64,000 nucleotides of DNA from a virus, in IMG/VR virus record IMGVR_UViG_3300025141_000030, one strand, 5' to 3'. The notes under the pieces are model-generated. The model saw only the letters and a list, made by a program, of their open reading frames with translations. It did no database searches and was not told where the DNA came from. Numbering within the stretch: the first letter of the stretch is position 1; each line of letters starts with the position of its first letter. This document shows, in pieces, positions 1-64,000 of the stretch. Position numbers and translations under genes: made by a program.

Positions 1-130
1 CTATTTTCAGGAATTTATATTAGAAACGGCCTCCCAGGCCTCGTGGCAATCGTTCTTTTAGGAGGATTGAACTGACCGCCTGATTAAAGCTCCTTTCCGC
101 ATATTTATGATGTAGAAGAAGGGGCTTAAA

Positions 131-1324
131 ATGCCAGATTTTCAAAATACTCTGAATCCGACTCCCTTTGGTTTTTTTAACCAGGAGTCGGATTTTCAGT
201 CTGAAGCAGACAACATGATTACCTTTGTCAAGCGAAAGCTTGGCGATGATGTGCTCTCTGTCGAGCTGACAAAAAAGCAGATCTGGGCCTGTTTTGAGGA
301 GTCATTTTTAGAGTACGGCTCGATTATAAATCAGTATCAGGCGAAGTCACAGATGCTGGACTTTTTAGGGACGCCATCTGGATCGCTACTGTCAGGTTCA
401 GAGCAGAAGTATCCACGTCAAACACTTGAATTTTTAAAGCGTCAAGCTGAGCCCTACTCATCTGAAGGTGGTGTCGGAGGTTCGCAAAATCCTGTTTCCG
501 GTGCTATCGCACTTACTAATGGTAAGCAGGATTATGACATCTACAATGATCTCATGACAACGCCTGGAGGCTCTACCACGTTGGTCAGCACGCAGACATC
601 AGGTCGACGGACTAAGATGAAGATTCAGGAGATTTATCACTTCTCACCTTCCGCCGCTTATCGATTTTTTGACTCTACGTCAGCGATCAATTACCTTAAC
701 AATGAATTTTCTTTTGAGTCATTCACGCCAGAGAGCATCTTTTATGTGCTTCCTGTATTTGAGGATATATTAAGGGCCGGACAGATGGATGTCTCGCAGC
801 GTGTCCGTAGATCTAATTACAGTTATAGGATCGAGGGCACCAAGCTGAGGATTTTTCCGGCTCCAACCACTCCGCCAAATGCTCCTAACACTCGTTATCT
901 GTGGGTCAGGGTTGTTTTAAACGCACCGGATCCACTTAATCCGCCTTACACAGATGACACCATTTATGGAGTCTCAAACCTCTCTAACATTCCTTTTGGA
1001 AATCTTCAGTATGATCGAGTTAATAGTGTAGGTAGGCAGTGGGTTAGACAGTTTGGGCTGGCACTAGCAAAGGAATTGCTTGGACTGATCAGGTCAAAGT
1101 TTGGAAATGTGCCCATTCCTAATTCTGAGCTGACGCTGAATGGTGACAATCTTGTGACGCAGGGCCGAGAGGATCAGGAGAAATTAAGGACGCAGCTTTC
1201 CGAGATGCTTGAGTCAATGACATATGATAAGCTCTTGGAGATTCAGGCAGCTACATCTGAAAATATTATGAAGCAGCTTAGAACTGTTCCTGTCCCGAAC
1301 GGACAGGCCATTACAATGGGATAG
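131..1324 (+). CDS. Neck / head-tail connector protein (T4 gp13-like)
   Basis: 397 aa; N-terminal 'FVKRKLG..VLSVELT..QI' and C-terminal 'WVRQF.LALAKELLG.IRSKF...PIP....TLNG..L' resemble gp13-like neck proteins; first gene of a neck-tail block. Confidence 0.7.
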   Translation: MPDFQNTLNPTPFGFFNQESDFQSEADNMITFVKRKLGDDVLSVELTKKQIWACFEESFLEYGSIINQYQAKSQMLDFLGTPSGSLLSGSEQKYPRQTLEFLKRQAEPYSSEGGVGGSQNPVSGAIALTNGKQDYDIYNDLMTTPGGSTTLVSTQTSGRRTKMKIQEIYHFSPSAAYRFFDSTSAINYLNNEFSFESFTPESIFYVLPVFEDILRAGQMDVSQRVRRSNYSYRIEGTKLRIFPAPTTPPNAPNTRYLWVRVVLNAPDPLNPPYTDDTIYGVSNLSNIPFGNLQYDRVNSVGRQWVRQFGLALAKELLGLIRSKFGNVPIPNSELTLNGDNLVTQGREDQEKLRTQLSEMLESMTYDKLLEIQAATSENIMKQLRTVPVPNGQAITMG

Positions 1325-1329
1325 TTTAG

Positions 1330-1992
1330 ATGGCTCGTCTTTTTATTACACCACGCGAAATAGACTTTATAAGCGATATCACCAAGGAGATCGTCAAGGA
1401 TGTAATAGGGCAAAAAATTTACTATTACCCTATAAGCGCCGCCAAGACTAAGGTCCATGAGGTCTATGAGGAGGCTCCTGAGAAGGTTTTCGACAACCCC
1501 ATTGAGATAAACTGCCTGGTGCAGTACGACGCCACTGAGGTCACAACAGGCAAGTTCGGGACAGAGGACTTCTATGGTATCGAGGCATTTATCCAGAACA
1601 GGGACATGATCGACAAGGGAATTCAGCTCTATGAGGGTGATTTTTTTAGTTATGGCACTGTCTTTTTCGAGGTAATTCAGGTCATAGTTCTCGATAATAT
1701 CTACGGACAGGCAGAGTACACTGCCGGCGTTAAGCTTCTTGGTAAGGAGGCCAGGAAGAGTCAGTTCACCACTAAGCTTCTCGGACCCACTGACGAGTCA
1801 TATTCAGACGCCGACGCAGTCCAAAAGACATTTATTCAGCAACGTGGCTTCCCGGAGAACGCGGAGGGCCCGACAGGAGACGTACGCAACTTAATTGAGC
1901 GAGGTGTCTTGACAGATCCAATAACAGGTCCCGCAGAGGTCTCACCTAAGGGCGGCAACAAGGGGACATCATCATTTTATGATGAGTCGTAG
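1330..1992 (+). CDS. Head closure / neck protein (T4 gp14-like)
   Basis: 220 aa; 'GQKIYYY...VYEEA..K.F..PIEI' and 'EGDFF.YG..FFEV' pattern; lies between the neck and tail-terminator genes. Confidence 0.55.
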   Translation: MARLFITPREIDFISDITKEIVKDVIGQKIYYYPISAAKTKVHEVYEEAPEKVFDNPIEINCLVQYDATEVTTGKFGTEDFYGIEAFIQNRDMIDKGIQLYEGDFFSYGTVFFEVIQVIVLDNIYGQAEYTAGVKLLGKEARKSQFTTKLLGPTDESYSDADAVQKTFIQQRGFPENAEGPTGDVRNLIERGVLTDPITGPAEVSPKGGNKGTSSFYDES

Positions 1993-2000
1993 GGGATAAA

Positions 2001-3227
2001 ATGGCACGTCAAAATATAAGGGAAGAGTCCAAGGATCGCCTTTCAACAGGTTACGAGGGTGAAAATATCCCGACAGACTTTATGATTCCCGAGTGCAATG
2101 TCGAGGATGTTGACAAGGCTGTCTTTAACCTGTTTGACAAGGATATGGCACACCCACTATTTGTGGGACAACAGCAGAATGCTAAAAAGGTCCCGGTAAT
2201 TTTTGCGACTGGGGAGCGATTTGCCCTTGTCAAGAGAAAGATTCCGATCAGGGATAAGAATAATGCGCTAATTCTTCCCCTGATATCCGTTAGGAGGACT
2301 GGTATCGAGCTGGTGCCTGCATCTGAGTACGGCCTTCCTGGTGCCACCGGCCCCTTAACTATTAAAAGGAGACTGAGCAGTCGAGATCCAAGGTTCCAGT
2401 CAGTTATAAATCGATTGCAGCTGGAAAATCAGGATGATGTCGCCAGTCGCAAAAATTTTGGTGATGCTAATCTTCGGAGACAGTCAGATGCAGGCACCGT
2501 AGCTTCTCGTCGAAATACTAGGTTAACGACTCGGGAGAGGTTTGATTTTGAAAAGGGAATGTTGCTGGCACCTAATTTAGGTCGCAATATTTTTGAGACT
2601 ATAACTATCCCATTTCCTAAGTTTTATAAGGCGACATATGAGATAACGTATTGGACGCAGTACACCTCACACATGAACCAGATGATTGAAAACACCGTGA
2701 ACTCTGTGGAGACGCAGGGAAAGAATTTTAAGATTAAATCTGACAAGGGATACTGGTTCGTCGCTTATCTTGGGGAGAGCTTCTCGCCAGGTGATAATTT
2801 CGACGATTTTACCGGGGACGAGAGAATAATCAGGTATTCGTTTAATATTCATTCCTACGCTTATTTTATGGCCAATCAAAATCCTGGCCAGCCTTCACCG
2901 TTCAGGTACAAGATGTCGGCACCTCAGATTAATTTTGGAATTTTTTCTATAAACGGGCCGATTACTGTCCCCGGTGCCCTAACATCCGATGTTGGAACCG
3001 GTGACATCAATAAGTTTATACTTGACGATGTCGAGGTCCTTGACAACAAAGGCGATAAAATTGAGTCCAATAGTCAGGTAATTGAAAATGTTACGGAGAA
3101 GATAGTAGACCCATTCGGAGATGGGTCGACATATCGTGAAGTTAAGGTTTTAACTAGGAATCAGAGGCAGGGCGAAACTGTCGCTCGAAGCCGTATAGTG
3201 CGAAAAATAGACGATTTCAGTCCATAG
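2001..3227 (+). CDS. Tail terminator / sheath stabiliser (T4 gp15-like)
   Basis: 408 aa; 'KVPVIFATGER', 'LPLISVRR', 'TIPFP.....YEIT.WT.Y...MNQ.IE'; directly upstream of the sheath genes. Confidence 0.55.
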   Translation: MARQNIREESKDRLSTGYEGENIPTDFMIPECNVEDVDKAVFNLFDKDMAHPLFVGQQQNAKKVPVIFATGERFALVKRKIPIRDKNNALILPLISVRRTGIELVPASEYGLPGATGPLTIKRRLSSRDPRFQSVINRLQLENQDDVASRKNFGDANLRRQSDAGTVASRRNTRLTTRERFDFEKGMLLAPNLGRNIFETITIPFPKFYKATYEITYWTQYTSHMNQMIENTVNSVETQGKNFKIKSDKGYWFVAYLGESFSPGDNFDDFTGDERIIRYSFNIHSYAYFMANQNPGQPSPFRYKMSAPQINFGIFSINGPITVPGALTSDVGTGDINKFILDDVEVLDNKGDKIESNSQVIENVTEKIVDPFGDGSTYREVKVLTRNQRQGETVARSRIVRKIDDFSP

Positions 3228-3295
3228 ATCGGTTTTTAGACTTTTAAACTCATAATTATAAAAGATTGCCTAGGCTTGTAAATTGGGAGACCCAC

Positions 3296-6200
3296 ATGGC
3301 TGAGAAAACATTTAGATCACCAGGATTTTTTGACAATGAGGTTGACTTAACTCAGCGCGAAAAGGCGCCGCTTGGAACACCAGCCGGTGTTATTGGCACT
3401 GCTGAGAAAGGACCCGCATTTGTCCCCGTGACAGTTGGATCATTTGCTGACTTTAAGACCAAGTTTGGAAACTTGGATTCTACTAAGTTTGGTCCCTACG
3501 CGGTTAACGAGTTCCTAAAGAATAAGAATGCGGTTACATACGTCCGCGTCCTTGGCGCCGGCGCCATTTCTAGCTCGGCTGACATTGAGAATGAGCGGAT
3601 CAAGGGCACTCGCCCTGGAGCTGGCTTTAGGTTATCTCCAACACCAGTCGCTGCTGGTAATCCTACCAATGGTGGCACCACCGAGACTGTCCAGTTCATT
3701 GTTGCAGATCACTTTATCTCCGCTTCGGAGACAGTGGGTATGCCAATGTTCAGTGATAACAGCAGTTTTGATGATGCCACATCAGGCACCGGTGTTAAGC
3801 TGGTCAGGGCTATGATCATGCCTGCTGCAGGTGCACGTATTGAGGTGATGGATTACAGCCAGGCATATGCGGCTGGAAGTATCACTGATGACCTGGCAAA
3901 CGTCGGTCCGGCAAATATTGGTGATATGGCGTCCTGCTTCAAGCTTGTCGTCTCATCGTCAGCGGGCTCATCATTCTCCAATGATGATGGAGCCGCTGGT
4001 ATTAAGGTGTACACGGCATCACTAGACCCCAGCAATCCCTACTTTATCTCTAAGGTACTGAATACTAGTCCGACAGAGTTTGCCTTGAAAAAGCACCTGC
4101 TTTATGCCTCATTCGATGTTGATGCCCAGCTGGCGTCAGTGGACGACACGGCAAGCTCCAATGCTGTAGCAGTAGTGTCAGGCTCCTCGATCACTAACTC
4201 TAACTCGGAACCGTTTATCAGCGCTTATGGAAGGTTTGACGCTGCATACAAGGCACCAAAGACCGAGTTTATGATATCGCAGCCTTACGGAAGTAAGGAG
4301 TATGACCTGTTTAGGGTCGAGGCCATTTCCGATGGTGCATATTCTAATACGGACCTTAAGATTTCTATAAGGAACATTCGGGCCTCTATCGATCCTAATA
4401 GCGAGTTCGGCTCATTTACACTTCAGGTTCGAAAGTTCTCTGATACTGACCTAAATCCCGAGGTGCTGGAGGAGTATCCTAACATTTCACTAGACAAGAC
4501 AGCTCCTAACTTTATCACCAAGGTGATCGGAGACAAGAAGGCCTTCTATAACTTTAACGCTGAGCAGGACGAGGAGAAGAGGGTCATCTCGACCGGTAAG
4601 CATCCCAATATGTCAGCGCTGATCAGGATTGTGGAGAGCAGTGACATGGCCAACGGCCGAGTGCCTAAGTCGGCGCTACCGTTCGGCTTCCGTGGATATC
4701 CGCTGCTGCGTACAAACGCTAATAACGACGATTTTAGCGGCATCGCCATGAACAATGGGCTACTAATTGGCACATTAGGTAGTGGAAATGGTGCTGCCCT
4801 TTCGGCGTCCATTCTGCCTCCGATCCCATATCGCTTTAAGTCTACCCGCGGCAACCTTTACGGATCGGGTGGCGAGACGCCGTCATTCGTGGGTGAGCCA
4901 GGAAGTCAGGAAATAGTTGACGGAAGGTTCTACTGGGGTGTTAAGTTCGAGAGAAACACATCTCCCTATAATGCCAACCCCACCCAGGCGGCTAACGGCT
5001 GTATATCAGCATTCACTAAGTTTATAGGAATACCTGAGCAACAGGTCGTTGTCTCGGGCAGCAATCGGGACACCTTTAATAACAACAAGTTTACTTTGGC
5101 GCAGGTCGCACTGCACCCACTGTCAGCTTCTACTTGGTCTCTTTTTGACTCGTCTACAGTAAACGATATGATGAAGGCAACCGCTTACATTCGTAACGGC
5201 TCACCTAACGTGACTCCTGCGGGATCCGACAACGCGCTTTACACCATTGCCGACCCGGTCTCTGCCGGTGTCAGGTTTACCATGGCCTCACTGCTGGCCT
5301 CAGGAGCGCTGGCCTTTAACAGGTTTACTAACTATCACAAGTTCAGCACTTTCCTTGCTGGCGGTTTTGATGGCCTGAATATTCTTGATAAGAATGCCGG
5401 CCGTATGGACGATAAGTCCTGCTCCACCGCTAACGGCGGCGGTGCTAACTCTAACTTTACATCCCCTGGATTACTGTTAAATACGGCAGGCTCCAATAAG
5501 AACAACAGCACTGTCCAGGCGTATCGCACCGCGGCAGCAATCCTGACTGATTCGTTTATCTCTAATATTAATATTCTGGCTATTCCAAGTATTAGGGAGC
5601 CTCTGGTTAGTGATAGGGCAGCACAGCTTACCAAGGACTACTCAATGGCCGTCTACCTGATGGATATTGAGAATTACGACGATAGCTCTAACAGACTGTT
5701 TGATGATAGTACTGTCCGACCTAGCGTCAGGAAGACGAAGGAGAAGTTTGAGAGTCGAGCGATTGATAACAACTATGTCGCTACATACTTCCCCGATGTT
5801 ATTATCGAAGACCTCGTAGGTCGACACATTAATGTTCCGTCCAGCGTTGCAGCTCTCGGTGCTCTTGGCTATAACGACAAGGTCGGCTACCCGTGGTTCG
5901 CTCCTGCTGGTTTTAATCGGGCAGCACTTGATTTCGTCAAGAATGTCGACGTCAGGCTGACCAAGGGAGATCGTGATGACTTGTACGATGCACGAATTAA
6001 TCCAATAGCCACATTCCCCAGTCAGGGGTTCGTTATTTTCGGACAGAAGACACTGCAATTTGCTAAGTCTGCCCTGGACAGGGTCAATGTTCGTAGATTG
6101 ATGCTGGAGATTAAGAGAATAATTGTCGGCATCTCTGAGGGAATTATTTTCGAACCAAATACTGTCGCTACCAGGGCATCATTCTTGGCGAAGGTGGTCC

Positions 6201-6391
6201 CACAGCTTGCACTGGTGCAGGCACAGGCCGGAATCGAAAGTTTTAAGGTTGTGATGGATGACACTAACAATAGTGCTGCCGATATTGAGCAGAATAGACT
6301 GAATGGACGTATCGTTGTGGTACCCACGAGGGCGGTCGAATTTATAGTAATTGACTTTATCCTCACAAATTCAGGCGTAAGCTTTGAGTAG
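3296..6391 (+). CDS. Contractile tail sheath protein, copy 1
   Basis: N-terminal 'SPGFF..EVDL....GVIGTAEKGPAFVPV', C-terminal 'PWFAPAGFNR', 'INPI', 'FGQKTLQ...SALDRVNVRRL', 'PTRAVEFI.IDF'. ATG 3296 (after GGAG) preferred over the TTG start at 3266. Confidence 0.93.
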   Translation: MAEKTFRSPGFFDNEVDLTQREKAPLGTPAGVIGTAEKGPAFVPVTVGSFADFKTKFGNLDSTKFGPYAVNEFLKNKNAVTYVRVLGAGAISSSADIENERIKGTRPGAGFRLSPTPVAAGNPTNGGTTETVQFIVADHFISASETVGMPMFSDNSSFDDATSGTGVKLVRAMIMPAAGARIEVMDYSQAYAAGSITDDLANVGPANIGDMASCFKLVVSSSAGSSFSNDDGAAGIKVYTASLDPSNPYFISKVLNTSPTEFALKKHLLYASFDVDAQLASVDDTASSNAVAVVSGSSITNSNSEPFISAYGRFDAAYKAPKTEFMISQPYGSKEYDLFRVEAISDGAYSNTDLKISIRNIRASIDPNSEFGSFTLQVRKFSDTDLNPEVLEEYPNISLDKTAPNFITKVIGDKKAFYNFNAEQDEEKRVISTGKHPNMSALIRIVESSDMANGRVPKSALPFGFRGYPLLRTNANNDDFSGIAMNNGLLIGTLGSGNGAALSASILPPIPYRFKSTRGNLYGSGGETPSFVGEPGSQEIVDGRFYWGVKFERNTSPYNANPTQAANGCISAFTKFIGIPEQQVVVSGSNRDTFNNNKFTLAQVALHPLSASTWSLFDSSTVNDMMKATAYIRNGSPNVTPAGSDNALYTIADPVSAGVRFTMASLLASGALAFNRFTNYHKFSTFLAGGFDGLNILDKNAGRMDDKSCSTANGGGANSNFTSPGLLLNTAGSNKNNSTVQAYRTAAAILTDSFISNINILAIPSIREPLVSDRAAQLTKDYSMAVYLMDIENYDDSSNRLFDDSTVRPSVRKTKEKFESRAIDNNYVATYFPDVIIEDLVGRHINVPSSVAALGALGYNDKVGYPWFAPAGFNRAALDFVKNVDVRLTKGDRDDLYDARINPIATFPSQGFVIFGQKTLQFAKSALDRVNVRRLMLEIKRIIVGISEGIIFEPNTVATRASFLAKVVPQLALVQAQAGIESFKVVMDDTNNSAADIEQNRLNGRIVVVPTRAVEFIVIDFILTNSGVSFE

Positions 6392-6434
6392 GCTAATAAT
6401 TATCACATGAGAATCGCGAGGAGTTGACAAGATC

Positions 6435-9400
6435 ATGGCAGAAACAATACTTACCAGTCCAGGCGTATCAACGCGTGAAATTGATTTAAGTGGCCCCAGT
6501 AACAGCAGGCCTTTTGGCGTTCCTGCTGGCGTTATTGGGACGGCTAATCGGGGGCCTGCATTTGTTCCCGTGACATTCGGATCACGTGCTGATTTCTTTG
6601 CAAAGTTCGGCGAGACCGATGGCGAGAAATTCGGACCTATAGCTATCTCTGAGTGGATGAGCAACGGTGCTACAGCCGGTGCCTACATGAGAGTTCTAGG
6701 CGCCGGTAATGGAAAGCAGCGAAATACAACATCAGGTATAGTTACCAACGCTGGCTTTATTGTTGGCAATGAGGAGATCCAGTCAAATGGTCTAGTCGGT
6801 AGAAATCCTTATGCTAACGATATGGGCATTCCAGGCAACGTTCACTTCCTCGCTGCATTCATGTCACAGTCTAACTCCTCGATCTTTGTCGATGCCGGCC
6901 TCGTTCAAGACGGTGAGACCAAGGCGACGCCAATCCTTCGAGGTGTCTTGATGGCGCCATCCGGCGTGGTCCTTTCACTTTCAGGAGTGCACACAGCCAA
7001 TTCCAACATGCCGCTGTCAACTACCGTGGCAGCCGCTACACCGAACTTTGGACAGATAACGGGCTCGCTTAATATTAGTGGAAGCCAGTCATCATTCGTC
7101 ATGCTACTGAACGGCCACAAGGGCACCGCTGATAATCCACGAATTATTACCGCATCCCTTAATCCCACTGACAGTGACTATTTCGCTAACGTGATGAATC
7201 GCGATCCATCCAAGGTACAGGAGAAGGGGCACCTGGTCTACACTCACTATCCCGTCTACGACACGGAGGCGGTCTATACAGGTTCTGGGGTCGTTGCTAC
7301 CAATGCGTTCGCGCTGAGCAATGCGGACAGTGAGCTCTTCGAGGATATTGTCCTACTTACGACCGGTTCTGCCGACCTCGGTGCAGGATCGTCCACTAAG
7401 CCAGACTACAGGAATTTCCAGAACCGGTTCACTACTTCGACATCTCCGTGGGTGATTAGCGAGGCATCGACTAACCTGTTTAAGGTCACCGGTCTTGATG
7501 ATGGGCAGATCGTATCTTCTTCGCCCAAGGCCATTGATATTCCCGGCTCGAATGATAGGTACAAGATATCTGTCCTTAATATTAAGAAGTCAACATCCAC
7601 GACTGACCTTTACGGTACATTCGACATGGTTGTCAGGGACTTCTACGACACCGATGAGAACCCGATGGTCCTAGAGTCATTCCGAGGCCTTAGTCTCGAT
7701 CCGGCTTCGGATCGATATATTGCCCGGGCAGTTGGCGACCTCAGGACTTACTTCGACTTTGATAAGCCGGATGACGAGCAGCGGCTGGTCGTCGAGGGAA
7801 GCTTTCCAAACGTCTCTAACTACGTTCGCGTACAGATGTCATCTGAGATGACAGCTGGTGACGTTGCAGCCGAGTCACTTCCTGTAGGATTCCGAGGTCC
7901 CACTCACCTGGTGCTGTCTGGAACTGCTGCGCTCGTCGGACTGTCTAGCAGTCTTTATGTGGTGCCTCAGACGGCAGCATCAAACGGAGTGTCGGCAATG
8001 ATTAATGAGTTGCCGGTTCCAATGCGTGAGAATCTTGTCAAGGGTGTTCTCGACTCAGCCACAGAGCGCGTCGAGAAGTCACTGTACTGGGGCGTTCAGT
8101 TCGAGCGTAAGTCGGTCGCTAACGAGACCAACAACAGCCAGCTTCCCAATCCGGCGCTCGCTTCGATGACATCATTCTTCCCGGACTTTAGGCTTAACTC
8201 GCTTAATGTTGCCACCGGTTCCAATCCTGGCGCAGCCAGGCAGGACGGCGGCATCATGGATTGTGACCTGTACAATAATAATAAGTTCAGCCTTCTCAAT
8301 ATCAGAGTGCTGACAGGATCCAATGGAAAGGTGAACGTCAACACCTCGGTCGACTGGCGATATATGCGACGAGGCGGTATCACGCCAAACGCAGCCAACA
8401 AGACACGCGCCCTCAGTTTTGAGACAGACTTTGGTGTCGGCGGTATCTCTCAGTACTTGAAGTTCAGCTTCTTCGTGCAGTCTGGCTTTAACGGACTTGA
8501 CATGTTCAATGAGGACAAGGTTAAGATGAACAACAACGCGGTCCGCCGCGAGATGCTGGACACTGCTAATGAGTCCCAGGAGTCATCCTCGACGGTCGCT
8601 GCGTACCTCAAGGCCTTGGACATAATGGGTAGGACCAGTGACGTTGAGATACAGCTCCTGGCCATCCCAGGAATACGTGAGAGCGTTGTCACAGACGAGG
8701 CTATTAATACTGTTGAGAATCGATTTGATGCGCTCTACCTAATGGATATTCAGGAGAGGGATAACCTCAACCAGGTCATTACCTCATCCCTGCAACAGCC
8801 ACATGTCCAGAACACGGTGACAGCATTCACCGACCGGGCCCTTGACACTTCATTCGCGGCAGCCTACTTCCCGAATGTGACAATCATCGACCCGGTTAAG
8901 CTGAGCAACGTTGAGGTGCCGCCGTCAGTGGCCGTCCTCGGCGCGTTCGCCAAGAACGATCGACTGGCGCATCCCTGGTTTGCCCCAGCAGGATTCAGCC
9001 GGGCGACGCTGAGCACCACACAGGACGTGAGCGTCTGGATTAACCAGGACAATGCCGATCGACTCTACGAGGCGGATATCAATCCGCTGAGGCGATTTGT
9101 GGGAGCCAATGCAGGAATTGTGGTCTTCGGACAGAAGACACTGCAGCAGGCTCAGTCGGCCCTTGACAGGATTAATGTCAGGCGCCTCCTCATTGAGATC
9201 AGGCGACAGGTTCGCGCCATTGCGAACCGATTCCTGTTCGAGCCTAATCGCGATACAACACTTGCAGCATTCTCTGCAGCCGTCCAACCCCTACTGCAGC
9301 GAGTTCAACAGCAGCAGGGTGTTGATAGGTTTAAGGTCCTGATTGACACGACCACCACGACTCAGGCGGATGTTGAGAACAATACGATTCGAGGAAAGAT

Positions 9401-9476
9401 ATTCCTGCAGCCGACACGTTCGGTCGAATTTGTTTCACTTGACTTTGTCGTCACAAACGCTGGCGCCGAGGAGTAA
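6435..9476 (+). CDS. Contractile tail sheath protein, copy 2 (paralogue)
   Basis: Same motifs: 'SPGVSTREID', 'GPAFVPV', 'PWFAPAGF', 'FGQKTLQ..QSALDRINVRRL', 'PTRSVEFVSLDF'. Confidence 0.93.
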   Translation: MAETILTSPGVSTREIDLSGPSNSRPFGVPAGVIGTANRGPAFVPVTFGSRADFFAKFGETDGEKFGPIAISEWMSNGATAGAYMRVLGAGNGKQRNTTSGIVTNAGFIVGNEEIQSNGLVGRNPYANDMGIPGNVHFLAAFMSQSNSSIFVDAGLVQDGETKATPILRGVLMAPSGVVLSLSGVHTANSNMPLSTTVAAATPNFGQITGSLNISGSQSSFVMLLNGHKGTADNPRIITASLNPTDSDYFANVMNRDPSKVQEKGHLVYTHYPVYDTEAVYTGSGVVATNAFALSNADSELFEDIVLLTTGSADLGAGSSTKPDYRNFQNRFTTSTSPWVISEASTNLFKVTGLDDGQIVSSSPKAIDIPGSNDRYKISVLNIKKSTSTTDLYGTFDMVVRDFYDTDENPMVLESFRGLSLDPASDRYIARAVGDLRTYFDFDKPDDEQRLVVEGSFPNVSNYVRVQMSSEMTAGDVAAESLPVGFRGPTHLVLSGTAALVGLSSSLYVVPQTAASNGVSAMINELPVPMRENLVKGVLDSATERVEKSLYWGVQFERKSVANETNNSQLPNPALASMTSFFPDFRLNSLNVATGSNPGAARQDGGIMDCDLYNNNKFSLLNIRVLTGSNGKVNVNTSVDWRYMRRGGITPNAANKTRALSFETDFGVGGISQYLKFSFFVQSGFNGLDMFNEDKVKMNNNAVRREMLDTANESQESSSTVAAYLKALDIMGRTSDVEIQLLAIPGIRESVVTDEAINTVENRFDALYLMDIQERDNLNQVITSSLQQPHVQNTVTAFTDRALDTSFAAAYFPNVTIIDPVKLSNVEVPPSVAVLGAFAKNDRLAHPWFAPAGFSRATLSTTQDVSVWINQDNADRLYEADINPLRRFVGANAGIVVFGQKTLQQAQSALDRINVRRLLIEIRRQVRAIANRFLFEPNRDTTLAAFSAAVQPLLQRVQQQQGVDRFKVLIDTTTTTQADVENNTIRGKIFLQPTRSVEFVSLDFVVTNAGAEE

Positions 9477-9532
9477 ATGAACATGCTTTTTTTAACCACG
9501 AGCATATATATCTTTAGCGGAGGAAACTAGAA

Positions 9533-10021
9533 ATGGCCGAGACACTTTCAGTTGCAGAAATGCTTCCTAATAAGTTTGAGCCCAAGAGGAAGTTTAGATG
9601 GGTTTTTCAGATAGAGGGAGTTGACGCCTTCCTGATCAAGACTGCTGCTCGTCCGACGATAAGCACCGAAGAGGTCACCCTTCCGTTTATCAACCACACC
9701 AGGTATCTTGCGGGCCGCACAACGTTCGGCACTGTGTCAGTGACACTGTACGATCCGATTGCACCTTCTGGTGCCCAGCAGGTGATGGAGTGGGTCAGGC
9801 TGCACTTCGAGTCGGTCTCCGGCCGCTCCGGTTATGCAGACTTCTACAAGCGTGACTGTCAGATCAAGATGCTTGATCCTGTCGGTACCGTCGTTGAGCT
9901 ATGGGACATGAAGGGCGCCTTCCTCACAGAGGCCAACTTCGGTGACATGGATTACAGCGCGTCTGACCCGACTGAGGTGTCGCTGACACTTCGCTTTGAT
10001 AATTGCGTGCTTCAGTTCTAG
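9533..10021 (+). CDS. Tail tube protein (T4 gp19-like)
   Basis: 162 aa; 'EPKRKFRW', 'TLYDPI.PSGAQ.VMEW', 'LDPVG.VVE.W...GAF'; follows the sheath genes; GGAGG RBS. Confidence 0.9.
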   Translation: MAETLSVAEMLPNKFEPKRKFRWVFQIEGVDAFLIKTAARPTISTEEVTLPFINHTRYLAGRTTFGTVSVTLYDPIAPSGAQQVMEWVRLHFESVSGRSGYADFYKRDCQIKMLDPVGTVVELWDMKGAFLTEANFGDMDYSASDPTEVSLTLRFDNCVLQF

Positions 10022-10044
10022 TTCATACATTAATTCTATCTTAG

Positions 10045-10086
10045 AATGCCCTGGCTACTTAATTGAAGCCGGGGCGTTTTATTTTT
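10045..10086 (+). terminator. Rho-independent terminator after the tail tube gene
   Basis: Stem AATGCCCTGGCT (10045-10056) pairs with AGCCGGGGCGTT (10067-10078, some G:U pairs), followed by TTATTTTT. Confidence 0.75.
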
Positions 10087-10185
10087 ACTGAAAATTAATT
10101 TGGGCATAATTATTAGCGTGACAGTGGTCATTAGTCACACGTGATTCCATAAAATTATTATGAAGAGCCGTGGACCCTTTAAATT

Positions 10186-10225
10186 TTGACACATTTATTT
10201 ACACAATCGTATGATATCGTACAAT
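10186..10225 (+). promoter_or_regulatory. Sigma70-like promoter(s) upstream of the tail chaperone
   Basis: TTGACA (10186-91)-N18-TATGAT (10210-15), overlapping TTTACA (10198-203)-N16-TACAAT (10220-25). Confidence 0.5.
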
Positions 10226-10253
10226 TTACAAGGAGCTTTAGGAGTCCCCTTAT

Positions 10254-11096
10254 ATGTCTAAGAACAGAAATGAAGTATTTAATGCCCCTCGGCCTGAGGA
10301 GTCCCTGAAGGGAACCCCCGGAATCCAGACCCAGGAGCTTGATTTTGAGATACCAGTTGAGACCGTCCCGCTGCCGAGCCAGGGATTAGCCTATGCAGTC
10401 GATCATCCGCTTCACGGCGCTACCACGGTCGATATTAAGGCGATGACAGCCAGGGAGGAGGATATTCTAACCTCCAAGGCTTTCATTAAGAAGGGAACGG
10501 TCATTACCGAGCTCCTTCGTTCGTGCCTGACAGACAAGCGTATCAATCCAGACACGCTGCTGGCGGGTGACAGGAATGCCATCATGGTCGCCATTCGAAT
10601 TACTGGCTACGGTGCCGAGTACAACGTGGAGGTCGATTGTCCCTCCTGCAACACTCGAGACAAGCATGCTTTTAACCTGGGAGAGCTGCCAATTACGTCC
10701 CTGGGTCAGGAGCCGACAGAGATGGGCTCCAACAGGTTTGATTTTATCCTTCCAATGACTAAGAAGTCTGTCCATTTCAAGTTTCTTACTGGTCGCGACG
10801 AGCAGGAGATAATGGTTGCTGCAGGCCGCCGAAAGAAGGGTGGCCTAGTCGCCGATAACCTGGTGACTAATAAGCTGCAGTACAGCCTTGTCGCAATTGA
10901 CGGAAAGACAGAGAAGTCGTCTATCAATCACTTTATCAGGCACATGCCTGCTCGTGACTCGCTGGCGCTACGTCGACACATGGACAAGATCGAGCCCGGC
11001 ATCGAGATGAAGGGGTGGATAGACTGCACGTCGTGTGATGAGTCGACGGAGGTAACGTTCCCACTGGGAGCGTCGTTTTTTTGGCCTGACGCATAG
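10254..11096 (+). CDS. Tail/baseplate assembly chaperone (T4 gp26-like), with two CxxC motifs
   Basis: 'LPSQG..Y', 'IKAMTAREEDIL', 'GDRNAIMVAIRI.GYG..Y', CPSC and CTSC, ends 'FFWPDA'; between tube and tape measure genes. Confidence 0.7.
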   Translation: MSKNRNEVFNAPRPEESLKGTPGIQTQELDFEIPVETVPLPSQGLAYAVDHPLHGATTVDIKAMTAREEDILTSKAFIKKGTVITELLRSCLTDKRINPDTLLAGDRNAIMVAIRITGYGAEYNVEVDCPSCNTRDKHAFNLGELPITSLGQEPTEMGSNRFDFILPMTKKSVHFKFLTGRDEQEIMVAAGRRKKGGLVADNLVTNKLQYSLVAIDGKTEKSSINHFIRHMPARDSLALRRHMDKIEPGIEMKGWIDCTSCDESTEVTFPLGASFFWPDA

Positions 11097-11133
11097 CGAC
11101 AAGGAGATTTTCCTTGAGCAGATCTTCCTGCTG

Positions 11134-11337
11134 ATGTACTACGGTGGATTTACGTACACCGAGAGCTACCTGCTGCCAGTCAGCTTTCGACTCTGGTTTA
11201 TAAGGCGGATCAACACTGAGTTTGAGAAGTCCAACAGGCAGGCGTCCAAGGCTGTCCACGAAAATACGCCTGATAAAAACATGCTAATGGGCAAGAGTCG
11301 CACTCAAACCCCTGCAAGAATGAGGCGATTCACATGA
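11134..11337 (+). CDS. Tail assembly chaperone C-terminal extension (probably reached by frameshift from the upstream gene; frame open from 11077)
   Basis: +1 frame reads FFGLTHSDKEIFLEQIFLLMYYGGF.. from the T7 run at 11076-11082; no RBS-linked start; 'Y.LP...R.WF' resembles GT-type chaperone tails. Confidence 0.6.
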   Translation: MYYGGFTYTESYLLPVSFRLWFIRRINTEFEKSNRQASKAVHENTPDKNMLMGKSRTQTPARMRRFT

Positions 11338-11369
11338 TGCCTATATTTATATAGAATAGCAGTATAGAT

Positions 11370-11645
11370 GTGTTAGAGATGAATGACGCCCCAGGTATAG
11401 GTAGAATGTACCAGCTCGCGACGGCAGCCACAGCCCTCGACCACCCAGCAGCCTCCATGACATCGATAGGGGGAAGCAGGGACCAGGTCGCGGCAACGGC
11501 ACGGGTCATCGCGGCAACCCAGGACCTCAGCAGCTGTCTCGCATCAGACTCGCCATCGCTAAGTCAGGTGATGTCAAGTATTGATCGAAAGAACGTGGCA
11601 GCTGGAGAGTTCCTTCGGTGTACTGGGACGCCTTGGCCTCTCTAG
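11370..11645 (+). CDS. Hypothetical protein (late, tail region)
   Basis: 91-aa ORF fills the gap before the tape measure gene; preceded by the ATATTTAT motif. Confidence 0.5.
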   Translation: MLEMNDAPGIGRMYQLATAATALDHPAASMTSIGGSRDQVAATARVIAATQDLSSCLASDSPSLSQVMSSIDRKNVAAGEFLRCTGTPWPL

Positions 11646-11661
11646 CCAATTGGAGTCGTAA

Positions 11662-12504
11662 GTGGCCAGTAATCTTGAGACAGCCCAGCAGATAAACAAG
11701 CTGATATCAGAGCGAAAGAAGCTGATCCAGGACAGCAACAAGATGCTGTCCAGGCAGGCTGCGATTGCCCGTGAGCTGTGTAAGGCCCTCGACTGCGATG
11801 CCAGCGACTCCCTGGACGATATCGCCAAGCGCGCTAATGACATGGAGAAGGCCCTGCTGGGCGCCCGCGAGGCTGCTGGCGACACCACCGACTCCCTGGA
11901 GGAGATGAACAAGGAGGCCAAGAAGGGCAGCTCGATCTTCGGAGGCATGTGGGGCGCGCTGAAAAAGGTTGGTGGGTACTTGGGCAAGGGCTTCACGATG
12001 GCTATCTCCGCCGCCTCTGCCGCCTACACATTTTTTATCAAGCAGTCAGGCAAGGTCTACGACGAGATGGTGGAGGTCAGAAGGTCTGCTGAGGAGCTTC
12101 GCGACACGTTTGGCAGCCTAGAGCGCGGCCCCGGTAAGAGGGTACTCAGTCAGTCCCGGGCCATGGGCAAGACATTCCGCAAGCTCGGTATTGGCATGAA
12201 GTTCGGCTATGCAGCCGGCTCCCAGATGAACCAGATGCTGGGCAAGATGATGGGTGAGATGGACCCGGCCCACCTGGGTGCCTTCCATCAGATGACCGAC
12301 GACGCCGCCAATGAGATGCTGCTGTTTGGCAAGGCGATCGGTTTCACCGCCAAGGATACAGGCCTGCTCAATCAACGAATGAGGGCCCTCGGCAAGGACG
12401 GTCCTTCCAGCAGATGTCCGACGACGCCGCCAATGAGATGCTGCTGTTTGGCAAGGCGATCGGTTTCACCGCCAAGGATACAGGCCTGCTCAATCAACGA
12501 ATGA
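11662..12504 (+). CDS. Tape measure protein, N-terminal part (frame broken by duplication)
   Basis: Helical Ala/Lys/Glu-rich sequence after a GGAG RBS; goes out of frame at the 122-bp duplication, so residues after ..KDGPS are spurious. Confidence 0.7.
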   Translation: MASNLETAQQINKLISERKKLIQDSNKMLSRQAAIARELCKALDCDASDSLDDIAKRANDMEKALLGAREAAGDTTDSLEEMNKEAKKGSSIFGGMWGALKKVGGYLGKGFTMAISAASAAYTFFIKQSGKVYDEMVEVRRSAEELRDTFGSLERGPGKRVLSQSRAMGKTFRKLGIGMKFGYAAGSQMNQMLGKMMGEMDPAHLGAFHQMTDDAANEMLLFGKAIGFTAKDTGLLNQRMRALGKDGPSSRCPTTPPMRCCCLARRSVSPPRIQACSINE

Positions 12505-12524
12505 GGGCCCTCGGCAAGGACGGC
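12281..12524 (+). repeat. 122-bp near-perfect tandem duplication (12281-12402 and 12403-12524)
   Basis: Both copies read ccttcca(t/g)cagatg(a/t)ccgacgacgccgccaatgag...ggcaaggacgg; 3 mismatches, all at the copy ends; period is not a multiple of 3. Confidence 0.95.
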
Positions 12525-15500
12525 CCGTCCGAGATAAAGAAGATCGCCGATATCAGCTTCAGGGTTCAGAACGTGACTGGCATGACCGCCATCGCCGTCG
12601 GCAAGTCATTTGCTGCCATGACCGAGAATGTCAAGATCTTCGGCGACATGAACTCTGAACAGATGGGACAGGCCATCGCCAAGGCATCCCAATTAGGCGT
12701 TGGGGTCAAGGAACTGGCAGCCGTCGGTGAGGCATTCTTCTCCTTCGACAAGGCCGCCGAGAACGTCTCGCGCCTCAGTCAGGCGTTCGGCACCAATATT
12801 GACACCATGAAGATGCTCAATGCCGCCAGCCCGGCCGACCAGATTGACGAGATCAGGAACTCGCTCTTCGCCGCCGGCAAGTCGGCCGAGTCCATGAGCC
12901 GCCACGAGAAGGCACTCCTGGCCGACACCCTCAACCTGTCGGCAGGACAGGCCGAACTGATGTTCTCCCAGGAGGCCCAGTACATGTCCCAGGAGGAGCT
13001 GGACAAGGCCATGGCCGACAAGGATCCCCAGAAGCAGATGGTCAAAGGCCTGCAGGACGTCGCCGACCAGATCAAGAAGGTCATCAACAGCCTGAGCGAT
13101 ATGGGTCTCCAGGGCAAGGGCTTCTTCGGGGCCTTCACAACAGGCCTGACTGACGGACTGTTCCGTTTCGGCAGGTTCGGCAAGACGGCTGGCAAGACGG
13201 GCGACTCGCTCATCACACTGCGACAAAGGGGTGAGGATTTCGCCAAGAACCTGACCAAGGAGGGTGCGCCGCTGGCAGGCATCTTCGACAAGCTGGATGC
13301 CGCCGTCGCCAAGGTGGAGCCCACTGTCACCAAGCTGATGGGCCCGGTGGCTGACCTGATCGGCGCCATGGCCGAGGGCGACATGGATAAGGCCAAGGAC
13401 GCGTTCGCGAGCCTGGGCGACATTATCAAGGATGCGTTTAGGGCCATCTTCGTCGACAGTGGCATGGTCCAGACGATCAAGGACGCCCTGATGACGCTCT
13501 GGCACACTGCCAGTGACTACTTCATTGATGAGGTGGTGCCGTACCTCCAGGACACCGTCGTTCCACTAATGAGTGGCCTGCTAGAAAAACTGAAGGACTG
13601 GGCGCTGAACAACAAGAAACTGGTCATCGCCGCCTTCCTTGTCCTGTTCGGGCCCGCTGTCATATCAGGTATTATATCAGGTGCCGCTGGCCTGCTCGGT
13701 GGCCTCGCTTCTGGCCTTGGGAAGATATTTGCTGCATCTGTTCCAAACCCCCCACCGCTTCCCGCCCCAGGCGAGTCCAAGGGATTTTTTGGGGCGATGA
13801 AGGGCCTGGTCAAAGGGCTCGCCGATATTGTCACCCTTGGTATCCCGACTATTCTCAAGGCCGCAGCCGGCGCAGCCGTCCTGGGCACCCTGGTGGCTAT
13901 TGGAATAACACCGCTGGCCCTGGCCATGATTGGCCTTGCTAAGCTCGCTGGTGCTAACATAGGCGGTGTTGCCATGCTTGCAGCGTCGCTTGGCGTCGTC
14001 ATGCTTGCCATGACGCCCATGATTGCCATCGGTGCTGTCCTCGGCGCCATGATGATGGCAGTTCCCTGGGGCACGGCTGGCGTCGCACTAATAGCTGCGG
14101 GATTCGGGGTCCTGTCCACCCTAATGGGTACCTTCACGGCATCGCTGATTCCCGTTATTAACTCCCTGGCCGACGCCGCCTCCACTATTCCAAGCCCACG
14201 TGCCGTCGAGGCTGTTGCCAATGCCCTCGCCAAGGTGGTCGGAGCAGCCACGGACCTGATGAAGAACCTCGGCCCTATCATCAAGACGCTAAAGCCAAAC
14301 ATATTCAGTAAGGGCCAGAATGAAAGTTTTGCCAGCAATATGAAGCTCTTCACGGATCTGATCGATAAAATTATGGTCAGCGTGATTGCTATCGTCGAGA
14401 AGCTTGCCGACGCCGCCATGAAGCTGGGCACCCCGTCATCGATCCAGGGTGCCGCCGCCCTCGGCGATATAATTGGAGCCATCTCTAACCTTATTGATGT
14501 CATCTCTCCCAACCTGGACGCCCTCAAGACATCACATGAGTCGTACGGTCACGGATACAGCGAGAGGTCCACGGGGATCAATATCGCCGCCCTTGAGGGC
14601 CTCAAGGTCTTTTATGAGTCAATGGGTCCCTCTATTGAGATACTAGTCGAGTCGGTGGTTGAGAGCATGTTGAAGATGGTCGGTGGCAAGGAGCAACAGA
14701 TCAAGGATGCCGGTGAAGCTGCCATCCCGCTGTTCGAGGCCATTCGCAACCTAATGGGAGCGGTCAGCGCCCTTACAGCCCGCGGTACAGACTGGAAAGA
14801 TGCTGACGTGCGCGATGACATAAAACTGGGCATCACCCGCGGCCTCGAGTTCCTATCAGAGGTTGTGAATCCGCAGAAGGAGATGGGTGGCGCTCTCTTA
14901 GGGTTTGTTGCCTTGATTCCAGTGTTTTCAACAGTAACGCAGGCAATCACTGGAGGCCAGGGCCTAAAGGGATTTATCGACACGATTAAGGATGTCATAT
15001 ACGGCGTTGTGCAGATGAACGCTGAGTCCAATAAACTGAAGGCGGTAAATGTAGCCAGCGCTGGCGATATTCGGCTCATTATTAGGAATTTATTTAACCT
15101 GGGAGTGACAATCCGGGAGGAGCTCTTCCCGAATGAGTATATCCACACCCGAGCCGGCCGGGACCCGAAGCAGGTCTCGGGCCCACTTGGCTTTGGATCC
15201 ATAACTGAATGGATCGGTCTTGGGGCAAACATCATTTTGGCGAGTGCAGGGATGGCATATTTTCATATAGCTATTAAGATGTTCGGTAATACTGTCAAGG
15301 GTATATCGCCAGACCTTCTCAAGCTTTCTAGGAGTGGAACTAGCCTTGAGAGTGCCATCGTTGGTAGGGGAACCACACTCGGATTTGATGTCAATGAGTG
15401 GCGAGGCGCCAGCGCAGATATTTGGGACCTCGCCGATATCTTCGAGAACCTGGAATATCCGATGGATCGCCTGTCCCAGGCTTTTGATAGTTTCCAGTCA

Positions 15501-15902
15501 CACGCCTCTGGACTGCATGACACTGTCTTTGCTAGTGGTTATACCAACCTGGGCTTCGGCGACGCGTCCAAGTGGACACGTTTTGCCCAGGAGATGAAGA
15601 AGATATCCAAGGTCTTTAACAATTCTCTCAACGCCAGCACTGACAGTCTCGCTGCGAGCGTTGCCGATTTTGCCATCGCCATCCCCAAGATCACCAGGGA
15701 TATCGAGAAGCTGGACGTTGTCAAGATCCAGGCTGTCATGGCTCAGAAGGGTGCCGCTGCCTCGGTGCTAGAGGCAGATGATGTTAGCGTTGAGACCAAT
15801 GAGGGCGCGCCTGCCGTTAACTTCCACATTAACATCACCATGGATGCTGATAAGGTCGCCAGGGCTTGTATTAACACTAGCCTGATACCAGGAACTGGAT
15901 AG
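12414..15902 (+). CDS. Tape measure protein, main part
   Basis: 1162 aa, Ala/Gly/Leu-rich helical repeats with hydrophobic central segments; canonical position after the tail chaperones. Confidence 0.8.
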   Translation: MSDDAANEMLLFGKAIGFTAKDTGLLNQRMRALGKDGPSEIKKIADISFRVQNVTGMTAIAVGKSFAAMTENVKIFGDMNSEQMGQAIAKASQLGVGVKELAAVGEAFFSFDKAAENVSRLSQAFGTNIDTMKMLNAASPADQIDEIRNSLFAAGKSAESMSRHEKALLADTLNLSAGQAELMFSQEAQYMSQEELDKAMADKDPQKQMVKGLQDVADQIKKVINSLSDMGLQGKGFFGAFTTGLTDGLFRFGRFGKTAGKTGDSLITLRQRGEDFAKNLTKEGAPLAGIFDKLDAAVAKVEPTVTKLMGPVADLIGAMAEGDMDKAKDAFASLGDIIKDAFRAIFVDSGMVQTIKDALMTLWHTASDYFIDEVVPYLQDTVVPLMSGLLEKLKDWALNNKKLVIAAFLVLFGPAVISGIISGAAGLLGGLASGLGKIFAASVPNPPPLPAPGESKGFFGAMKGLVKGLADIVTLGIPTILKAAAGAAVLGTLVAIGITPLALAMIGLAKLAGANIGGVAMLAASLGVVMLAMTPMIAIGAVLGAMMMAVPWGTAGVALIAAGFGVLSTLMGTFTASLIPVINSLADAASTIPSPRAVEAVANALAKVVGAATDLMKNLGPIIKTLKPNIFSKGQNESFASNMKLFTDLIDKIMVSVIAIVEKLADAAMKLGTPSSIQGAAALGDIIGAISNLIDVISPNLDALKTSHESYGHGYSERSTGINIAALEGLKVFYESMGPSIEILVESVVESMLKMVGGKEQQIKDAGEAAIPLFEAIRNLMGAVSALTARGTDWKDADVRDDIKLGITRGLEFLSEVVNPQKEMGGALLGFVALIPVFSTVTQAITGGQGLKGFIDTIKDVIYGVVQMNAESNKLKAVNVASAGDIRLIIRNLFNLGVTIREELFPNEYIHTRAGRDPKQVSGPLGFGSITEWIGLGANIILASAGMAYFHIAIKMFGNTVKGISPDLLKLSRSGTSLESAIVGRGTTLGFDVNEWRGASADIWDLADIFENLEYPMDRLSQAFDSFQSHASGLHDTVFASGYTNLGFGDASKWTRFAQEMKKISKVFNNSLNASTDSLAASVADFAIAIPKITRDIEKLDVVKIQAVMAQKGAAASVLEADDVSVETNEGAPAVNFHINITMDADKVARACINTSLIPGTG

Positions 15903-15911
15903 GGAGTAGCT

Positions 15912-16175
15912 ATGTCCGATAAGATTAAGTTTGATATATATTCCGATGTCGTCACCCACGACATCTATGACATTATGACCAAGGACCTCACAAAAGAGGA
16001 GAAGACTCACCTCAATGCAGTCCTCAAGCAGTTCACTGAGATGCTGGAGGCAGGTATCGTTCGACCTGGGTATGAACTGATGGAGAGGTGCAGGGACGAG
16101 CTGGCACAGGACATGGTCGAGGATGTGGTCGAGGAGATGGTTAAGGAGCAGCAGGCTGAGGACGCCGAGGAGTAG
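15912..16175 (+). CDS. Hypothetical acidic protein
   Basis: 87 aa, GGGAG RBS, tightly packed between neighbours. Confidence 0.6.
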   Translation: MSDKIKFDIYSDVVTHDIYDIMTKDLTKEEKTHLNAVLKQFTEMLEAGIVRPGYELMERCRDELAQDMVEDVVEEMVKEQQAEDAEE

Positions 16176-16180
16176 GAAAA

Positions 16181-19100
16181 GTGGAAATCGAAGATCCAGA
16201 AAATCCAGGACCCTATATAGTCGACGGTACCGAGGGTGACGAGGACAGGTTTGAGCCTGGGATCGATGACCTGACGGAGCCGCTACGCCAGCGCCTGGGT
16301 GACTACCTCAGCGATAATACCCTTAACGGTCACACCAACGGCTACCAGCCCACCCGCGGCAACACCTATACTATCCCCCCGGGATCTACTGAGACATCCT
16401 ACACCGAGGCCGGCAAGCCGCTCCCTATTATAACTGCCGGCGGCCGCCTCAATCCTGACCAGGCGTTCTCCCCGATGGGAACGACCCTGGACCTTGACTT
16501 CGGTGCCAGCGAGCTCTTCGACGGCGGCACTGGTGTGGGAGGCCAGACACTTGGCGATTTCCTGTCTAGGGGAGGCGTCGATCCCGACGCCGCACACAGC
16601 GGGCACACCCTACTGCCAGATGCCACAATATCCACAGGCCTACGTCGACATGGACAGGCTGAGGCACCATCACTGGCCGAGGATGTGGTCGCCCCTGTCA
16701 ATCGCCTGGTCTCCCAGGCCCTGCAGAAGAATAGGTGGAATCCCAGGGCCTCCGAGACACCATTCGATCCGGAGGGTAATCGTGCCGACGATGGCCAGTC
16801 TGAGTTGACAGGAATTATGTCCAGTGTCGCTGACACTATGCCAATTGCCGGCGTCCAGAAGGAGCTCGGCTCCTACGATCCCAACGCGCCTAGCATTAAC
16901 TTTGACCAGCTGCGACGCGTCGCCCTGTCACTGATGTTGCAGGCCACCGGCGAGTCTGGTGCCGGCACCGTTGACCCGCTCTCTTCTGACATGGCAGACA
17001 AGGGCCAGGTTCCAGGTGCCACTCAGCTCGGTATCCCCAGGACACAGGCTCAGCTCCGCGCCTCCGACGCCTTCGGCGCTCCTCGCCATGATGGTGGTGC
17101 CGATCCACTTGCCGAGCGCCCTTCGGTTCATGCCGGTTCCAAGGCGGGCGTGACTGACATGTACGGCCGGACGCCCTTCAGCTACGGTAGCTTTAATAGC
17201 TATCTTGAGAAATTTGGCGGCAATGATACGGCCACGAACGCCCTGGCGGCGACTATTATCCTGTCATTAGGTGCTGCGATGAAGCCACTGGAGATGATAA
17301 TGGTAGCGCTCCTAGAGCCTGTCACCGCCCTGGAGGCCCTGGCACGTATAATGCCCATTGGTTCCATGAAGGTGACAGGCAGAGGTCCGCTGGCTGTTCC
17401 ACCAATTATAAATCTCAACGACCTCACGGCCAGGATGGATTCCCAGGGTAAGCCTCCACTTATTTTTGGTGGCAGGTCATCTCGACGAAGTCTAATGCTG
17501 ACACCCATCGTCGCCGAGCTGCTGGGCGTCGTGGTACCAGATAACCAGTCCGGCCTGAGCGGCGCTGGCAGGTCAGGCATTGACGTCCCTCCAGATCCGA
17601 CAGGAACGAAGTATACCATGTACATTCGAACTGTTGAGTGGGGAATTGTCACCATGTTCTTTCCTACGACAGTCCTACAGTCGCCTGGCTTTTATATTAC
17701 GGTTGCACGTGAAATAATCCGAAGCACTTTGGATTTAGCTCGTTCCACCGAGCTGCTTAATGGTCAGGTCGTGTCAGAGGCAGCCGGAGCCTCCATGAAT
17801 GCTACCCTTCATGAGATGCTGACTTCTAAGCTGGCTAATTTTATTAATGTCATGACTACTATCGGCAATGCGGCGCTAAAGCACAATCCAATGTTACTTC
17901 AGCTTCCAATTTCAATTGGGTTCAATCCCGGATCCCCTATCCTACCCCCATCAGGAATAACATCCGTGCCGGGCTTCCCACCACTTAGTTACCAGAACCA
18001 GCTGCCGGCCAACTATGCCCTTGCTTCCAAGAGCGGCAAGCTAGGAGGAGCCGGCCGCGGCGCCGGCTACCGTGCCGGAAATGCGTTAACTATGCTTCTT
18101 CAGCCTGAGTCATTTAGCAATGCTTCAACAAATTCTGGACTGGCTGGCCCCGCTTTAATATCGACAGCTCAACGTATTGAGGCTGAACTTGTACAGGCAA
18201 AGGAGACATATGGGCCTTTGGGCCTCGCGACGGCGGCCCTGTCAAGCCTGACAGGCTTGCAGATTAAATCACCGGGTGGCGCGTATGACCAGCTTGTTAG
18301 CCGGGAGACTCCGTACGGCGTCGGGGATAGTAGATTTAGAAGGAAATCTAAGATAGAGGTGGAGGACAGGGAGGCTATAGAGGACGAGCTTGAGGCCGAG
18401 TACATGCCGTTTTATTTTCATGACCTTAGGACGAATGAGATCGTGTCCTTTCAGGCTTTTCTAGAATCACTGACAGACAGTTATTCTGTCCAGCATACCT
18501 CCACTGATGCCTATGGCCGAATAGATTCTATTAAGATCTATAAGTCAACATCACGAACATTGTCATTAAGCTTTACCATCGCTGCGACCAATCACCTGGA
18601 CTTTGATATTATGTACACCAAGATTAACAAGCTGGTGACACTAATATATCCGCAGTGGTCACCCGGCCGCGTGCTTCAAGACCCAAGCGACAACAAGATA
18701 ATACAGCCGTTCTCTCAAATTCCAACAGCCAGTCCTGTTATTAGGCTTCGTATCGGCGATATAGTCCGCACGAACTATAGCAAGTTCAACCTATTACGAC
18801 TGTTTGGAATGGGTACAGATAATTTTGCTATCACATCAAATGCTGTCCAGGAGGCTGCTATTAAGGCGATTAGGGACGCCATAATGGCTGCGGGGACTGA
18901 TCCGAATACTGGCGAGCCACTACCTGGGATCGAGGAACTGGCAAATCAGGCCGCAGCCGCGTTGGCTGGATCAACCACATCTGACATTACGGACGAAGCA
19001 AAGAACCCGGTGCTTAGGTCATTCCGTGCTGTCGGCGGTCGTGGCCTCGCTGGAGTTATTACATCCCTTAACTTTGACTGGCTCGGTGGAAACACATGGG

Positions 19101-19360
19101 AGGTCGCTAAGTACGGATCACGTGCGCCCAAGCTCTGCAAGGTGTCGGTGGCATTTGCACCAATGCACGATATAGCTCCTGGAATCGATGCCGATGGCAT
19201 GAATCGAGCTCCGCTGTATCCGGTCGGCGACGCCATGAGATCGGTTGCAGGCCTACTGGAGGACAAGCTCGGTCGCGAGAAGTTTATGGAGATCAAGAAG
19301 CAGGTTGATGAGGTTATCAACCAGATGGTTGACAAGACCGGAATAGTTGACTACACCTAG
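16181..19360 (+). CDS. Baseplate / tail-tube initiator-like protein
   Basis: 1059 aa; C-terminal 'F.AFLESLTDSYS......YGR......Y..T.R.LSLSF.I' resembles tube-fold baseplate (gp48/54-like) domains; follows the tape measure gene. Confidence 0.5.
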   Translation: MEIEDPENPGPYIVDGTEGDEDRFEPGIDDLTEPLRQRLGDYLSDNTLNGHTNGYQPTRGNTYTIPPGSTETSYTEAGKPLPIITAGGRLNPDQAFSPMGTTLDLDFGASELFDGGTGVGGQTLGDFLSRGGVDPDAAHSGHTLLPDATISTGLRRHGQAEAPSLAEDVVAPVNRLVSQALQKNRWNPRASETPFDPEGNRADDGQSELTGIMSSVADTMPIAGVQKELGSYDPNAPSINFDQLRRVALSLMLQATGESGAGTVDPLSSDMADKGQVPGATQLGIPRTQAQLRASDAFGAPRHDGGADPLAERPSVHAGSKAGVTDMYGRTPFSYGSFNSYLEKFGGNDTATNALAATIILSLGAAMKPLEMIMVALLEPVTALEALARIMPIGSMKVTGRGPLAVPPIINLNDLTARMDSQGKPPLIFGGRSSRRSLMLTPIVAELLGVVVPDNQSGLSGAGRSGIDVPPDPTGTKYTMYIRTVEWGIVTMFFPTTVLQSPGFYITVAREIIRSTLDLARSTELLNGQVVSEAAGASMNATLHEMLTSKLANFINVMTTIGNAALKHNPMLLQLPISIGFNPGSPILPPSGITSVPGFPPLSYQNQLPANYALASKSGKLGGAGRGAGYRAGNALTMLLQPESFSNASTNSGLAGPALISTAQRIEAELVQAKETYGPLGLATAALSSLTGLQIKSPGGAYDQLVSRETPYGVGDSRFRRKSKIEVEDREAIEDELEAEYMPFYFHDLRTNEIVSFQAFLESLTDSYSVQHTSTDAYGRIDSIKIYKSTSRTLSLSFTIAATNHLDFDIMYTKINKLVTLIYPQWSPGRVLQDPSDNKIIQPFSQIPTASPVIRLRIGDIVRTNYSKFNLLRLFGMGTDNFAITSNAVQEAAIKAIRDAIMAAGTDPNTGEPLPGIEELANQAAAALAGSTTSDITDEAKNPVLRSFRAVGGRGLAGVITSLNFDWLGGNTWEVAKYGSRAPKLCKVSVAFAPMHDIAPGIDADGMNRAPLYPVGDAMRSVAGLLEDKLGREKFMEIKKQVDEVINQMVDKTGIVDYT

Positions 19361-19368
19361 GATTTATA

Positions 19369-19662
19369 ATGGCAGTTTCAAGATACACCAGGGACACGAT
19401 TATAAAGAACGGTTCCACCCTTCGGACGGCGACCGCTTTTCGAATGGTTAGGAATGCCGTCCGCACGGGTAAAATTAGGACCAGGACAATTACGTTACGT
19501 GGCTACGCACGACTAGATACTTTGGCCGGGCAATACTATGGAGACGGAAGATATTGGTGGGTCATCGCCGCAGCTTCTGGTATTGGTTGGGGCATGCAGA
19601 TTCCGGCAGGTACTAATATAAAGATACCCGATATCGGACAGGTCGTGAGCCTGATCACATGA
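19369..19662 (+). CDS. LysM-like baseplate wedge / tail protein X
   Basis: 97 aa; 'RLDTLAGQYYGDGRYWWVIAAAS.I.......G..I.IP' is the LysM/gp53/gpX pattern. Confidence 0.8.
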   Translation: MAVSRYTRDTIIKNGSTLRTATAFRMVRNAVRTGKIRTRTITLRGYARLDTLAGQYYGDGRYWWVIAAASGIGWGMQIPAGTNIKIPDIGQVVSLIT

Positions 19663-22637
19663 CCGAATTGAAGTCTCCAAAGAGCGCGCTGAATATCGCG
19701 GCCGATGAATTGGCCGGATATTTCTTGGAGCCGCCACTTTTAAGCCCAACACAGACGGCGCAGCAGAACGTGCAGGAGACAGATGAGAACCTCCGTAATT
19801 TAATTTTTGGAAGTCCCGCAGGCGCATTTCGTGGAGCCCAGATGGTCGAGAACCTGAAGGGCGCCCAGGAGAACCCGACCACTAATTTTCCTATTATGAT
19901 ATTTTCTGGGAAGGATGAGTCTTTTAATATTCCTGACAAGTACGGTTCCGATAAGTCTATGAAGATTGATCTCGATGGCACCGCTATGGCGGGCCTTGAC
20001 GCCGTTATTGGCGAGACATTGCCGACTGGCACCACACCGTCCGATGATGGTGCTCATCTTAGTGTCATATGCTGTATGGCGCATAAGCTCGGGCCCTCGA
20101 TGAGAAATGTCAAGGCTATTGAGCTGTTCTTCAACTCCCTGCCAACCGTCCAGCTTGCCCTGTGCCAACCTTACTTAACTGTCAACATTTCCAACGATAA
20201 GAATCCAACCCCCGGGACCAATCGCGCCACAGGAACCTCTCTGTATAAGTTCCTGGAAGGTGCTAAGGATTTATCCACTGAAGACTCGACTATTAAGATG
20301 ATGGCCGGTGAGGGTGTCAAGGCCTCGGGTACTCCTGGTAACATTAGGGAGATACCTGGGCTACTTGAGTCTATTATGAGCGGAGAGGGGCCTATTTTAG
20401 GCTCTGCTGGCATGGAGATATTTACGTCACCACAGCTTTTAGTTCCCGCTGCCGATCACACGACATACAATCCGGAGCTAAGGGCTGCACCCATTATCGA
20501 TCGATTCCGTCCGTTTTTATCGCTTAATGACTTCCAGGTCAAGACAACCGGCGCCGGTTTTGGGACGATATCATACCGGACAGCCACTATGTCCTTGACA
20601 CTTCACGATCGCTCTAGGATGGGTGAGATATCGCAGCTTTTGAATCCGGGCCAGTATAAGTCAGCTAAATTTTTTATAGAGTGGGGATGGTCTCACCCGC
20701 ACGGAAATCTCGTTGATACATCACTTGGGGCCGGCGATGGATCTCCGAATGTCTATGGAAGATTTTTAAATTCACTTCGAAAGCGTGAGACGTATCGAGT
20801 CACCAACTATAAGCTCTCATTCGACGACGTAGGCCAGGTTAAAATTATACTTCAGCTACATTCCTCAGCAGCGATGGATATGACCAATATCAAGATTCCG
20901 GCTGGCCCTGGTATAACTGGTGTCGGTGGTGCCTATCAAAATTTGATGGACATTACCGAGACAATCCAGGAAGCGCTCGGCACGCTCAGTTCCCAGCCAG
21001 GTGGGTCTGAGTCGCTGGCTAATGTCAAGGGTAACAGATTTCTGGGAAGTATGCAGAGTATTACAACAATTCCTAATTTGCAGACACCTGTCGGTGATTC
21101 GGGAACGCCGCTATCGACCCAGCTCAGGCAGTTACGTGCACAGCTTATAGTACTTAAGTCAGATAGTGATGCTTCGTCCCAGGCTCGAACAGCCGCAAAG
21201 GATTTGATAGCTGCTATTAATGAGGTGTACACTAAGTCGTCAAATCCTCGAGACGGTACTACCATGGTTGATATGATGTATGGGGATATTGAAAGCTCTG
21301 TCAATAGAAAACTGGCCCTTATAGATAGCGTGAACACACGCAATGATGACCTGTCTATAGCTCGCTCTCCCGATCCATTTTTTGATATTTCTGCGAAGTG
21401 GGCTGAGGCAGTCGAGTCAGGGCTTAGTGCTGTTGACCCGCCAACTCAGAAGAAGTCAGTGGTGACATTTGGCAAGCTGATGGCAATTTTTCTGGGTGTT
21501 CCGCTGATGACAGGAGAAAGCTACAGCGATGTTCAGCTTATATTTCATAAGTTTAATGATCAGGCAGGTGCCGCTGGTATTTCAAACCGCGGACCCTCTA
21601 GGAACATATCAGAGTTCACTATAAACATTAATCAATTTAAAAGTGTCTTTACTTCATTCGTCCAGCGTCGAAGGACAGTCGATCTCACGGTGCAGGACTT
21701 TGTGCAGTTTGTGGTCTCAAATTTCGTCGACGACATGTCAAATGAGATGTACGGAGTGGAGTCATTTTACCAGTCGACCATTGATGAGACCGGCGAATAT
21801 AAGGTGGAGCGAAGGGACGACGACATCGAGGCCAGCGCTCTCGGAGATGCTAGGGGCACAAAGCTAGAGGCTATTGGCGCTTCTCCAGAGTTTAAGATGC
21901 CACAGGTGGGAGTTAATATAGAGCAGATGTCTGGCGATTCTGGAACAGAGAACGATGACCTGGTCTTGAATGAGATAGTTAAGATTCATTTTTTTGACAA
22001 GCAGTCAACTCCGCACGGCGCGTACATGAACACCTTAACAGCAGCCTACGAGCATTTTACCAAAGGCTATGTTCAGCAGCCAGGAGAGATTGCCGATCCA
22101 GTTCCAGAGGAACCATCAACGGAGGAGGAGGGTGACGCTGGCACAGACACTGCCGAGGAGGGTGGTGGTCTCGGAGCCCAGGCAACAGATATAAACACAA
22201 GCTTAATGCTTCGGGTAATTCGGGCCAACGTTCCGACCATAACCTACGGCACCTCCGCATCAGTCATCAAACGTGCTCAGCTTAGCACCATGAATGACCA
22301 GGCACTCTCCACTAACATTATGACAGGTGGCGGCCCAAACCCGAGCCCCCTGACACCTCAGGGAATGGGTGATGGCAATGTTCCAATGATGATATTCCCC
22401 ACACAGCTGTCTATGACAATTATAGGGTGCCCTATTATTGAGTATATGCAGCAGTTTTTTATAGACTTTGGAACTGGCACATCTGTCGACAACATATATC
22501 ACGCCATCAACGTGACGCACAAGATTGGTCCTGGCAACTTTGAGACCAATTTGGGCTTTGCCTTCGTGGACGCCTACGGCACCTTCCGATCTTATGTCGC
22601 TGAGCTCAAGGAGACAGAATCTTCTGACCAGTCATAA
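19659..22637 (+). CDS. Putative baseplate hub protein
   Basis: 992 aa; 'FIEWGWS' and C-terminal 'LSMTIIG.P.I...Q.F.ID.......DNIY....V.H.I....FET.L' resemble hub (gp27/gpD-like) proteins; follows the LysM gene. Confidence 0.5.
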   Translation: MTELKSPKSALNIAADELAGYFLEPPLLSPTQTAQQNVQETDENLRNLIFGSPAGAFRGAQMVENLKGAQENPTTNFPIMIFSGKDESFNIPDKYGSDKSMKIDLDGTAMAGLDAVIGETLPTGTTPSDDGAHLSVICCMAHKLGPSMRNVKAIELFFNSLPTVQLALCQPYLTVNISNDKNPTPGTNRATGTSLYKFLEGAKDLSTEDSTIKMMAGEGVKASGTPGNIREIPGLLESIMSGEGPILGSAGMEIFTSPQLLVPAADHTTYNPELRAAPIIDRFRPFLSLNDFQVKTTGAGFGTISYRTATMSLTLHDRSRMGEISQLLNPGQYKSAKFFIEWGWSHPHGNLVDTSLGAGDGSPNVYGRFLNSLRKRETYRVTNYKLSFDDVGQVKIILQLHSSAAMDMTNIKIPAGPGITGVGGAYQNLMDITETIQEALGTLSSQPGGSESLANVKGNRFLGSMQSITTIPNLQTPVGDSGTPLSTQLRQLRAQLIVLKSDSDASSQARTAAKDLIAAINEVYTKSSNPRDGTTMVDMMYGDIESSVNRKLALIDSVNTRNDDLSIARSPDPFFDISAKWAEAVESGLSAVDPPTQKKSVVTFGKLMAIFLGVPLMTGESYSDVQLIFHKFNDQAGAAGISNRGPSRNISEFTININQFKSVFTSFVQRRRTVDLTVQDFVQFVVSNFVDDMSNEMYGVESFYQSTIDETGEYKVERRDDDIEASALGDARGTKLEAIGASPEFKMPQVGVNIEQMSGDSGTENDDLVLNEIVKIHFFDKQSTPHGAYMNTLTAAYEHFTKGYVQQPGEIADPVPEEPSTEEEGDAGTDTAEEGGGLGAQATDINTSLMLRVIRANVPTITYGTSASVIKRAQLSTMNDQALSTNIMTGGGPNPSPLTPQGMGDGNVPMMIFPTQLSMTIIGCPIIEYMQQFFIDFGTGTSVDNIYHAINVTHKIGPGNFETNLGFAFVDAYGTFRSYVAELKETESSDQS

Positions 22638-22686
22638 GGATAATAGTTTTGTTTAATTGGTAGCGTTGGCGTTATAATTTACGACA

Positions 22687-23886
22687 ATGCTGTTGCACAT
22701 TTCATCCAGGTTGGTCGACGGAAAGTGTGGGATTACATTCTCATGTGATGATTCTGTGACGAGTGAGTCCACACCACCCCCTGGCGCGTGGACAGTGGGT
22801 GATCCCAGCTCCCTTCTCCGCGTCGAGGACCTAGCCGCAGTCTCCGGTTTAGAGATTGACCTCAGCCCCCCACAGCAGTTTCTTCGCGCCGCCGCGACGG
22901 TCGCGCCACTCAAGTCTGTGCCCCTAAAGTGGATGATGCCCGGCGATGTGTACCAGGACTACCTTAGGAGGCTCAGGAATGACTCCTGGGACATCCTGGA
23001 GCGCGGGATGGTGGAATACTATCATTCTTATTTCGCGACCACCAGGGACCTCCTGAGAGCCCTTGAGAGCGCGTCCATTAATTCGGTCACTCTTCAAAAT
23101 TTTATGCAGGGCAGCATTTCCCCTGGCCAGCGATCTGTCATTGCGTCATTCCGACCAGACGACACCGGATTTGCGCCGCTTGTGCGATACAACCAGGTTG
23201 GCTCTAGGACAGGTCGCCTGACTGAACGTTCGGGTCCACAGATTCTTCGCCTCAAGAGAGATTTTCGATCCATAATTCAGTCTAGGTTCGACGGCGGTCA
23301 CATAGTGCAGGTGGACTTTGTCTCCCTGGAGGCACGTATTGCCGCTGCGCTTGGGGGTATGGTTCCAGAAAGGGATATCTACACGCAGCTCTCTAGGACA
23401 GTCTTTGAGAATCGATATCCCAGGAGTGCCGTTAAGCTTGCCTGCCTCTCAGTCATCTATGGTGCCGGCCGCAAGCGCCTCGCCTCTCAATTGTCTGTCA
23501 ACCTCGAAGCCGCCGGGGATATTATTGAAAGGATCTCACGGGCTTTTGATGTTAAGAAGGTGTCGATGGAGCTGCTGAAAGACGCCGTGGAGACCGGATC
23601 GATCTCCAATCACTTCGGTCGAAAGATGCTGGCGACTGACAAGTCATCCCATATACTCTATAATAACTTTATTCAGTCGACAGGGGTAGATGTTGCAATG
23701 CACGGATTCCAGCAGATCGTCACCCGACTGAAGGGAGATAAAATCGTTCCTATTTTTATCCTACATGATGCCATAATTTTCGATGTTCATTCGAACAGCA
23801 TGGAAACACTGCGAAAGCTGGCCAACTGCCACATGCAGATAGATGGCTTTGAAGTTCCATTCTATGTTGATGTTTCTGGCTTTTAG
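22687..23886 (+). CDS. Minimal family A DNA polymerase (polymerase domain only)
   Basis: 'RTGRL', motif A 'VQVDFVSLEARI', motif B 'RSAVKLACLSVIYG', 'NNFIQSTG.D', motif C 'ILHDAIIF'; no recognisable exonuclease domains. Confidence 0.8.
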   Translation: MLLHISSRLVDGKCGITFSCDDSVTSESTPPPGAWTVGDPSSLLRVEDLAAVSGLEIDLSPPQQFLRAAATVAPLKSVPLKWMMPGDVYQDYLRRLRNDSWDILERGMVEYYHSYFATTRDLLRALESASINSVTLQNFMQGSISPGQRSVIASFRPDDTGFAPLVRYNQVGSRTGRLTERSGPQILRLKRDFRSIIQSRFDGGHIVQVDFVSLEARIAAALGGMVPERDIYTQLSRTVFENRYPRSAVKLACLSVIYGAGRKRLASQLSVNLEAAGDIIERISRAFDVKKVSMELLKDAVETGSISNHFGRKMLATDKSSHILYNNFIQSTGVDVAMHGFQQIVTRLKGDKIVPIFILHDAIIFDVHSNSMETLRKLANCHMQIDGFEVPFYVDVSGF

Positions 23887-23924
23887 CTTGGTAATTTTAC
23901 TCCTATTACACCTATTTATAGTGC

Positions 23925-24563
23925 ATGGACAATATTAAAAAGCTATTAAGTGAGCTGATCCAGGAGACGTACCCTAGTCGCCGAGCGATGCATGTCACTC
24001 CAATCGATTATCGATCTGGTAGAGGAACTGGTGTGCCCGCCGCATCTAAATTTACCAGTGATACACCGCAGCGTACGCAGCTCGGCCGACCCCCACGTCC
24101 CACTCCCATGCATGGCCAGATCGGCGATCCATCAGTTTCAGGCACAGATTACATGGGATCAAAGATGATCCAGAACTCTGGAGACTCCTACTATATTCCC
24201 GACGAGTACTCTGACAAGCCAGTGCCAAACCTTGGAGATGAGGATGTCAGAAATCGTGAGAGGATAAGGAAGCTTATTAACGCTCTTTTTCTTGAGCCAG
24301 AGAATGCAGACGTCGACGCCATGGTTGCCGATAACAGCGCACCGAGTCCAGCGGGTCACCTATCGACCAATCAAAAGTTCATGGACAACAGCCTGGACGA
24401 GGATGAGGTCGATGAGATTTCAGCAGGTGGTGTTGCTGGCGCCACAGTTCCCGTTGGAGTAGGCCCAGAGTACCCAAAAAAGCCCCAACGAAGCAAGCAG
24501 CCCCCGTCTTGGCATTACTACATGAAGGCCGTGGGCGGATCTGTCATAGATCCTGAATTTTAG
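23925..24563 (+). CDS. Hypothetical protein (possible late / virion-internal protein)
   Basis: 212 aa, low-complexity Pro/acidic; preceded by the CTATTTAT motif. Confidence 0.55.
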   Translation: MDNIKKLLSELIQETYPSRRAMHVTPIDYRSGRGTGVPAASKFTSDTPQRTQLGRPPRPTPMHGQIGDPSVSGTDYMGSKMIQNSGDSYYIPDEYSDKPVPNLGDEDVRNRERIRKLINALFLEPENADVDAMVADNSAPSPAGHLSTNQKFMDNSLDEDEVDEISAGGVAGATVPVGVGPEYPKKPQRSKQPPSWHYYMKAVGGSVIDPEF

Positions 24564-24670
24564 CTTGTACACACGCAGATAAAAGAGTATTTTATAAGTG
24601 TGAATATAAAACACCGGAAAACAGCCGGAATATTCCGATTTGTCACTGAACAACACTGAAGGAGAAAAAG

Positions 24671-25495
24671 ATGGCAATTGATTTCGATGCAATTAGGCGC
24701 AAGGTCGCCGAGCTCTCAGGAGAGGGCTCACGAGGAACTTCCAACTTCTGGAAGCCGGATGTGGGAACGCACACTGTGCGCCTGCTTCCTTTTAACGATA
24801 ATGACGGTCAGCCGTTCAAGGAGCGATACTACCACTACGGCCTCGGAGCCCGTGGATTTATTTCTCTCCGGCACCTGGGCAAGAATGATCCGATCCAGGA
24901 ACTCCAGGGGAAGCTCTATGATGAGGGTTCCCCAGGATCCCGTGAGCTGGCCAAGAAGCTCTATCCCAAGATGCGAGCTTACTGCCCAGTCGTAGTCCGT
25001 GATAATGAGGGTGCTGGTGTCCAGCTTTGGTCATTTAGCAAGATGATTTATCAGCAGCTGCTGAATATTATGCTTGATCCAGATTATGGTGATATTACCG
25101 ATCCGAGCGAGGGGCGTGACATTAAGGTCACGGTCATCAAGAAGGATGGGTTTAAGTATCCTATGGTTGACTCTGTCATGCCACGAGGGAAGGCTTCTAA
25201 CCTTAATGATGATACCGCCGCAACTAAGCAGTGGCTGGATTCAGTTCCTAACCTAGATGATATTCTCAAGAATGACCTTAAGACATATGAGGAGGTCGAG
25301 AAGATTGTCAATGATTGGGTAAATGGTGGTGCCCCTACTGACTCTATGGGAACCACACGGTTCGGCACTACGACCACGACCACTGTTGCTGGTACAGGAG
25401 GCACGACTACTAGCGAGTCGACATCCACTGCTGCCGCCACGGAGGGTGCTGGGTATACCGACCTTGATGCTGCGTTTGAAGATCTGCTCAGCTAA
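24671..25495 (+). CDS. Single-stranded DNA-binding protein (T4 gp32-like)
   Basis: 'FWKP..G...VRLLP', 'GVQLWSFSK.IYQQL', 'DYGDITDP.EGRDI', acidic tail 'DLDAAFEDLL'; AAGGAG RBS. Confidence 0.8.
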   Translation: MAIDFDAIRRKVAELSGEGSRGTSNFWKPDVGTHTVRLLPFNDNDGQPFKERYYHYGLGARGFISLRHLGKNDPIQELQGKLYDEGSPGSRELAKKLYPKMRAYCPVVVRDNEGAGVQLWSFSKMIYQQLLNIMLDPDYGDITDPSEGRDIKVTVIKKDGFKYPMVDSVMPRGKASNLNDDTAATKQWLDSVPNLDDILKNDLKTYEEVEKIVNDWVNGGAPTDSMGTTRFGTTTTTTVAGTGGTTTSESTSTAAATEGAGYTDLDAAFEDLLS

Positions 25496-25508
25496 TTCGG
25501 AGGTATAA

Positions 25509-26654
25509 ATGGCGGGCTCCACAAAGAAGCAGGTCCACGACTTTACTGCGGATCTGATTAAGTCACTTAATAAGGAACACGGAAGTAAGATTGCCTATAA
25601 CTTGTCCGTGGACGAGTCACCTACTAATATCAAGAGGTGGATCTCCACAGGTTCAAGACAACTTGACTATCTGGTCTCTAACAGAAGGGATGGCGGCATT
25701 CCGGAGGGGAGGATTATTGAGATCTTCGGTCCTCCCAGCATTGGAAAGTCACACATTGCCATCCAGTTGGCCAGGTCAGTCCAGGAGATGGGCGGTATTG
25801 CGGTGTACATTGACACCGAGAATGCGACGTCGATTGAGAATCTCCGTCGTCTTGGTGTTGATGTGTCTAAGAGATTTGTCTTTGTGGAGACCGCCTGCAC
25901 CGAGGAGGTCTTTAAGATAGCAGAAAATACGATTAAGAAGGCTAAGGCGATTAGCGGTGGGGTTCCTGTTATTATTATTTGGGACTCCGTTGCTGCCTCC
26001 TCACCACTGGCTGAACTTATTGGAGACTATGATAAACAGTCCATCGGCCTTCAGGCCAGGGCGATCTCCAAGGGGATGAGGAAGATAACACAGGTTATTG
26101 GAACTGAGAATGTCACGTTTGTCTGTCTTAACCAGACAAGAACCAAGATTGGGGTGATGTACGGTGATCCCACCACCACCCCCGGTGGAATGGCAATTCC
26201 ATTTCATGCCTCTGTGAGGATTAAACTGGGCGCGGGCCAGCAGCTTAAGAACAAGGACGGTGACATTATTGGTATTAATGTCTCCGCCAAGACTATTAAA
26301 AATAAGGTCGCGCCACCGTTTAGGACATGTAATTTTGAGATTCATTTTGGCGTTGGAATCAAGGAGCATGAGCAGCTGTTCGATATCCTCCGGCGTGCCG
26401 GCAGCTTTGTGCAGGGCGACGTCGAGGTCTCTGTGGGCGGCACCGGAAGCTGGAAGACCTTCACGGTTGTGAATACAAAGACTGGCGAAGAGATAGCCAG
26501 TAAAAAATTCTACAAGGCTGAATTCAATCAGGTCTTGACGAATACCGTGCATAGACCTTATTTGGATGACTTTATCGAGCATGTTATGATTAAGGAATTT
26601 AATATAAATGAGCTTGATGAAGGCAATGTCGCCGATGCACTAGACTTGGAATAA
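25509..26654 (+). CDS. recA: RecA/UvsX recombinase
   Basis: 'ISTGS..LD', 'GGIPEGRIIEIFGPPSIGKS', 'YIDTENA', 'IIWDSVAA', 'NQTRTKIGVMYGDP.TTPGG', 'KNKVAPPF'. Confidence 0.95.
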   Translation: MAGSTKKQVHDFTADLIKSLNKEHGSKIAYNLSVDESPTNIKRWISTGSRQLDYLVSNRRDGGIPEGRIIEIFGPPSIGKSHIAIQLARSVQEMGGIAVYIDTENATSIENLRRLGVDVSKRFVFVETACTEEVFKIAENTIKKAKAISGGVPVIIIWDSVAASSPLAELIGDYDKQSIGLQARAISKGMRKITQVIGTENVTFVCLNQTRTKIGVMYGDPTTTPGGMAIPFHASVRIKLGAGQQLKNKDGDIIGINVSAKTIKNKVAPPFRTCNFEIHFGVGIKEHEQLFDILRRAGSFVQGDVEVSVGGTGSWKTFTVVNTKTGEEIASKKFYKAEFNQVLTNTVHRPYLDDFIEHVMIKEFNINELDEGNVADALDLE

Positions 26655-26662
26655 GAGGAGCT

Positions 26663-27607
26663 GTGTCGAATATTTTATTGGTGGACGCTTACGGGCTGTT
26701 CATAAGACACTACTCTGCAAATCCGTCAATCTCTTCTAATGGATATCATGTGGGTGGAGTTGTCGGTTTTTTAAAGGCACTTCAGTATGCCATTCAAAAG
26801 CATTTTGCCAGTAAGGTATATATCGTCTGGGAGGGCGGAGGGTCAGGCTTTAGGCGAAGCCTCCTGAGTTCGTACAAGGACAAGCGCCGTCCGATTAGGA
26901 TGAACCAGTACTATGAGGAGGCGATTGATGATACTTATGAGAGCAGAAATCGTCAAATTTTAACGCTATTAAAGCTGTTAAAGTATGCTCCATTCTGTCA
27001 GCTTTATGTTCCTGACTGCGAGGCCGACGATATCATCGCTTATCTTTGCAAGTATTCCCATCAGAATGAGAATAAAATTATCCTCTCCTCTGACAAGGAC
27101 TACTACCAGCTTTTGGATGAAAAAACGTTCATCTCCACGACAATTAGGAAAAAATTAATAGGTTCGGCTGACGTAAAGGAAGAGTTCGGTATTTCCTATC
27201 GTAATTTTGCCCTTGCCAAGGCTATTGTTGGGGACAGGTCCGATAAGATCGATGGTGTCAAGGGCGCGGGGTTCAAGACATTAGCGAAAAGATTTCCTGC
27301 CCTGGTGAACGATGAGGACGTACTGCTGGAAGAACTTTTCGATTATGCCAGACAGATGTCCGAGAGCAAAATAATTTTATATAGGAGGATCTTAGAGGGG
27401 CGCGATTTGATTGCGAGAAACTGGAAACTTGTTCACCTCGACACCGCCTCCCTTACGAGCCAACAAATCAGTAGAACCGACGAATTATTGCAAAATTTTA
27501 CACCCAGAAATAATAAATTTGACTTCCTGCGTGCAATAATAGAGTGCGGCCTAAACAACTTTGATGTGGACGGCTTTTTCTTTCCGATGAAAACGATAAG
27601 GTGGTAG
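26663..27607 (+). CDS. 5'-3' exonuclease / flap endonuclease (PolI N-terminal or T4 RNase H-like)
   Basis: 'LLVDAY', 'YK.KR', 'EADDIIA', 'SSDKDYYQL', 'GD.SD.I.GV.G.G.KT'. Confidence 0.92.
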   Translation: MSNILLVDAYGLFIRHYSANPSISSNGYHVGGVVGFLKALQYAIQKHFASKVYIVWEGGGSGFRRSLLSSYKDKRRPIRMNQYYEEAIDDTYESRNRQILTLLKLLKYAPFCQLYVPDCEADDIIAYLCKYSHQNENKIILSSDKDYYQLLDEKTFISTTIRKKLIGSADVKEEFGISYRNFALAKAIVGDRSDKIDGVKGAGFKTLAKRFPALVNDEDVLLEELFDYARQMSESKIILYRRILEGRDLIARNWKLVHLDTASLTSQQISRTDELLQNFTPRNNKFDFLRAIIECGLNNFDVDGFFFPMKTIRW

Positions 27608-27608
27608 A

Positions 27609-29000
27609 ATGGAATCATTGAGTAACCCTAGTTTTGCTGAGCACGGCACATCATTTCAAGAGAAAATTATGCAGGCCCTCCTGTCAGATCACCAGTGGGC
27701 TGAGCAGATGTCTGAGGTCATTAAGATCGACTATTTTGACCTTAAACACCTGAAGTTCCTGTCCCAGAAATATTTTGATTATTATACGAAGTACCGAACT
27801 TTTCCCACGCTACAGTTGCTCGTGACAATTATTAGGGATGATCTTCGTGCGGGGACCGATGTAATTCTTCGTGATAAGATTGTTGAGTACCTACAGCGAA
27901 TTAAGCTGAATCCAGACATGGGCGACATTCAGTACGTCAAGGATAAGTCTTTAGACTTTTGTCGAAAGCAGGCAATGCGATCTGCGCTCGAGCAGGCCGT
28001 AGATATGATTGCCACTGGGCAGGATGAGAATGTTATTAACATTATACGGGAAGCCCTGACAGTTGGAACGACACCCTCTATCGGCCATGAGTTCATTGAG
28101 GACATGGAGAGCAGGTTTGTTCATATTGTCAGGCATGCCTGTCCGACTGGAATTAGGGAGCTGGATGACAGAAAGGTCATGAATGGAGGTCTTGCCAAGG
28201 GCGAGATTGGTGTCGTCGTCGCCAATACGGGAGTTGGAAAGTCCCACTTCTTGGTCCAGGCCGGTGCGACAGCCTTGATGAACGAAAAGAATGTAGTTCA
28301 CTATACTTTCGAGCTGTCAGAGGTCTCAACAGGATTGCGGTATGATTCACACATTTCGGATATCCCTATTGACGAGCTTCTTGAAAGAAAAGAAGAGGTG
28401 ATTGAAAAGTATAAGGGACTCGACTTGGGTCGGCTTATCATTAAGGAGTATCCAACTGGCTCCGCTTCGGTGGTGACGATTAGGAATCACATCGAGAAGC
28501 TGGCACTTAAGAATTTTAAGCCTGATGTGCTTATTATCGACTATGCAGACATCATGCGCTCTACGCGATCGTATGACTCCCTTCGCCATGAGCTTAAGTT
28601 AATCTACGAGGAGCTTAGGAATATGGCAATGGAACTAAAAATTCCGATTTGGACAGCCTCACAGGCTAATCGCTCCTCAGCGCAGAGCGACATCGTCGGC
28701 CTCGAGAATATGTCTGAGGCCTACGGTAAGGCGATGGTCGCTGACGTTGTCCTTTCATTGTCACGCAAGACCCACGAAAAGGCAGACGGCGCCGGCAGGC
28801 TCTTCGTCGCTAAGAACCGTGCCGGTCGCGACGGCTTGATTTTTCCAATTAAAATCGATACAGCGCAGTCTAAAATCCGTACATTAACAGAGAGCGAAGT
28901 CGTAGAGCTAGATAATAAAAAACGGGAATCTGAAGCCGACATGAAAGAGCTTCTCAGAAAAAAGTGGCGTGAGGTAGCTCAGGATAGAAAAGTCGTGTGA
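27609..29000 (+). CDS. dnaB: Replicative DnaB-like helicase (gp41-like)
   Basis: Walker A 'ANTGVGKS', 'YTFELS', 'IIDYADIM', 'WTASQANR', 'KNRAG.DG'. Confidence 0.9.
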   Translation: MESLSNPSFAEHGTSFQEKIMQALLSDHQWAEQMSEVIKIDYFDLKHLKFLSQKYFDYYTKYRTFPTLQLLVTIIRDDLRAGTDVILRDKIVEYLQRIKLNPDMGDIQYVKDKSLDFCRKQAMRSALEQAVDMIATGQDENVINIIREALTVGTTPSIGHEFIEDMESRFVHIVRHACPTGIRELDDRKVMNGGLAKGEIGVVVANTGVGKSHFLVQAGATALMNEKNVVHYTFELSEVSTGLRYDSHISDIPIDELLERKEEVIEKYKGLDLGRLIIKEYPTGSASVVTIRNHIEKLALKNFKPDVLIIDYADIMRSTRSYDSLRHELKLIYEELRNMAMELKIPIWTASQANRSSAQSDIVGLENMSEAYGKAMVADVVLSLSRKTHEKADGAGRLFVAKNRAGRDGLIFPIKIDTAQSKIRTLTESEVVELDNKKRESEADMKELLRKKWREVAQDRKVV

Positions 29001-31513
29001 GGGAGATTAGAGTGAATAAGAAGAGAGCATGTAGGGAGTCTTTAGAGTATTTTAACGGAGATGAACTTGCTGCAAGCATCTTTGTTACTAAATACGCCCT
29101 CACAGATTCGAATGGTGAGATTCTCGAGGCAACCCCTGCAGATATGCACAGGCGATTAGCTGCAGAATTCTATCGTATTGAAAGTAAATACGATAATCCC
29201 ATGTCTGAGCAGGAAATTTTTGACTTGCTGGACGGCTTTAGGCACGTGGTCCCACAGGGTTCGCCTATGGCCGGTATTGGAAATCCATATCAGATTCAGT
29301 CTATTTCTAACTGTTTTGTGATCGATGCCCCTGAGGATTCTTATGGTGGTATTCTAAAGAGCGATCAGGAGCTCGTGCAGATTGCTAAACGCCGAGGAGG
29401 CGTAGGCTTTGACCTCTCAACGATCCGACCTAAGGGACTCAACACCGCGAACGCAGCTCGCACCACTGACGGTATCGAGGTCTTCATGGACCGGTTCTCT
29501 AATTCCTGTCGTGAGGTAGCCCAGGGTGGCCGCCGCGGTGCTCTGATGCTGACAATATCTGTTCATCATCCACAAATTAGCGACTTTATAAAGATTAAGC
29601 GTGAGCTAACTAGGGTAACTGGCGCTAATATATCGATTCGTTTAACTGACGAGTTTATGAACGCAGTGTCGTCCGATGCCGACGTCCAGCTTCGATTTCC
29701 AGTGGATCGTGATGTAGAGCACATGATTACAGAGCAGGTTAACGCTAGGGAACTCTGGGATGAAATGATTGTGTCTGCACACGCCTCAGCCGAGCCCGGC
29801 CTTTTATTTTGGGACAATGCTAAGAGGAATACCCCTTCAGACATTTATCAGGATCAGGGATTCGGATCGGTCTCTACGAATCCGTGTGGAGAAATAATCT
29901 TATCCCCTTACGACTCGTGTAGGCTGATGCTGGTTAATCTTACTTCTTTCGTGGAGAATGCCTGGACAGATTCAGCATGTTTTGATTATGCTCATTTTGG
30001 TGAGACCGTGCAAAAGGCCCAGCGTCTTATGGACGACATGATTGACCTAGAGGTCGAGCAGATTGACGCTATTTTGGCTAAGATCGCAAGCGATCCTGAA
30101 TCTATTACTACCAAGGCTATTGAGATTGAGCTGTGGACTAAGATTAGGACCCAGGCCCTCCGTGGACGAAGGACGGGTTTGGGGATTACTGGCCTAGGCG
30201 ATGTATTGGCGATGCTGGGTATCCGATACGGCAGCCAGCAAAGTATTGAGGAGACTGAAAAGATTTATCGCTGGCTTTCCACTCATGCATATATTTCATC
30301 GATGGTCCTGGCAAAGGAGCGGGGAGCGTTTGAGGTTCACGATGCTGACATGGAGGCTGGTCACCCATTTCTCGAGAGAATTTTTGATTCCATCGATGAG
30401 ATGACGCCGGAATCAACCGCTTATAAGGCACGTCAGATGAACCAGCGCTGGGGTCGAAGAAATATTGCGATCACCACCACAGCGCCCGCCGGCAGCGTTT
30501 CGACCCTTACACAGACCACCTCTGGGATCGAGCCCGCTTTCATGTTGCATTACACTCGTCGTCGTAAAGTCGCTGATGGTGAGGAGCATGACTTTACGGA
30601 TGACATTGGGGATAGGTGGAAAGAGTATGACGTCTATCATCACAAGTTTAGGGAGTGGATGGAACATGTGTCAGCTACCGGTTCTCCTGAGGAGCTGATA
30701 GCCGCTAGTCCGTATGCCGATGCCACTGCGAATAATATTGACTGGGTTCAGAAGGTCAAGGTTCAAGCTGCTGCACAGCGCTGGGTGTGCCACGCTATAT
30801 CCAACACTACAAATGTGCCTGAAAACACATCCGTCGATACTATTAAGAAAATTTATGTCGCCGGCTGGGAATCGGGCTGCAAGGGCGTCACCGTCTATCG
30901 CGCTGAATGCCGCAGTGGCGTCTTGGTTGAAAAGAGGAACGAATACAGGGGCGACGATAAGTTCATATCACATCCGGCTCCAAAGAGACCTGATGTCCTG
31001 CATTGTCATATTCATCATGCTACAATTCAGGGGGAGAAGTGGACTATTTTAATAGGCCTAATGAACGATAAGCCGTACGAGGTTATAGGCGGACTTTCTG
31101 AGTTCGTTGAGATCCCTAGGAAGTACAAGGAGGGTAAGATTAAGAAACATCCTCGTAAGTCGATGAATTCTATCTATGATCTTTCATTTGGTGAGAATGG
31201 CGATGAGGTCATGCTTAAGAATATCGTCTCACTCTTTGATAATCCAAATTATTCGTCATTTACTCGAATGATCTCTTTAGGCCTGCGTCATGGCGCCCCA
31301 ATTCAGTATGTTGTAGAGCAGCTACAAAAGGATAAGGATGCGGAGCTTTTTTCATTTTCTAAGGTCGTTGCTAGGGTGCTCAAGAATTATATCATTAATG
31401 GTACGAAGACTACGACTGAAAAGACATGTCCCGGCTGCAACGCCATGGAGTCATTTGCGTATCAAGAGGGTTGCATAACATGCTCTAGCTGTGGCTGGTC
31501 TAAGTGCTCGTAG
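28997..31513 (+). CDS. nrdJ: Class II (B12-dependent) ribonucleotide reductase with C-terminal Zn ribbon
   Basis: 'SNCFV', 'RRGGVG', 'QGGRRGALM', 'TNPCGEI', 'APAGS', 'SGIEP', 'GCKGVTVYR', C-terminal CPGC..EGC..C..CGWSKC; no small subunit adjacent; start may be GTG 29012. Confidence 0.9.
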   Translation: MREIRVNKKRACRESLEYFNGDELAASIFVTKYALTDSNGEILEATPADMHRRLAAEFYRIESKYDNPMSEQEIFDLLDGFRHVVPQGSPMAGIGNPYQIQSISNCFVIDAPEDSYGGILKSDQELVQIAKRRGGVGFDLSTIRPKGLNTANAARTTDGIEVFMDRFSNSCREVAQGGRRGALMLTISVHHPQISDFIKIKRELTRVTGANISIRLTDEFMNAVSSDADVQLRFPVDRDVEHMITEQVNARELWDEMIVSAHASAEPGLLFWDNAKRNTPSDIYQDQGFGSVSTNPCGEIILSPYDSCRLMLVNLTSFVENAWTDSACFDYAHFGETVQKAQRLMDDMIDLEVEQIDAILAKIASDPESITTKAIEIELWTKIRTQALRGRRTGLGITGLGDVLAMLGIRYGSQQSIEETEKIYRWLSTHAYISSMVLAKERGAFEVHDADMEAGHPFLERIFDSIDEMTPESTAYKARQMNQRWGRRNIAITTTAPAGSVSTLTQTTSGIEPAFMLHYTRRRKVADGEEHDFTDDIGDRWKEYDVYHHKFREWMEHVSATGSPEELIAASPYADATANNIDWVQKVKVQAAAQRWVCHAISNTTNVPENTSVDTIKKIYVAGWESGCKGVTVYRAECRSGVLVEKRNEYRGDDKFISHPAPKRPDVLHCHIHHATIQGEKWTILIGLMNDKPYEVIGGLSEFVEIPRKYKEGKIKKHPRKSMNSIYDLSFGENGDEVMLKNIVSLFDNPNYSSFTRMISLGLRHGAPIQYVVEQLQKDKDAELFSFSKVVARVLKNYIINGTKTTTEKTCPGCNAMESFAYQEGCITCSSCGWSKCS

Positions 31514-31523
31514 GAGTAAATTA

Positions 31524-32129
31524 ATGAATATTGTTAGTAAGGTTGATCCGCGCATTAAGGAAGTTGAGTTAAGGCACTCACCTGTCTATATTCGTGTCAA
31601 TAAGTTTGATGAGTCGTCTGCTAAGAAATTTGCCGATGAAATATCTAAGGCACATAATACGGGCCAGACGGTGATACCAGTTGTCATTGATTCTTATGGT
31701 GGGCAGGTTTATAGCCTGATGGCGATGATTAGCGCCATTAAGGCGGCACATGTTCCGATTGCTACGATCGTGTCAGGAAAGGCTATGTCCTGTGGCGCAA
31801 TTCTTTTTTCATTTGGTCAGGACGGGATGAGGTATGTGGACAGCGATGCCACTGTCATGATTCATGACGTCTCGTCATTTGAAAAGGGTAAGGTTGAGGA
31901 GATAAAGGCTTCAGCTGAGGAGACCGAGAGGCTGAACACCAAGGTCTACGAGATGATGGCTCTGAACTGCGGTAAGCACAAGGACTATTTTTTAGATATC
32001 GTGCACGAGCGTGGCCACGCCGATTGGTTCTTAGATTCGAATGAGGCCCTTAAACACAATTTGGCAAACCATATTGGAACTCCGCGACTAGAGGTTGAGG
32101 TTGGGATTGCATTTAATTTTTATGCATAG
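31524..32129 (+). CDS. clpP: ClpP-like serine protease subunit
   Basis: 'IDSYGGQV', nucleophile 'AMSCG', 'MIHD', 'DWFLD..EA'; ATG 31524 after AGGAG. Confidence 0.85.
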   Translation: MNIVSKVDPRIKEVELRHSPVYIRVNKFDESSAKKFADEISKAHNTGQTVIPVVIDSYGGQVYSLMAMISAIKAAHVPIATIVSGKAMSCGAILFSFGQDGMRYVDSDATVMIHDVSSFEKGKVEEIKASAEETERLNTKVYEMMALNCGKHKDYFLDIVHERGHADWFLDSNEALKHNLANHIGTPRLEVEVGIAFNFYA

Positions 32130-32131
32130 CA

Positions 32132-32159
32132 TGTAAAAACTCTTTCCTTGCTGTATTAT
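32132..32159 (+). promoter_or_regulatory. Putative early promoter for the repair/nucleotide cluster
   Basis: TGTAAA-N16-TATTAT; the same architecture recurs at 24566 and 56162. Confidence 0.5.
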
Positions 32160-32177
32160 TCAAGTAAGGAGTGAGAA

Positions 32178-32606
32178 ATGAAAGATTGGATACCTCCAAA
32201 ATCTCCACACGGCCTGATCCAGGAAGATTTATGGCCAGACCCGTGGAAAATTTTAGTTGCCTGCCTGCTCTTAAATCTAACGACTCGAAAGCAGGTTGAC
32301 AAGGTAATTGATGGGCTTTTTGAACGATATCCAGCTCCCAGAAGCCTTGCCACTGCGCAAGAGGAAGATCTCCATGGCATGCTTCGCTCGCTAGGTATGT
32401 GGCGTAAGCGTGCTAAGACATTGATCCGGTTTTCTAATGAATTTTTAGAAGCAGACTGGACAACCGCAAAGGACCTTTATGGTTGCGGGAAGTATGCTGA
32501 CGACGCGTGGCATATTTTTTGCGTGGGAGACTGGCGGCAGGTTGCGCCCAGTGATCACGCCCTAAACGATTATCATAATTTTTTAAAGGATGAATTAGAT
32601 GCCTGA
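32178..32606 (+). CDS. MBD4-like HhH-GPD DNA glycosylase (stand-alone catalytic domain)
   Basis: 'W.PP.SP..LIQE.L..DPWK.L.A...LN.T', 'LG....RAKT...FS.E.L...W', HhH 'LYGCGKYADD', 'IFC...W.QV.P.DH.LN.Y...L' follow the MBD4 glycosylase domain end to end; no Fe-S cysteines. Confidence 0.85.
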   Translation: MKDWIPPKSPHGLIQEDLWPDPWKILVACLLLNLTTRKQVDKVIDGLFERYPAPRSLATAQEEDLHGMLRSLGMWRKRAKTLIRFSNEFLEADWTTAKDLYGCGKYADDAWHIFCVGDWRQVAPSDHALNDYHNFLKDELDA

Positions 32607-33408
32607 GGGTCCCGAGTGTCGTCAAATCGGTATCCAGCTCGCGAAGAGGGTCTCGAATAGAAAGCTGGTCGATATTAAGATACTGAGCGGCCGCTATGAG
32701 AAGCACGGCCCACCCACTGGCTTTGACAAGATAATGGAGTGGACTCCGATTGGAATTCAAGGGGCCGGGGTACACGGTAAGTTCTTATTCTTTCTATTGG
32801 ACGCCGAGTGGAGCATTTGGTCTACGTTAGGAATGACAGGTTCATGGACAAATGAGAAGAATGAGCTGCACAGTCGCATTGAATTTGTCTTAAATGACGG
32901 ATCAATATTTTTTACTGATTCTAGAAATTTTGGGACCCTTAAGTTTGTGCGGGGAAAACAGCAACTTATTGACAAGCTGGAGTCCTTAGGCCCAGATCTT
33001 CTTGCTGAGGAGATTGATGACTTTAAATTTGCTGAGCATCTCATGAGAAAAAAGACAAAGACAATCGCTCAGGCACTTATGGATCAGGGCGTTGTGTCTG
33101 GTATCGGCAACTATGTAAAAGCTGAAGCGCTATACAATGCTAAGATATCGCCTCATCGCTTAGTGTCAGATTTAGATATACATGAGATGTCTGCACTAAA
33201 TACGTCAATTCGAAAGGTCCTAGTTGAGAGCTTTGAGTCTGGCGGTGCAACAATTAAAACTTATGCTGACATGAACGGTAAAATAGGAGAGTTCAGTCAG
33301 CGATTTGCCGTGTATGGACAGCGAAGCGATCCGCTCGGCAATGATGTTGTCAAGGAAAAAACAAAGGATGGTAGGATGACACATTGGGTGCCGTCCATCC
33401 AGAGATAA
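32599..33408 (+). CDS. Fpg/Nei family DNA glycosylase/AP lyase, zincless-finger type
   Basis: N-terminal catalytic 'MPEGPE', 'GKFL', 'LGMTG', 'D.RNFG', 'LGPD', H2TH 'LMDQ..VSGIGN...AE.L', C-terminal 'GRMTHW.P..Q' without CxxC. Confidence 0.92.
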   Translation: MPEGPECRQIGIQLAKRVSNRKLVDIKILSGRYEKHGPPTGFDKIMEWTPIGIQGAGVHGKFLFFLLDAEWSIWSTLGMTGSWTNEKNELHSRIEFVLNDGSIFFTDSRNFGTLKFVRGKQQLIDKLESLGPDLLAEEIDDFKFAEHLMRKKTKTIAQALMDQGVVSGIGNYVKAEALYNAKISPHRLVSDLDIHEMSALNTSIRKVLVESFESGGATIKTYADMNGKIGEFSQRFAVYGQRSDPLGNDVVKEKTKDGRMTHWVPSIQR

Positions 33409-33420
33409 AAAGGAGAAAAA

Positions 33421-33648
33421 ATGGCATATAAATTGAGTGATAATGTTTTACGTAGGATTGTTCAGGTGATGCAGGAGGGCCTGCTGACAGGAACCGATAT
33501 TACCGATCACATGAGGATGATTCGACTTGAGGAAAATGTTGATGATACGACCCAGCTTGTTTTAACTGATGAGTACAAGGGGATTGTGGAGAATCAGCAT
33601 GAGACAATGCTTCATGAGATTGAGAATATTAAGACGTCGGAAAACTAA
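33421..33648 (+). CDS. Hypothetical protein
   Basis: 75 aa, AGGAG RBS, stop/start overlap with the next gene. Confidence 0.7.
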   Translation: MAYKLSDNVLRRIVQVMQEGLLTGTDITDHMRMIRLEENVDDTTQLVLTDEYKGIVENQHETMLHEIENIKTSEN

Positions 33649-34025
33649 TGAGTGAGGACAGGCTTAATGACCTCTTTGAGATGAGGATTAATTTTATGGA
33701 GGCAATTAAAAAGAGCCCTGTTAATGGGGCACCCCCCTGGCCGCTGGATCTTTCCACAAAGGAGCACCAGCAGTATGTCAGGGATATTGCACTTCGTGGT
33801 GTGGAGGAGATGTTTGAGGCACTCCAGCACCTCAAGAATTGGAAGCCCCATCGCCAGACATCAGTCACTGATTTTGACAAGGATGAGTTTTTGGAAGAGA
33901 TAGTTGACGCCTTTAATTACTTTTTTGAGCTGATTCTACTGGCAGGTTTTACGGCTGATGATTTTTTTGAGATGTATGTTAAGAAGGACAAGGTGATTCA
34001 TGAAAGACTTAAAGCCGGATATTAA
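33648..34025 (+). CDS. All-alpha NTP pyrophosphatase (dimeric dUTPase/MazG-like)
   Basis: 'EEMFEAL...NWKP' and 'EEIVDAFNYF' acidic metal-binding motifs. Confidence 0.75.
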   Translation: MSEDRLNDLFEMRINFMEAIKKSPVNGAPPWPLDLSTKEHQQYVRDIALRGVEEMFEALQHLKNWKPHRQTSVTDFDKDEFLEEIVDAFNYFFELILLAGFTADDFFEMYVKKDKVIHERLKAGY

Positions 34026-34965
34026 TTCATTTAATGGACTTCAGGCCGTCCAGCGTCAGTTTTCAGACCTATTTTTTAGTTCTGACCTCCTATCCGTCGA
34101 TGAGAAGGAGGAGATGACAAGGAGCTTTGCCTTGGCACTTCACAGTGAAGTTAGCTCACTTGTGGGTGAGATTAGTTTTAAGGATCACATAAACTCTGGC
34201 CGGTCCGTAAATACGAAAAAGATCCTGTATGAAAGTGTCGACGCCTTTCGTTATATTTTAGCTATTTTGAATTTATGGGGACATAGTTCTGATGATTTTC
34301 TTAGCGCATTTCAGAATAGGGATTCATTTCTTCATACTAGATTTGAGCTGGATAAGCGAAAATGGGAGGGGCAACCTGTTATTGTTGTTGATGTGGATGA
34401 GGTGATCTGTACGTTCAGAAAGGGATTCACTGAGTGGCTGATAGATGAGAAGGGCATTGATGTCGATGTTAATTCCAAGGAATATTATCACGTTGTGCCA
34501 ATTAAAGGTTCAGGTCATTCGCCGGAGGGCCTTTTTGAGGAGTTTATCGATTCAGGTCATTTAAGGGACCTAGACATCATCTCTGAGACTGTCGGCGTTT
34601 TAAATCAGCTTAAGCTAATGGGATTTTGGATTCACCTGCTGACTGCTCGTCCAGATAAAAACCTGCAGTGCCTCTATGACACTTACTACTGGCTGGAGAG
34701 GTCAGGTTTAAACTTTGATCGAGTTTCATTTTCACCTGAAAAAATGATCTGGCTTACAAAGACAGAATACTTTGAAAGCGAGTCTGTCGTTTGTGCCATT
34801 GATGATTCTGTGAAACACACCATGGAGTATGCAAAGCACGGTGTTAAAGTTGCATCACCTAAGATGTCATACAATAAGGAGCTTCGAAATCAGGAGAATG
34901 TGACAATTTACAAGACATCTCAAGAGTTGCTTGATACAATAACACAGTTATCGGGAATGAGATAG
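34000..34965 (+). CDS. MazG-like domain fused to a HAD 5'(3')-deoxyribonucleotidase
   Basis: N-terminal 'LHSEVSSL...FK.H' and 'YESVDAFRY'; C-terminal HAD motifs 'VDVDEVI', 'LLTAR', 'K', 'IDDS'. Confidence 0.7.
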   Translation: MKDLKPDINSFNGLQAVQRQFSDLFFSSDLLSVDEKEEMTRSFALALHSEVSSLVGEISFKDHINSGRSVNTKKILYESVDAFRYILAILNLWGHSSDDFLSAFQNRDSFLHTRFELDKRKWEGQPVIVVDVDEVICTFRKGFTEWLIDEKGIDVDVNSKEYYHVVPIKGSGHSPEGLFEEFIDSGHLRDLDIISETVGVLNQLKLMGFWIHLLTARPDKNLQCLYDTYYWLERSGLNFDRVSFSPEKMIWLTKTEYFESESVVCAIDDSVKHTMEYAKHGVKVASPKMSYNKELRNQENVTIYKTSQELLDTITQLSGMR

Positions 34966-35225
34966 TGTCAGGCGACGAACGTGATTATAAGGACCTGTAT
35001 TTTAAGGTCCGCCGTGAGTCTTTCATTGCCCAGGTTGCTTACAGTAAGGGTATTGAGCTGGTGAATCTAATTCTTAATCCTGGATCGATTGGTAGCATCG
35101 AGGACTGTGCTCAGCAGTTTAGGGAATCGATTAAAAGCGCCCAACAGTTTATGGACCAGGTCGATGCTGGTGATACTGAGCTGGCAAATTATTTTGACAT
35201 TAGGGCCCGAGAAGATGCTTCTTAG
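34965..35225 (+). CDS. Hypothetical protein
   Basis: 86 aa, translationally coupled (TAGTG overlap). Confidence 0.5.
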   Translation: MSGDERDYKDLYFKVRRESFIAQVAYSKGIELVNLILNPGSIGSIEDCAQQFRESIKSAQQFMDQVDAGDTELANYFDIRAREDAS

Positions 35226-35379
35226 CGGCTCCCTAGTCAGTTTTATATTTAAAGAGTCAACCACCCTGGGAGTTGTGCTGGGTGACTCTGAGAAATCTAA
35301 ACAAATGTACCGTGTCTTATATGATAATAAGGTTGGTCATTTTTTTGAAAAACAACTTGAACCTATAGAAGGAGACTAA
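35215..35379 (+). CDS. Small hypothetical protein
   Basis: ATG 35215 within the 35089-35379 frame; short beta-rich (SH3/KOW-like) pattern; fills the gap before the next gene. Confidence 0.4.
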   Translation: MLLSGSLVSFIFKESTTLGVVLGDSEKSKQMYRVLYDNKVGHFFEKQLEPIEGD

Positions 35380-35380
35380 A

Positions 35381-35818
35381 TTGAAAGTTTACATTGCATC
35401 CCCATTTTTTAACCCCAAGCAGATTGATCAGGTCGAATATATTAAGGAGGCCCTCACCAAGTTGGGATATGAGTATTTTTCACCCAAGGATTATTTTGTT
35501 CTGGATCCTAATGCTACCGCCGAGGATCGAAAGAGGATCTTCGACGTGAATGTCGAGAAGATAGAGTGGGCAGATTTTGTCCTGTGTAATACAGAGGCCA
35601 AGGATCTTGGCACTATCTGGGAGGCTGGCTTTTCTCACGGTATTGGCAAGCCTGTCGTATTTTTTGCTGAGGGACTGCCGGATGGTAAGTTTAATGTCAT
35701 GCTCTCAGAGGCAGGAGTGTCAGTCAACACTTCTAGGGAGCAGCTTTATTCTTATCTTCTTGACTGTCGTGAGCAGGATTTTCTAATTAACATTCCATAC
35801 ACGGGGCAGACACAGTAA
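35381..35818 (+). CDS. Nucleoside 2-deoxyribosyltransferase / nucleotide N-hydrolase family protein (NDT/DNPH1/MilB-like)
   Basis: 'VYIASPFF', 'FSP', 'IF..N...I..AD', 'DLGTIWEAG', 'KPVV', 'NVML'; TTG start after GGAG. Confidence 0.85.
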   Translation: MKVYIASPFFNPKQIDQVEYIKEALTKLGYEYFSPKDYFVLDPNATAEDRKRIFDVNVEKIEWADFVLCNTEAKDLGTIWEAGFSHGIGKPVVFFAEGLPDGKFNVMLSEAGVSVNTSREQLYSYLLDCREQDFLINIPYTGQTQ

Positions 35819-36834
35819 TGATGTACAATAAACTAGAGTATGTTTGGATAGACGGCGGCATGCCGTGGGGAATTAGGTCTAAGATAAAGGTCGTGCCTGG
35901 TTTCGATCCTACTTTAGATGATGCCCCAACGTGGAGTTTTGACGGCTCTTCGACCCACCAGGCCACGGGTTCGGACTCTGACTGTATTTTAAAGCCAGTG
36001 AGAACGTATCCTCATCCCTATGCAGAGGATTCACTTATCGTTTTGTGCGAAGTGTTGACAGCACTGGGAGAGCCTCATGTTTCTAATCGAAGGACTGCGT
36101 TCTTAGATGTACTGGAAAAATATCGGGACGATGAGCCTTGGTTTGGGTTTGAGCAGGAGTACTCTATAATTCAAAATAATAGGCCTCTTGGATTTCCAGA
36201 CTTTGGCTTTCCCAGTCCTCAGGGAATCTACTACTGTTCAGTTGGCGGCGATCGATCTTTCGGTCGGCACATCGCTAACGCTCACCTAGATGCATGTCTC
36301 ATGGCGGGAATAAACATTTGTGGCACTAATGCCGAGGTTGCCCCGGGCCAGTGGGAGTTTCAGATCGGGGGTCCTAACATTGATGCTGATGTTGTGTGCG
36401 ACGATATGTGGGTGGCTCGATACCTGCTCCTTTACACGGCAGAGGAAGGCGGACTCACGGTTACTTTTGAACCTAAGTGTGTGCCTGGGGACTGGAATGG
36501 TGCCGGATGTCACACTAATTTTTCTACTAGTAAAATGCGTGAGCCCGGTGGCATGAAATACATAGAGGCCGCCTGTAACGCACTATCGGCCAGGACTAAG
36601 GAGCACCTAAGTAACTATGGAGATGATATTGAACTTCGACTGACAGGCGATCATGAGACCTGTTCATATCGAGAGTTTAAGTGGGGAGTCGCTGATCGGA
36701 CTGCTTCGATTAGGATTCCGCGACAGGCTGCGTTGGATGGAATGGGATATCTTGAGGATCGTCGCCCTAATGCTAATTGTGATCCTTATATTGTTGCCCG
36801 GTTAATGATTAAAACTGTGTGTGACGAGTTATAA
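35818..36834 (+). CDS. glnII: Glutamine synthetase type II
   Basis: 'EYVWIDG', 'RSK', 'WSFDGSST.QA.G..SD', 'PWFG.EQEY', 'YYC.VG', 'NAEV.PGQWEFQ.G', 'GDWNGAGCH.NFST', 'RLTG.HET', 'R.ASIRIPR', 'GYLEDRRP..N.DPY'. Confidence 0.95.
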   Translation: MMYNKLEYVWIDGGMPWGIRSKIKVVPGFDPTLDDAPTWSFDGSSTHQATGSDSDCILKPVRTYPHPYAEDSLIVLCEVLTALGEPHVSNRRTAFLDVLEKYRDDEPWFGFEQEYSIIQNNRPLGFPDFGFPSPQGIYYCSVGGDRSFGRHIANAHLDACLMAGINICGTNAEVAPGQWEFQIGGPNIDADVVCDDMWVARYLLLYTAEEGGLTVTFEPKCVPGDWNGAGCHTNFSTSKMREPGGMKYIEAACNALSARTKEHLSNYGDDIELRLTGDHETCSYREFKWGVADRTASIRIPRQAALDGMGYLEDRRPNANCDPYIVARLMIKTVCDEL

Positions 36835-36883
36835 ACTTAATTTAATTTTGATATATTGGTATATCTCGTAAAGGAAAACTAAA

Positions 36884-37816
36884 ATGACAAATTGCAGCAA
36901 CGGATTTATGCACATTGGTGTAGAGCTTCTTGATTCCCCAGACATTCCATTTACAACTTTTTGGAATTGGTTTAGGCAGACGTGGATCAGTCTTCATGAT
37001 GAAGAGTACGACCACACTAATCCAGAGCATATTAAGGCATGCCATGATGTCGCCAACAGAAGGGCACTTCCTACTCCTATGGAGGCGACCACCTTTCAGT
37101 TTAAGGTGACCGGCCTGTCGAGGGTAGCTCTTGCACAGATTACCCGGGGTCGTGTTGGATGGGCCTATAACGTTGAGTCACAGATGCCCCAGCACATTCG
37201 GCATTCTGTGACCGTCCCTAGGAACATCTACGAGCATCCTGAGTTTGGTGAGAGGGCAAGGAATTTGACTAGCCAACTGCAGGGACTTTATGATGAGATG
37301 TACGATGCTGGTATTCCGCCACAGGACTGTCGCTACATGACAATGCACGGCCAACAGACTAGCATGGTTTTTCATGTTAACTACGCTGCCCTTTTGGGCT
37401 ATTTTGCTCGTCGATGTGAAAATGGCCTGACTGATGAACTGAATTTAGTCGGCAGGATGATGCGGCATGCCCTGATCACCACTCACCTCAATTCAGATGG
37501 GACAGACAAAATTCCTGGATCTGGCTGGTCATTTTTAATTGGTAAGCTAGAGGCAATGGGAGGTGATAAGGCTTGCCTTAATAACGACCTTGTATTCGGA
37601 AATACGGGCAGGTCCCCCGCAGCGGGTGCCTGGGTTCCTAACTTACTTGATGGAACTTGTGATTATGACTTCTCTAAGTCTGCCTGGTACTACGAGCTCT
37701 GCGAGCTTCCTGAGCATCTCCTCTTCCCCGGCGAGCAGGAGATGATTAACGATTTTAAGTCTGTAGGATTTATTGGTCGACTCCAAAAATTGGACTCGAC
37801 TGCCAACAATGGCTAA
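36884..37816 (+). CDS. Divergent ThyX-fold (flavin-dependent thymidylate synthase-like) protein
   Basis: 'TPME.T.F.F.V.GLSR....QITRGR........ESQ', 'Y..M...GIP.QD.RY', 'VN...L..Y..RR.'; the RHR motif reads RGR. Confidence 0.75.
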   Translation: MTNCSNGFMHIGVELLDSPDIPFTTFWNWFRQTWISLHDEEYDHTNPEHIKACHDVANRRALPTPMEATTFQFKVTGLSRVALAQITRGRVGWAYNVESQMPQHIRHSVTVPRNIYEHPEFGERARNLTSQLQGLYDEMYDAGIPPQDCRYMTMHGQQTSMVFHVNYAALLGYFARRCENGLTDELNLVGRMMRHALITTHLNSDGTDKIPGSGWSFLIGKLEAMGGDKACLNNDLVFGNTGRSPAAGAWVPNLLDGTCDYDFSKSAWYYELCELPEHLLFPGEQEMINDFKSVGFIGRLQKLDSTANNG

Positions 37817-38099
37817 GAAAAAGCCAGCACATAAGAAAGCTGAACCGGAGACACAGTGCGGTGTTACAATTGGACAGGTCGTGTGGTGCACACTTTGTAC
37901 CGGTGCTGTAGGTCATGGTAGGATTGTTACTGTTCACCCCTTGAATAAGGAGGGTCCTGCCATGACCATTTATGACGAAATATCTGGTGCCTATCGTGTT
38001 GGCCTGATTGAGACTATAACTCCCGGCCGGCCGAAGAAGGATCAGATTTTAAAATTTATGACTGGCCTTGAAAAGAAGTGTTGCGAGGCGAAAAAGTAG
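37809..38099 (+). CDS. Hypothetical protein
   Basis: ATG 37809 overlaps the ThyX-like stop; 'GQVVW' beta-rich SH3-like pattern. Confidence 0.5.
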   Translation: MAKKKPAHKKAEPETQCGVTIGQVVWCTLCTGAVGHGRIVTVHPLNKEGPAMTIYDEISGAYRVGLIETITPGRPKKDQILKFMTGLEKKCCEAKK

Positions 38100-38665
38100 A
38101 GAAGATGCGGGAAAAGCAGTGGGTAATAATTTTTGACGGTCCTGACGGCTGCGGCAAAACTAACATTGCCCAGGCTCTTTCGCAGGCCTTAGGCATTCCC
38201 TACTTTAAAAATACTGACGAACACAGGTATTTCAGGAGCGACCCTGACTATTTTATCCACGCAATTCGATACGTGGACACATATTTTACCTCCTATCTTG
38301 AGACTACAAACAGCTCCGTAATATTAGATAGGGCATGGCCGTCGGAGTGGATTTACTCTAAGGCGATGGGTAGGCGGACAGACGAGAATGTCCTGTTGGA
38401 CCTTGATAAAAGGCACGCTAAATTAGGGACAATTATAATCAGTCCCTTTAGGACCGACTATAAAAACGTTGATGAGCAGTACGATGAGGTAAAACGTCGA
38501 CTGCCACAAATTGATAAACTGTACGAGGAGTTTGCCAAGTGGTCCAGGTGTCACGTTCTAAGAATAAACGTTGACAACGAGGACCTCCAGCACCAGCTTC
38601 ACGTAATTTCAGATTTTCTGCAAATTACAGGTAACAGCGCTGATAAATTCTATTATATTAGATAA
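38078..38665 (+). CDS. dNMP (thymidylate-like) kinase
   Basis: P-loop 'FDGPDGCGKT', 'ILDRAWPSEWIY'; start may be ATG 38105. Confidence 0.8.
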   Translation: MLRGEKVEKMREKQWVIIFDGPDGCGKTNIAQALSQALGIPYFKNTDEHRYFRSDPDYFIHAIRYVDTYFTSYLETTNSSVILDRAWPSEWIYSKAMGRRTDENVLLDLDKRHAKLGTIIISPFRTDYKNVDEQYDEVKRRLPQIDKLYEEFAKWSRCHVLRINVDNEDLQHQLHVISDFLQITGNSADKFYYIR

Positions 38666-38718
38666 GTGAGGTCAAGTGAGGCCATGCAATGTCATTTAAT
38701 GACATCTGGTATAATTAT
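38664..38718 (+). promoter_or_regulatory. Promoter/operator upstream of the HTH gene
   Basis: Direct repeat AAGTGAGG at 38664 and 38674 (10-bp period); perfect palindrome ATGTCATT-T-AATGACAT 38689-38705; TG-G-TATAAT 38707-38715 overlapping ATAATTAT. Confidence 0.6.
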
Positions 38719-38723
38719 AGCGT

Positions 38724-39029
38724 ATGAGGCTAAGACAGTTCGCCGATGAATTAGGCATTTCATATTCGACTGCCCTTCGAATGTTTAGGAGGGATGAAAT
38801 TCCTGGTGCGTACAAGCTTCCTAGTGGCACAATTGTAATTCCTGAGGGCGCCATAGTGGCTCTAGGGCAACCCGATTTAGTTTCCGATGGAAACCTTATA
38901 GGTGCCATGGAGATCATTGAGGAGGCCTCTAGGGATGTCTTAGGGACTGAGGATGCCACTGATTTAATGCAGTTAATTCAGCGGGTTCTTGTGGAGTATA
39001 CTGGTGGGATAACTTATGACAGCGATTAG
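38724..39029 (+). CDS. MerR/excisionase-like winged-HTH protein (IS607 TnpA N-terminal-like, no recombinase domain)
   Basis: 'MRLRQFADELGISYSTALRMFRRDEIPGAYKLPSGTIVIP' matches the IS607 TnpA DNA-binding domain pattern; no YxRVS catalytic motif follows. Confidence 0.7.
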   Translation: MRLRQFADELGISYSTALRMFRRDEIPGAYKLPSGTIVIPEGAIVALGQPDLVSDGNLIGAMEIIEEASRDVLGTEDATDLMQLIQRVLVEYTGGITYDSD

Positions 39030-42000
39030 AGTCATAGAGGCCTCAGGGTCCAATGGTGCAATTCAGTTCGTTTCTGGCTCCGGTAATTTTGACGGAGATG
39101 CCCGCCTTGTATTTGACAGCACATCTGGCCTGCTGAAACTAACTGGGTCCCTTGAGTCCACACTTGGACTGAGCGGCTCCCTTACACAGCTCACCGACGG
39201 CACATCCTATCTCGTTGCTGGTGATAATATCACCATTGTGTCATCCTCTAACGGTGGAGTGACGCTTCACGCCGCCTCAAGCGGCGGCGGCGGGGCTGGA
39301 GATCCAAACGCATCTTTCGTGGTGATGTCCCTAACAGGATCACTTAATGCCGACAGGCAGCTGACAGCCGGCACTGGGTTAAACCTCAACGATGGGGGAG
39401 CCAAGGGTAACGTTACCTTTAGCGTAGATGACTCCACGGTTGCCACCATATCAGGCTCAACGTTTACGGGCGCCGTTGATTTTAATGCTGGCTTGAGCGG
39501 TTCACTTACACGACTTATTGGGGGTACCTCCTACCTGGTTGCCGGCAGTAACATCACCATCACCTCAGCATCCAATGGACAGGTCACCATCACGGGTCAA
39601 TCTGGTGACATAACAGACGTGACAGCCGGGACAGGCCTGACCGGTGGAGGATCATCAGGTGATGTCACCCTGGCTGCCGACGACTCCGTCGTCGCCACCC
39701 TGACAGGATCACAGTTCACCGGCCAGGTCGGCTTCCAGTCCAATGTGAGTACCAGCGGTTCTTTTATCGCCTCAGGTGACTCCACATTCTCAGGTCCGGT
39801 TTATCTGTCAGGCTCAGTTTCGGATTTCACTGCAACTGGTTCTGCCAAGTTCAATGCAGGTTTAAGCGGCTCCCTTACAAAGTTAGTGTCAGGACTGTCC
39901 TACCTGGTCGCTGGCTCGAACGTAACTATCACGTCGGCCTCCAACGGTCAGGTGACCATCGCCGGCACCGCCGGGGACATTACGTCAGTTACCGCAGGCA
40001 CAGGATTAACGGGTGGAGGATCGTCCGGGGATGTCACCCTAGGTGTTGATAATTCAGTTGTGGCCACCCTGACAGGATCCACTTTTACTGGGCCAGTGCA
40101 CCTATCAGGTTCAGTTTCTGATTTCGTTGCAACAGGTACTGTTCAGTTTAATGCGGGTCTTCGTGTTCCTGATAGTGCGGGTGATAATTTTTACACAGTC
40201 GCCGGCACATCATACAACATCGGATCAGATGTTACTGTTACTTTCCCCAACTTAACTGGTGATGATGAGCTCGTTACCCGAACTGCCACACAGGTCCTAA
40301 CCAATAAGACCCTGACCGCGCCTACTATTAATAATGCCCTCAACATAACAGCAGACGCAATTACAGGTTCGTATCTTCGAACGCTGGGTGACCTGAAGGT
40401 CGACGGTGATATGACGGTCTTTGGGACAGCATCGTTCGTTGACACTGAGCACATTCGTGTGGCTGATTCCTTAATCTTACTCAATTCTGGTGCAGTCGGT
40501 GCCAGGAGCGTCTCGGCCATTGCCTTCGCCTCCGGCTCAGCCACTGCCGACCAGGCATTCATCTTCGGTCCGGATGGTACTTCCACAGGTCCCCAACCAA
40601 CCTTCGCCTTCGCAAGGGTCGACGTTAAGGATGGTGCTCTCAACCCGGTCCTGGCATCCTTCAGCAACCTGGTCGATATTAAGGCAGCCGGCCTCAGCGG
40701 TTCCCTGACACGATTGTCAGACAACACATCCTACTTGGTCGCGGGAGACAACATAACAGTCACCTCGGCCTCCAATGGCCAGGTGACCATCGCAGGGACG
40801 GCTGGTGATATAACGGGAGTGGCGGCAGGTACTGGCTTAACAGGTGGGGGTACCTCCGGTGACGTCACACTGGCTGCCGACGACTCCGTCGTCGCCACCC
40901 TGACAGGATCACAGTTCACCGGCCAGGTCGGCTTCCAGTCTAACTTAAGTGTAACAGGTTCCGCACATTTTGCCGCCGGCTTGAGTGGCTCGTTAACACG
41001 GCTTATTGGTGGTGCCTCATACTTGGCCGCCGGCAGTAATGTCACTATCACATCAGCCTCTAACGGACAGGTGACCATCGCAGGAACGGCTGGTGACATT
41101 ACAGCTGTCACCGCTGGTACAGGCCTGTCCGGGGGCGGGACATCAGGTGACGTCGCTCTTGCGATAAGGGACTCCATAGTTGCTACCATATCAGGTTCCC
41201 AGTTCACCGGCCAGGTCGGGTTTCAGTCAAACCTCAGTGCATCTGGATCCTTAATAGCATCAGGAGACACGACGATTAACGGCCCAATATACCTGTCAGG
41301 CTCTGTCTCAGACTTTACTGCCACGGGTTCAGCTAGGTTCAATGCCGGACTAAGTGGCTCTTTGACACGATTGGTGGGTGGTGCTTCTTATATTGCCGCG
41401 GGTGACAACATAACGGTCACCTCAGCCTCTAATGGGCAAGTCATCATCTCTGGTCTTGCGGGTGATATTACATCGGTAACTGCTGGGACTGGACTGACAG
41501 GGGGCGGTGCCTCAGGCGATGTCACCCTTGCCGTTGATGACTCTGCAGTTGCCACCCTGACAGGATCACAGTTCACCGGCCAGGTTGGCTTCCAGTCCAA
41601 TCTTAGTGCATCTGGATCCTTAATCGCCTCGGGTGATACGACATTTAGCGGTCCAGTTTATCTGTCTGGATCAGTTTCGGACTTCACCGCTACTGGATCT
41701 GCTTCATTTAATGCTGGATTAAGCGGTTCACTCACACGACTCACTAGTGGTACCTCTTACTTGGCTGCTGGTTCTAATGTAACGATTACTTCTGCATCTA
41801 ACGGCCAGGTAACGATTGCCTCCTCCGGCGGAGGTGGAAGTATTTCGATATCGTCTGGCTCAACGACAGTGGGAACTGTTAGTAGTATAGACCTTTCACA
41901 GATGGGACTAGTTCAGAACCTAGGTGGGGGAAATGTTGCCGTTACCGGAGCAATAGGAAGCGCCGAGGACGGAACTTATACAGACGGCCTTTTTACTGAT

Positions 42001-45000
42001 TTTACTACGTCGACGCCTATAGGCACGGCTATTGATAAGTTTAATGAGGTCCTTAAGGCACTGTCACCGACGCCTGCTCCCGATTTAGATAATATTAACT
42101 CGACCGAAACTGGTGTGACTGCCAGCCTTTCGTTTGGCGCATCTTCCGCTGTGGGTGGGTATACATCTGTAGGCTCATCAGCAGGTGTGGAATCAGCCGT
42201 AGACATTAATGGAATGTACGCAGTTGTTACGGCAAGTAATAATATTCGTGCCGCAGTTTTTGCCAAGGACACTGCCATAACAGGCACATTAAATTCAGAT
42301 ATTGCTGCCAATAATTACACTAACGGTAACACTAATTACGCTACATCATCCTTTGGAAATGCTGAAATAGGCGTTTTACGATTGGATGTAAATGGAACAG
42401 TTCAAAAGGAGATTGATCTAACCGTTGGGTCAATAGGTGAGGGCGTTCCAGGATCTGGAATTGGTAGGTATGTCAATAGCAATGGTTCAGGTTTCATTGA
42501 TTTCTCTCAGTCTGGATCTGCGGTATTTGAGAATGGAAATACGCTGGTGGCGTTTAAGCACAGGACGGGCAAGTTTGTTGTCGATGATGATGATCAGCGA
42601 AATGGTTGGAACTATGTAAAGGTCCTACATGTTATGACGGGGAATACTATCACCACCAACTACGTGGAGTGGGTTAATGATTCCAACAGCGATGCTCTCG
42701 CTGCTTCCAATCAAAGGTGGGATGGCTTCGATCTAGAGAGGGGACTCTTTGTATCAGGAATTGAGTTTTATGTTAGTGGAAATGCTGACTATAAGGTCGA
42801 TGTCTCCAATGTGTATAAAAACGTCTATCAGTTTGATGCGAGTGCCTCTTACACGACTACTAATTGTACCATTGGTTCCAGCGCTATTCCAATAATTGAT
42901 TATGGGGCTGGCGAAAATAACACCAAGGTGCTGATGCTGACAGGATCGGCATCTATTTCTACGACATCCCTCTTTAATCAGGGGCTGACTTCGTCTGTAT
43001 CCGTGCCACATCCCTTGAAGGCTAACCTCACCAACGGAGGCCAGGCTGACACCGGGGGGATCCTGCTCTACTCCGCGTCCAACACATCCACCGATCAGTC
43101 CGAGACATTTACGCGCGAAAATTACAGGCTTGTCTCAGCATCATACGGCGCCCAGGCTGATGTAACTAACGTTGGTTCTGTGTGGGATTCCACTATACAC
43201 CTTTCAGGCGCCGCTGACCAGACTGACGGCCTTATTTTCTTCTATGGTGATTTGAAATCTCCTCTTAATAATACACTTTCTGGAGATTTTAGGTCTACAT
43301 CGGATGGTGGCAGCATCACTTACGCGCCGACATCAAACCCAAATTATAGCACTCTTACTGGGATAAGGACATTTTATAGGGCATTTAAAAATGAGACCGG
43401 AGGCGCTGTTCGTGATCTTTCCCTAGATATCGACGGCACAGGCACCATAACACAGCAATACGGATCTCTCGGCACTTCCGGACTAAGTGTGCTTATGAAG
43501 TTTCCGGATAATGGCACTTATGAGACTGGCTGGCTCGACGTCTCCCAGGCTTTTGCATTAGAGAGCTATTCTGACGGCGACGGATGCCTTGAGGGGTCGT
43601 TGGACAGCAGTCTAGACGCGACTAACATTGTGACATTCGGATCCCAGTCACTTGCCAATAATGAGTATGTCGTCTTAAAGATTGAAGCTAGTGCATCGTG
43701 GACTGGGAATGCTGATCAAATATCTGTCTCGTTTGGAGCTGGCACTGGTGCTGCGCCCTCTTCGGCCCCTGATCTCGATGACATTGACTCCAATAATACC
43801 GGAACCGCCTGTAAGCTTTCGTTTGGAACTTCGAAGGGTATTACGGGATACACAGACGTTGAGGCATCAGCAGGAATGGGAAGTGCTGTTAACGTAAACG
43901 GTGATTATACAGTCACTAATTCTGGTAATAATCTTAGGAGAGCGGCATTTGGCGGAGACTCGGCGATAGTTGATATAACTGGAGACTTAAATGAGGATGT
44001 AGGCTCAAGCACTCCAAGCTATTCTGCTAACGCTTTTGGCGACGCGCTCAATGGAACTCTTCGACTGGAAGTTAACGGGTCTGTTGTCCACACCACCACG
44101 TTGACATCTAGTTTTGGTTCTGGAGTGCCTGGTTCTGGAGGAGCCTCGGACTTAAATGCTAATGGCTCTGGATTTACTAACATTAGCGTTCCTACTGCAG
44201 GTGAGTACAGCGGAAATAGTGTCTCTGACTACACTAAGATATACCGCACAGGTCGATTTAAGGTGGATACAAATGACCAGAGGCAGGGATGGAACTATGT
44301 TCGTGTCCAACATGTTGCTCCTGGTGGTACCACTATTACGAACTATGCGGAGTGGGTTAACGATTCAAACACAAGTGCCCTGGCATCGTCTAATGAGATT
44401 TTGCATAACTTCTCGGGATCCAGTTTCTATTACCAGTCTGGTGTGAAATATTTTCAGACGTGCTCTTCTAGTTACATTGCACAGGTTGCGAATGTTTATA
44501 AGAATGTCTTCTCTAGGTCATCGACAGCTATCACTACGTCTACCAGCAACTTGACAGTTAATAGCATCTACGTGAGCGGCTCAGGTGTGGATGCAGGCAG
44601 CGTCAGTTCATCCTCTCGAGCGCTGCCTGATCTTCGCACATCTGCAGATTCCCAGGATGCTGACATATTCGTTACAGCATCGGTTACTTTTAGTCGGTCG
44701 TCGGCAGTCCCGGGCACGTATGGAACATCTAATTACACCGCTTCGGCCCAGTTGACTGCGAAACATCCGCTTAAGTCTAACGTGACATCGACTCAGAAGT
44801 CGACTAATAATTTCCTGGTTCATTCTGCCTCACTCACTTCTAACCTGTATACAAATGAATATTTTACGCGGGAGGATTATAGGATCCAGTCAGGCACTTA
44901 CCTGACCCAGGGCTCGATCGGATCAGGAGGCTGGGTGTCTTCCACTTCAATAGATGACGCAGGATCTCCCACATACCAGACCGGCCTATTGACATATAAT

Positions 45001-45519
45001 GGTTACTTGATTCCCCCTGATGAGGGCGGCTCCTCCGGTGACTTTAGAAATTTGGACGAGGGAGGCAGCCTCCAGTCACCTGTAGGTAACGTAAATTACA
45101 GCTCAGTGACTGTTAGCGTTCGGGATTATTATAGGATCTTTGAAAATAACACCACCAATGATGTGGGAAGTATTACTGTTACCTTGTACGGCGATGCTAC
45201 TATTGTGGGCCGACTTGGCACGAATGCTGGCACGCTCGGCGCTAATAAAAATGTTTATGTGGATGTTAAGATTCCTGGCGATTGTGGATTCCTCGACCTG
45301 GGACGCCCCACGGCCGGTTCAGGTAATGTATCGGATGGTGATGGGTGCTTGGTGGGTTCGCTAGATGGCACTGTCGTATCCGACGGAACGTCCAATACAG
45401 CATCATTTAATGGTGTCGCCCTCGCTGGAACGATATCAGGCGCTGAGCAGATGGTAATAAGAGTTAGCACTCATAAAAACTGGACGGGATACTTAACACG
45501 TATCACGATTGCGTATTAG
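39016..45519 (+). CDS. Giant Gly/Ser/Thr-rich tail-fibre or virion-appendage protein
   Basis: 2167 aa; N-terminal half of repeated 'GLSGSLT.L...SYL.AG.N.TI.S.SNG' and 'GDIT.V.AGTGL.GGG.SGDVTL' modules; C-terminal half is two ~560-aa homologous domains. Confidence 0.65.
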   Translation: MTAIRVIEASGSNGAIQFVSGSGNFDGDARLVFDSTSGLLKLTGSLESTLGLSGSLTQLTDGTSYLVAGDNITIVSSSNGGVTLHAASSGGGGAGDPNASFVVMSLTGSLNADRQLTAGTGLNLNDGGAKGNVTFSVDDSTVATISGSTFTGAVDFNAGLSGSLTRLIGGTSYLVAGSNITITSASNGQVTITGQSGDITDVTAGTGLTGGGSSGDVTLAADDSVVATLTGSQFTGQVGFQSNVSTSGSFIASGDSTFSGPVYLSGSVSDFTATGSAKFNAGLSGSLTKLVSGLSYLVAGSNVTITSASNGQVTIAGTAGDITSVTAGTGLTGGGSSGDVTLGVDNSVVATLTGSTFTGPVHLSGSVSDFVATGTVQFNAGLRVPDSAGDNFYTVAGTSYNIGSDVTVTFPNLTGDDELVTRTATQVLTNKTLTAPTINNALNITADAITGSYLRTLGDLKVDGDMTVFGTASFVDTEHIRVADSLILLNSGAVGARSVSAIAFASGSATADQAFIFGPDGTSTGPQPTFAFARVDVKDGALNPVLASFSNLVDIKAAGLSGSLTRLSDNTSYLVAGDNITVTSASNGQVTIAGTAGDITGVAAGTGLTGGGTSGDVTLAADDSVVATLTGSQFTGQVGFQSNLSVTGSAHFAAGLSGSLTRLIGGASYLAAGSNVTITSASNGQVTIAGTAGDITAVTAGTGLSGGGTSGDVALAIRDSIVATISGSQFTGQVGFQSNLSASGSLIASGDTTINGPIYLSGSVSDFTATGSARFNAGLSGSLTRLVGGASYIAAGDNITVTSASNGQVIISGLAGDITSVTAGTGLTGGGASGDVTLAVDDSAVATLTGSQFTGQVGFQSNLSASGSLIASGDTTFSGPVYLSGSVSDFTATGSASFNAGLSGSLTRLTSGTSYLAAGSNVTITSASNGQVTIASSGGGGSISISSGSTTVGTVSSIDLSQMGLVQNLGGGNVAVTGAIGSAEDGTYTDGLFTDFTTSTPIGTAIDKFNEVLKALSPTPAPDLDNINSTETGVTASLSFGASSAVGGYTSVGSSAGVESAVDINGMYAVVTASNNIRAAVFAKDTAITGTLNSDIAANNYTNGNTNYATSSFGNAEIGVLRLDVNGTVQKEIDLTVGSIGEGVPGSGIGRYVNSNGSGFIDFSQSGSAVFENGNTLVAFKHRTGKFVVDDDDQRNGWNYVKVLHVMTGNTITTNYVEWVNDSNSDALAASNQRWDGFDLERGLFVSGIEFYVSGNADYKVDVSNVYKNVYQFDASASYTTTNCTIGSSAIPIIDYGAGENNTKVLMLTGSASISTTSLFNQGLTSSVSVPHPLKANLTNGGQADTGGILLYSASNTSTDQSETFTRENYRLVSASYGAQADVTNVGSVWDSTIHLSGAADQTDGLIFFYGDLKSPLNNTLSGDFRSTSDGGSITYAPTSNPNYSTLTGIRTFYRAFKNETGGAVRDLSLDIDGTGTITQQYGSLGTSGLSVLMKFPDNGTYETGWLDVSQAFALESYSDGDGCLEGSLDSSLDATNIVTFGSQSLANNEYVVLKIEASASWTGNADQISVSFGAGTGAAPSSAPDLDDIDSNNTGTACKLSFGTSKGITGYTDVEASAGMGSAVNVNGDYTVTNSGNNLRRAAFGGDSAIVDITGDLNEDVGSSTPSYSANAFGDALNGTLRLEVNGSVVHTTTLTSSFGSGVPGSGGASDLNANGSGFTNISVPTAGEYSGNSVSDYTKIYRTGRFKVDTNDQRQGWNYVRVQHVAPGGTTITNYAEWVNDSNTSALASSNEILHNFSGSSFYYQSGVKYFQTCSSSYIAQVANVYKNVFSRSSTAITTSTSNLTVNSIYVSGSGVDAGSVSSSSRALPDLRTSADSQDADIFVTASVTFSRSSAVPGTYGTSNYTASAQLTAKHPLKSNVTSTQKSTNNFLVHSASLTSNLYTNEYFTREDYRIQSGTYLTQGSIGSGGWVSSTSIDDAGSPTYQTGLLTYNGYLIPPDEGGSSGDFRNLDEGGSLQSPVGNVNYSSVTVSVRDYYRIFENNTTNDVGSITVTLYGDATIVGRLGTNAGTLGANKNVYVDVKIPGDCGFLDLGRPTAGSGNVSDGDGCLVGSLDGTVVSDGTSNTASFNGVALAGTISGAEQMVIRVSTHKNWTGYLTRITIAY
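39670..40940 (+). repeat. 71-bp exact direct repeat (39670-39740 = 40870-40940) within degenerate fibre repeats
   Basis: ctggctgccgacgactccgtcgtcgccaccctgacaggatcacagttcaccggccaggtcggcttccagtc occurs twice, 1200 bp apart; close variants near 41551 and 46522. Confidence 0.9.
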
Positions 45520-45528
45520 GTGAATTAG

Positions 45529-48123
45529 ATGGCTGGAAAGACAGATAGAACACAGCTTCAGTTCCTCTTTAAGAAGGCGCTAGGTTTTGCCAACACGTCT
45601 AACTTGTTCACTGAGAACGAGGAGACAATTCCCTCCACGAATCAATTGTCCACGCAGACGATCTTTGGTGAGGACATTCCACGCGCTGTCAGTAGGACGC
45701 TTTACACTGTCCAGGACTCTACTGCTGAATACGTTATCCTAACGGCATCAGTCCTGGCAGGCACCACATATGATGCCAATGACACCGGCGGCGGGGGTGA
45801 TGGCTCACAGTCGCCAGGTCCACACGCGTACGCCTTCCAGCTAGCTGGCGACTATCAGGCCAGTTCTAGCAATGCGAAGGCTGGCACATTTCCATTTGTG
45901 GACAGTCAGTATCTCTACCAGACATCCGGAACACTTCAGTTAATTGGCCCATCATTTTCAGGTAACTCTCCCAACCCTTATTTGATGAAACTTTATGAGG
46001 ATGATGGTTCCGGAGGCATTGGCGATGAAATATCACTGACAGATGAGATCGACTGGTTGGTGGACTATTATAACGGTGTCCTATTTGTGCAGGATTATGA
46101 CAGCGGCCAGCTCCCGGCGTTTGCCAAGGCTTTCATTTATACTGGAAATATGCTCAGCGCCTCCATTGGTGGTGGCGGTTCTGGTGACATAACTGGTGTG
46201 ACCGCTGGCACCGGCCTGTCAGGTGGCGGGTCGTCAGGTAATGTTACACTTTCAATCAACGACTCGACAGTTGCTACGCTGAGCGGATCTATTTTTTCAG
46301 GGGTTGCAAAGTTTAATTCTGGACTTAGCGGGTCATTAACCCGTCTAGTTGACGGCACATCATTCCTCGAGGCCGGCAGTAACGTTACGATCACATCAGC
46401 TTCCAACGGGCAGATAACCATTGCATCCACAGGTGGAGGAGGCGGAGGTGACATAACTGGAGTGGCAGCCGGTACTGGTCTGACGGGAGGTGGGACATCA
46501 GGTGACGTCACTCTGGCCGCAGACGACTCCGTCGTCGCCACGCTGACCGGCTCTCAGTTTACTGGCCAGGTCGGATTCCAGTCAAATGTCAGTGCCAGCG
46601 GCTCCTTTATAGCTTCAGGTGATTCCACTCTTTTAGGTCCGGTTTACCTATCAGGCTCTGTCTCTGACTTTACAGCCACGGGTTCCGCCAAGTTCAATGC
46701 AGGTTTAAGTGGCTCCTTGACGAGATTAGCATCGGGACTGTCATTCCTTGAGGCCGGCACTAATGTGACTATTACCTCGGCTTCAAATGGATCAATAACT
46801 ATATCAGCAGCCGGCTCAGGTGGCGGATCATCCTCTGGAGTAGGATGGATTGGTCGAAGTTCAGGGCAGATAGACACTACTGGCTCTGTGGGAATAACCG
46901 GATCACTTCATGCGCTAGGAAGTAATATTTTCGGCTCATCACCGTCGAATTTTCATATCATTACGGGATCCGCCATACTGTCGGGAGCTCTCAGCATATC
47001 CGGAACACTGAGCATGTCAGGATCCATTATACCAGCCAGCGCATCGGCATTTGACCTGGGCAGCGCTACATATCCTTGGAAAGAGCTTTACCTGGCCGGA
47101 AATTCCCTTCATCTCGGAGGACAGACAGTCACGGCCGGTACTAACACTATATCTTATGGTGCTGGTGCAACTGAGAAGAAGTTTATTGTGGGCAATCTTG
47201 CCCTTTCTAGCTCTATTATTACTGGTGGCAATAATGCCGATCTGCGCCTCATAGGTCCCAGTTTTTTTGGGGGCACCGCCAATGTGCTTATTCAAACGAC
47301 TCGTGCACAAGTTTCAGGTGTCTTGGATGTCAAAAATGGAATATCAGGCTCTCTCACAAGACTGCCTACTGGCGCCTCATTTATCGAAGCAGGTGATAAT
47401 GTAACGGTGACCTCGGCCTCTAACGGAGCAATTACGATCGCCGCCGACGGAGGTGGCAGCGGTGATATAACAAACGCCAGTAATCTCGGGTCTGGAGAAG
47501 GCCTGTTTGCGCAGAAGACAAGCACAGTCTTGGACTTTAAGGGCCTGACAGTGGGATCTGGCCTCAATATATCCTCTAATACTACGACTGTCACCTTGAC
47601 AACTAACTTTGACAGTCTTGCCAGGCAGAAGGGGACATACGAGGTGACCCAGTCACATGCCGCTAATACTCCGTTAGTTGTAGGTGCTGATTTTAGTGCT
47701 GCGGCCTATAACCCTAACCTAATTGATGTTTTCTTGAATGGCCAGCTTCTTGCGTCCGGCACCCAGGTGCAAGTTAGCGCAGGCACAGCTGATTACACGC
47801 TTTATGCAACAGACAGCGTAAAATTTGGATTTGTCCTAGATCGTGACGACACGGTCAACTCTATTATTATTAATAACAGTGCAGCTGGCGGCGGCTCGAC
47901 TAGTCTAACACTTAATGAAACGCCTGCTGGCACCGTTAACGGGGTGAATGACACATTCACACTTGGTACGACCCCCTCACCTTCTTCGAGCCTTATGTTA
48001 TTTATAAACGGGCAATTAATTACGCAAAATGTCGACTATACTTTATCCACCGCCACAATAACATTTGTGGCCTCTGCCATCCCCATGAGTGGCGATGTGC
48101 TAGCGGCTACATACCAATATTAG
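45529..48123 (+). CDS. Fibre-like virion protein sharing repeat modules with the upstream gene
   Basis: 864 aa; same GLSGSL/AGTGL modules; C-terminal 'VFLNGQLL' and 'ETPAGTVNGVN.TFTL...P....L.LF.NGQL......DYT' beta-sandwich-type domains. Confidence 0.65.
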   Translation: MAGKTDRTQLQFLFKKALGFANTSNLFTENEETIPSTNQLSTQTIFGEDIPRAVSRTLYTVQDSTAEYVILTASVLAGTTYDANDTGGGGDGSQSPGPHAYAFQLAGDYQASSSNAKAGTFPFVDSQYLYQTSGTLQLIGPSFSGNSPNPYLMKLYEDDGSGGIGDEISLTDEIDWLVDYYNGVLFVQDYDSGQLPAFAKAFIYTGNMLSASIGGGGSGDITGVTAGTGLSGGGSSGNVTLSINDSTVATLSGSIFSGVAKFNSGLSGSLTRLVDGTSFLEAGSNVTITSASNGQITIASTGGGGGGDITGVAAGTGLTGGGTSGDVTLAADDSVVATLTGSQFTGQVGFQSNVSASGSFIASGDSTLLGPVYLSGSVSDFTATGSAKFNAGLSGSLTRLASGLSFLEAGTNVTITSASNGSITISAAGSGGGSSSGVGWIGRSSGQIDTTGSVGITGSLHALGSNIFGSSPSNFHIITGSAILSGALSISGTLSMSGSIIPASASAFDLGSATYPWKELYLAGNSLHLGGQTVTAGTNTISYGAGATEKKFIVGNLALSSSIITGGNNADLRLIGPSFFGGTANVLIQTTRAQVSGVLDVKNGISGSLTRLPTGASFIEAGDNVTVTSASNGAITIAADGGGSGDITNASNLGSGEGLFAQKTSTVLDFKGLTVGSGLNISSNTTTVTLTTNFDSLARQKGTYEVTQSHAANTPLVVGADFSAAAYNPNLIDVFLNGQLLASGTQVQVSAGTADYTLYATDSVKFGFVLDRDDTVNSIIINNSAAGGGSTSLTLNETPAGTVNGVNDTFTLGTTPSPSSSLMLFINGQLITQNVDYTLSTATITFVASAIPMSGDVLAATYQY

Positions 48124-48175
48124 AAGAAGAATTCTCTCTTTTTTAATATTTAACATTGGATATCGAGAGCATGAA

Positions 48176-48400
48176 ATGAACAACACATTTGAGACGTCTG
48201 ACCTAGCATTTGCAGCATTCCTGTGTATGCGGGGATTTCGCCTGACACAGGCAACGAGGGATCCCACTGGTCGCTTTAGGTTTGTTTTTGATGATCCCAC
48301 TGCGTCCGCCGCTGGAATGCAGGCAGTTTTTCTAGCTTCAGAGTTTCCAATTTTCGATAATTTTGTCAAAATACTGAAGAAACGAATATATACTAATTGA
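48176..48400 (+). CDS. Small conserved phage protein (DUF5659-like)
   Basis: 74 aa; 'FETSDLAFAAFL...G..L.......GR..F.F' pattern. Confidence 0.55.
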   Translation: MNNTFETSDLAFAAFLCMRGFRLTQATRDPTGRFRFVFDDPTASAAGMQAVFLASEFPIFDNFVKILKKRIYTN

Positions 48401-48567
48401 TGGCCTTTGCTATCTCGACGTTGAAGTTTTTTTATTCGTTCCGTCCTAAGTTTTTTGTAAAAGTCTTGTTTCCTTGTTGCGGTTTATGTACGGCTGTTTG
48501 TCTATTGTAGTATTTAAGTTCTTAGTTTTGCCATTAACGCTTAATAAACCTATAGGAGGAATAAAAA

Positions 48568-51500
48568 ATGGCTAATAAAACACAAATGAGGCTCCAGCAG
48601 CTCACCGGATCACTTATTGATCTGGCGTACTCAGGATCAAACTCAAGCGCAGCATCTGCGGCGGCTATCGTCGACACCGATCTCGGCGCTGTCCTGGGCC
48701 AGTTCGCTGGTGCCATCGGGCGTATTTCCGGTAAGAATAGCACCGGAACTAGCGCCTTTACCAATGTGACTGCGGGTCACTTTCACCAAAATTTACACGT
48801 TACAGGTGCACTTCTCGACTTTAACCAGGCCACTGAAATTAAGACAGCTGCCGGTAATTTAACACTCGAATCCGCCGCTGACATCATCCTCGATGCCAAG
48901 GACGCTGACGTCAGCTTTAAGGATGACGGTACTGCGTTTGTCAAGTTTACAAACAGCTCAGGCGACTGCGAGATTATAAACGGTTCTGCTGACGGAGACA
49001 TTAAGTTTAAAGACGCCGGTGGTAACGAGGTCTTCCGAATGGACGGCGGTGAGGAGTCCCTCCTCATGGCATCCGGCAAGAAGCTAATGCTTGGTGCAGC
49101 AGAGGAGTATGTCTCCGGTGACGGCACCGATATCACGTTCGTGGTCGGAGCAGGCGGCGACATCAACCTTCCAGCTGACATCGGACTTACTTTCGGAGAC
49201 GACGGTGAGAAGATTGAGGGCGACGGAACTAACCTGGCGATCGCTTCTAGCGGTGAGCTTGACCTTACGGCTACTGGATTGATTGATATTAATGGTTCTG
49301 CGAACCTTGATGTTGATATTACAGGCACAGTCGCGATAGACGCTACCTCGACATTCTCTGTGGATGCAGTCGGAACTTCTAATGTTACAACCAATGGCGC
49401 ACTGACACTTTCGGGATCGACTGGCATTAATGTCTACTCCCATGGTGGCGATGTGGACATTGACTCAACAAACGGCGCGGTCGACCTAGTCGCGGGCACA
49501 ACGGTCAGCATTGATGGAGCTTCTGGTATTAATCTTGGAACCTCTGCTGATACCGCAATCGACGTCGACTCGTCGACCTTCGACCTCGATGCCTCTGGCG
49601 CAATCACAATTGATGCATCCGCAGCCGGTATCTCTCTCGATGCTGCTGCTGCTTCTAACTTCAGTACTTCTGCTGGTGCACTAACACTTACTTCAGCTGC
49701 TGCGACCACCTGGTCGACTTCAGCCGGCGCGCTTGTGATAGATGGTGCTGCTGGTCTAACCCTGGACTCTGACGGTACTGATGCAGTCAATCTTGGTACT
49801 GAGGCTGTGGCAAAGACAATTACTATCGGCAATGCTGCGTCGACTAAGGTCGATATCAATGCATTGGCACTCGATTTTGATTCGGCTGCTGCAACTGATA
49901 TTCTGGCTGCGACAACTCTCACCGCGAAGGGTGCCACTGGTGCTTCTTTCGGTGATGACACTGGTACATGGGAATTTGATGGATCAGGTGCACTGTCTGA
50001 GACAGGAGTGACCACAGTTTCAATCACACCGTCAAGTACTTTTGACATTGACGCTGGTGGAGCTGTGACTATTGATGGATCTGCTATCACCATAGGCGCA
50101 GATGATTCTGGTGTCGCGATTGTCCTGGGTCACGGAACGTCCGAAGTGAGTGTGATGGATAACCTGACCATTTACGGTGACCTAACAGTTAAGGGCACTG
50201 AGCACATAATTGACTCCGACCACCTCCGGGTTAAGGATCCACTTATTATTCTCGGTTCCGGCTCTCTCGGTATTAGCTCGATGGGTGCCATTGGTTTTGC
50301 CTCTGGTTCCAGCACTGCTAAACAGTCACTAATCTTTGGTAACCTCGGGGTAACCGCGGCGAATACTTTCGCTGTTGCCAGGCAGGATATTCAGGATGGT
50401 GAGCTGGCTTCCAGTTCATTGGACTACAGCAACCTGGTTAACTTCCGCGCGGCTAGGTTAGAGGCTGGCAACGGCAGTAACTTCCTGAACCTCGACGGTG
50501 GTAATCTTGGTGTTACATCCTCGGCCGATATTCGCTTGAATGCTGGATCTGAGATCGTTCTCGATCCGAACGGTGGTACAGTTATATTCCAGCAAGCCGG
50601 GACGACCTCAGGACATATCTCTGCAGATGGTTCCGACCTCAAATTTGAGGATGCCAGCCAGACTGAGATATTCAGGCTTGATTCCGATCAGGACTCTCTC
50701 CTCATGGCCGGTAGTAATAAGCTCCAGTTTGCCGATTCCAATTCTTACATAAATCAAGATGGTACAGACCTTCAGCTTGTTACGACCACTGATATTAACC
50801 TTAAGCCTGCTGCTGACCTACTGGTCGACGCTGGTGGTGATGTCATTCTCGATGCTGGCGGTACAAATGTTGTCTTCAAGTCTGCTGGAAATCAGATGCT
50901 TGATATCACGTATGATGGCGGCGACGCTCTGTTCAAGGATGCAGACGGCACTGAGATCTTCCGAATCGATAAGTCTGCTGACTCACTACTGATGGCTTCT
51001 GGTAAAAAGATTGAGCTTGGCGATGCGAATAACTCTTTGGTCTATGATGGGACTGATGTCATCATCGATGCCGCGAATGACATTCGGCTTGATGCTGGTG
51101 CCGGTGAGTGGCAATTCTATGAAGGTGGAGAAAGTAAGTTCCTTCTAAACAACAGCTCAGGCGATTTGATCCTGTCGCAGTCGACGGCTGCAAAGGACTT
51201 TATTTTTAATGTAAATCCTTCCGGTGGTAGTTCTACTGAGTACTTCCGGATCGCTTCCAGTAACGCTGAGGTTGTCGTCAATGAAGGCAGTTCCAACTCT
51301 ATTGACTTCCGAGTTGAGACTGGTAACTATGCCAATGCATTATTTGTAGATGCTGCTCAAGACGCCATCGGTATGGGTTCTGTTGACGGCTCTTCAATGG
51401 CAAATACAAACGCGGTACTTAACATTAGCGCCTCATACCCAAGCGTTGGTGGGCTCCAGCTCAGCGGCGACGGTGGAGCTTCTGTCAGTCTAGGTGACTT

Positions 51501-53133
51501 CCTGCAGGTGGTCAGTGGAACTGCACAGACAGAGACGCTGGTTATTAATAATGAGGGCGCGTTGCAGATTGCATCTGCCATGGCTCTTAGCTTTAACGGT
51601 AGTACTAACACCATGAAGATTACCGCCAACAACGGAAGTAACATGAACATTAACGCTCCCGGTGACATCGTCTTTAACGCCGGCGGTCTAAATGTCAGTC
51701 CTGAGAATTCAGCCATTTCACTCGGCGCTACAGATGCTGAGTGGGCTAACGTCTATACAGGATTAACGGGTTCCCTCTTCCTGGGTATCACCCAGCAGCA
51801 CTCCATTGCTGACGGCAATACTGGCCTCCTGATCGACTCCTCGGAGGCGATTGAGATCAACTCGTCAGCTGGCCCGATCAAGATTGGTAGCGATGATATC
51901 GACCAGGACATCACCTTCGGTGCTCAGGGTGTGAGGACGATTACAGTCGGTAACGATGCCTCAACAAAGGTTGACGTTAATGCGTTAGCCATTGAGCTGG
52001 ATTCTGCTGGAACAATTGTGACGAATTCTGTCACAACCACTGATATCGTTGCTGCTACTGCACTGACTTTAACTGCTGGTGCAGCTTCGACCTGGTCGAC
52101 CTCTGCAGGCGATCTTACTATTGATGCTGCTGCGGCCTCTCTCGTTCTAGATAGCGGCGAGGCCTCCACGGCAGATTCAGTTCGGATTGTTGCGTCTCAC
52201 GCGGCTGGCGGAATTGACATGGACTCCGGAACTAGTGGTTACAACAACACCTCGACGGGTGCCTTACAGTTGACTTCGTCGGTGGCATTGCATGACGCCG
52301 GCATCGCGATTGTGGCTTCCGGCGAGGAGTCAGGCCTAGTGATTGAGGCTGCGGGCAATATTGAGGTCTATGTTGGCGGCAACACCGTCGACAGCGGCTA
52401 CGGTGCTTTCGCAGTGCTGTCAGGTTCTGCTGTCGACAACTCCGACAACACATTCACATTGTTGACGGCCGAGCCTTCGACTACTCCTAACCAGGGTGTG
52501 ATCGTCATGGGTCTGCTCGACGCGGAGGCCGTGACAGCAGCCGAGGGCGGAGGTAAGAACGGCTCGCTGCTGTTCGGTTCATCGTCGATGAACGGTTTTA
52601 GTGCTGTTGTTCGCTCTGCCGAAAATGGCTCTATGCTAAGGACCGGTGGTCAGCACCAGAGTCAGATACTGGCGATTTCCGGTTCTAAGCTTAGGTTTGC
52701 TGATGATTATGTCACGGGTTCTAACATGACGCTACCATACATGCAATTGGCAGACTCACGGGCAGAGTATAATAGCTTTGCTAGCAACTTTGGTGCTGCC
52801 AAGAGCCTAATCGGTGCTATTAATAGTAACGCCTCGGCGCAAAGTTCCGCATCGAAGGTCTCCGGATCTATTTCGGGTGTTGTGGCGGCGGGAACTGCTG
52901 TCGGCGGAGCCAATAAGGGCATGTCGACTGTTGACCTTTCGTCGCTTACTGATGAGAAGATTAGTAAGCAGGTTGACCTCTATGTTAATGGTCAGCTTTT
53001 AATGTCGGGTACCGAAGCACAGCGATCTGCTGGAAGTGCTGATTATCTCTGGTCCACTGTGGGAGCCTCTGGCGACTTCAAGCTCAGCTTTGCACTTGCC
53101 GCTGATGACGTGATTCAGGTGACTATCCGATAA
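48568..53133 (+). CDS. Large acidic Gly/Ser/Asp-rich fibre or virion structural protein
   Basis: 1521 aa; short beta-repeat motifs ('DI.LDA', 'F.D..G.E.FR.D...DSLLMA.G.K'); strong AGGAGG RBS; own terminator. Confidence 0.6.
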   Translation: MANKTQMRLQQLTGSLIDLAYSGSNSSAASAAAIVDTDLGAVLGQFAGAIGRISGKNSTGTSAFTNVTAGHFHQNLHVTGALLDFNQATEIKTAAGNLTLESAADIILDAKDADVSFKDDGTAFVKFTNSSGDCEIINGSADGDIKFKDAGGNEVFRMDGGEESLLMASGKKLMLGAAEEYVSGDGTDITFVVGAGGDINLPADIGLTFGDDGEKIEGDGTNLAIASSGELDLTATGLIDINGSANLDVDITGTVAIDATSTFSVDAVGTSNVTTNGALTLSGSTGINVYSHGGDVDIDSTNGAVDLVAGTTVSIDGASGINLGTSADTAIDVDSSTFDLDASGAITIDASAAGISLDAAAASNFSTSAGALTLTSAAATTWSTSAGALVIDGAAGLTLDSDGTDAVNLGTEAVAKTITIGNAASTKVDINALALDFDSAAATDILAATTLTAKGATGASFGDDTGTWEFDGSGALSETGVTTVSITPSSTFDIDAGGAVTIDGSAITIGADDSGVAIVLGHGTSEVSVMDNLTIYGDLTVKGTEHIIDSDHLRVKDPLIILGSGSLGISSMGAIGFASGSSTAKQSLIFGNLGVTAANTFAVARQDIQDGELASSSLDYSNLVNFRAARLEAGNGSNFLNLDGGNLGVTSSADIRLNAGSEIVLDPNGGTVIFQQAGTTSGHISADGSDLKFEDASQTEIFRLDSDQDSLLMAGSNKLQFADSNSYINQDGTDLQLVTTTDINLKPAADLLVDAGGDVILDAGGTNVVFKSAGNQMLDITYDGGDALFKDADGTEIFRIDKSADSLLMASGKKIELGDANNSLVYDGTDVIIDAANDIRLDAGAGEWQFYEGGESKFLLNNSSGDLILSQSTAAKDFIFNVNPSGGSSTEYFRIASSNAEVVVNEGSSNSIDFRVETGNYANALFVDAAQDAIGMGSVDGSSMANTNAVLNISASYPSVGGLQLSGDGGASVSLGDFLQVVSGTAQTETLVINNEGALQIASAMALSFNGSTNTMKITANNGSNMNINAPGDIVFNAGGLNVSPENSAISLGATDAEWANVYTGLTGSLFLGITQQHSIADGNTGLLIDSSEAIEINSSAGPIKIGSDDIDQDITFGAQGVRTITVGNDASTKVDVNALAIELDSAGTIVTNSVTTTDIVAATALTLTAGAASTWSTSAGDLTIDAAAASLVLDSGEASTADSVRIVASHAAGGIDMDSGTSGYNNTSTGALQLTSSVALHDAGIAIVASGEESGLVIEAAGNIEVYVGGNTVDSGYGAFAVLSGSAVDNSDNTFTLLTAEPSTTPNQGVIVMGLLDAEAVTAAEGGGKNGSLLFGSSSMNGFSAVVRSAENGSMLRTGGQHQSQILAISGSKLRFADDYVTGSNMTLPYMQLADSRAEYNSFASNFGAAKSLIGAINSNASAQSSASKVSGSISGVVAAGTAVGGANKGMSTVDLSSLTDEKISKQVDLYVNGQLLMSGTEAQRSAGSADYLWSTVGASGDFKLSFALAADDVIQVTIR

Positions 53134-53164
53134 TTCGGACTGTCATTACTGAGATATAAAAACT

Positions 53165-53201
53165 TGGCGGGTGGGACTTGTTCCCACCCGCCATTTTATT
53201 T
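53165..53201 (+). terminator. Rho-independent terminator
   Basis: Perfect 12-bp stem TGGCGGGTGGGA / TCCCACCCGCCA, 5-nt loop, followed by TTTTATTT. Confidence 0.9.
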
Positions 53202-53245
53202 ACCCTTAACGTGTTCTATATTATAATGCATGGGTACTTATATTT

Positions 53246-53794
53246 GTGGAGGAACAGAGCAGAATGACTGAAGCATATGATGAAGAGATTTTAAAGCTTG
53301 AGGCCAAGATCGAGGGCTATGACACCCTTGAGTCAATATTAGGCTCGAAGATGCAGGACATAAAAATTGCAGGCCAGCTTAAGGATCAATATTATGCCCA
53401 TTGCATGAAGATGGTAAGTAGCATAAGAAATGATATGTCAGACGCAAAGAAGGCTGCTGTTTTGGCTGACACACCGAATGCAGCCGTTTCAGTTTTGTGC
53501 GACGCTTTTTCTAGGATAGAGGATATATTATTGGAATACCTTAGGGAGCAGGCACAAAATGCGACTACTGATTCAGGAGCCCTTTCTCTTTTAAGGCCGC
53601 TTATTACATACTTAAATGAAACAACTGCAGGCGCTAACGAAAAAATAGAAGCGTACCAGAGAATGCTAGATGATCCTGCTCTCGCGGAGGAAGTTAAGAT
53701 TCGTCGTACCATTGGCGCTCACCCGGAGAAGCTTAGAAATAAGCGCGCGTTTAAGGAAGTCAATAGCAGCGGTTCTAAGGATCCTGAAGAATGA
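53246..53794 (+). CDS. Hypothetical coiled-coil protein
   Basis: 182 aa, helical; preceded by TTTACC-N17-TATAAT (53199-53227). Confidence 0.6.
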   Translation: MEEQSRMTEAYDEEILKLEAKIEGYDTLESILGSKMQDIKIAGQLKDQYYAHCMKMVSSIRNDMSDAKKAAVLADTPNAAVSVLCDAFSRIEDILLEYLREQAQNATTDSGALSLLRPLITYLNETTAGANEKIEAYQRMLDDPALAEEVKIRRTIGAHPEKLRNKRAFKEVNSSGSKDPEE

Positions 53795-54222
53795 GCATAA
53801 AACTTTTGAAGCAGGTAAACTTTGGTCAATCCCAAGGAGGCCTTTCCACTGTGGGTTTTACGTTAATTGACGGAGTTGGAGTCGCATCCGGTTCACGCTC
53901 CACCACAGGAGTTCATGAGGTTGGTACATCTACTGGTATTTACGCGGCACAGATAACTTTCACAACTCAGTTTAGTGGCTCTATTTTATGGGATACTGGA
54001 AGTGGTGATCCAGCTTACGCTGCTGAGCAGTACAATCCGACCGCAGAGAACATAGAGTTTATTAAGGATATCGAGGGAGGCCGATGGACTATTGATAGTG
54101 ACACAAATCAGATGGTATTTTATAAGGCTGATAATGTCACCGAGGTTGCCAGGTTTGACCTACAGGACTCAGCTGGCAGTGCTTCTGTAAGCGAGGTATT
54201 CTCACGACTGCGAGGCAGTTAA
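53791..54222 (+). CDS. Hypothetical protein (possible virion component)
   Basis: 143 aa, beta-rich; ATGA overlap with the upstream gene. Confidence 0.6.
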   Translation: MSIKLLKQVNFGQSQGGLSTVGFTLIDGVGVASGSRSTTGVHEVGTSTGIYAAQITFTTQFSGSILWDTGSGDPAYAAEQYNPTAENIEFIKDIEGGRWTIDSDTNQMVFYKADNVTEVARFDLQDSAGSASVSEVFSRLRGS

Positions 54223-54223
54223 T

Positions 54224-54595
54224 TTGCCCGCAGTTTCTCCAATTGTCACTCGTGGTTTTTCTGCCAATCAACGAATTATTACGCGTGGATATGGTCCTGG
54301 ATTTATTCCAGCCGTAGCCGAGGCTGTTCGTGCTACTTTTGGAGGGACTAAGCGCAAGTTAAAGGAGTATCATGAGGAGCTCCGAGAGTTTACGGTGACT
54401 GCTATGCTGATTGCCGTTAACGGAACAGATATGCTTGATCCTAAGTCAGGCAAGGCATCCGGTGAAATAACTGACCTTGATGTCAAGATGACAGCCACCT
54501 TTAAGGCTATTAATAGGTTAGGTTACTTAACTGAGCGCATAATTATAAATGCCTTTAGAGTTGTGCGAAGAGGTTTTAAGAAGATTGAGGATTAG
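54224..54595 (+). CDS. Hypothetical protein
   Basis: 123 aa; N-terminal 'IVTRGF...IITRGY' repeat; tightly packed. Confidence 0.55.
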   Translation: MPAVSPIVTRGFSANQRIITRGYGPGFIPAVAEAVRATFGGTKRKLKEYHEELREFTVTAMLIAVNGTDMLDPKSGKASGEITDLDVKMTATFKAINRLGYLTERIIINAFRVVRRGFKKIED

Positions 54596-54597
54596 TT

Positions 54598-55113
54598 ATG
54601 GCCGATTTTGATGTTCACCTTGACGAAGAAAATGAATTGAGGTTTAATATAACCACCGAGGGGACGGATGCCACTGCATCCATCAAAACCAGGATGGTCC
54701 TTGAGTCCAGTAAGATGGACTTTATGTTTCCAGGGACTTCCATTCCTGGAGGAGAGGTCACCGTCATTGTTCCAAGCTTGAAGGGTGTCTTAAACGAGGG
54801 CCTCTACAATACACGACTTGAGGTGCTTATTGATGACAGGATTTTTACTCCTTTGGAGCTGACGGCGAATTTTAAACAGTCGGTCAAAGTCGTTGCTGAG
54901 GCTGTTGTTACCCGAAGGCCTTCACACCCGAGTGTTCGTGCCAATGTCGTCCGTGTTAATCCTTCACAAAAGTCAAAGCCCGTTAAAAATTCCTTAACTG
55001 AATCACCAAATTTACCTAAAATAGGTAAGAAGGATAAGGCGAGTAATACTTCTGGCTCAAGGAATGAAGAGCTGCGTGATTTGTTACGCCGAGTAATCAA
55101 GAAACAAGGGTAA
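54598..55113 (+). CDS. Hypothetical protein
   Basis: 171 aa, GAGGA RBS; beta-rich N-terminal domain with a basic low-complexity tail. Confidence 0.6.
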   Translation: MADFDVHLDEENELRFNITTEGTDATASIKTRMVLESSKMDFMFPGTSIPGGEVTVIVPSLKGVLNEGLYNTRLEVLIDDRIFTPLELTANFKQSVKVVAEAVVTRRPSHPSVRANVVRVNPSQKSKPVKNSLTESPNLPKIGKKDKASNTSGSRNEELRDLLRRVIKKQG

Positions 55114-55115
55114 AA

Positions 55116-55352
55116 ATGATTGAGGCGGTAATTTTGGTTTATGTACTGCTGTGCGCAGCACATGTTATGTGGCATGCATTAAGTGCCTCCCAGTCACATC
55201 AGCTTTCTAATTTGGCTCGTGGTAAAGAGTTGACACAATTTTATAACATAAGGGCTAGGCAGTCTCTTTCACATTTAAAATGGGCACCCCTCTGGCCAGT
55301 TCCCCTGCTTAGGGGATTGATTGCATTGCTAAAGTGGCACTTTTCAAGGTGA
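55116..55352 (+). CDS. Small membrane protein
   Basis: 78 aa with a hydrophobic N-terminal helix and 'WAPLWPV'. Confidence 0.5.
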   Translation: MIEAVILVYVLLCAAHVMWHALSASQSHQLSNLARGKELTQFYNIRARQSLSHLKWAPLWPVPLLRGLIALLKWHFSR

Positions 55353-55359
55353 GTTTTGT

Positions 55360-56157
55360 GTGGCCTCTAAGTTTCGAAGTCAGCTTAAGCCAAACGATGA
55401 TCGGCGCCTTAAGAAGCTAACATATCAGTTAAAGTTTTTACGTGAGGAATCTCTAGAAAGAAATGAGTTTCTTTCCCTGTACAGGTTAGAGCTTCGCGAA
55501 GCGCTATCAGAGTATCTTGCAGAGCTTGGACTTATAGATTCTTCATCAAGCGATCCGGGTGATCCACCTGCACCACCCGATTCAGGAATAGTTCATGACG
55601 ATAATTTTGATGTGCATCCTAAAGAAGAGGATGGCTCGGAAGATGACGAGGAGTCTGAAGACCTCACAGAGCTAAAAAAACTTTATCGAAAAATTGTTAC
55701 CTTCACACACCCAGACAAAGTGCAGCACATGACTGATCTCACTACTGAGGAAAAGCTGGACAGGGCTCAGATATATCGCCAGGCCTGTGAGGCATTTGAG
55801 CTTAGAAGGATGGATGATCTCATTGAGCTGGCCGTGTACCTGGGAATTGACGTTGATATTCCAACGTCTGTTAAGATTGATAGAATTCAGAACCAGATAG
55901 ATCGAATAACGACAGAGTTGGATTCGATGGCTAGCATGATCGAGTGGGTATGGGGAAATAACTTTGGTAATAACTTGGTTCGTGCGCGAATACTTGGAGC
56001 TGTGTGTCACCAGGTGGGAGTAGAACATCAGGATGATGAAAAGCTTATTGATTTTATAAGTCGATATGACAGTGAAGAGGCTCGAGCTAATCGCCGTAAA
56101 GTGGGTACCCGTCCTGAGAGGCGAGGTCATGGCGAGGCTCCGAAAAGACGTGAATGA
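55360..56157 (+). CDS. J-domain-like (HPD) protein
   Basis: 'LKKLYRKIVTFTHPDK ... YRQA.EAF' is helix II, HPD loop and helix III of a J domain. Confidence 0.65.
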   Translation: MASKFRSQLKPNDDRRLKKLTYQLKFLREESLERNEFLSLYRLELREALSEYLAELGLIDSSSSDPGDPPAPPDSGIVHDDNFDVHPKEEDGSEDDEESEDLTELKKLYRKIVTFTHPDKVQHMTDLTTEEKLDRAQIYRQACEAFELRRMDDLIELAVYLGIDVDIPTSVKIDRIQNQIDRITTELDSMASMIEWVWGNNFGNNLVRARILGAVCHQVGVEHQDDEKLIDFISRYDSEEARANRRKVGTRPERRGHGEAPKRRE

Positions 56158-56161
56158 TGCG

Positions 56162-56189
56162 TGTAAATCTAGCGTATTTTTGATAATAT
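56162..56189 (+). promoter_or_regulatory. Putative early promoter for dnaE (leaderless)
   Basis: TGTAAA-N16-TAATAT; ATG 6 nt downstream; no SD. Confidence 0.5.
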
Positions 56190-56195
56190 TAACTC

Positions 56196-59100
56196 ATGGC
56201 AATGACTAAAGAAATTTTCTCACGGATCCGGCCCCCCGACCGGTATGTATCACTTCACAACCACAGCACATTTAGTCCTTTCGACGGCCTAGGTGAACCC
56301 AAGGAACACATTGATTTTGTGCTTTCAAATGAGATGGATTCCTGGGCCCTTACGGATCACGGCAATGGTAACGGCCTGGCACACGCTCACGCCCATGCCA
56401 AGAGGCTTAAGTCAAAGGGTCGAAATTTTAGACAGATCTACGGGGTCGAGTTTTACTTCGTGCCAGACTTAGCAGAGTGGCAACAGCAGTACAACACATA
56501 TCGTCAGGAAAAGAAGCGACCTCCAGAGTCCGAAGACGCCGGTCACGTTGTTGAGGACGCCGATGAGACCAGGTCAAAGCGTTCGGCTACTGATTCCTTT
56601 AAGAAGAGATATCATGTTGCTGTGACCGCCTATAACCACACAGGCCTCCAGAACCTATTCACGTTGGTCAAGAAGAGCTTTAAGTTTGGCTTCTATAGGT
56701 TTCCTCGTATTGACTTTAAGATGCTTAAGGAGCACTCCGAGGGCCTGACTGTGACGACTGCCTGCGTGGGCGGGTATCCCAGCGGCCTAATATATCAGAG
56801 TTTCCCCGATGTTGGATTTATGGACCTTAAGCCCGATCTTGTGGATGATCCTATTGTCATTCGAGAGATTATGGGGAGACTTGAGAACTGTGTCGATCGA
56901 TTCGTGGACGCAGTCGGCCAGGAGAATTTCTTTCTAGAGCTTCAGATGAATAAGATGAACGCCCAGAACCTGACAAATCGGTGTCTGATTGACCTCTCCC
57001 AGAAGACGGGTGTTCCTCTTGTCGTCACAAGCGACGCCCATTATCCAGGTCCAGACTACTGGGAGGCCCGAGAGCTTTATCGTAAGTTACGACCAGGCAT
57101 GCTGGATAAGGAGGGAGCCAATGTGCTACCTGCTCTTGAGGAGCTCCAGTCAGAACTATACCCGAAGAATGCCTCACAGATGTGGGAGGAGTACCAACGG
57201 CAGTATGCCGATAATGAATTCTACCAGGGCACAGAGGAACTAGTCCGTGATGCTATTGAGCGGACTCATGACATGGCCTGGCAACGGTATGAGGAGGTCT
57301 GGTTCGACCAGTCAGTTAAGCTCCCATCTTTTGACAGTCCTGAAAAGTCTGCCTTTAACCAGCTCGTTGACTTGGTCAAGGAGGGCTTGAATCGCGAGGG
57401 CCTCTCTGATAACGAGGAGTACCTACAGCGAGCGTACATGGAACTGTCAGACATTAAGTTTTTGGGCTTTGAGAATTACTTCTTAACTCTTCAAAAGACA
57501 CTGAAGGTTTCAGAGAACGGCACGCTCCCAGGTCCAGGCCGAGGCTCCGGTGCCGGATCCTTAGTCAACTATCTTTTAGACATCACGCATGTCGATCCCC
57601 TCAAGCACGATCTGCTGTGGGAGCGATTCTTGCATCGAAACAAGGCCGGCTGGCCTGATATTGACCTAGACATTGGCAATCGTGATGTGGTTATTGATGC
57701 CGCCAGGCAGCTGTTTGGTGATGATTCGGTCATCCCAGTGTCGAATTTTAACACCCTAAAACTTAAGTCGCTGGTCAAGGATGTCTCTAAGTTCTATGGC
57801 ATTCCGTTTCATGAGGTCAATGCCGTGACAGGACCGCTGGAATCCGAGGTCCAGAATAAGGCTCGCGATCCTAACATGGAGAAGTCAATGTTTGTGCTTC
57901 GACACGAGGACTGCATGAAGTACTCTTCCCGGTATCGTGAGTTCATGCAGGCATATCCACAGGTAGAGGAGAAGGTTGTTGACCTATTCATGCAGAATAG
58001 GTCCATCGGCCGCCATGCCGGTGGCGTGCTAATTTGTCCTGAGCTCGAACGACACATGCCTGTTATCAAGGTTCGCGGAGAATTTCAGACATCCTGGTCA
58101 GAGGGTGTCAATATTCGTAACCTGGAGGAGAACGGATTTTTAAAGTTTGACTTCCTAGGGCTCAAACAGATGAAGATGGTGGAGGACTGCATTAGGCAGA
58201 TTGTAGCTAAGAACCTGGGCCGAGAACCTAGTTTTAGTGAGGTCAAGGCCTTCTATGATGAAAACCTCAACTGTAGGTACCACGAGCCGGAAGATGCCAG
58301 CGTGTTTAGCTATGTCTACCAGCAGGGGCGTTGGCCTGGAATCTTTCAGTTTACTTCGACAGGGGCCCGTAAGTTCTGCGTAGCCGCACAGCCAAAAAAT
58401 ATTACCGAGCTCGCCGCGATCACTGCTATCTATCGGCCCGGCCCGCTCAAGGCCAACGTGCACATCAAGTATGTTAAGGCCAGGAGGGACCCAAGCTCAG
58501 TCGAGTTTGACCATCCGGTACTGAAGGATGTGCTAGGCCCAACCTACGGTTTTATCGTGTTTCAGGAGCAGTTCATGCTCCTGGCCCAGAAGCTCGCTGG
58601 TTTTACTCCAGGCGAGTCCGACAAGATGAGAAAGACCCTTGTCAAGAAGGACCTGACCTCCCTCGGTAAGAAGGTCACCGAGAAAGAGGAACTCCGCAAG
58701 AAGTTTGTTAGCGGCGCTGTCGAGGTTGGAAATATGCCCCGTCGTGATGCCGAGAGCCTATTTGAGAAGATTGCGTTCTTCTCACTGTACGGCTTTAATA
58801 AATCACACGCCGTGGCGTATGCCATCGCCTCCTATTATGGAGCATGGCTGATGACACACTACGAACACGAGTGGCTTTCAACCTGCCTGCAGTCTGAGAA
58901 TCACAACGTCAAGAAGCTTCCAGTCATGATTGCCGAGATTAAAAAGCTCGGATATAAGTTCGCCTCTGCTGATATTAACTTGTCAGGCCGAACGTGGACA
59001 TACTCACTCGAGGCAAAGGCTCTCGTTCCACCGCTTAGCTCATTCAAGGGTGTCGGTGATGCTGCCATGGGGGAGATCCTAGAGAATCGACCGTATCGAA

Positions 59101-59750
59101 ATCTTGACGAGCTGCTTTATGACGAGACAGGAGCGTGGAAGCACTCCAAGATGAATAAGCGCTGCTTTGCAGCACTGACAAAGATGGAGGCGTTTGGGTC
59201 ACTCGAGGAGTTTGATGCCGGTATCCTAAATAACCATCGGCAGATGCACGACCTTATTATTGAAAATTACGATGTGTTAAAGAAGAATCGCTATGGGATG
59301 TCTATTCGAAAGGCGAGAAAGCTCGATGCACCATCCCAGCTTCCTCCTCTGCTGGGTGCTGTTTCAAATATCGAAGACTGGACCCGCGTCGAGAAGATTT
59401 CAAATTTTGCCGAGATTGGTGGCTCCGTAAACGAGGAGCTTGTTTTCCCAGCAGAGGTGATGGCAAAAATTGAGGAGTCTCAGCTTCCATCCCTTCCGAG
59501 TCTATCAGGAAACATTAGGAAAATTGCATGGGGATGCCTGCAGGATATTATCAAGAAGACGTCTAAGAACGGCAAGACATTTTACAGAATCAAGGTGATC
59601 GATCCGCAGAGCAACTACTGTTGGCTTAGGGTCTGGGGTGATATTCCCCCGGCCGCTGCACCTTACACTATTTGGATCTTTGACGTGTCTAATAACGAAC
59701 AGTGGGGCGCCAGCACCAATTCATCTAAAATGAGGCCTGTCGTTGTCTAA
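56196..59750 (+). CDS. dnaE: DNA polymerase III alpha subunit (family C)
   Basis: PHP 'LHNHS.FS..DG', 'LTDHG', 'SDAHY'; 'GPGRGSGAGSLV.Y.L.IT..DP', catalytic 'PDIDLD', 'GRHAGG', 'KFDFLGL', 'YRPGP', 'YGFNKSHA..Y'. Confidence 0.96.
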   Translation: MAMTKEIFSRIRPPDRYVSLHNHSTFSPFDGLGEPKEHIDFVLSNEMDSWALTDHGNGNGLAHAHAHAKRLKSKGRNFRQIYGVEFYFVPDLAEWQQQYNTYRQEKKRPPESEDAGHVVEDADETRSKRSATDSFKKRYHVAVTAYNHTGLQNLFTLVKKSFKFGFYRFPRIDFKMLKEHSEGLTVTTACVGGYPSGLIYQSFPDVGFMDLKPDLVDDPIVIREIMGRLENCVDRFVDAVGQENFFLELQMNKMNAQNLTNRCLIDLSQKTGVPLVVTSDAHYPGPDYWEARELYRKLRPGMLDKEGANVLPALEELQSELYPKNASQMWEEYQRQYADNEFYQGTEELVRDAIERTHDMAWQRYEEVWFDQSVKLPSFDSPEKSAFNQLVDLVKEGLNREGLSDNEEYLQRAYMELSDIKFLGFENYFLTLQKTLKVSENGTLPGPGRGSGAGSLVNYLLDITHVDPLKHDLLWERFLHRNKAGWPDIDLDIGNRDVVIDAARQLFGDDSVIPVSNFNTLKLKSLVKDVSKFYGIPFHEVNAVTGPLESEVQNKARDPNMEKSMFVLRHEDCMKYSSRYREFMQAYPQVEEKVVDLFMQNRSIGRHAGGVLICPELERHMPVIKVRGEFQTSWSEGVNIRNLEENGFLKFDFLGLKQMKMVEDCIRQIVAKNLGREPSFSEVKAFYDENLNCRYHEPEDASVFSYVYQQGRWPGIFQFTSTGARKFCVAAQPKNITELAAITAIYRPGPLKANVHIKYVKARRDPSSVEFDHPVLKDVLGPTYGFIVFQEQFMLLAQKLAGFTPGESDKMRKTLVKKDLTSLGKKVTEKEELRKKFVSGAVEVGNMPRRDAESLFEKIAFFSLYGFNKSHAVAYAIASYYGAWLMTHYEHEWLSTCLQSENHNVKKLPVMIAEIKKLGYKFASADINLSGRTWTYSLEAKALVPPLSSFKGVGDAAMGEILENRPYRNLDELLYDETGAWKHSKMNKRCFAALTKMEAFGSLEEFDAGILNNHRQMHDLIIENYDVLKKNRYGMSIRKARKLDAPSQLPPLLGAVSNIEDWTRVEKISNFAEIGGSVNEELVFPAEVMAKIEESQLPSLPSLSGNIRKIAWGCLQDIIKKTSKNGKTFYRIKVIDPQSNYCWLRVWGDIPPAAAPYTIWIFDVSNNEQWGASTNSSKMRPVVV

Positions 59751-59806
59751 TACAAATAACCAGTGCTATGTATGATAGTATATTAATCTGTCAGGAGGGT
59801 GTTTTT

Positions 59807-60007
59807 ATGAGAAGTTTTGATGAGGTAGTGTTTAGGTCTATTATGGAAACTATTGACGGTGTTCGAGATGATATTAATCTCGCCTCTGAGCCGGCAAAGA
59901 ATGCTATTACTGTGGAAATTTTTGAGAGTGTCATGAGTGCTTGTAGCGATTTTTTAATCTCTTTTCGTGCTGACGGTGAAGAAGATGTGCTTATGCTAGG
60001 CGACTGA
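59807..60007 (+). CDS. Small acidic hypothetical protein
   Basis: ATG 59807 after AGGAGG, within ORF 59768-60007. Confidence 0.5.
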   Translation: MRSFDEVVFRSIMETIDGVRDDINLASEPAKNAITVEIFESVMSACSDFLISFRADGEEDVLMLGD

Positions 60008-60008
60008 T

Positions 60009-60578
60009 ATGAGCCCAAGAGCGAATCCTGAGCTGGTCATTTTTACGGGACCCATGTTTAGCTCGAAGACGACTAGGCTTTTAGACATCTTGGATAGGTC
60101 TACCTATCAGAAAAAGAAGTCAATTTTATTTAAGGCCAGCATGGACAATAGGTATTCTAGGTCCGCCGTCTGCACCCATTCGGGTGTTAAGATGGAGGGC
60201 ATTGCTATTGATTCCGGATCTTCGCTGCTGGAATTCCTATCCCAGTCAGATGAGGTCTATGACACCATCGCCGTCGATGAGGCATTTATGATCGAGGGTG
60301 TGGCTGAGGTTCTTGTTTGGTTGTTTAAGAGGGGAGTTAACATTTATGTGTCATCGCTAGCACTTTCATATAGCGTTAGTGTTTTTGATGAGATGAGTGT
60401 TTTGTTACCGTGGGCAACAAGGGTTGAGGTCTGCACCGCAGTTTGTACAAAGTGTGGGAGTGACGCGTTTTATACCCATAAGAAATGTGACGATGGGAAA
60501 GTGATCGCCGTGGGCGGTGATGATATGTACGAGCCTAGGTGTTGGAAGCACCATCTTATTAGTGAGCAGGATGATTAA
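60009..60578 (+). CDS. tdk: Thymidine kinase (TK1 type)
   Basis: 'GPMFSSKTT', 'D.RY', 'VDEAF', Zn site 'AVCTKCG', 'VGG.D.YEPRC..H'. Confidence 0.92.
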   Translation: MSPRANPELVIFTGPMFSSKTTRLLDILDRSTYQKKKSILFKASMDNRYSRSAVCTHSGVKMEGIAIDSGSSLLEFLSQSDEVYDTIAVDEAFMIEGVAEVLVWLFKRGVNIYVSSLALSYSVSVFDEMSVLLPWATRVEVCTAVCTKCGSDAFYTHKKCDDGKVIAVGGDDMYEPRCWKHHLISEQDD

Positions 60579-60589
60579 CAGGAATTAGT

Positions 60590-61531
60590 ATGATTGAACC
60601 TACAAGCGTAAATTGCGTGATTTATCATGCCGACTGTACCGATGGTTTTGGTGCGGCATACGCTGCATGGAAGCAGCTCGGCAACAGGGCTGAATATCAC
60701 CCCTGTAAGCACGGGTCTGCTCCACCGAACGTGAAGGACAAGGTAGTCGCGATTCTGGATTTCTCATTTGACAATGAGACTACCAAGAAGATGATTGTAG
60801 ATGCCACTGACCTGATCGTGATTGATCATCACAAGTCTGCGATGGTAGAACTACACGATATTACTAATACGCACTTTGACATGGCGAAGTCCGGTGCGAT
60901 GCTGTCATGGGATTTTTTCCATCCAGGCAAGGAGTCACCAAAGTTTATCCAGTATATCCAGGACCGTGACCTCTGGAAGTGGGAGCTTCCGTACTCCAAG
61001 GAGTTTAGCGCAGCATTTGACATGGTGCCCTTCGAGTTCGAGGAGTTTGAGAAGTTTGAGGACGACTCTGTCTTCGATGACGCCGTTAAGCGAGGATCCT
61101 ATATTCTTGCGTACTCTAAGACTGTTGTCAAGAAGGTGTGTGACAAGGCCTCATCTAGGAAGTTTGATGGCATGGATGTCATGGTTGTAAATTCCTCTCA
61201 CTGGATGTCAGAGATTGGTGCTAGGCTGGCCCCTGACTGCGACTTCGCGATGATCTGGTATTATGACCATGAGGATAAGTTTATTAAGGTCAGCCTGCGA
61301 TCTTTTCATGACAAGATTGATGTGTCTGAAATATCCAAGAAGTTTGGGGGAGGCGGCCATCGAAAGGCCGCGGGCTTCCAGCTTCCAGGTAATGCCATCG
61401 TTGATGACCTATTTGACAAGAGGACAACAAGTGGACGACGAAAGAAAAAAACAGCTACGCCAAAGAATTCAGGAGGCGGGTCAAAGGCTGGAGGGAAAGC
61501 TCCCACCAAGTCCGATGCATCCAAGGGGTAG
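60590..61531 (+). CDS. DHH/DHHA1 family phosphoesterase
   Basis: 'YHADCTDG', 'ILDF', 'IDHH', 'QDRDLW', 'VSLRS', 'GGGGHRKAAGF'. Confidence 0.9.
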   Translation: MIEPTSVNCVIYHADCTDGFGAAYAAWKQLGNRAEYHPCKHGSAPPNVKDKVVAILDFSFDNETTKKMIVDATDLIVIDHHKSAMVELHDITNTHFDMAKSGAMLSWDFFHPGKESPKFIQYIQDRDLWKWELPYSKEFSAAFDMVPFEFEEFEKFEDDSVFDDAVKRGSYILAYSKTVVKKVCDKASSRKFDGMDVMVVNSSHWMSEIGARLAPDCDFAMIWYYDHEDKFIKVSLRSFHDKIDVSEISKKFGGGGHRKAAGFQLPGNAIVDDLFDKRTTSGRRKKKTATPKNSGGGSKAGGKAPTKSDASKG

Positions 61532-61658
61532 GAATCCTTACGCCCATATCGCAAAGGTGATAAAGGGTGTCCTGGGCATGTCATACACAGAGGCTCCCAA
61601 CGAGCTGTACGATGATGTCATGGGAATAATTGAGCACTGCGAGCGGAATCCATTCTAG
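61431..61658 (+). CDS. Small hypothetical protein overlapping the DHH gene
   Basis: GTG 61431 after GAGGA; 'HPRGRNPYAHI' segment; 101-bp overlap with the DHH gene 3' end. Confidence 0.5.
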   Translation: MDDERKKQLRQRIQEAGQRLEGKLPPSPMHPRGRNPYAHIAKVIKGVLGMSYTEAPNELYDDVMGIIEHCERNPF

Positions 61659-61666
61659 GACTTGCT

Positions 61667-61855
61667 GTGGAAATAATGATTGTAGTACTTTGTATCGCCG
61701 CCGCATTCTACGCCTGGAGTCGATCGAGAATGTCGACGCATCTCCTGAGGTTTCAAATTTATGTCCTGTCAAAGAGTATAACAGAATCCCTTCACCGCAC
61801 TGAAGAGAATTGTCGACAGATGGAGGGTAATAATGAGCCGCCCGACATGGGATGA
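61667..61855 (+). CDS. Small membrane protein
   Basis: 62 aa, hydrophobic N-terminus, AGGA RBS. Confidence 0.4.
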   Translation: MEIMIVVLCIAAAFYAWSRSRMSTHLLRFQIYVLSKSITESLHRTEENCRQMEGNNEPPDMG

Positions 61856-62255
61856 GATCTGGATGGGCGTTGCGATGATAATCGCCCGAAGGTCGGTCGA
61901 TCCAAGGAATAAGGTGGGCGCCGTCATTGTCAACCATGACGGTACACAGGTTCTCTCCGTGGGATATAATGGTGATTATAAGGGAGGGCCTAATATTGTA
62001 GAGTCTCACGATCCCGGGGAGTCAGGCATGATACACGCCGAGATTAATGCGCTCATTAAGCTGGACTACAACTATCCTCAGGACAAGGTGATGTACCTGA
62101 CACTGTCTCCATGTCGAATGTGTGCCAAGTCCATTGTTAACGCTGGAATTGGTGAGGTGGTCTACAGTCAGGAGTATCGAGACACCTCAGGAGTGGACAT
62201 ACTTCAGGCCGCTGGGATAAAAGTCAGGAAGTTCCCTTCGGATAACAATATTTAA
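61833..62255 (+). CDS. dCMP deaminase (ComEB-like)
   Basis: 'KVGAVIV', 'GYNG', Zn motifs 'HAEINA' and 'SPCRMC'. Confidence 0.92.
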   Translation: MSRPTWDEIWMGVAMIIARRSVDPRNKVGAVIVNHDGTQVLSVGYNGDYKGGPNIVESHDPGESGMIHAEINALIKLDYNYPQDKVMYLTLSPCRMCAKSIVNAGIGEVVYSQEYRDTSGVDILQAAGIKVRKFPSDNNI

Positions 62256-62290
62256 TTGGTGTACCTTTGTATTGGTTAGGGATGTGAAAT

Positions 62291-63559
62291 ATGACTAGAA
62301 AAACTTACGTTCAGCAAATGTGCGAGATGGTTGAGGGGCTTTATCCCGAATCCGACGTTCTCGCTCTTAATGAGCGCCGCCTCGGGCCGTTTTTGTTTGA
62401 GGCTTCTGCTGCGGAGATCAGGGACCAGGCGAAGGAGCTCCGCGATGAAGTCGCTGTTACTCGTGAGAGGCTCGACAAGACTGTCGCTCTGATGCCTGAT
62501 TCTATGGGCTATACACGAAATTTCTTTGAAAAGGTGATAGCAGGAATGCCCAGCGCCTCGAAGATTGCCAATCAGATGGCCGGCGGCGATATGGATGAGA
62601 TGAAGGCCACCGTCGCGTTGGTGGGTACGCAGCTTGCCAATGTCGACGCGATTGAGAGTGTTTTTAGGGCCGGTGCAAACGAGCTGAATACTGTGCTCGA
62701 TACCCTTCCGTCCTGGTCCTCCGCTGGCGCTAACGAGACTATTAAACAGCTTATAGATGGCGATGATGAGCTGGAGGAAAAGAATTTTGAGAGCGTCTTT
62801 CAGAGGAACTGGCGTCCCGCATCCCAGGATGCTGGTTTTTTAAAGAGCGCCACTCGTGCTATTAGTCGGTGGTTTAGTAGCGATAAGCTTATGACCTGGG
62901 CTGGACTGGATCCCAAGCGTGTCTTTCCTGAAATGATAGCACTCAAGAAGGAAGACTTTGAGAGCCTCATTGAGGGACTGCCTGCTGAACGTGAGTCTGT
63001 TGGGGCTGACGACGAGGAAGTTATCGTGTCAGCGGCCGAGGAGACGACAGAGGCACCCGGCGGCGCTGACGACGCCGGTGAAGCTGAAGGTGGTGAAGCT
63101 GAAGGTGGTGAAACTGAAGGTGGTGAAGCTGAAGGTGGTGAAGCTGAAGGTGGTGAAGCTGAAGGCGGAGAGGAAGGCACCGGAGACGAGGCCGATCCCG
63201 AGGATGTGGATGCACCTGGATCGACGCCTGAGCTAAAGATTAGAAAGAACTCGAGGGAGGCGATGGGTCGTGCTAAGGCTAGGATTGAAAAGCTTCGTAC
63301 CGCTATTGCTGCCTATGAGACCAGTCTCGATTCACCTGCCCGAACTACCGCGGCCAGAGAAGCCCGTGAGGAACTACGTGTGGCTATCGCCGATATTATC
63401 GACAGTCTTGCCGGCCAGGACGTGGTCTCCGAGGGTCGAATGGATGACAGGGAGCTGCTTGGACTTGCCAAGGACATCGTGGCCGAGTCAACGAGCGCTG
63501 GAATTACTCGACAGGTGGACGACTACAGGCGCTGGCGCCAACTTGCCGGCATGGTGTAG
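62291..63559 (+). CDS. Acidic hypothetical protein with (GGEAE)n linker (possible late / virion protein)
   Basis: 422 aa; preceded by the ATATTTAA motif; ends 'RWRQLAGM'. Confidence 0.65.
   Translation: MTRKTYVQQMCEMVEGLYPESDVLALNERRLGPFLFEASAAEIRDQAKELRDEVAVTRERLDKTVALMPDSMGYTRNFFEKVIAGMPSASKIANQMAGGDMDEMKATVALVGTQLANVDAIESVFRAGANELNTVLDTLPSWSSAGANETIKQLIDGDDELEEKNFESVFQRNWRPASQDAGFLKSATRAISRWFSSDKLMTWAGLDPKRVFPEMIALKKEDFESLIEGLPAERESVGADDEEVIVSAAEETTEAPGGADDAGEAEGGEAEGGETEGGEAEGGEAEGGEAEGGEEGTGDEADPEDVDAPGSTPELKIRKNSREAMGRAKARIEKLRTAIAAYETSLDSPARTTAAREAREELRVAIADIIDSLAGQDVVSEGRMDDRELLGLAKDIVAESTSAGITRQVDDYRRWRQLAGMV
63077..63166 (+). repeat. 15-bp tandem repeat, 6 copies (GGTGAAGCTGAAGGT), in frame
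   Basis: Six consecutive units; unit 3 has aact for agct and unit 6 ends ggc. Confidence 0.95.
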
Positions 63560-63561
63560 CC

Positions 63562-63840
63562 GTGGGCAAGCTGACCGATAGCGAGATTATTGGTCTCATC
63601 CGCGAGGAGTACCAGAAGAAGGTGCGAGAGGTCGTGGATGAACTGGACTCTTTTATCAAGCTGGGAGCATCGGGCGATGTCAATATCCTCAGTCCAGGCC
63701 TGAAGATTAGAGATCGCGATGCCGGCCTGCTTTATACAATAGAACTCGTTCGTCCCGACGGCTGTCAGGTGGTCAGTGCCGTCGGCGTTGAGTTCTTTAT
63801 CAAGAACGACGAACTTCGAGACAGGTATATACTCGACTAG
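63562..63840 (+). CDS. Hypothetical protein
   Basis: 92 aa, tightly packed on the + strand. Confidence 0.55.
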   Translation: MGKLTDSEIIGLIREEYQKKVREVVDELDSFIKLGASGDVNILSPGLKIRDRDAGLLYTIELVRPDGCQVVSAVGVEFFIKNDELRDRYILD

Positions 63841-63849
63841 GGAGCTGCT

Positions 63850-64000
63850 ATGGATTATAAGGATATCACTAAAAATATACGTGAGTCGATGGGACTCCCC
63901 AATGACGAGGCTGAGAAGGAAACGCTTACCGAGGCTTTTGTAGCCCAGCCTAAGAAGTTCGATCTCGGCACCGAGAAGCTCAGTCAAAAGACGAAGACAG
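63850..64000 (+). CDS. Partial CDS running off the window end
   Basis: ATG 63850 after GGAG; open to the end (MDYKDITKNIRESMGLP...TEKLSQKTKT). Confidence 0.55.
   Translation, partial: MDYKDITKNIRESMGLPNDEAEKETLTEAFVAQPKKFDLGTEKLSQKTKT

Follow-up and report, generated by a model that had tools for sequence, protein, structure and literature searches.

A divergent ThyX-fold protein within a conserved nucleotide-editing gene set of a marine jumbo phage, and its possible role in making a modified DNA pyrimidine

The gene block described here lies at positions 32178 to 38665 of a 64-kb window (the whole stretch of DNA that was analyzed) from a marine jumbo phage, with RNR/ClpP genes on one side and replication genes on the other. 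An earlier note on this DNA had described about 12 contiguous co-oriented genes with overlapping stop and start codons, and both observations held: 12 open reading frames (ORFs) occupy the + strand, and seven junctions overlap (32599/32606, 33648, 34000/34025, 34965, 35818, 37773/37816, and 38078/38099). A single promoter-like site had also been placed at 32132; a sigma-70 scan returned no site there, and a one-promoter operon was not borne out. Since the + strand carries every long ORF of the window, the cluster is part of a long co-directional block and not a demonstrated operon. Profile and phmmer matches agreed, gene by gene, with the identities first claimed, and the dTMP supply genes said to lie about 21 kb outside the cluster were located roughly 21 to 23 kb downstream. 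The features are as follows.

32178..32606, + strand: stand-alone MBD4-type HhH-GPD DNA glycosylase, 142 aa (phmmer 6e-39 to the human/mouse MBD4 catalytic domain)
32599..33408, + strand: Nei/Fpg-family glycosylase/AP lyase, 269 aa (PF06831, H2TH, 1.6e-19; PF01149, 3.7e-14; PF21025, 5e-8)
33421..33648, + strand: conserved 75-aa protein with no family match, invariably flanked by Nei and the MazG-like gene
33648..34025, + strand: all-alpha (MazG/dimeric-dUTPase-type) dNTP pyrophosphatase, 125 aa (phrog_12184, 1.4e-19; PF08761, 1e-4)
34000..34965, + strand: fusion of a MazG/dUTPase_2-like domain and a HAD NT5C-type 5'-deoxynucleotidase, 321 aa (PF06941, 0.0015, and PF08761, 0.0065, both weak; phrog_420/415)
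34965..35225, + strand: 86-aa ORF with no family match; a 59% identical ortholog occurs only in L001, the closest relative
35381..35818, + strand: nucleoside 2-deoxyribosyltransferase-family (NDT-like) protein, 145 aa (PF05014, 1.1e-16)
35818..36834, + strand: type II glutamine synthetase (GSII/GlnII), 338 aa (NF041605, 446 bits, full length; PDB 4BAX, 2.8e-112)
36884..37816, + strand: ThyXL, a ThyX-fold protein, 310 aa (PF02511, 2e-19); proposed pyrimidine-nucleotide C5 modifier
37773..38099, + strand: 108-aa ORF overlapping both neighbors, with no family match and no ortholog in relatives; not conserved
38078..38665, + strand: P-loop (d)NMP-kinase-like protein, 195 aa (phrog_761, "thymidylate kinase," 8.9e-11 over residues 10 to 182; AAA_28, 3.5e-6)
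60009..60578, + strand: thymidine kinase (TK), ordinary dTMP supply, outside the cluster (PF00265, 1.7e-36)
61833..62255, + strand: dCMP deaminase, ordinary dUMP/dTMP supply, outside the cluster (phrog_174, 2.4e-47)

Judged by its residues, ThyXL is not a standard ThyX. It scored 51 bits against TIGR02170, under the cutoff of 88, and a profile alignment to Thermotoga maritima ThyX (TM0449, PDB 1O26 family) bore out the earlier suggestion of altered catalytic residues. The fold and the nucleotide-binding Q75, R78, R80, S88, R147, and R174 (T. maritima numbering) are retained, whereas H53 is replaced by L, H79 by G, R90 by M, and Y91 by P; R165, N169, and H178 are likewise replaced. The active-site loop is rewired and reads RGR...SQMP, versus KHR...SARY in the canonical Thy1 of related jumbo phages, and His53, Arg90, and Tyr91 are missing together in every ThyXL member. 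Tyr91 and Ser88 are reported to be strictly conserved in ThyX, and mutation of Y91 slows methylation 1,000-fold (PMC11940539); R174 contacts the substrate dUMP (PMC6514825). ThyXL also has a conserved C-terminal extension of 100 aa. Across 39 homologs (down to 48% identity), 47 columns are invariant, extension included, which argues that the protein is under enzyme-like constraint. The AF2 model (pLDDT 90.6) gave its best Foldseek matches to PolB (PDB 4P5B; E value of 7e-9, TM of 0.68 to 0.71 on target) and T. maritima ThyX (E value of ~2e-8). PolB is a neofunctionalized ThyX paralog of polyoxin biosynthesis that methylates UMP/dUMP, and no other described ThyX paralog with a changed role was found in the literature searched (PMC5954106). 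PolB differs from ThyXL in being a bacterial enzyme of antibiotic synthesis that is still a methylase, and the two are 16 to 17% identical.

Phylogenies placed ThyXL in a clade of its own (SH-aLRT of 97 to 98), with the canonical ThyX paralogs across that split, and no full-length ThyXL relative was found among 50,697 cultured phages. Both paralogs occur in ten related jumbo-phage records (G001 to G004, G013 to G015, L006, L007, and L013/14), in which canonical ThyX has been kept beside ThyXL over 58 to 73% divergence. The canonical Thy1 of these relatives has the KHR...SARY motif and scored 126 to 165 bits in the seven records scored. ThyA was not found in the five large related records searched, nor was a canonical ThyX found within the 64-kb window. 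The earlier view of the divergent ThyX as an enzyme with an altered role is thus upheld in the form of a neofunctionalized paralog. Because canonical ThyX stands alongside ThyXL and the five records gave no ThyA, it is unlikely that ThyXL is the ordinary dTMP synthase of the jumbo clade.

The NDT-like gene is the most constant partner of ThyXL: 41 of the 44 ThyX-like loci have it in their fetched flanks, and in all distant-clade loci it lies 0.5 to 2.3 kb upstream of the ThyX-like gene. The earlier note had listed an NDT/N-hydrolase but missed this constancy. The protein matches PDB 6EVS (2.8e-15) and keeps the Glu of the "WE.G" motif. The other constant partner is a dNTP-to-nucleoside degrading activity. 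In DnaE jumbo phages this step falls to the MazG-HAD fusion; 58-kb DTR phages have an HD YfbR/DatZ-like enzyme for it. The fusion contains the HAD motif DVDEV, its orthologs are 39 to 68% identical, and the L008 ortholog also matches PF06941; its net reaction would convert a dNTP to a deoxynucleoside. To these the jumbo clade adds the MazG-like protein, the dNMP kinase, and Nei. The MazG-like gene is syntenic in relatives, and its product is a candidate for excluding the canonical dNTP. In most jumbo-clade members, the kinase-like gene lies directly 3' of ThyXL (orthologs 52 to 64% identical, 0 to 2 kb downstream), and the 75-aa protein has syntenic orthologs in about 17 relatives. The partner set is kept with ThyXL across very different phage backbones, in agreement with the pool-editing layout first proposed.

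The cluster was also proposed to act as one system, and that proposal stands for the core set but not for two of its genes. Among 49 compared ThyX-like loci, GSII was present in one (L001) and the MBD4-like gene in three (L007 and L013/L014); in another relative, L052, GSII and the beginning of an MBD4-like gene lie elsewhere, and among relatives the two genes shift between ClpP and Fpg. When the suggested check for linkage in related jumbo phages was run, the pool-editing partners stayed together, but these two genes came and went. GSII homologs that are 46 to 48% identical occur in four unrelated huge uncultured phages. GSII is an accessory metabolic gene outside the pathway, contrary to the idea of an embedded glutamine synthetase. 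The glycosylases, both put forward as parts of the system, fared differently. Nei is conserved in the jumbo clade (orthologs 37 to 83% identical); it has an N-terminal MPEGPE and a Cys-free ("zincless") C terminus, and its TIGR00577 score of 173 bits falls under the cutoff of 203. The MBD4-like protein, found in few relatives, retains the catalytic Asp and is probably the product of an accessory repair gene for G:T or G:hmU mismatches. Glycosylases of the MBD4 and Nei types act on mismatches and lesions, and the notion that they attack unmodified host DNA found no support.

Several observations tie the MBD4-like gene to modified cytosine. Full-length relatives in cultured phages amount to 13 records, all from Xp12-type phages, and the Xp12 protein QNN97216 is 45% identical to that of the window (7e-33). 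The Xp12 genome contains 100% 5-methylcytosine (5mC) (PMC7653180). Its MBD4-like gene directly precedes genes for an all-alpha NTPase, a ThyA-type protein, and dCMP deaminase. Relatives that have the MBD4-like gene and lack ThyXL encode a C5 DNA methyltransferase instead, and the metagenomic ORF P0128, a singleton on a 2.6-kb contig, is a ThyXL fused to an MBD4-like domain. Together, the Xp12-type phages, the methyltransferase relatives, and the fusion support an independent link between this glycosylase and 5mC biology. In MetaGPA Supplementary Table 2, Thy1, taken as the whole family and not as the ThyXL clade specifically, is enriched on fully cytosine-modified virome contigs (49 versus 275; P value of 1.8e-40), and dUTPase_2, Nuc_deoxyri_tr2, and AAA_28 are enriched on the same class of contigs (PMC8670742). 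All four are Pfam families that match cluster genes. The earlier suggestion of a "non-canonical pyrimidine" fits the reading favored here, but it left cytosine, the likelier target, unnamed. The link through MBD4 is indirect: the gene is missing from most ThyXL genomes and also travels with ordinary C5 methyltransferases. Such a methyltransferase could be encoded in this phage's genome beyond the window.

The distant carriers of ThyXL are complete 58-kb DTR phages in which it is the sole thymidylate-synthase-like gene, with no second Thy1 and no ThyA. ThyXL is followed in these phages by a variable island encoding either a kinase, a cytidylyltransferase, a BCCT transporter, and LicD or LicD, a reductase, and IspD/TarI, with a dUTPase gene 3' of the island. 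By analogy, the islands are arranged like known hypermodification clusters, whose enzymes decorate a base hydroxyl. The comparison is with the RB69/DLP3 5-hydroxycytosine pathway, which uses a ThyA-fold, flavin-using 5-hydroxy-dCMP synthase, a sugar-activating kinase/nucleotidyltransferase, and transferases (PMC13326640). That pathway shows that a thymidylate synthase (TS)-superfamily enzyme can change both cofactor and chemistry, and the kinase and nucleotidyltransferase genes adjoining its gene resemble the islands after ThyXL. However, RB69/DLP3 has the ThyA fold and arabinose decorations rather than LicD-type phospho-transfer, and the window has no such island. In the 58-kb clade, ThyXL could simply be a dTMP synthase, and the target of the lic-like island might be the host surface, not DNA. 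A decorated hydroxyl in this clade would not fit plain 5mC.

On balance, we lean toward reading the conserved core (Nei, the 75-aa protein, the MazG-like dNTPase, the MazG-HAD fusion, the NDT-like protein, ThyXL, and the dNMP kinase) as a pre-replicative base-replacement pathway of the T4 (hmC) or Xp12 (5mC) kind, with a neofunctionalized ThyX-fold flavoprotein as the modifier. The substrate, cofactor, and product of ThyXL are all inferred; the product would most likely be a modified pyrimidine for phage DNA and probably a 5-substituted cytosine. Going by family membership and linkage, the competing canonical dNTP would be cleaved to dNMP by the MazG-like enzyme(s), and the surplus would pass to nucleoside and base via the MazG-HAD fusion and the NDT-like enzyme. 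ThyXL would then substitute a pyrimidine dNMP at C5, likeliest dCMP to 5-methyl- or 5-hydroxymethyl-dCMP, with dUMP to 5-hm-dUMP or a folate-independent 5-hydroxylation as possible alternatives; the adjacent kinase would phosphorylate the product, and the phage DnaE would incorporate it. When the modified base is deaminated or oxidized (G:T and G:hmU), Nei and, where present, the MBD4-like enzyme may repair the products. TK and dCMP deaminase, joined in relatives by canonical ThyX, would supply dTTP separately. Against a cytosine substrate, the retained dUMP-contacting R174 would suit uracil.

The Xp12 block resembles this one in its MBD4-like gene, all-alpha NTP pyrophosphatase, and following TS-superfamily gene, with a dCMP deaminase nearby. 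Its modifier, which we take to be a dCMP methylase, is ThyA-fold (PF00303, 3e-40), its all-alpha NTPase has no detectable homology to the one here, and NDT, Nei, a MazG-HAD fusion, and an adjacent kinase are all absent from the block. T4 makes hmC with gp42 dCMP hydroxymethylase, gp56 dCTPase, and gp1 dNMP kinase, alongside td, cd, and tk. It likewise brings a TS-superfamily modifier together with an all-alpha dNTPase and a dedicated dNMP kinase, and it keeps a separate ordinary dTMP supply (TS, dCMP deaminase, and TK). The present block differs in enzyme fold and presumably in cofactor chemistry (flavin dependent here) and adds NDT and nucleotidase steps, and the window has no glucosyltransferase.

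It seems rather unlikely that the block is instead an ordinary nucleotide supply and repair region with no DNA modification. ThyXL would then be a true, if divergent, flavin-dependent dTMP synthase with its lost residues replaced from the C-terminal extension; MazG, HAD, NDT, and kinase would sanitize the pool and take part in salvage, as they do in many large phages; and the glycosylases would be general base excision repair genes. The location between RNR/ClpP and replication genes fits such a role, as do the retained phosphate- and base-binding Arg, Gln, and Ser, the window's lack of a canonical ThyX, and the 58-kb phages in which ThyXL is the only Thy1 and no ThyA was found; some cells, such as Corynebacterium among our search controls, have two thymidylate synthases. 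Set against these are the joint loss of three residues, one of which costs 1,000-fold when mutated, and the long retention of canonical ThyX in ten relatives. The tight NDT/nucleotidase linkage, the LicD-type islands, the MBD4 fusion, and the Xp12 parallel would also go unexplained.

A slightly more doubtful possibility keeps the same architecture with thymine/uracil as the target: ThyXL would convert dUMP to 5-hydroxymethyl- or 5-hydroxy-dUMP while the MazG-HAD fusion and NDT destroyed dTTP, dTMP, and dT in the manner of SPO1/SP8-type hmU phages, with the product decorated after replication in the 58-kb clade. The exocyclic methylene intermediate of the ThyX reaction can be captured as hm-dUMP, the dUMP site is kept with its R174 equivalent, NT5C-type HAD enzymes are annotated as pyrimidine deoxynucleotidases, and the 58-kb phages have islands that need a hydroxyl acceptor and, after them, a dUTPase. 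However, a working dTTP supply (canonical ThyX in the jumbo relatives; TK and dCMP deaminase here) would compete with hm-dUTP, and both the MBD4-like links and the MetaGPA association point to cytosine. Finally, it is very improbable that the block provides anti-defense or pool buffering against nucleotide-depleting or -deaminating immunity, with ThyXL binding or sequestering nucleotides and having no methylase activity, as the several nucleotide hydrolases, two glycosylases, and missing canonical catalytic residues might suggest, since the strong conservation of ThyXL-specific motifs (polar and charged extension residues included) suggests catalysis and a dedicated kinase directly downstream fits production rather than sequestration.

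We know of no virus that uses the ThyX fold to make a modified DNA pyrimidine. If the base-replacement reading is true, these phages would have a pathway in which a ThyX-fold modifier takes the place of the ThyA-fold enzyme.

The interval 32178-38665 is filled by 12 open reading frames on the plus strand, overlapping at seven junctions, and the same strand carries every long open reading frame of the 64-kb window. The gene names assigned by the earlier note (MBD4-type, Nei/Fpg, MazG-type, MazG-HAD, NDT, GlnII, Thy1-fold, and kinase-like) were upheld by family and structure matches. Its promoter-like site at 32132 was not recovered, as a sigma-70 scan gave none there; sigma-70 site counts were about 2 standard deviations above those of shuffled sequences, without a clear candidate. 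The named genes of the cluster are as follows.

32178-32606, plus strand: MBD4-type HhH-GPD glycosylase; full-length match to the human MBD4 catalytic domain (6.2e-39 over residues 2-138)
32599-33408, plus strand: Fpg/Nei enzyme; MPEGPE start (Pro2-Glu3), H2TH, matches to PF01149 and PF06831
33648-34025, plus strand: all-alpha NTP pyrophosphatase (MazG-like); family match
34000-34965, plus strand: second all-alpha NTP pyrophosphatase-type domain fused to an NT5C-type HAD nucleotidase (MazG-HAD); weak Pfam hits, clearer in an orthologue
35381-35818, plus strand: NDT family (PF05014); 61.5 bits versus a cutoff of 28.8, catalytic Glu kept
35818-36834, plus strand: type II glutamine synthetase (GlnII/GSII); NF041605 at 446 bits over positions 2-332 of 333, below the 500 cutoff; S. 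coelicolor GlnII 4BAX at 2.8e-112
36884-37816, plus strand: ThyXL, a 310-aa ThyX-fold protein with a C-terminal extension
38078-38665, plus strand: P-loop NMP-kinase-like protein; family match

The window belongs to an uncultured marine jumbo phage. Besides the cluster it codes for two tail-sheath paralogues, a gp19-like tube protein, a T4-type baseplate protein, gp32, RecA, a flap endonuclease, DnaB, a class I/II ribonucleotide reductase, ClpP, DnaE, thymidine kinase (TK), and dCMP deaminase. The sheath paralogues are adjacent (3266-9476) and, at 1,041 and 1,013 aa, about 1.5 times as large as T4 gp18. Two intervals, 19659-23886 and 56196-59750, between them hold the genes for a DnaE-type polymerase (1,184 aa) and for a 399-aa protein whose match is confined to the C-terminal portion of family A polymerases; the latter is preceded by a 992-aa open reading frame without family hits. 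The reductase large subunit (28997-31513) bears a C-terminal TSCPD domain (PF12637), and its gene overlaps that of ClpP by 23 nt. Between the kinase and DnaE stand three giant genes (39016-53133; 2,167, 864, and 1,521 aa) with carbohydrate-binding-like repeats; this stretch looks like an inserted fibre block, because in L008 and similar relatives NDT is followed directly by DnaE. Cluster DNA was found in marine metagenomes from 18 studies, and a DNA search against 50,697 cultured phages gave no match.

The Thy1 fold of ThyXL is supported by PF02511 (70.5 bits versus a cutoff of 24.8) and by an AlphaFold (AF2) model with a pLDDT of 90.6, for which Foldseek returned PolB and ThyX as the best structural matches, at probability 1.00. 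The protein misses the TIGR02170 equivalog cutoff, with 51.1 bits versus 87.9. A PDB search with the single sequence returned nothing, ThyX being reached by profile only, and the ESM Atlas gave only generic ThyX clusters. When the family profile was aligned to Thermotoga maritima ThyX, whose numbering is used here, ThyXL was seen to keep Q75, R78, R80, S88, E58, R147, N163, and R174 and to carry the replacements H53 to L, H79 to G, E86 to V, R90 to M, Y91 to P, R165 to A, N169 to G, and H178 to G. The folate/flavin-stacking His53 is thus missing, its place taken by Leu62, a nearly invariant Leu in the family, and every member of the clade has Met for Arg90 and Pro for Tyr91, so that the H53-R90-Y91 set is lost as a block. 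In place of the ThyX motif RHR-x7/8-S and the loop S-x-R-Y, ThyXL has RGR-x8-S and SQMP. Strict conservation and a critical role are reported for Tyr91 and Ser88 of ThyX; Tyr91 hydrogen-bonds both His53 and Arg90, and its mutation slows flavin oxidation 1,000-fold (PMC11940539). The equivalent of Tyr91 in the Mycobacterium tuberculosis and Helicobacter pylori enzymes forms a lid that keeps solvent from uracil C5 and flavin N5 (PMC6514825). The ThyXL sequences retain 47 invariant columns across 39 members (down to 48% identity), and the strongly conserved motifs peculiar to them include the 100-residue C-terminal extension. By the residues that define the ThyX thymidylate synthases, ThyXL falls outside that group, and its module is predicted to resemble the T4 and Xp12 pathways in its working.

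The family is small and environmental, with only 25 clusters at an E value of 1e-30 or below in a set of 1.84 billion representatives; most of the other hits covered just the ThyX core. No full-length relative was found in cultured phages, and a search for longer fused forms found none. In a quick maximum-likelihood tree, ThyXL forms one side of a split with 97 to 98% support, and canonical ThyX sequences, among them the second copy that these phages carry, fall on the other. Canonical ThyX and ThyXL occur together in ten related records (G001, G002-G004, G013-G015, L006, L007, and L013/14), among them the 318-kb, 93% complete G001, and the canonical paralogues of L006 and L007 keep GHETPFE and KHR...SARY. 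The four records with ThyXL only are all fragments, 12 to 37% complete. ThyA was not found in the five large related records searched, and the visible 64 kb of the window holds no canonical ThyX, ThyA, or C5 methyltransferase. It is therefore unlikely, on these sequence comparisons, that ThyXL is an ordinary dTMP synthase in the jumbo clade. A second, larger set of long (270 to 350 aa) noncanonical Thy1 proteins (P0150-P0266) reads Leu at the His53 position, RTR, RQR, or RAR, and G-G-R-D replacing S-x-R-Y. Most of these fall in a 41-row group of the quick tree, whose SH-aLRT value of 91 is below the starred threshold, and they appear to be another uncharacterised ThyX offshoot.

Gene linkage was compared across 49 ThyXL loci. 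The jumbo clade (58 to 88% identity) has the order Nei, 75-aa protein, MazG-like, MazG-HAD, ThyXL, kinase, NDT, so the expectation that the gene set stays together in related jumbo phages held for this core and failed for GSII and the MBD4-like gene, which are mostly missing: GSII is present in 1 of the 49 loci and MBD4-like in three (L007 and L013/L014). In other relatives these two lie at differing places between ClpP and Nei. The distant clade (29 to 43% identity) is made up of complete genomes of 58 kb that bear terminal repeats, in which ThyXL is the sole thymidylate-synthase-like gene and the constant order is NDT, an HD-type YfbR/DatZ-like nucleotide hydrolase, ThyXL, and a 140-aa protein without assigned function. 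The minimal invariant set is therefore NDT, an enzyme predicted to degrade dNTPs or dNMPs towards nucleosides, and ThyXL. The degrading step comes from two unrelated solutions, the MazG-HAD fusion or the HD enzyme, and this convergence argues for a predicted exclusion of a canonical nucleotide from the pool. The system proposed earlier thus survives as a conserved ThyX-fold-centred module, with GSII and the MBD4-like protein as accessories and the NDT-like gene as the most constant partner; the NDT nucleophile motif IWEAG aligns with AWELG of 6EVS. Candidates, by family, for the dNTPase or nucleotidase that excludes the canonical nucleotide in pre-replicative systems, and for their dedicated dNMP kinase, are present and syntenic; against the PDB, the kinase gave no informative match besides the P-loop.

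Two roles were rejected. Glutamine synthetase as an amidating step of the pathway does not agree with its absence from 48 of the 49 loci. The enzyme is 46 to 48% identical in four unrelated, uncultured huge phages of 630 to 735 kb (LR756501, LR756503, LR745206, and LR756502) and occurs in further IMG/VR jumbo contigs (L051-L053); it seems to be an auxiliary metabolic gene that recurs among very large phages. The glycosylases as weapons against unmodified host DNA were set aside because the MBD4 and Nei families act on mismatches and lesions. Both are, from their families, predicted base repair enzymes. The 142-aa MBD4-like protein comprises the glycosylase domain only, with no N-terminal methyl-CpG-binding domain, and keeps the catalytic Asp after the HhH (GCGKYADD aligned to GIGKYGND). 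The Fpg/Nei enzyme lacks the four-Cys zinc finger, has no Cys in its last 40 residues, matches PF21025 at 5e-8, and scores below the cutoff of every NCBIfam equivalog; it is read as a putative zincless-finger type.

Three lines of comparative evidence point to cytosine as the probable modified base. The first is that full-length matches to the MBD4-like protein among cultured phages were confined to 13 records of Xp12-type phages; Xp12 DNA contains 100% 5mC (PMC7653180). The Xp12 homolog QNN97216 (160 aa, 45% identical; L056:8914-9396, corresponding to MT664984.1 46973-47455) is annotated as a hypothetical protein and is predicted to be an MBD4-type glycosylase. Its gene is directly upstream of those for a PRA-PH-type all-alpha NTPase, a ThyA-type synthase, and dCMP deaminase, a block that mirrors the layout of the window. 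The Xp12 NTPase shows no pairwise homology to the MazG-like or MazG-HAD protein. The second line comes from two jumbo relatives with the MBD4-like and Nei pair and no ThyXL (L058, G016:C1:85374-86225; L059, G017:C1:194302-195156), each encoding a C5 DNA cytosine methyltransferase of 397 to 407 aa, mutually 84% identical. Since no such methyltransferase was found in ThyXL-bearing records, the MBD4-like protein appears to accompany whichever enzyme makes the 5-substituted cytosine. In addition, P0128 (L057:628-1899), a 423-aa open reading frame on one 2.6-kb Logan contig, combines a ThyXL domain (residues 3-282) with an MBD4-like domain (residues 297-412; 33% identity, 9e-20). This is either a genuine fusion or the product of merging two neighbouring genes, and a search for further ThyXL-MBD4 fusions found this one sequence alone. 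The third line is MetaGPA, in which fully cytosine-modified virome DNA was physically selected: Supplementary Table 2 lists Thy1 as enriched (49 selected versus 275 unselected contigs; p 1.8e-40), together with dUTPase_2, Nuc_deoxyri_tr2, AAA_28, PRA-PH, and dCMP deaminase, and Thy1/ThyX is unmentioned in the main text (PMC8670742). This evidence is all associative. Against cytosine, ThyXL keeps the Arg matching R174, and plain 5mC fits poorly with a decorated hydroxyl in the 58-kb clade. In T4 the hmC pathway operates beside td, cd, and tk, an arrangement matched by the separate dTTP supply here (TK and dCMP deaminase in the window, canonical ThyX in relatives).

In the 58-kb phages, a variable island lies downstream of the 140-aa gene in three forms.

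L024:10879-15147: full licABCD-like set of choline/APH kinase, cytidylyltransferase, BCCT transporter (2e-113), and LicD
L028:10867-13736: LicD, epimerase/reductase, and IspD/TarI
L022:7322-12056: Caps_synth glycosyltransferase, EamA transporter, and LicD

The islands resemble known hypermodification clusters such as those of RB69 and DLP3, in which a kinase and a nucleotidyltransferase stand beside a thymidylate synthase homolog (PMC13326640), and this likeness suggests that the ThyXL product may carry a hydroxyl. They may represent phosphocholine or polyol-phosphate hypermodification of DNA or, alternatively, a modification of the host surface. In the literature searched, we found no description of phosphocholine on DNA, a phage ThyX paralogue, or a flavin-dependent dCMP methylase.

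Paralogy with canonical ThyX, the lost triad, and linkage argue for ThyXL as a candidate enzyme of dNMP modification other than dTMP synthesis, and most observations could be reconciled by a product bearing a 5-hydroxymethyl or 5-hydroxy group. The absence of the Tyr lid that shields against solvent, and of the folate-stacking His, would fit both capture of the methylene intermediate by water and folate-independent flavin hydroxylation. The cluster first observed is real, apart from its promoter, and its earlier interpretation was partly right: most likely, a conserved ThyX-fold-centred module changes the phage pyrimidine pool and DNA, and as the earlier note supposed, we found no literature account of such a module. 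A fuller reading, to which we give slightly less than an even chance, is that ThyXL is the founding member of a family of ThyX-fold flavoenzymes, specific to viruses, that add a one-carbon unit or hydroxyl to the C5 position of pyrimidine deoxynucleotides bound for DNA, with 5-methyl- or 5-hydroxymethylcytosine in the jumbo genome guarded by MBD4-like/Nei repair and the 58-kb product decorated by LicD-type phosphocholine or polyol phosphate.

If true, this reading would explain the strong enrichment of Thy1 on cytosine-modified MetaGPA contigs, and the RGR...SQMP signature with NDT would be a marker for modified genomes in marine metagenomes. Many restriction and CRISPR enzymes are resisted by genomes of this kind, which can also bias sequencing-based surveys, and modified-base chemistry might gain tools from the enzymes of the cluster. 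The association of MBD4-type glycosylases with 5mC-bearing phages also suggests that a phage with a methylated genome brings along its own repair of deamination. LicD-type decoration would be an unknown class of DNA hypermodification. To our knowledge, the pre-replicative pyrimidine replacements of phages (hmC, 5mC, hmU, and 5-hydroxy-C) all depend on ThyA-fold enzymes. A counterpart with the ThyX fold would put that fold to use in genome modification for the first time and would amount to an independent invention of the base-replacement strategy through flavin chemistry.

Follow-up and report, generated by a model that had tools for sequence, protein, structure and literature searches.

The open reading frame at positions 32178-32606 was confirmed as a real and conserved gene for a stand-alone, Fe-S-free DNA glycosylase of the MBD4 type, belonging to a large family that occurs in marine jumbo myoviruses. 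The glycosylase is predicted to be active and monofunctional. We consider it rather probable that it works together with a coupled Nei protein in the repair of deamination damage, guarding a genome that probably contains C5-modified cytosines. Here, the window is the whole 64-kb stretch of viral DNA that was analysed, and its parent contig of 141 kb represented about half of the estimated genome. Related contigs reached 281 kb at 92% estimated completeness, and the relatives were therefore jumbo phages. The gene and its putative ribosome-binding site were as follows:

32178..32606, + strand: MBD4-type HhH-GPD DNA glycosylase, 142 aa, catalytic domain only (PDB phmmer, AF2/Foldseek, 467 homologue clusters)
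32166..32171, + strand: Shine-Dalgarno-like AAGGAG, 6 nt 5' of the glycosylase ATG (read from the sequence)

The reading frame started with an ATG codon, and a sigma-70 promoter scan directly 5' of position 32178 found no convincing site. A ClpP gene was located upstream, separated by a gap of 48 nt. In a phmmer search of the PDB sequences, residues 2-138 aligned without gaps to the glycosylase domain of human/mouse MBD4 (E 6.2e-39 for 4dk9) with 42-45% identity, and all the MBD4 catalytic-domain motifs that the initial annotation had listed were present in this alignment. The runner-up families in the same search were far weaker, namely Nth (E 4e-5), MIG (1kea, 6.6e-3) and MutY (0.5). The general HhH-GPD model was the only Pfam match (33 bits), and the PHROGs contained no family for this protein. 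Since the 142-aa product was the catalytic domain alone and the methyl-CpG-binding domain was absent, its description as a stand-alone enzyme held. The window also encoded two tail-sheath proteins, a gp19-type tube and a T4-type baseplate protein, in agreement with the initial assignment to a tailed phage. The two sheath paralogues were adjacent (3266-6391 and 6435-9476; 1041 and 1013 aa), with sheath domains detectable only at their ends.

Grouping of the protein with Nth or MIG, which the initial annotation had named as the outcome that would speak against it, was ruled out by the PDB phmmer search, maximum-likelihood (ML) trees and Foldseek; the protein grouped with MBD4 instead. The MIG, Nth and MutY enzymes belong to the same HhH-GPD superfamily, and MIG likewise excises T and U from mispairs with G, but their similarity to the phage protein was weak (E 4e-5 to 7e-3, TM ~0.6) and they carry a Cys4 Fe-S loop.

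The AF2 model of the glycosylase, built on 27 family members, had a mean pLDDT of 95.4. The first 16 Foldseek ranks were all MBD4 structures (TM 0.92-0.96, rmsd 0.9-1.5 A), among them T:G and 5hmU:G complexes, and the next matches were MutY and MIG at TM ~0.6. Human MBD4 numbering corresponded to phage numbering plus 434, which was checked at four residues named in PMC3479182. Residue counts were taken from the columns of 275 aligned phage and eukaryote sequences, with 120 marine and 139 eukaryotic copies. The following codons of the active site and the DNA-binding loop could be located:

32553..32555, + strand: catalytic Asp126 (human Asp560), identical throughout the 275-sequence alignment of phages and eukaryotes
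32220..32222, + strand: Gln15 (human Gln449), reader of N3/O2 of the flipped pyrimidine, invariant in 120/120 marine copies
32493..32495, + strand: Tyr106 (human Tyr540), at the HhH position of the Nth Schiff-base Lys, invariant in the marine copies
32271..32288, + strand: minor-groove loop Leu32-Asn-Leu-Thr-Thr-Arg37 (human 466-471, L-N-R-T-S-G; column counts, 275 sequences)

The roles of Gln449, Tyr540, Asp560, Asn467, Thr469 and the intercalating loop have been described for MBD4, and the human Q449A mutant was inactive (PMC3479182). The equivalents of Asn467 and Thr469 were invariant in the 120 marine copies. The HhH hairpin was formed by G102-C-G104-K-Y106, and Asp126 was located about 20 residues beyond it, in agreement with the catalytic Asp after the HhH in the initial annotation, and was invariant in the 120 family members. 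That annotation was also right about the missing Fe-S cluster. The protein stopped 16 residues past the catalytic Asp and had only three scattered Cys residues (29, 103 and 115), which left no room for the Cys4 Fe-S loop that Nth, MutY and MIG have at their C-terminus, and the corresponding Cys-X6-Cys-X2-Cys-X5-Cys pattern was absent. The position of Nth Lys120 was occupied by Tyr106, like Tyr540 in MBD4, rather than by Lys. Since monofunctional HhH enzymes have the Schiff-base Lys replaced (PMC8307549), the phage enzyme should be monofunctional as well.

The loop and the pocket differed from those of MBD4 at three positions. The Arg468 finger, which occupies the space that the flipped base vacates, was absent, with Leu34 in its place. 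The marine copies had Leu (103), Gln (14) or Met (3) at this position; Leu was also found in XP12-type phages and in the cyanophage S-TIM54, and 109 of the 139 eukaryotic copies had Lys or Arg. The pocket residue Gly471, mostly kept in eukaryotic copies, was replaced by Arg (R37) in the marine copies and by Trp in the XP12-type ones. Similarly, Lys562 was replaced by Ala (A128) in the marine copies and was kept in the XP12-type copies. Arg37, three residues along the same loop, may serve as a stand-in for the Arg468 finger. With Leu for Arg468, Arg for Gly471 and Ala for Lys562, the substrate range or the DNA binding of the phage enzyme may differ from those of MBD4.

In comparison to mammalian MBD4/MED1 (4DK9, 4E9E, 4EVV, 4EW0, 1NGN, 6VJW), the phage protein thus had the same fold, catalytic Asp, Gln/Tyr readers, Asn-x-Thr loop core and HhH hairpin, and likewise no Fe-S cluster and no Schiff-base Lys. 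Unlike mammalian MBD4, it had no MBD or linker, carried Leu468, Arg471 and Ala562 and was coupled to Nei. Plant MBD4L (Arabidopsis MBD4-like) is reportedly a eukaryotic MBD4 glycosylase without the MBD and with a long N-terminal region. It resembles the phage enzyme in that an MBD4 catalytic domain works without a methyl-CpG-binding domain, but the phage protein did not have the long N-terminal region.

Downstream, the glycosylase gene overlapped a second repair gene and was followed by a gene of nucleotide metabolism:

32599..32606, + strand: 8-nt overlap ATGCCTGA, with the Nei start inside the end of the glycosylase gene (read from the sequence)
32599..33408, + strand: predicted zincless Fpg/Nei-family glycosylase/AP lyase, 269 aa, N-terminus Met-Pro-Glu-Gly-Pro-Glu (Pfam, PDB match)
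33648..34025, + strand: MazG/dimeric-dUTPase-like nucleotide pyrophosphohydrolase (Pfam dUTPase_2, PHROG 'nucleotide pyrophosphohydrolase')

Judging from the overlap, the glycosylase and Nei genes are translationally coupled. The Nei protein matched the Pfam domains Fapy_DNA_glyco, H2TH and Fapy_DNA_glyco_C (zincless model), and its best PDB match was 3a45 (E 1.4e-36), which we take to be mimivirus Nei1. The residues P2, E3, K61, N171 and R259, which include the conserved Lys and the finger Arg, were invariant in 12 relatives, and the H2TH motif was present. There was no Cys4 zinc finger, and the C-terminus read ...DGR(M/T)THW.P..Q.

Gene context was counted in 116 marine loci (94 distinct proteins) that were gathered from IMG/VR and JGI metagenomes. 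Of the 65 distinct loci with enough flanking sequence, 57 had a Nei gene at most 2.3 kb downstream of the MBD4-like one, and in 35 the two were directly adjacent. The MazG-like gene was a conserved companion of these two, following the MBD4-like gene within 3.3 kb in 37/51 loci, and the whole block was in conserved synteny with RecA, FEN, DnaB, class II RNR and ClpP. In four near-identical loci (L028-L031, 10449-11222), the Nei reading frame taken from the first ATG/GTG/TTG lacked the N-terminal Met-Pro-Glu-Gly-Pro-Glu; these loci may use another start codon or encode an inactive Nei.

The initial annotation had also suggested that the phage may carry modified cytosine. For the family, the tie of the MBD4-like gene to modified cytosine was strongly supported, by the operons of XP12-type phages and by 16 marine loci; for this phage itself, the support was indirect and its 64 kb did not confirm the tie. 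Among 50,697 cultured-phage records, all 13 matches that covered at least 80% of the glycosylase came from XP12-type siphoviruses; a megablast of 12 kb against cultured phages gave no match. Every C of XP12 is replaced by 5mC (PMC7653180; PMC9206674). In XP12-type phages, the MBD4-like gene was the first gene of the 5mC synthesis operon, and in XP12, AXL1 and Donnerlittchen it was followed by genes for a pyrophosphohydrolase, a ThyA homologue ('thymidylate synthase'), dCMP deaminase and DHFR. The ThyA homologues of these three phages and of S-TIM54 had Asp at E. coli position 177. An Asp at this residue switches a ThyA-type enzyme from dUMP to dCMP (PMC8670742), and the product of the XP12 enzyme is 5mdCMP (bioRxiv 10.1101/2024.12.05.627091).

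The glycosylases of these phages were annotated as 'ENDO3c domain' proteins (XP12 QNN97216, AXL1 gp65) or 'endonuclease III' (Donnerlittchen), and the AXL1 copy was described only as an ENDO3c / Endo III-like domain with unclear function (PMC9206674). They belonged to the same family as the phage protein (44-46% identity) and were stand-alone enzymes with Leu468. The XP12-like copies differed in their length of ~160 aa with an N-terminal extension, in Trp471 and Lys562 and in having no Nei partner. Their carriers were siphoviruses of soil and plant bacteria in which cytosine is replaced by 5mC.

The marine relatives extended this association. Downstream sequence of 6 kb or more was available for 31 marine loci, and in 16 of them a ThyA homologue was encoded right after the DnaE polymerase gene. 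The best PDB matches of these homologues were the CMP hydroxymethylase MilA and the T4 dCMP hydroxymethylase, and all 16 had D143, T147, D169 and D177. Published residue rules for assigning ThyA homologues are available (PMC8670742, PMC13326640), and by those of PMC13326640 this combination is the hydroxymethylase pattern, which makes the 16 proteins predicted hydroxymethylases. The Asp177 ThyA homologue of the cultured cyanophage S-TIM54 (L046, OP053362.1 145421-146233), which kept His147, hints at modified cytosine in this phage too. The S-TIM54 MBD4-like gene itself (L041 3992-4378) was more distant, truncated and fast-evolving. On the other hand, a phage-like 100-kb contig (L131) with an MBD4-like homologue had no ThyA homologue on it.

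The window represented a second type of locus, with two features of particular relevance:

36884..37816, + strand: divergent ThyX-like protein, in the slot of the relatives' Asp177 ThyA homologues (Pfam Thy1, 70 bits)
61833..62255, + strand: dCMP-deaminase-family protein (PHROG dCMP deaminase, E 2e-47; 35% identical to the XP12 operon deaminase)

In the window and 10 other loci, the glycosylase-Nei-MazG trio was followed by a MazG-HAD fusion, a divergent ThyX-like protein and a deoxyribosyltransferase-like protein. The ThyA type and the divergent-ThyX type were mutually exclusive, with both present in 0/27 loci. A canonical ThyX (~165 bits, RHR...S.R motif) was found in relatives of both types, and records of the second type had it together with the divergent copy (55-70 bits). 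The divergent copies, ~310-340 aa long, had a deletion of ~24 residues around the S-x-R loop and an extra C-terminal part of ~100 aa; the copy in the window read R-G-R rather than R-H-R and had no sequence match in the PDB. Since the relatives encoded a canonical ThyX alongside it, the divergent copy was unlikely to be the housekeeping thymidylate synthase. We infer that it would be a non-orthologous replacement of the dCMP-modifying enzyme, and the family is a candidate new pyrimidine-modifying enzyme. Pairs of ThyX-like family members were located at 14877-15848 and 3322-4035 of one relative (L010) and at 13058-14029 and 8492-9181 of another (L093).

The MazG-HAD fusion (34000-34965) joined a MazG/dUTPase_2-like domain to a HAD domain and was found only in the ThyX-type lineage. 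Its HAD part had a weak NT5C match and matched the PHROGs 'unknown' and 'polynucleotide kinase'. The fusion could be a pool-editing nucleotidase, or else a DNA 3'-phosphatase that clears the 3'-phosphate left by Nei. The gene for the nucleoside 2-deoxyribosyltransferase-like protein (35381-35818, 145 aa) abutted a gene for a short glutamine-synthetase-like protein (35818-36834, 338 aa) within the nucleotide cluster, and a glutamine-synthetase-like gene was near the MBD4-like gene in 13 relatives too, at other positions.

The main alternative is that cytosine is canonical in this phage and that the MBD4-like protein and Nei perform housekeeping base excision repair with no link to modification, clearing U (and occasional T) opposite G as well as oxidised pyrimidines. 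Such lesions could arise, for example, from UV light and oxidation in surface sea water. In favour of this alternative, neither a D177 ThyA homologue nor a DNA C5-methyltransferase, nor any other gene with a proven role in cytosine modification, was identified in the 64-kb window. The genes after DnaE in the window encoded thymidine kinase, a DHH protein and dCMP deaminase; the first and the last of these, like a ThyX-family gene, were as expected for a normal dTMP supply, which counts against a modified base. Moreover, the glycosylase-Nei-MazG trio was common to both module types and was thus independent of the ThyA homologue, and MBD4 enzymes excise U:G well (PMC3458566). However, the family tracked cytosine-modifying enzymes wherever the base chemistry was readable, and the separate canonical ThyX of the ThyX-type relatives meant that the divergent copy was not needed for dTMP. 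The lineage also added the MazG-HAD fusion and the deoxyribosyltransferase-like hydrolase, a kind of pool editing that is typical of base replacement. We regard housekeeping repair as a minority explanation, to be taken seriously but improbable.

Deamination of 5mC, 5hmC and C produces T, 5hmU and U opposite G, of which T and 5hmU escape UNG. Under the preferred reading, that is, repair of deamination in a genome with C5-modified cytosines, the products would thus be thymine-like bases that are invisible to UNG. The glycosylase would grip duplex DNA through the HhH hairpin and the loop of residues 32-37 and would flip out a uracil-type base from a mispair with G, either T, U or 5-hydroxymethyl-U or a related U substituted at position 5. 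Gln15 and Tyr106, together with the main chain at residue 14, would read the flipped base, and Asp126 would hydrolyse the glycosidic bond. Since the Schiff-base Lys was missing, an abasic site should be left, on which the glycosylase may stay after excision. The zincless Nei, with its intact N-terminal Pro/Glu, could then cut the abasic site by beta,delta-elimination and free the glycosylase. The original G:C-type pair would finally be re-established by the polymerase and ligase of the phage. In mammalian demethylation, TDG is a product-inhibited monofunctional mismatch glycosylase that hands off to the AP lyase NEIL1/2. The mammalian proteins are encoded by separate genes with no genetic coupling, whereas the phage pair, for which a physical hand-off is proposed, was joined by the 8-nt overlap.

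The deamination itself might be spontaneous or might be caused by an enzyme of the phage, namely an m/hmC-preferring member of the dCMP-deaminase family acting on single-stranded DNA. A gene of this family was present both in the XP12 operon and at 61833-62255 of the window. Members of this family from 5mC phages have been reported to act on both 5mC and 5hmC when the DNA is single-stranded (bioRxiv 10.1101/2024.12.05.627091), which suggests that the deaminase that endangers the phage DNA may be the phage's own.

The substrate logic of MBD4 (U, T and hmU opposite G) would also suit a counter-defence role, in which the glycosylase-Nei pair mends damage inflicted by host DNA cytosine deaminases, in keeping with the deaminase-type attack suggested in the initial annotation. 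However, this logic was all that spoke for such a role. The neighbours of the gene, in conserved synteny, belonged to replication and nucleotide metabolism rather than to early anti-defence functions, and the gene co-occurred with the phage's own nucleotide-modifying genes, so we consider counter-defence very improbable. An offensive or pool-policing role, likened to that of the cytosine-specific nucleases of T4, in which the altered-pocket glycosylase and the AP lyase attack unmodified host DNA or phage DNA with the wrong canonical pyrimidine, would fit the pocket and loop differences from MBD4 at L34, R37 and A128 and the tight coupling to a strand-cutting Nei, but it is just as hard to credit given that the uracil-face readers Gln15 and Tyr106 were conserved, as were the elements recognising the orphan G, and that the XP12-type copies kept Lys562 and had no Nei partner.

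Homologues of the repair glycosylase were abundant in metagenomes. Among proteins of similar length, we obtained 467 homologue clusters at 90% identity. At E<=1e-3 there were 3,255 representatives; most of the 203 at E<=1e-30 were long proteins from eukaryotes that carried the domain C-terminally. The long homologues that could be named were eukaryotes (Chara, Chlorokybus, Prasinoderma, Cyanophora, Ceratiomyxa and a copepod). When the gene at the end of the window was used to scan metagenomes, there was no match. Two pattern-based scans of limited sensitivity, run on 185,579 prokaryote species (GTDB) with a single genome per species, returned two contigs only, and the first of the scans gave no match. 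One contig (L130, NYZO01000017.1) was a 6.4-kb piece of an 'archaeon' MAG, and its other genes matched this phage family. The other was the contig without a ThyA homologue mentioned above (L131, JAJFIR010000058.1), 100.8 kb from an 'Emcibacteraceae' MAG with SbcCD-like, FEN, endolysin-amidase and dCMP-deaminase genes. Both were probably mis-binned phage DNA or a prophage.

In ML trees, the glycosylase was placed with MBD4 and far from Nth, and the marine copies formed one group. Rooting with E. coli Nth and a MutY-like protein of an archaeal virus gave branches of 4-10 changes per site. Because of this long-branch warning, the root of the tree was not used. The marine and XP12-type phages formed one clade against the eukaryotes in 22% of bootstrap trees (AU p 0.46), which neither shows nor rejects such a grouping; the Leu468 common to the phage copies favours it. 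The gene had also been proposed to be relevant to the origin of eukaryotic MBD4. This relevance is real, since phages and eukaryotes were the only holders found, but the tree gave no direction of transfer. Combining the separate lines, we tentatively propose that the MBD4-like protein and the zincless Nei form a dedicated repair module of cytosine-replacing phages, that the modified base in the lineage of the window comes from a divergent enzyme derived from ThyX, which took the place of the Asp177 ThyA homologue, and that the phage branch, with Leu468 and a bulky residue 471 in marine and XP12-type phages alike, is either sister to the MBD4 catalytic domain of eukaryotes or its source. As a joint statement, this is possible but doubtful.

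No description of a phage MBD4 was found in the literature searched. The catalytic domain of MBD4, considered 'eukaryotic', has an extensive branch in phages, with hundreds of clusters. Its genetic tie to cytosine replacement would offer a concrete answer to the UNG-invisible deamination products in 5mC and 5hmC phages. The hard-wired glycosylase-Nei pair may serve as a natural model for the hand-off from a mismatch glycosylase to NEIL. Moreover, these enzymes are small and highly conserved and differ in their intercalation loop, which makes them possible reagents for the detection of T:G and hmU:G, and the split between the ThyA and ThyX types points to a possibly new pyrimidine-modifying enzyme.

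Two polymerases were encoded in the window, a DnaE-type Pol III alpha (56196-59750, 1184 aa) and a 399-aa protein (22687-23886) that matched family A polymerases in its C-terminal part only. In the relatives, DnaE was located 1-8 kb after the MBD4-like gene. In the window, giant reading frames (2167, 864 and 1521 aa; 39016-53133) of no clear family lay between the nucleotide cluster and DnaE.

Follow-up and report, generated by a model that had tools for sequence, protein, structure and literature searches.

A virus-only ThyX-fold protein family with a rewired active site, encoded in a phage nucleotide-pool cassette, as a possible synthase of an unusual deoxyuridylate

What does a phage make with a ThyX-fold enzyme that has lost the residues completing methyl transfer and kept those that bind and activate dUMP? 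The question arises from one gene in a 64,000-nucleotide stretch of viral DNA, hereafter the window, which is part of a large myovirus-like phage encoding a T4-type baseplate and tail tube, a family A polymerase, gp32, RecA/UvsX, DnaB, ribonucleotide reductase and ClpP. The gene starts with ATG and has a Shine-Dalgarno-like site (AAGGAA) on its 5′ side:

36884..37816, + strand: ThyX-like protein, 310 aa, with a Thy1 fold core at about residues 8–228 and a conserved family-specific C-terminal region at about residues 200–310

Genes of this family carry automatic "thymidylate synthase ThyX" labels, which are probably wrong. To our knowledge, the characterised phage synthases of modified-pyrimidine dNMPs (hm-dCMP, hm-dUMP and m5-dCMP) are all ThyA homologues. 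If borne out, a modified DNA pyrimidine made by a synthase of the ThyX type, in place of the ThyA type, would be a first; the sole ThyX-fold precedent put forward, gp130 of Bacillus phage SP-15, is itself a proposal.

Thy1 (PF02511) was the sole Pfam family matched by the ThyX-like protein (residues 45–195, E 2e-19, 70.5 bits against a cut-off of 24.8), and the Pfam scan gave no match to the ThyA-type Thymidylat_synt domain (PF00303). An AlphaFold2 model computed from an alignment of 73 homologues reached a mean pLDDT of 95. Its best structural matches in Foldseek were all ThyX (E about 1e-8), and VIA gave Z 14.8 and an rmsd of 2.7–2.8 Å over 188–203 residues to the ThyX structures of H. pylori (3N3Y) and T. 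maritima (1O26). On this model, the predicted product has the ThyX fold, in common with canonical ThyX/FDTS (PF02511, TIGR02170; T. maritima TM0449 and the H. pylori enzyme) at Z 14–15. A search of the ESM Atlas returned generic Thy1 clusters only. PolB (PDB 4P5A/4P5B), a ThyX-like UMP/dUMP C5-methylase of Streptomyces polyoxin biosynthesis, fell within the range of ordinary ThyX matches (4P5B, Z 14.0). It offers a likeness in that the ThyX fold has been recruited beyond housekeeping dTMP synthesis, but it is a secondary-metabolism enzyme with 18–19% identity to the phage protein and no such C-terminal extension. Against the thyX equivalog TIGR02170, the ThyX-like protein scored 51.1 bits, below the cut-off of 87.9, versus 166.5 bits for the canonical ThyX that a related phage (L029) encodes as its paralogue.

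The fold being that of ThyX, the active site was read residue by residue. A sequence-only reading of the window had described rewired ThyX motifs, and each of them was located where it had been placed in the 310-aa frame: LPTPMEA at residues 62–68, RGR at 88–90 followed after eight residues by S99, SQMP at 99–102, QDCRY at 147–151, NYAAL at 166–170 and ARRC at 175–178. The motifs that mark the protein along its whole length are RGR, SQMP, PPQDCRY, HGQQT, RRCENGLTDELN, VFGNTGR, DFSKSAWY and LLFPGE. A profile alignment with T. maritima and H. pylori ThyX placed LPTPMEA on H53..H59, RGR on R78-H79-R80, SQMP on S88-G89-R90-Y91, and QDCRY, NYAAL and ARRC on R147, N163/R165 and R174, respectively. 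The canonical enzymes and the family share the framework SR...LAQ.TR.R...S and ...D.RY...R...E, including the motif serine and the arginines for phosphate binding and uracil activation. In the window protein, the arginines that bind and activate dUMP (R78, R147 and R174) are present as R88, R150 and R177, and Q75 as Q85. The ThyX signature RHR-X7-8-S reads R88-G89-R90-X8-S99, the S-x-R-Y loop that carries R90 and Y91 reads SQMP, and N-x-R is replaced by N-x-A. A column census found the positions aligned to H79, R165, N169 and H178 all replaced; from the structural literature we take these four to be FAD ligands.

The folate-stacking histidine (H53) is Leu62 in the window protein and leucine in 122 of 130 family members. 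This replacement carries little weight and is not distinctive, because leucine is also common there in other Thy1 proteins (L 45 and H 17 of 117). The rewiring described from sequence is thus real for RGR, SQMP and N-x-A, and the H53-to-Leu change alone does not set the protein apart. The accompanying claim, that a ThyX-fold protein had kept its nucleotide-binding residues, agrees with the Thy1 match, the structural matches to ThyX and the retention of the motif serine and the R78, R147 and R174 equivalents.

The lost and kept residues have distinct roles in the characterised enzyme. In T. maritima ThyX, R174 activates dUMP through N3, and S88, R90 and Y91 help with attack on the flavin carbinolamine and with water loss; S88A, R90A and Y91A mutants lose most of the methylene-transfer rate (PMC8316439). 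On this basis, the phage protein would still bind and activate a deoxyuridylate-type nucleotide, the equivalents of R174, R78, R147, Q75 and S88 having been kept, and its one-carbon transfer or reduction step would be changed, R90 and Y91 having given way to Met-Pro or to small residues.

These substitutions are fixed in a family rather than peculiar to one phage. A word-indexed search returned 150 proteins at E ≤0.001, with JGI, ENA, Logan and Tara assemblies as their sources and contigs of up to 241 kb; among the 120 matches listed of the 150, identity was 48–87%, and most proteins were about 308 aa long. An exhaustive profile search found 26 clusters (50% identity) at E ≤1e-30, beyond which lay a long tail of ordinary Thy1. 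Across 130 family members, the histidine position of RHR is glycine in 120, and the motif serine is followed by Q in 128, M at the R90 position in 129 and P at the Y91 position in all 130. At the corresponding columns, H stands in 60, R in 79 and Y in 37 of the 117 other Thy1 representatives. This substitution pattern is far beyond chance. The closest ThyX sequences, of the Bacillus phage PBC1 and Clostridium phage phiCP39-O type, read LAQLTRHR...NVQSQRY where the family reads LAQITRGR...NVESQMP. In deep branches, down to about 23% identity, R80, T87, R88, R150, Y151, R177, E185 and N187 are invariant and S99 and Q85 are kept in at least 90%; the R90 and Y91 positions hold small residues there, and the second arginine of RxR is often lost. 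No branch of the family has the R90/Y91 pair.

The extra C-terminal region noticed in the sequence-only reading was borne out as some 110 conserved residues with the near-invariant motifs C.N.D.VFGNTGR, DFxKSAWYxEL and LLFxGExEM. In a quick maximum-likelihood search (IQ-TREE), all extension-bearing proteins formed one clade (stem 1.08 substitutions per site, SH-aLRT 100), and the canonical ThyX paralogues that these phages also encode lay outside it. Compared with the 88%-identical copy in the nearest locus (L001), dN was 0.086 with synonymous sites saturated, a pattern indicative of strong purifying selection on the gene.

A protein that has shed several catalytic and cofactor residues might be no enzyme at all. 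Decay to a pseudogene was rejected, given the intact frame, the low dN with saturated dS and the many invariant residues. A non-catalytic ThyX-fold protein, such as a regulator that binds nucleotides or a subunit poisoning the ThyX tetramer of the host, would fit those losses, and ThyX active sites are assembled from several subunits. We nevertheless regard this explanation as very improbable: the substrate-binding arginines and motif serine are invariant, many new invariant polar residues have appeared, and the gene is under strong purifying selection in tight operon-like linkage to enzymes.

The family was sought in cultured and cellular genomes. A tblastn search of 50,697 phage records with two family members returned only canonical ThyX at 24–39% identity, with query coverage of at most 60% that never included the C-terminal region. 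No family member was found in 185,579 prokaryote species (one genome each), and hence no cellular or prophage copies. Being absent from these prokaryote species and from the deposited phage genomes, the family is known only from uncultured viruses, whose genomes span 58 kb to over 300 kb. Homology and gene order place the ThyX-like gene in an uncharacterised ThyX-fold subfamily, restricted to viruses, within a conserved nucleotide-pool cassette.

Phages that carry this gene often carry an ordinary ThyX as well. In eight of 10 related large-phage records, the ThyX-like protein was accompanied by a second Thy1 gene (E 1e-36 to 1e-50), and S-x-R-Y was kept in all four of these paralogues that were read. 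The two records with no canonical ThyX are fragments, estimated as 12% and 28% complete, and no ThyA (PF00303) was found in any of the 10. One record has a canonical-type ThyX followed by a canonical thymidylate kinase and, 10 kb away, the ThyX-like gene followed by a kinase of its own. Since an ordinary S-x-R-Y ThyX is present in eight of the 10 records, the ThyX-like gene is probably a second, neofunctionalised paralogue. The 64-kb window itself contains no canonical ThyX. From canonical ThyX, then, the family differs in its residues (H79 to G/Q, R90 to M, Y91 to P, and H53, R165, N169 and H178 replaced) as well as in its extension of about 110 aa, its sub-cut-off score, its separate clade and its coexistence with the canonical gene in the same genomes. 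The suggestion made from sequence that the protein may not carry out CH2-THF-dependent dUMP methylation gains from the TIGR02170 score, the loss of R90/Y91 and this coexistence, and an ordinary CH2-THF-dependent dTMP synthase appears unlikely.

Two of the canonical-type paralogues have departures of their own. One (L030:1417-2190) has KYQ for RHR and, ahead of an intact SGRY, about 17 inserted residues; in a second (L031), RHR has become KHR. Even among S-x-R-Y proteins, then, the RHR triplet can vary.

Smaller phages present a different picture. In these, including complete genomes of about 58 kb, the ThyX-like gene is the sole Thy1-family gene and ThyA is also absent. This keeps alive the explanation that the protein does convert dUMP to dTMP, as a genuine thymidylate synthase whose active site is unconventional, in a cassette that serves dTTP supply and salvage. 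On that account, residues of the C-terminal extension would replace R90/Y91, or a different methylene donor or reductant would be used. The retained equivalents of R78, R147, R174 and S88 would suit such an enzyme. Its TIGR02170 score below the cut-off, the loss of R90/Y91 in all branches and the canonical ThyX alongside it in eight of the 10 large-phage records, with a second TMK in one, argue against it. We consider this explanation improbable, and the neighbouring genes bear on it further.

The ThyX-like gene lies in a co-oriented block whose order is HhH-GPD glycosylase, Fpg/Nei, MazG-like, MazG-HAD (NT5C) fusion, NDT, type II glutamine synthetase (GSII), ThyX-like and P-loop kinase. The features around it in the window are:

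32178..33408, + strand: two DNA glycosylase genes, HhH-GPD/Nth-like (142 aa) and Fpg/Nei (269 aa); Pfam HhH-GPD, H2TH and Fapy_DNA_glyco, TIGR01083 nth E 2e-12
33648..34025, + strand: stand-alone MazG-like nucleoside triphosphate pyrophosphohydrolase; PHROG 12184 E 1e-19, Pfam dUTPase_2 E 1e-4
34000..34965, + strand: fusion of a MazG-like all-alpha NTP pyrophosphatase with a HAD (NT5C-like) 5′-deoxynucleotidase; weak Pfam NT5C and dUTPase_2, PHROG 420/415
35381..35818, + strand: NDT-family protein, transferase type; PF05014 E 1e-16, nucleophile Glu81, Asp at E-6, N-x-M
35818..36834, + strand: type II glutamine synthetase; NF041605 GlnII 446 bits against a cut-off of 500, Pfam Gln-synt_C and Gln-synt_N
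37773..38099, + strand: 108-aa ORF overlapping the 3′ end of the ThyX-like gene and the GTG start of the kinase; no family
38078..38665, + strand: P-loop kinase, thymidylate/dNMP kinase-like (FDGPDGCGKT); PHROG 761 "thymidylate kinase" E 9e-11, conserved downstream partner
60009..60578, + strand: thymidine kinase (TK), TK1 type; Pfam TK E 2e-36

To see which of these neighbours are constant, the window was compared with 50 viral-contig loci from all branches (to about 23% identity), a partner being counted within 4 kb of the ThyX-like gene. An NDT-family gene was present in 48 of the 51 loci, a thymidylate-kinase-like P-loop kinase in 46 and a 5′-nucleotidase in 46, often with overlapping stop and start codons between cassette genes. 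The kinase of the window matches the Pfam dNK, TMK and CMK P-loops weakly, and a deep-branch counterpart (L038:8963-9463) passes PF02223 (Thymidylate_kin). The best PDB sequence match of the window NDT was the N-deoxyribosyltransferase 6EVS (E 3e-15), with the nucleophile Glu, the Asp and N-x-M aligned. Asp and Asn residues have been cited as those that hold the 5′-OH in transferases, as opposed to dNMP hydrolases (PMC12884076), and the window NDT looks like a nucleoside transferase rather than a dNMP hydrolase.

Orthologues of the MazG-HAD fusion lie directly upstream of the ThyX-like gene in 13 loci. In other branches, an HD (YfbR-like) 5′-deoxynucleotidase takes the place of HAD. One of these branches (L049:8972-9901, also L046-L058) has this enzyme and a trimeric dUTPase domain joined in a single ORF directly 3′ of the ThyX-like gene, a non-homologous counterpart of the fusion in the window. 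Because HAD and HD, and MazG and dUTPase, replace each other with no homology between them, what is kept would be the function, from dNTP to dNMP to deoxynucleoside. The stand-alone MazG-like gene occurs in 13 related loci, within 4 kb in 10 of them.

Other neighbours are less constant. A near-complete GSII sits between NDT and the ThyX-like gene in two of the 51 loci, the window and its 88%-identical relative L001. It was ruled out as a core partner and is a lineage-specific insertion, probably an auxiliary metabolic gene rather than a cassette member; the link to glutamine contemplated in the sequence-only reading is accordingly unsupported. The glycosylases are loosely tied to the cassette, with Fpg in nine and HhH in two related loci besides the window, at variable distance. 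TK lies 5.6–9.7 kb downstream of the ThyX-like gene in five related loci and could supply dTMP or dUMP from nucleosides. The 108-aa ORF had no Pfam or PHROG match and no phmmer match in the first 28 related loci. Unassigned to any family and unmatched in related loci, it is questionable as a gene; it may be lineage-specific or spurious, and the true start of the kinase may differ.

All parts of this cassette also fit ordinary dTTP supply, from dUTP through dUMP and dTMP to dTDP with nucleoside salvage, and dUTPase/MazG, a TMK-like kinase and, in large phages, TK are classic neighbours of the dTMP pathway. A thymidylate synthase is served poorly in one respect, since a nucleotidase fused to the dNTPase would destroy its substrate dUMP. 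The near-constant company of NDT, nucleotidase and kinase, together with a normal ThyX as the usual condition in related phages, suggests that an unusual DNA pyrimidine rather than ordinary thymidylate is probably made.

We tentatively favour, at a little under even confidence, a ThyX-like protein that is a neofunctionalised ThyX paralogue and a synthase of a non-thymine 5-substituted deoxyuridylate. A dUMP-type substrate would be modified, most likely at C5, for example to 5-hydroxymethyl-dUMP or another 5-substituted dUMP. Phage DNA would take up this product once the adjacent TMK-like kinase had phosphorylated it; that the cassette has a dedicated kinase suggests a thymidylate analogue unacceptable to the host kinase. 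The fusion of dNTP pyrophosphatase with 5′-nucleotidase, together with the NDT, would shape the nucleotide pool around the synthase step, either feeding deoxyuridine/dUMP or removing and recycling a competing canonical nucleotide. A canonical ThyX and a TK in large phages point to continued use of thymine and, with it, to replacement that is partial at most, as it also is in known phages with hypermodified thymine. Because several presumed FAD-ligand positions are changed, the flavin chemistry is uncertain; it may stop short of reduction, or another one-carbon donor may be used. The fold, the fixed active-site changes, the paralogy with canonical ThyX and the cassette are observed; substrate, chemistry, any use of flavin and folate and any entry of the product into DNA are inferred. 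The wider proposition, that a widespread clade of uncultured phages makes a non-thymine 5-substituted deoxyuridylate at pool level through a ThyX-fold enzyme served by a kinase, a deoxyribosyltransferase and a dNTPase-nucleotidase, we hold somewhat more loosely still.

The choice of substrate deserves separate comment. A dUMP-type nucleotide is favoured over dCMP, as the uracil-activating R174 equivalent and the phosphate-binding arginine are invariant. The idea that dCMP might be the alternative substrate, raised from sequence alone, lost ground, because the R174 equivalent is an arginine in every branch.

A different chemistry on a pyrimidine nucleotide would account for some of the same observations. 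The enzyme could carry out a reduction or an oxidation, or act on dTMP, dCMP or UMP, and the outcome would be a free modified nucleoside or base, or reshaped pools, instead of a DNA precursor. A model exists in the MilA/MilB and BcmA/BcmB pairs, in each of which a thymidylate-synthase-like enzyme is joined by an N-glycosidase. The NDT-family gene, at 48 of the 51 loci and often overlapping, is the deepest conserved neighbour, and the 5′-nucleotidase is conserved as well. The folate-stacking histidine and several presumed FAD-ligand positions are altered, and Met-Pro would form a hydrophobic pocket at C5. This alternative nonetheless seems doubtful to us: a TMK-like kinase adjoins in 46 of the 51 loci, an indication that the nucleotide goes on to be phosphorylated to the di- or triphosphate level, the NDT resembles a nucleoside transferase and not a dNMP hydrolase, and dCMP fits poorly with the invariant arginine.

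The favoured reading, a pool-level synthase of a 5-substituted deoxyuridylate, has parallels in known base-replacement systems. In T4, gp56, gp42 and gp1 form such a module at pool level. Z-genome phages combine PurZ with MazZ/DatZ/DutZ and DmtZ, and their NDT-family DmtZ and dUTPase-like dNTPase serve both to eliminate the canonical nucleotide and to recover the new base by salvage (PMC12884076). The T4 and Z-genome modules follow the same logic of parts as the cassette described here, with a dNTP-hydrolysing enzyme, a synthase of the new dNMP and a dedicated kinase, and in Z-genome phages also an NDT-family enzyme. They differ in that the synthase here has the ThyX fold, not that of ThyA or PurA, and a modified base is here a prediction; DmtZ differs further in that the window NDT resembles a nucleoside transferase, not a dNMP hydrolase.

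Closest in outline is Bacillus phage SP-15, whose DNA contains a hypermodified thymine (5-dihydroxypentyluracil) and whose genome encodes two Thy1 paralogues, one of which, gp130, was proposed, not demonstrated, as a hydroxymethyl-dUMP synthase (PMC5977210). The likeness is an analogy only: a large phage in which an ordinary Thy1 gene is joined by an aberrant one, the latter lying near an NDT gene. In its genome (KT624200, L059:38730-41911), gp127 is a tandem NDT-domain protein two genes upstream of gp130, with a short-chain reductase between them, and gp90, an HD 5′-nucleotidase, lies elsewhere. The main text of the SP-15 genome paper makes no mention of a deoxyribosyltransferase (PMC5977210). 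Membership of gp130 in the family was rejected, as hhalign of the family profile against it gave a probability of 0.1 and E 0.59; it is 413 aa long and wholly lacks the RxR/S motifs. Conserved, confined to viruses and open to cloning, the ThyX-like family offers a tangible candidate for flavin-nucleotide chemistry of a new kind and for a DNA modification so far overlooked in phages that abound in the environment: its members have lost the residues completing methyl transfer and retain the dUMP-binding and dUMP-activating ones, and a kinase and pool-editing enzymes of their own are encoded alongside.

Several loci of the comparison have further features. In the 58-kb phages (L019:11297-14365), the genes after the cassette encode a choline/ethanolamine-kinase-like protein, a nucleotidyltransferase and a BCCT betaine/choline transporter, a lic-like trio that is unusual for a phage. 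In another locus (L003:6802-8577), the genes immediately upstream of the cassette encode a Volactin-family actin-like protein and an N6/N4 DNA methyltransferase. The NDT gene varies in form, with a GIY-YIG homing-endonuclease domain fused to it, or in frame before it, at L007:12189-13367, and an NDT-matching ORF of similar length to that one at L014:13052-14194. At L028:8916-10516, an NDT gene immediately precedes a different Thy1 protein that has no S-x-R-Y and falls outside the ThyX-like clade in the tree, and the pairing of NDT with Thy1 may thus extend past the ThyX-like family.
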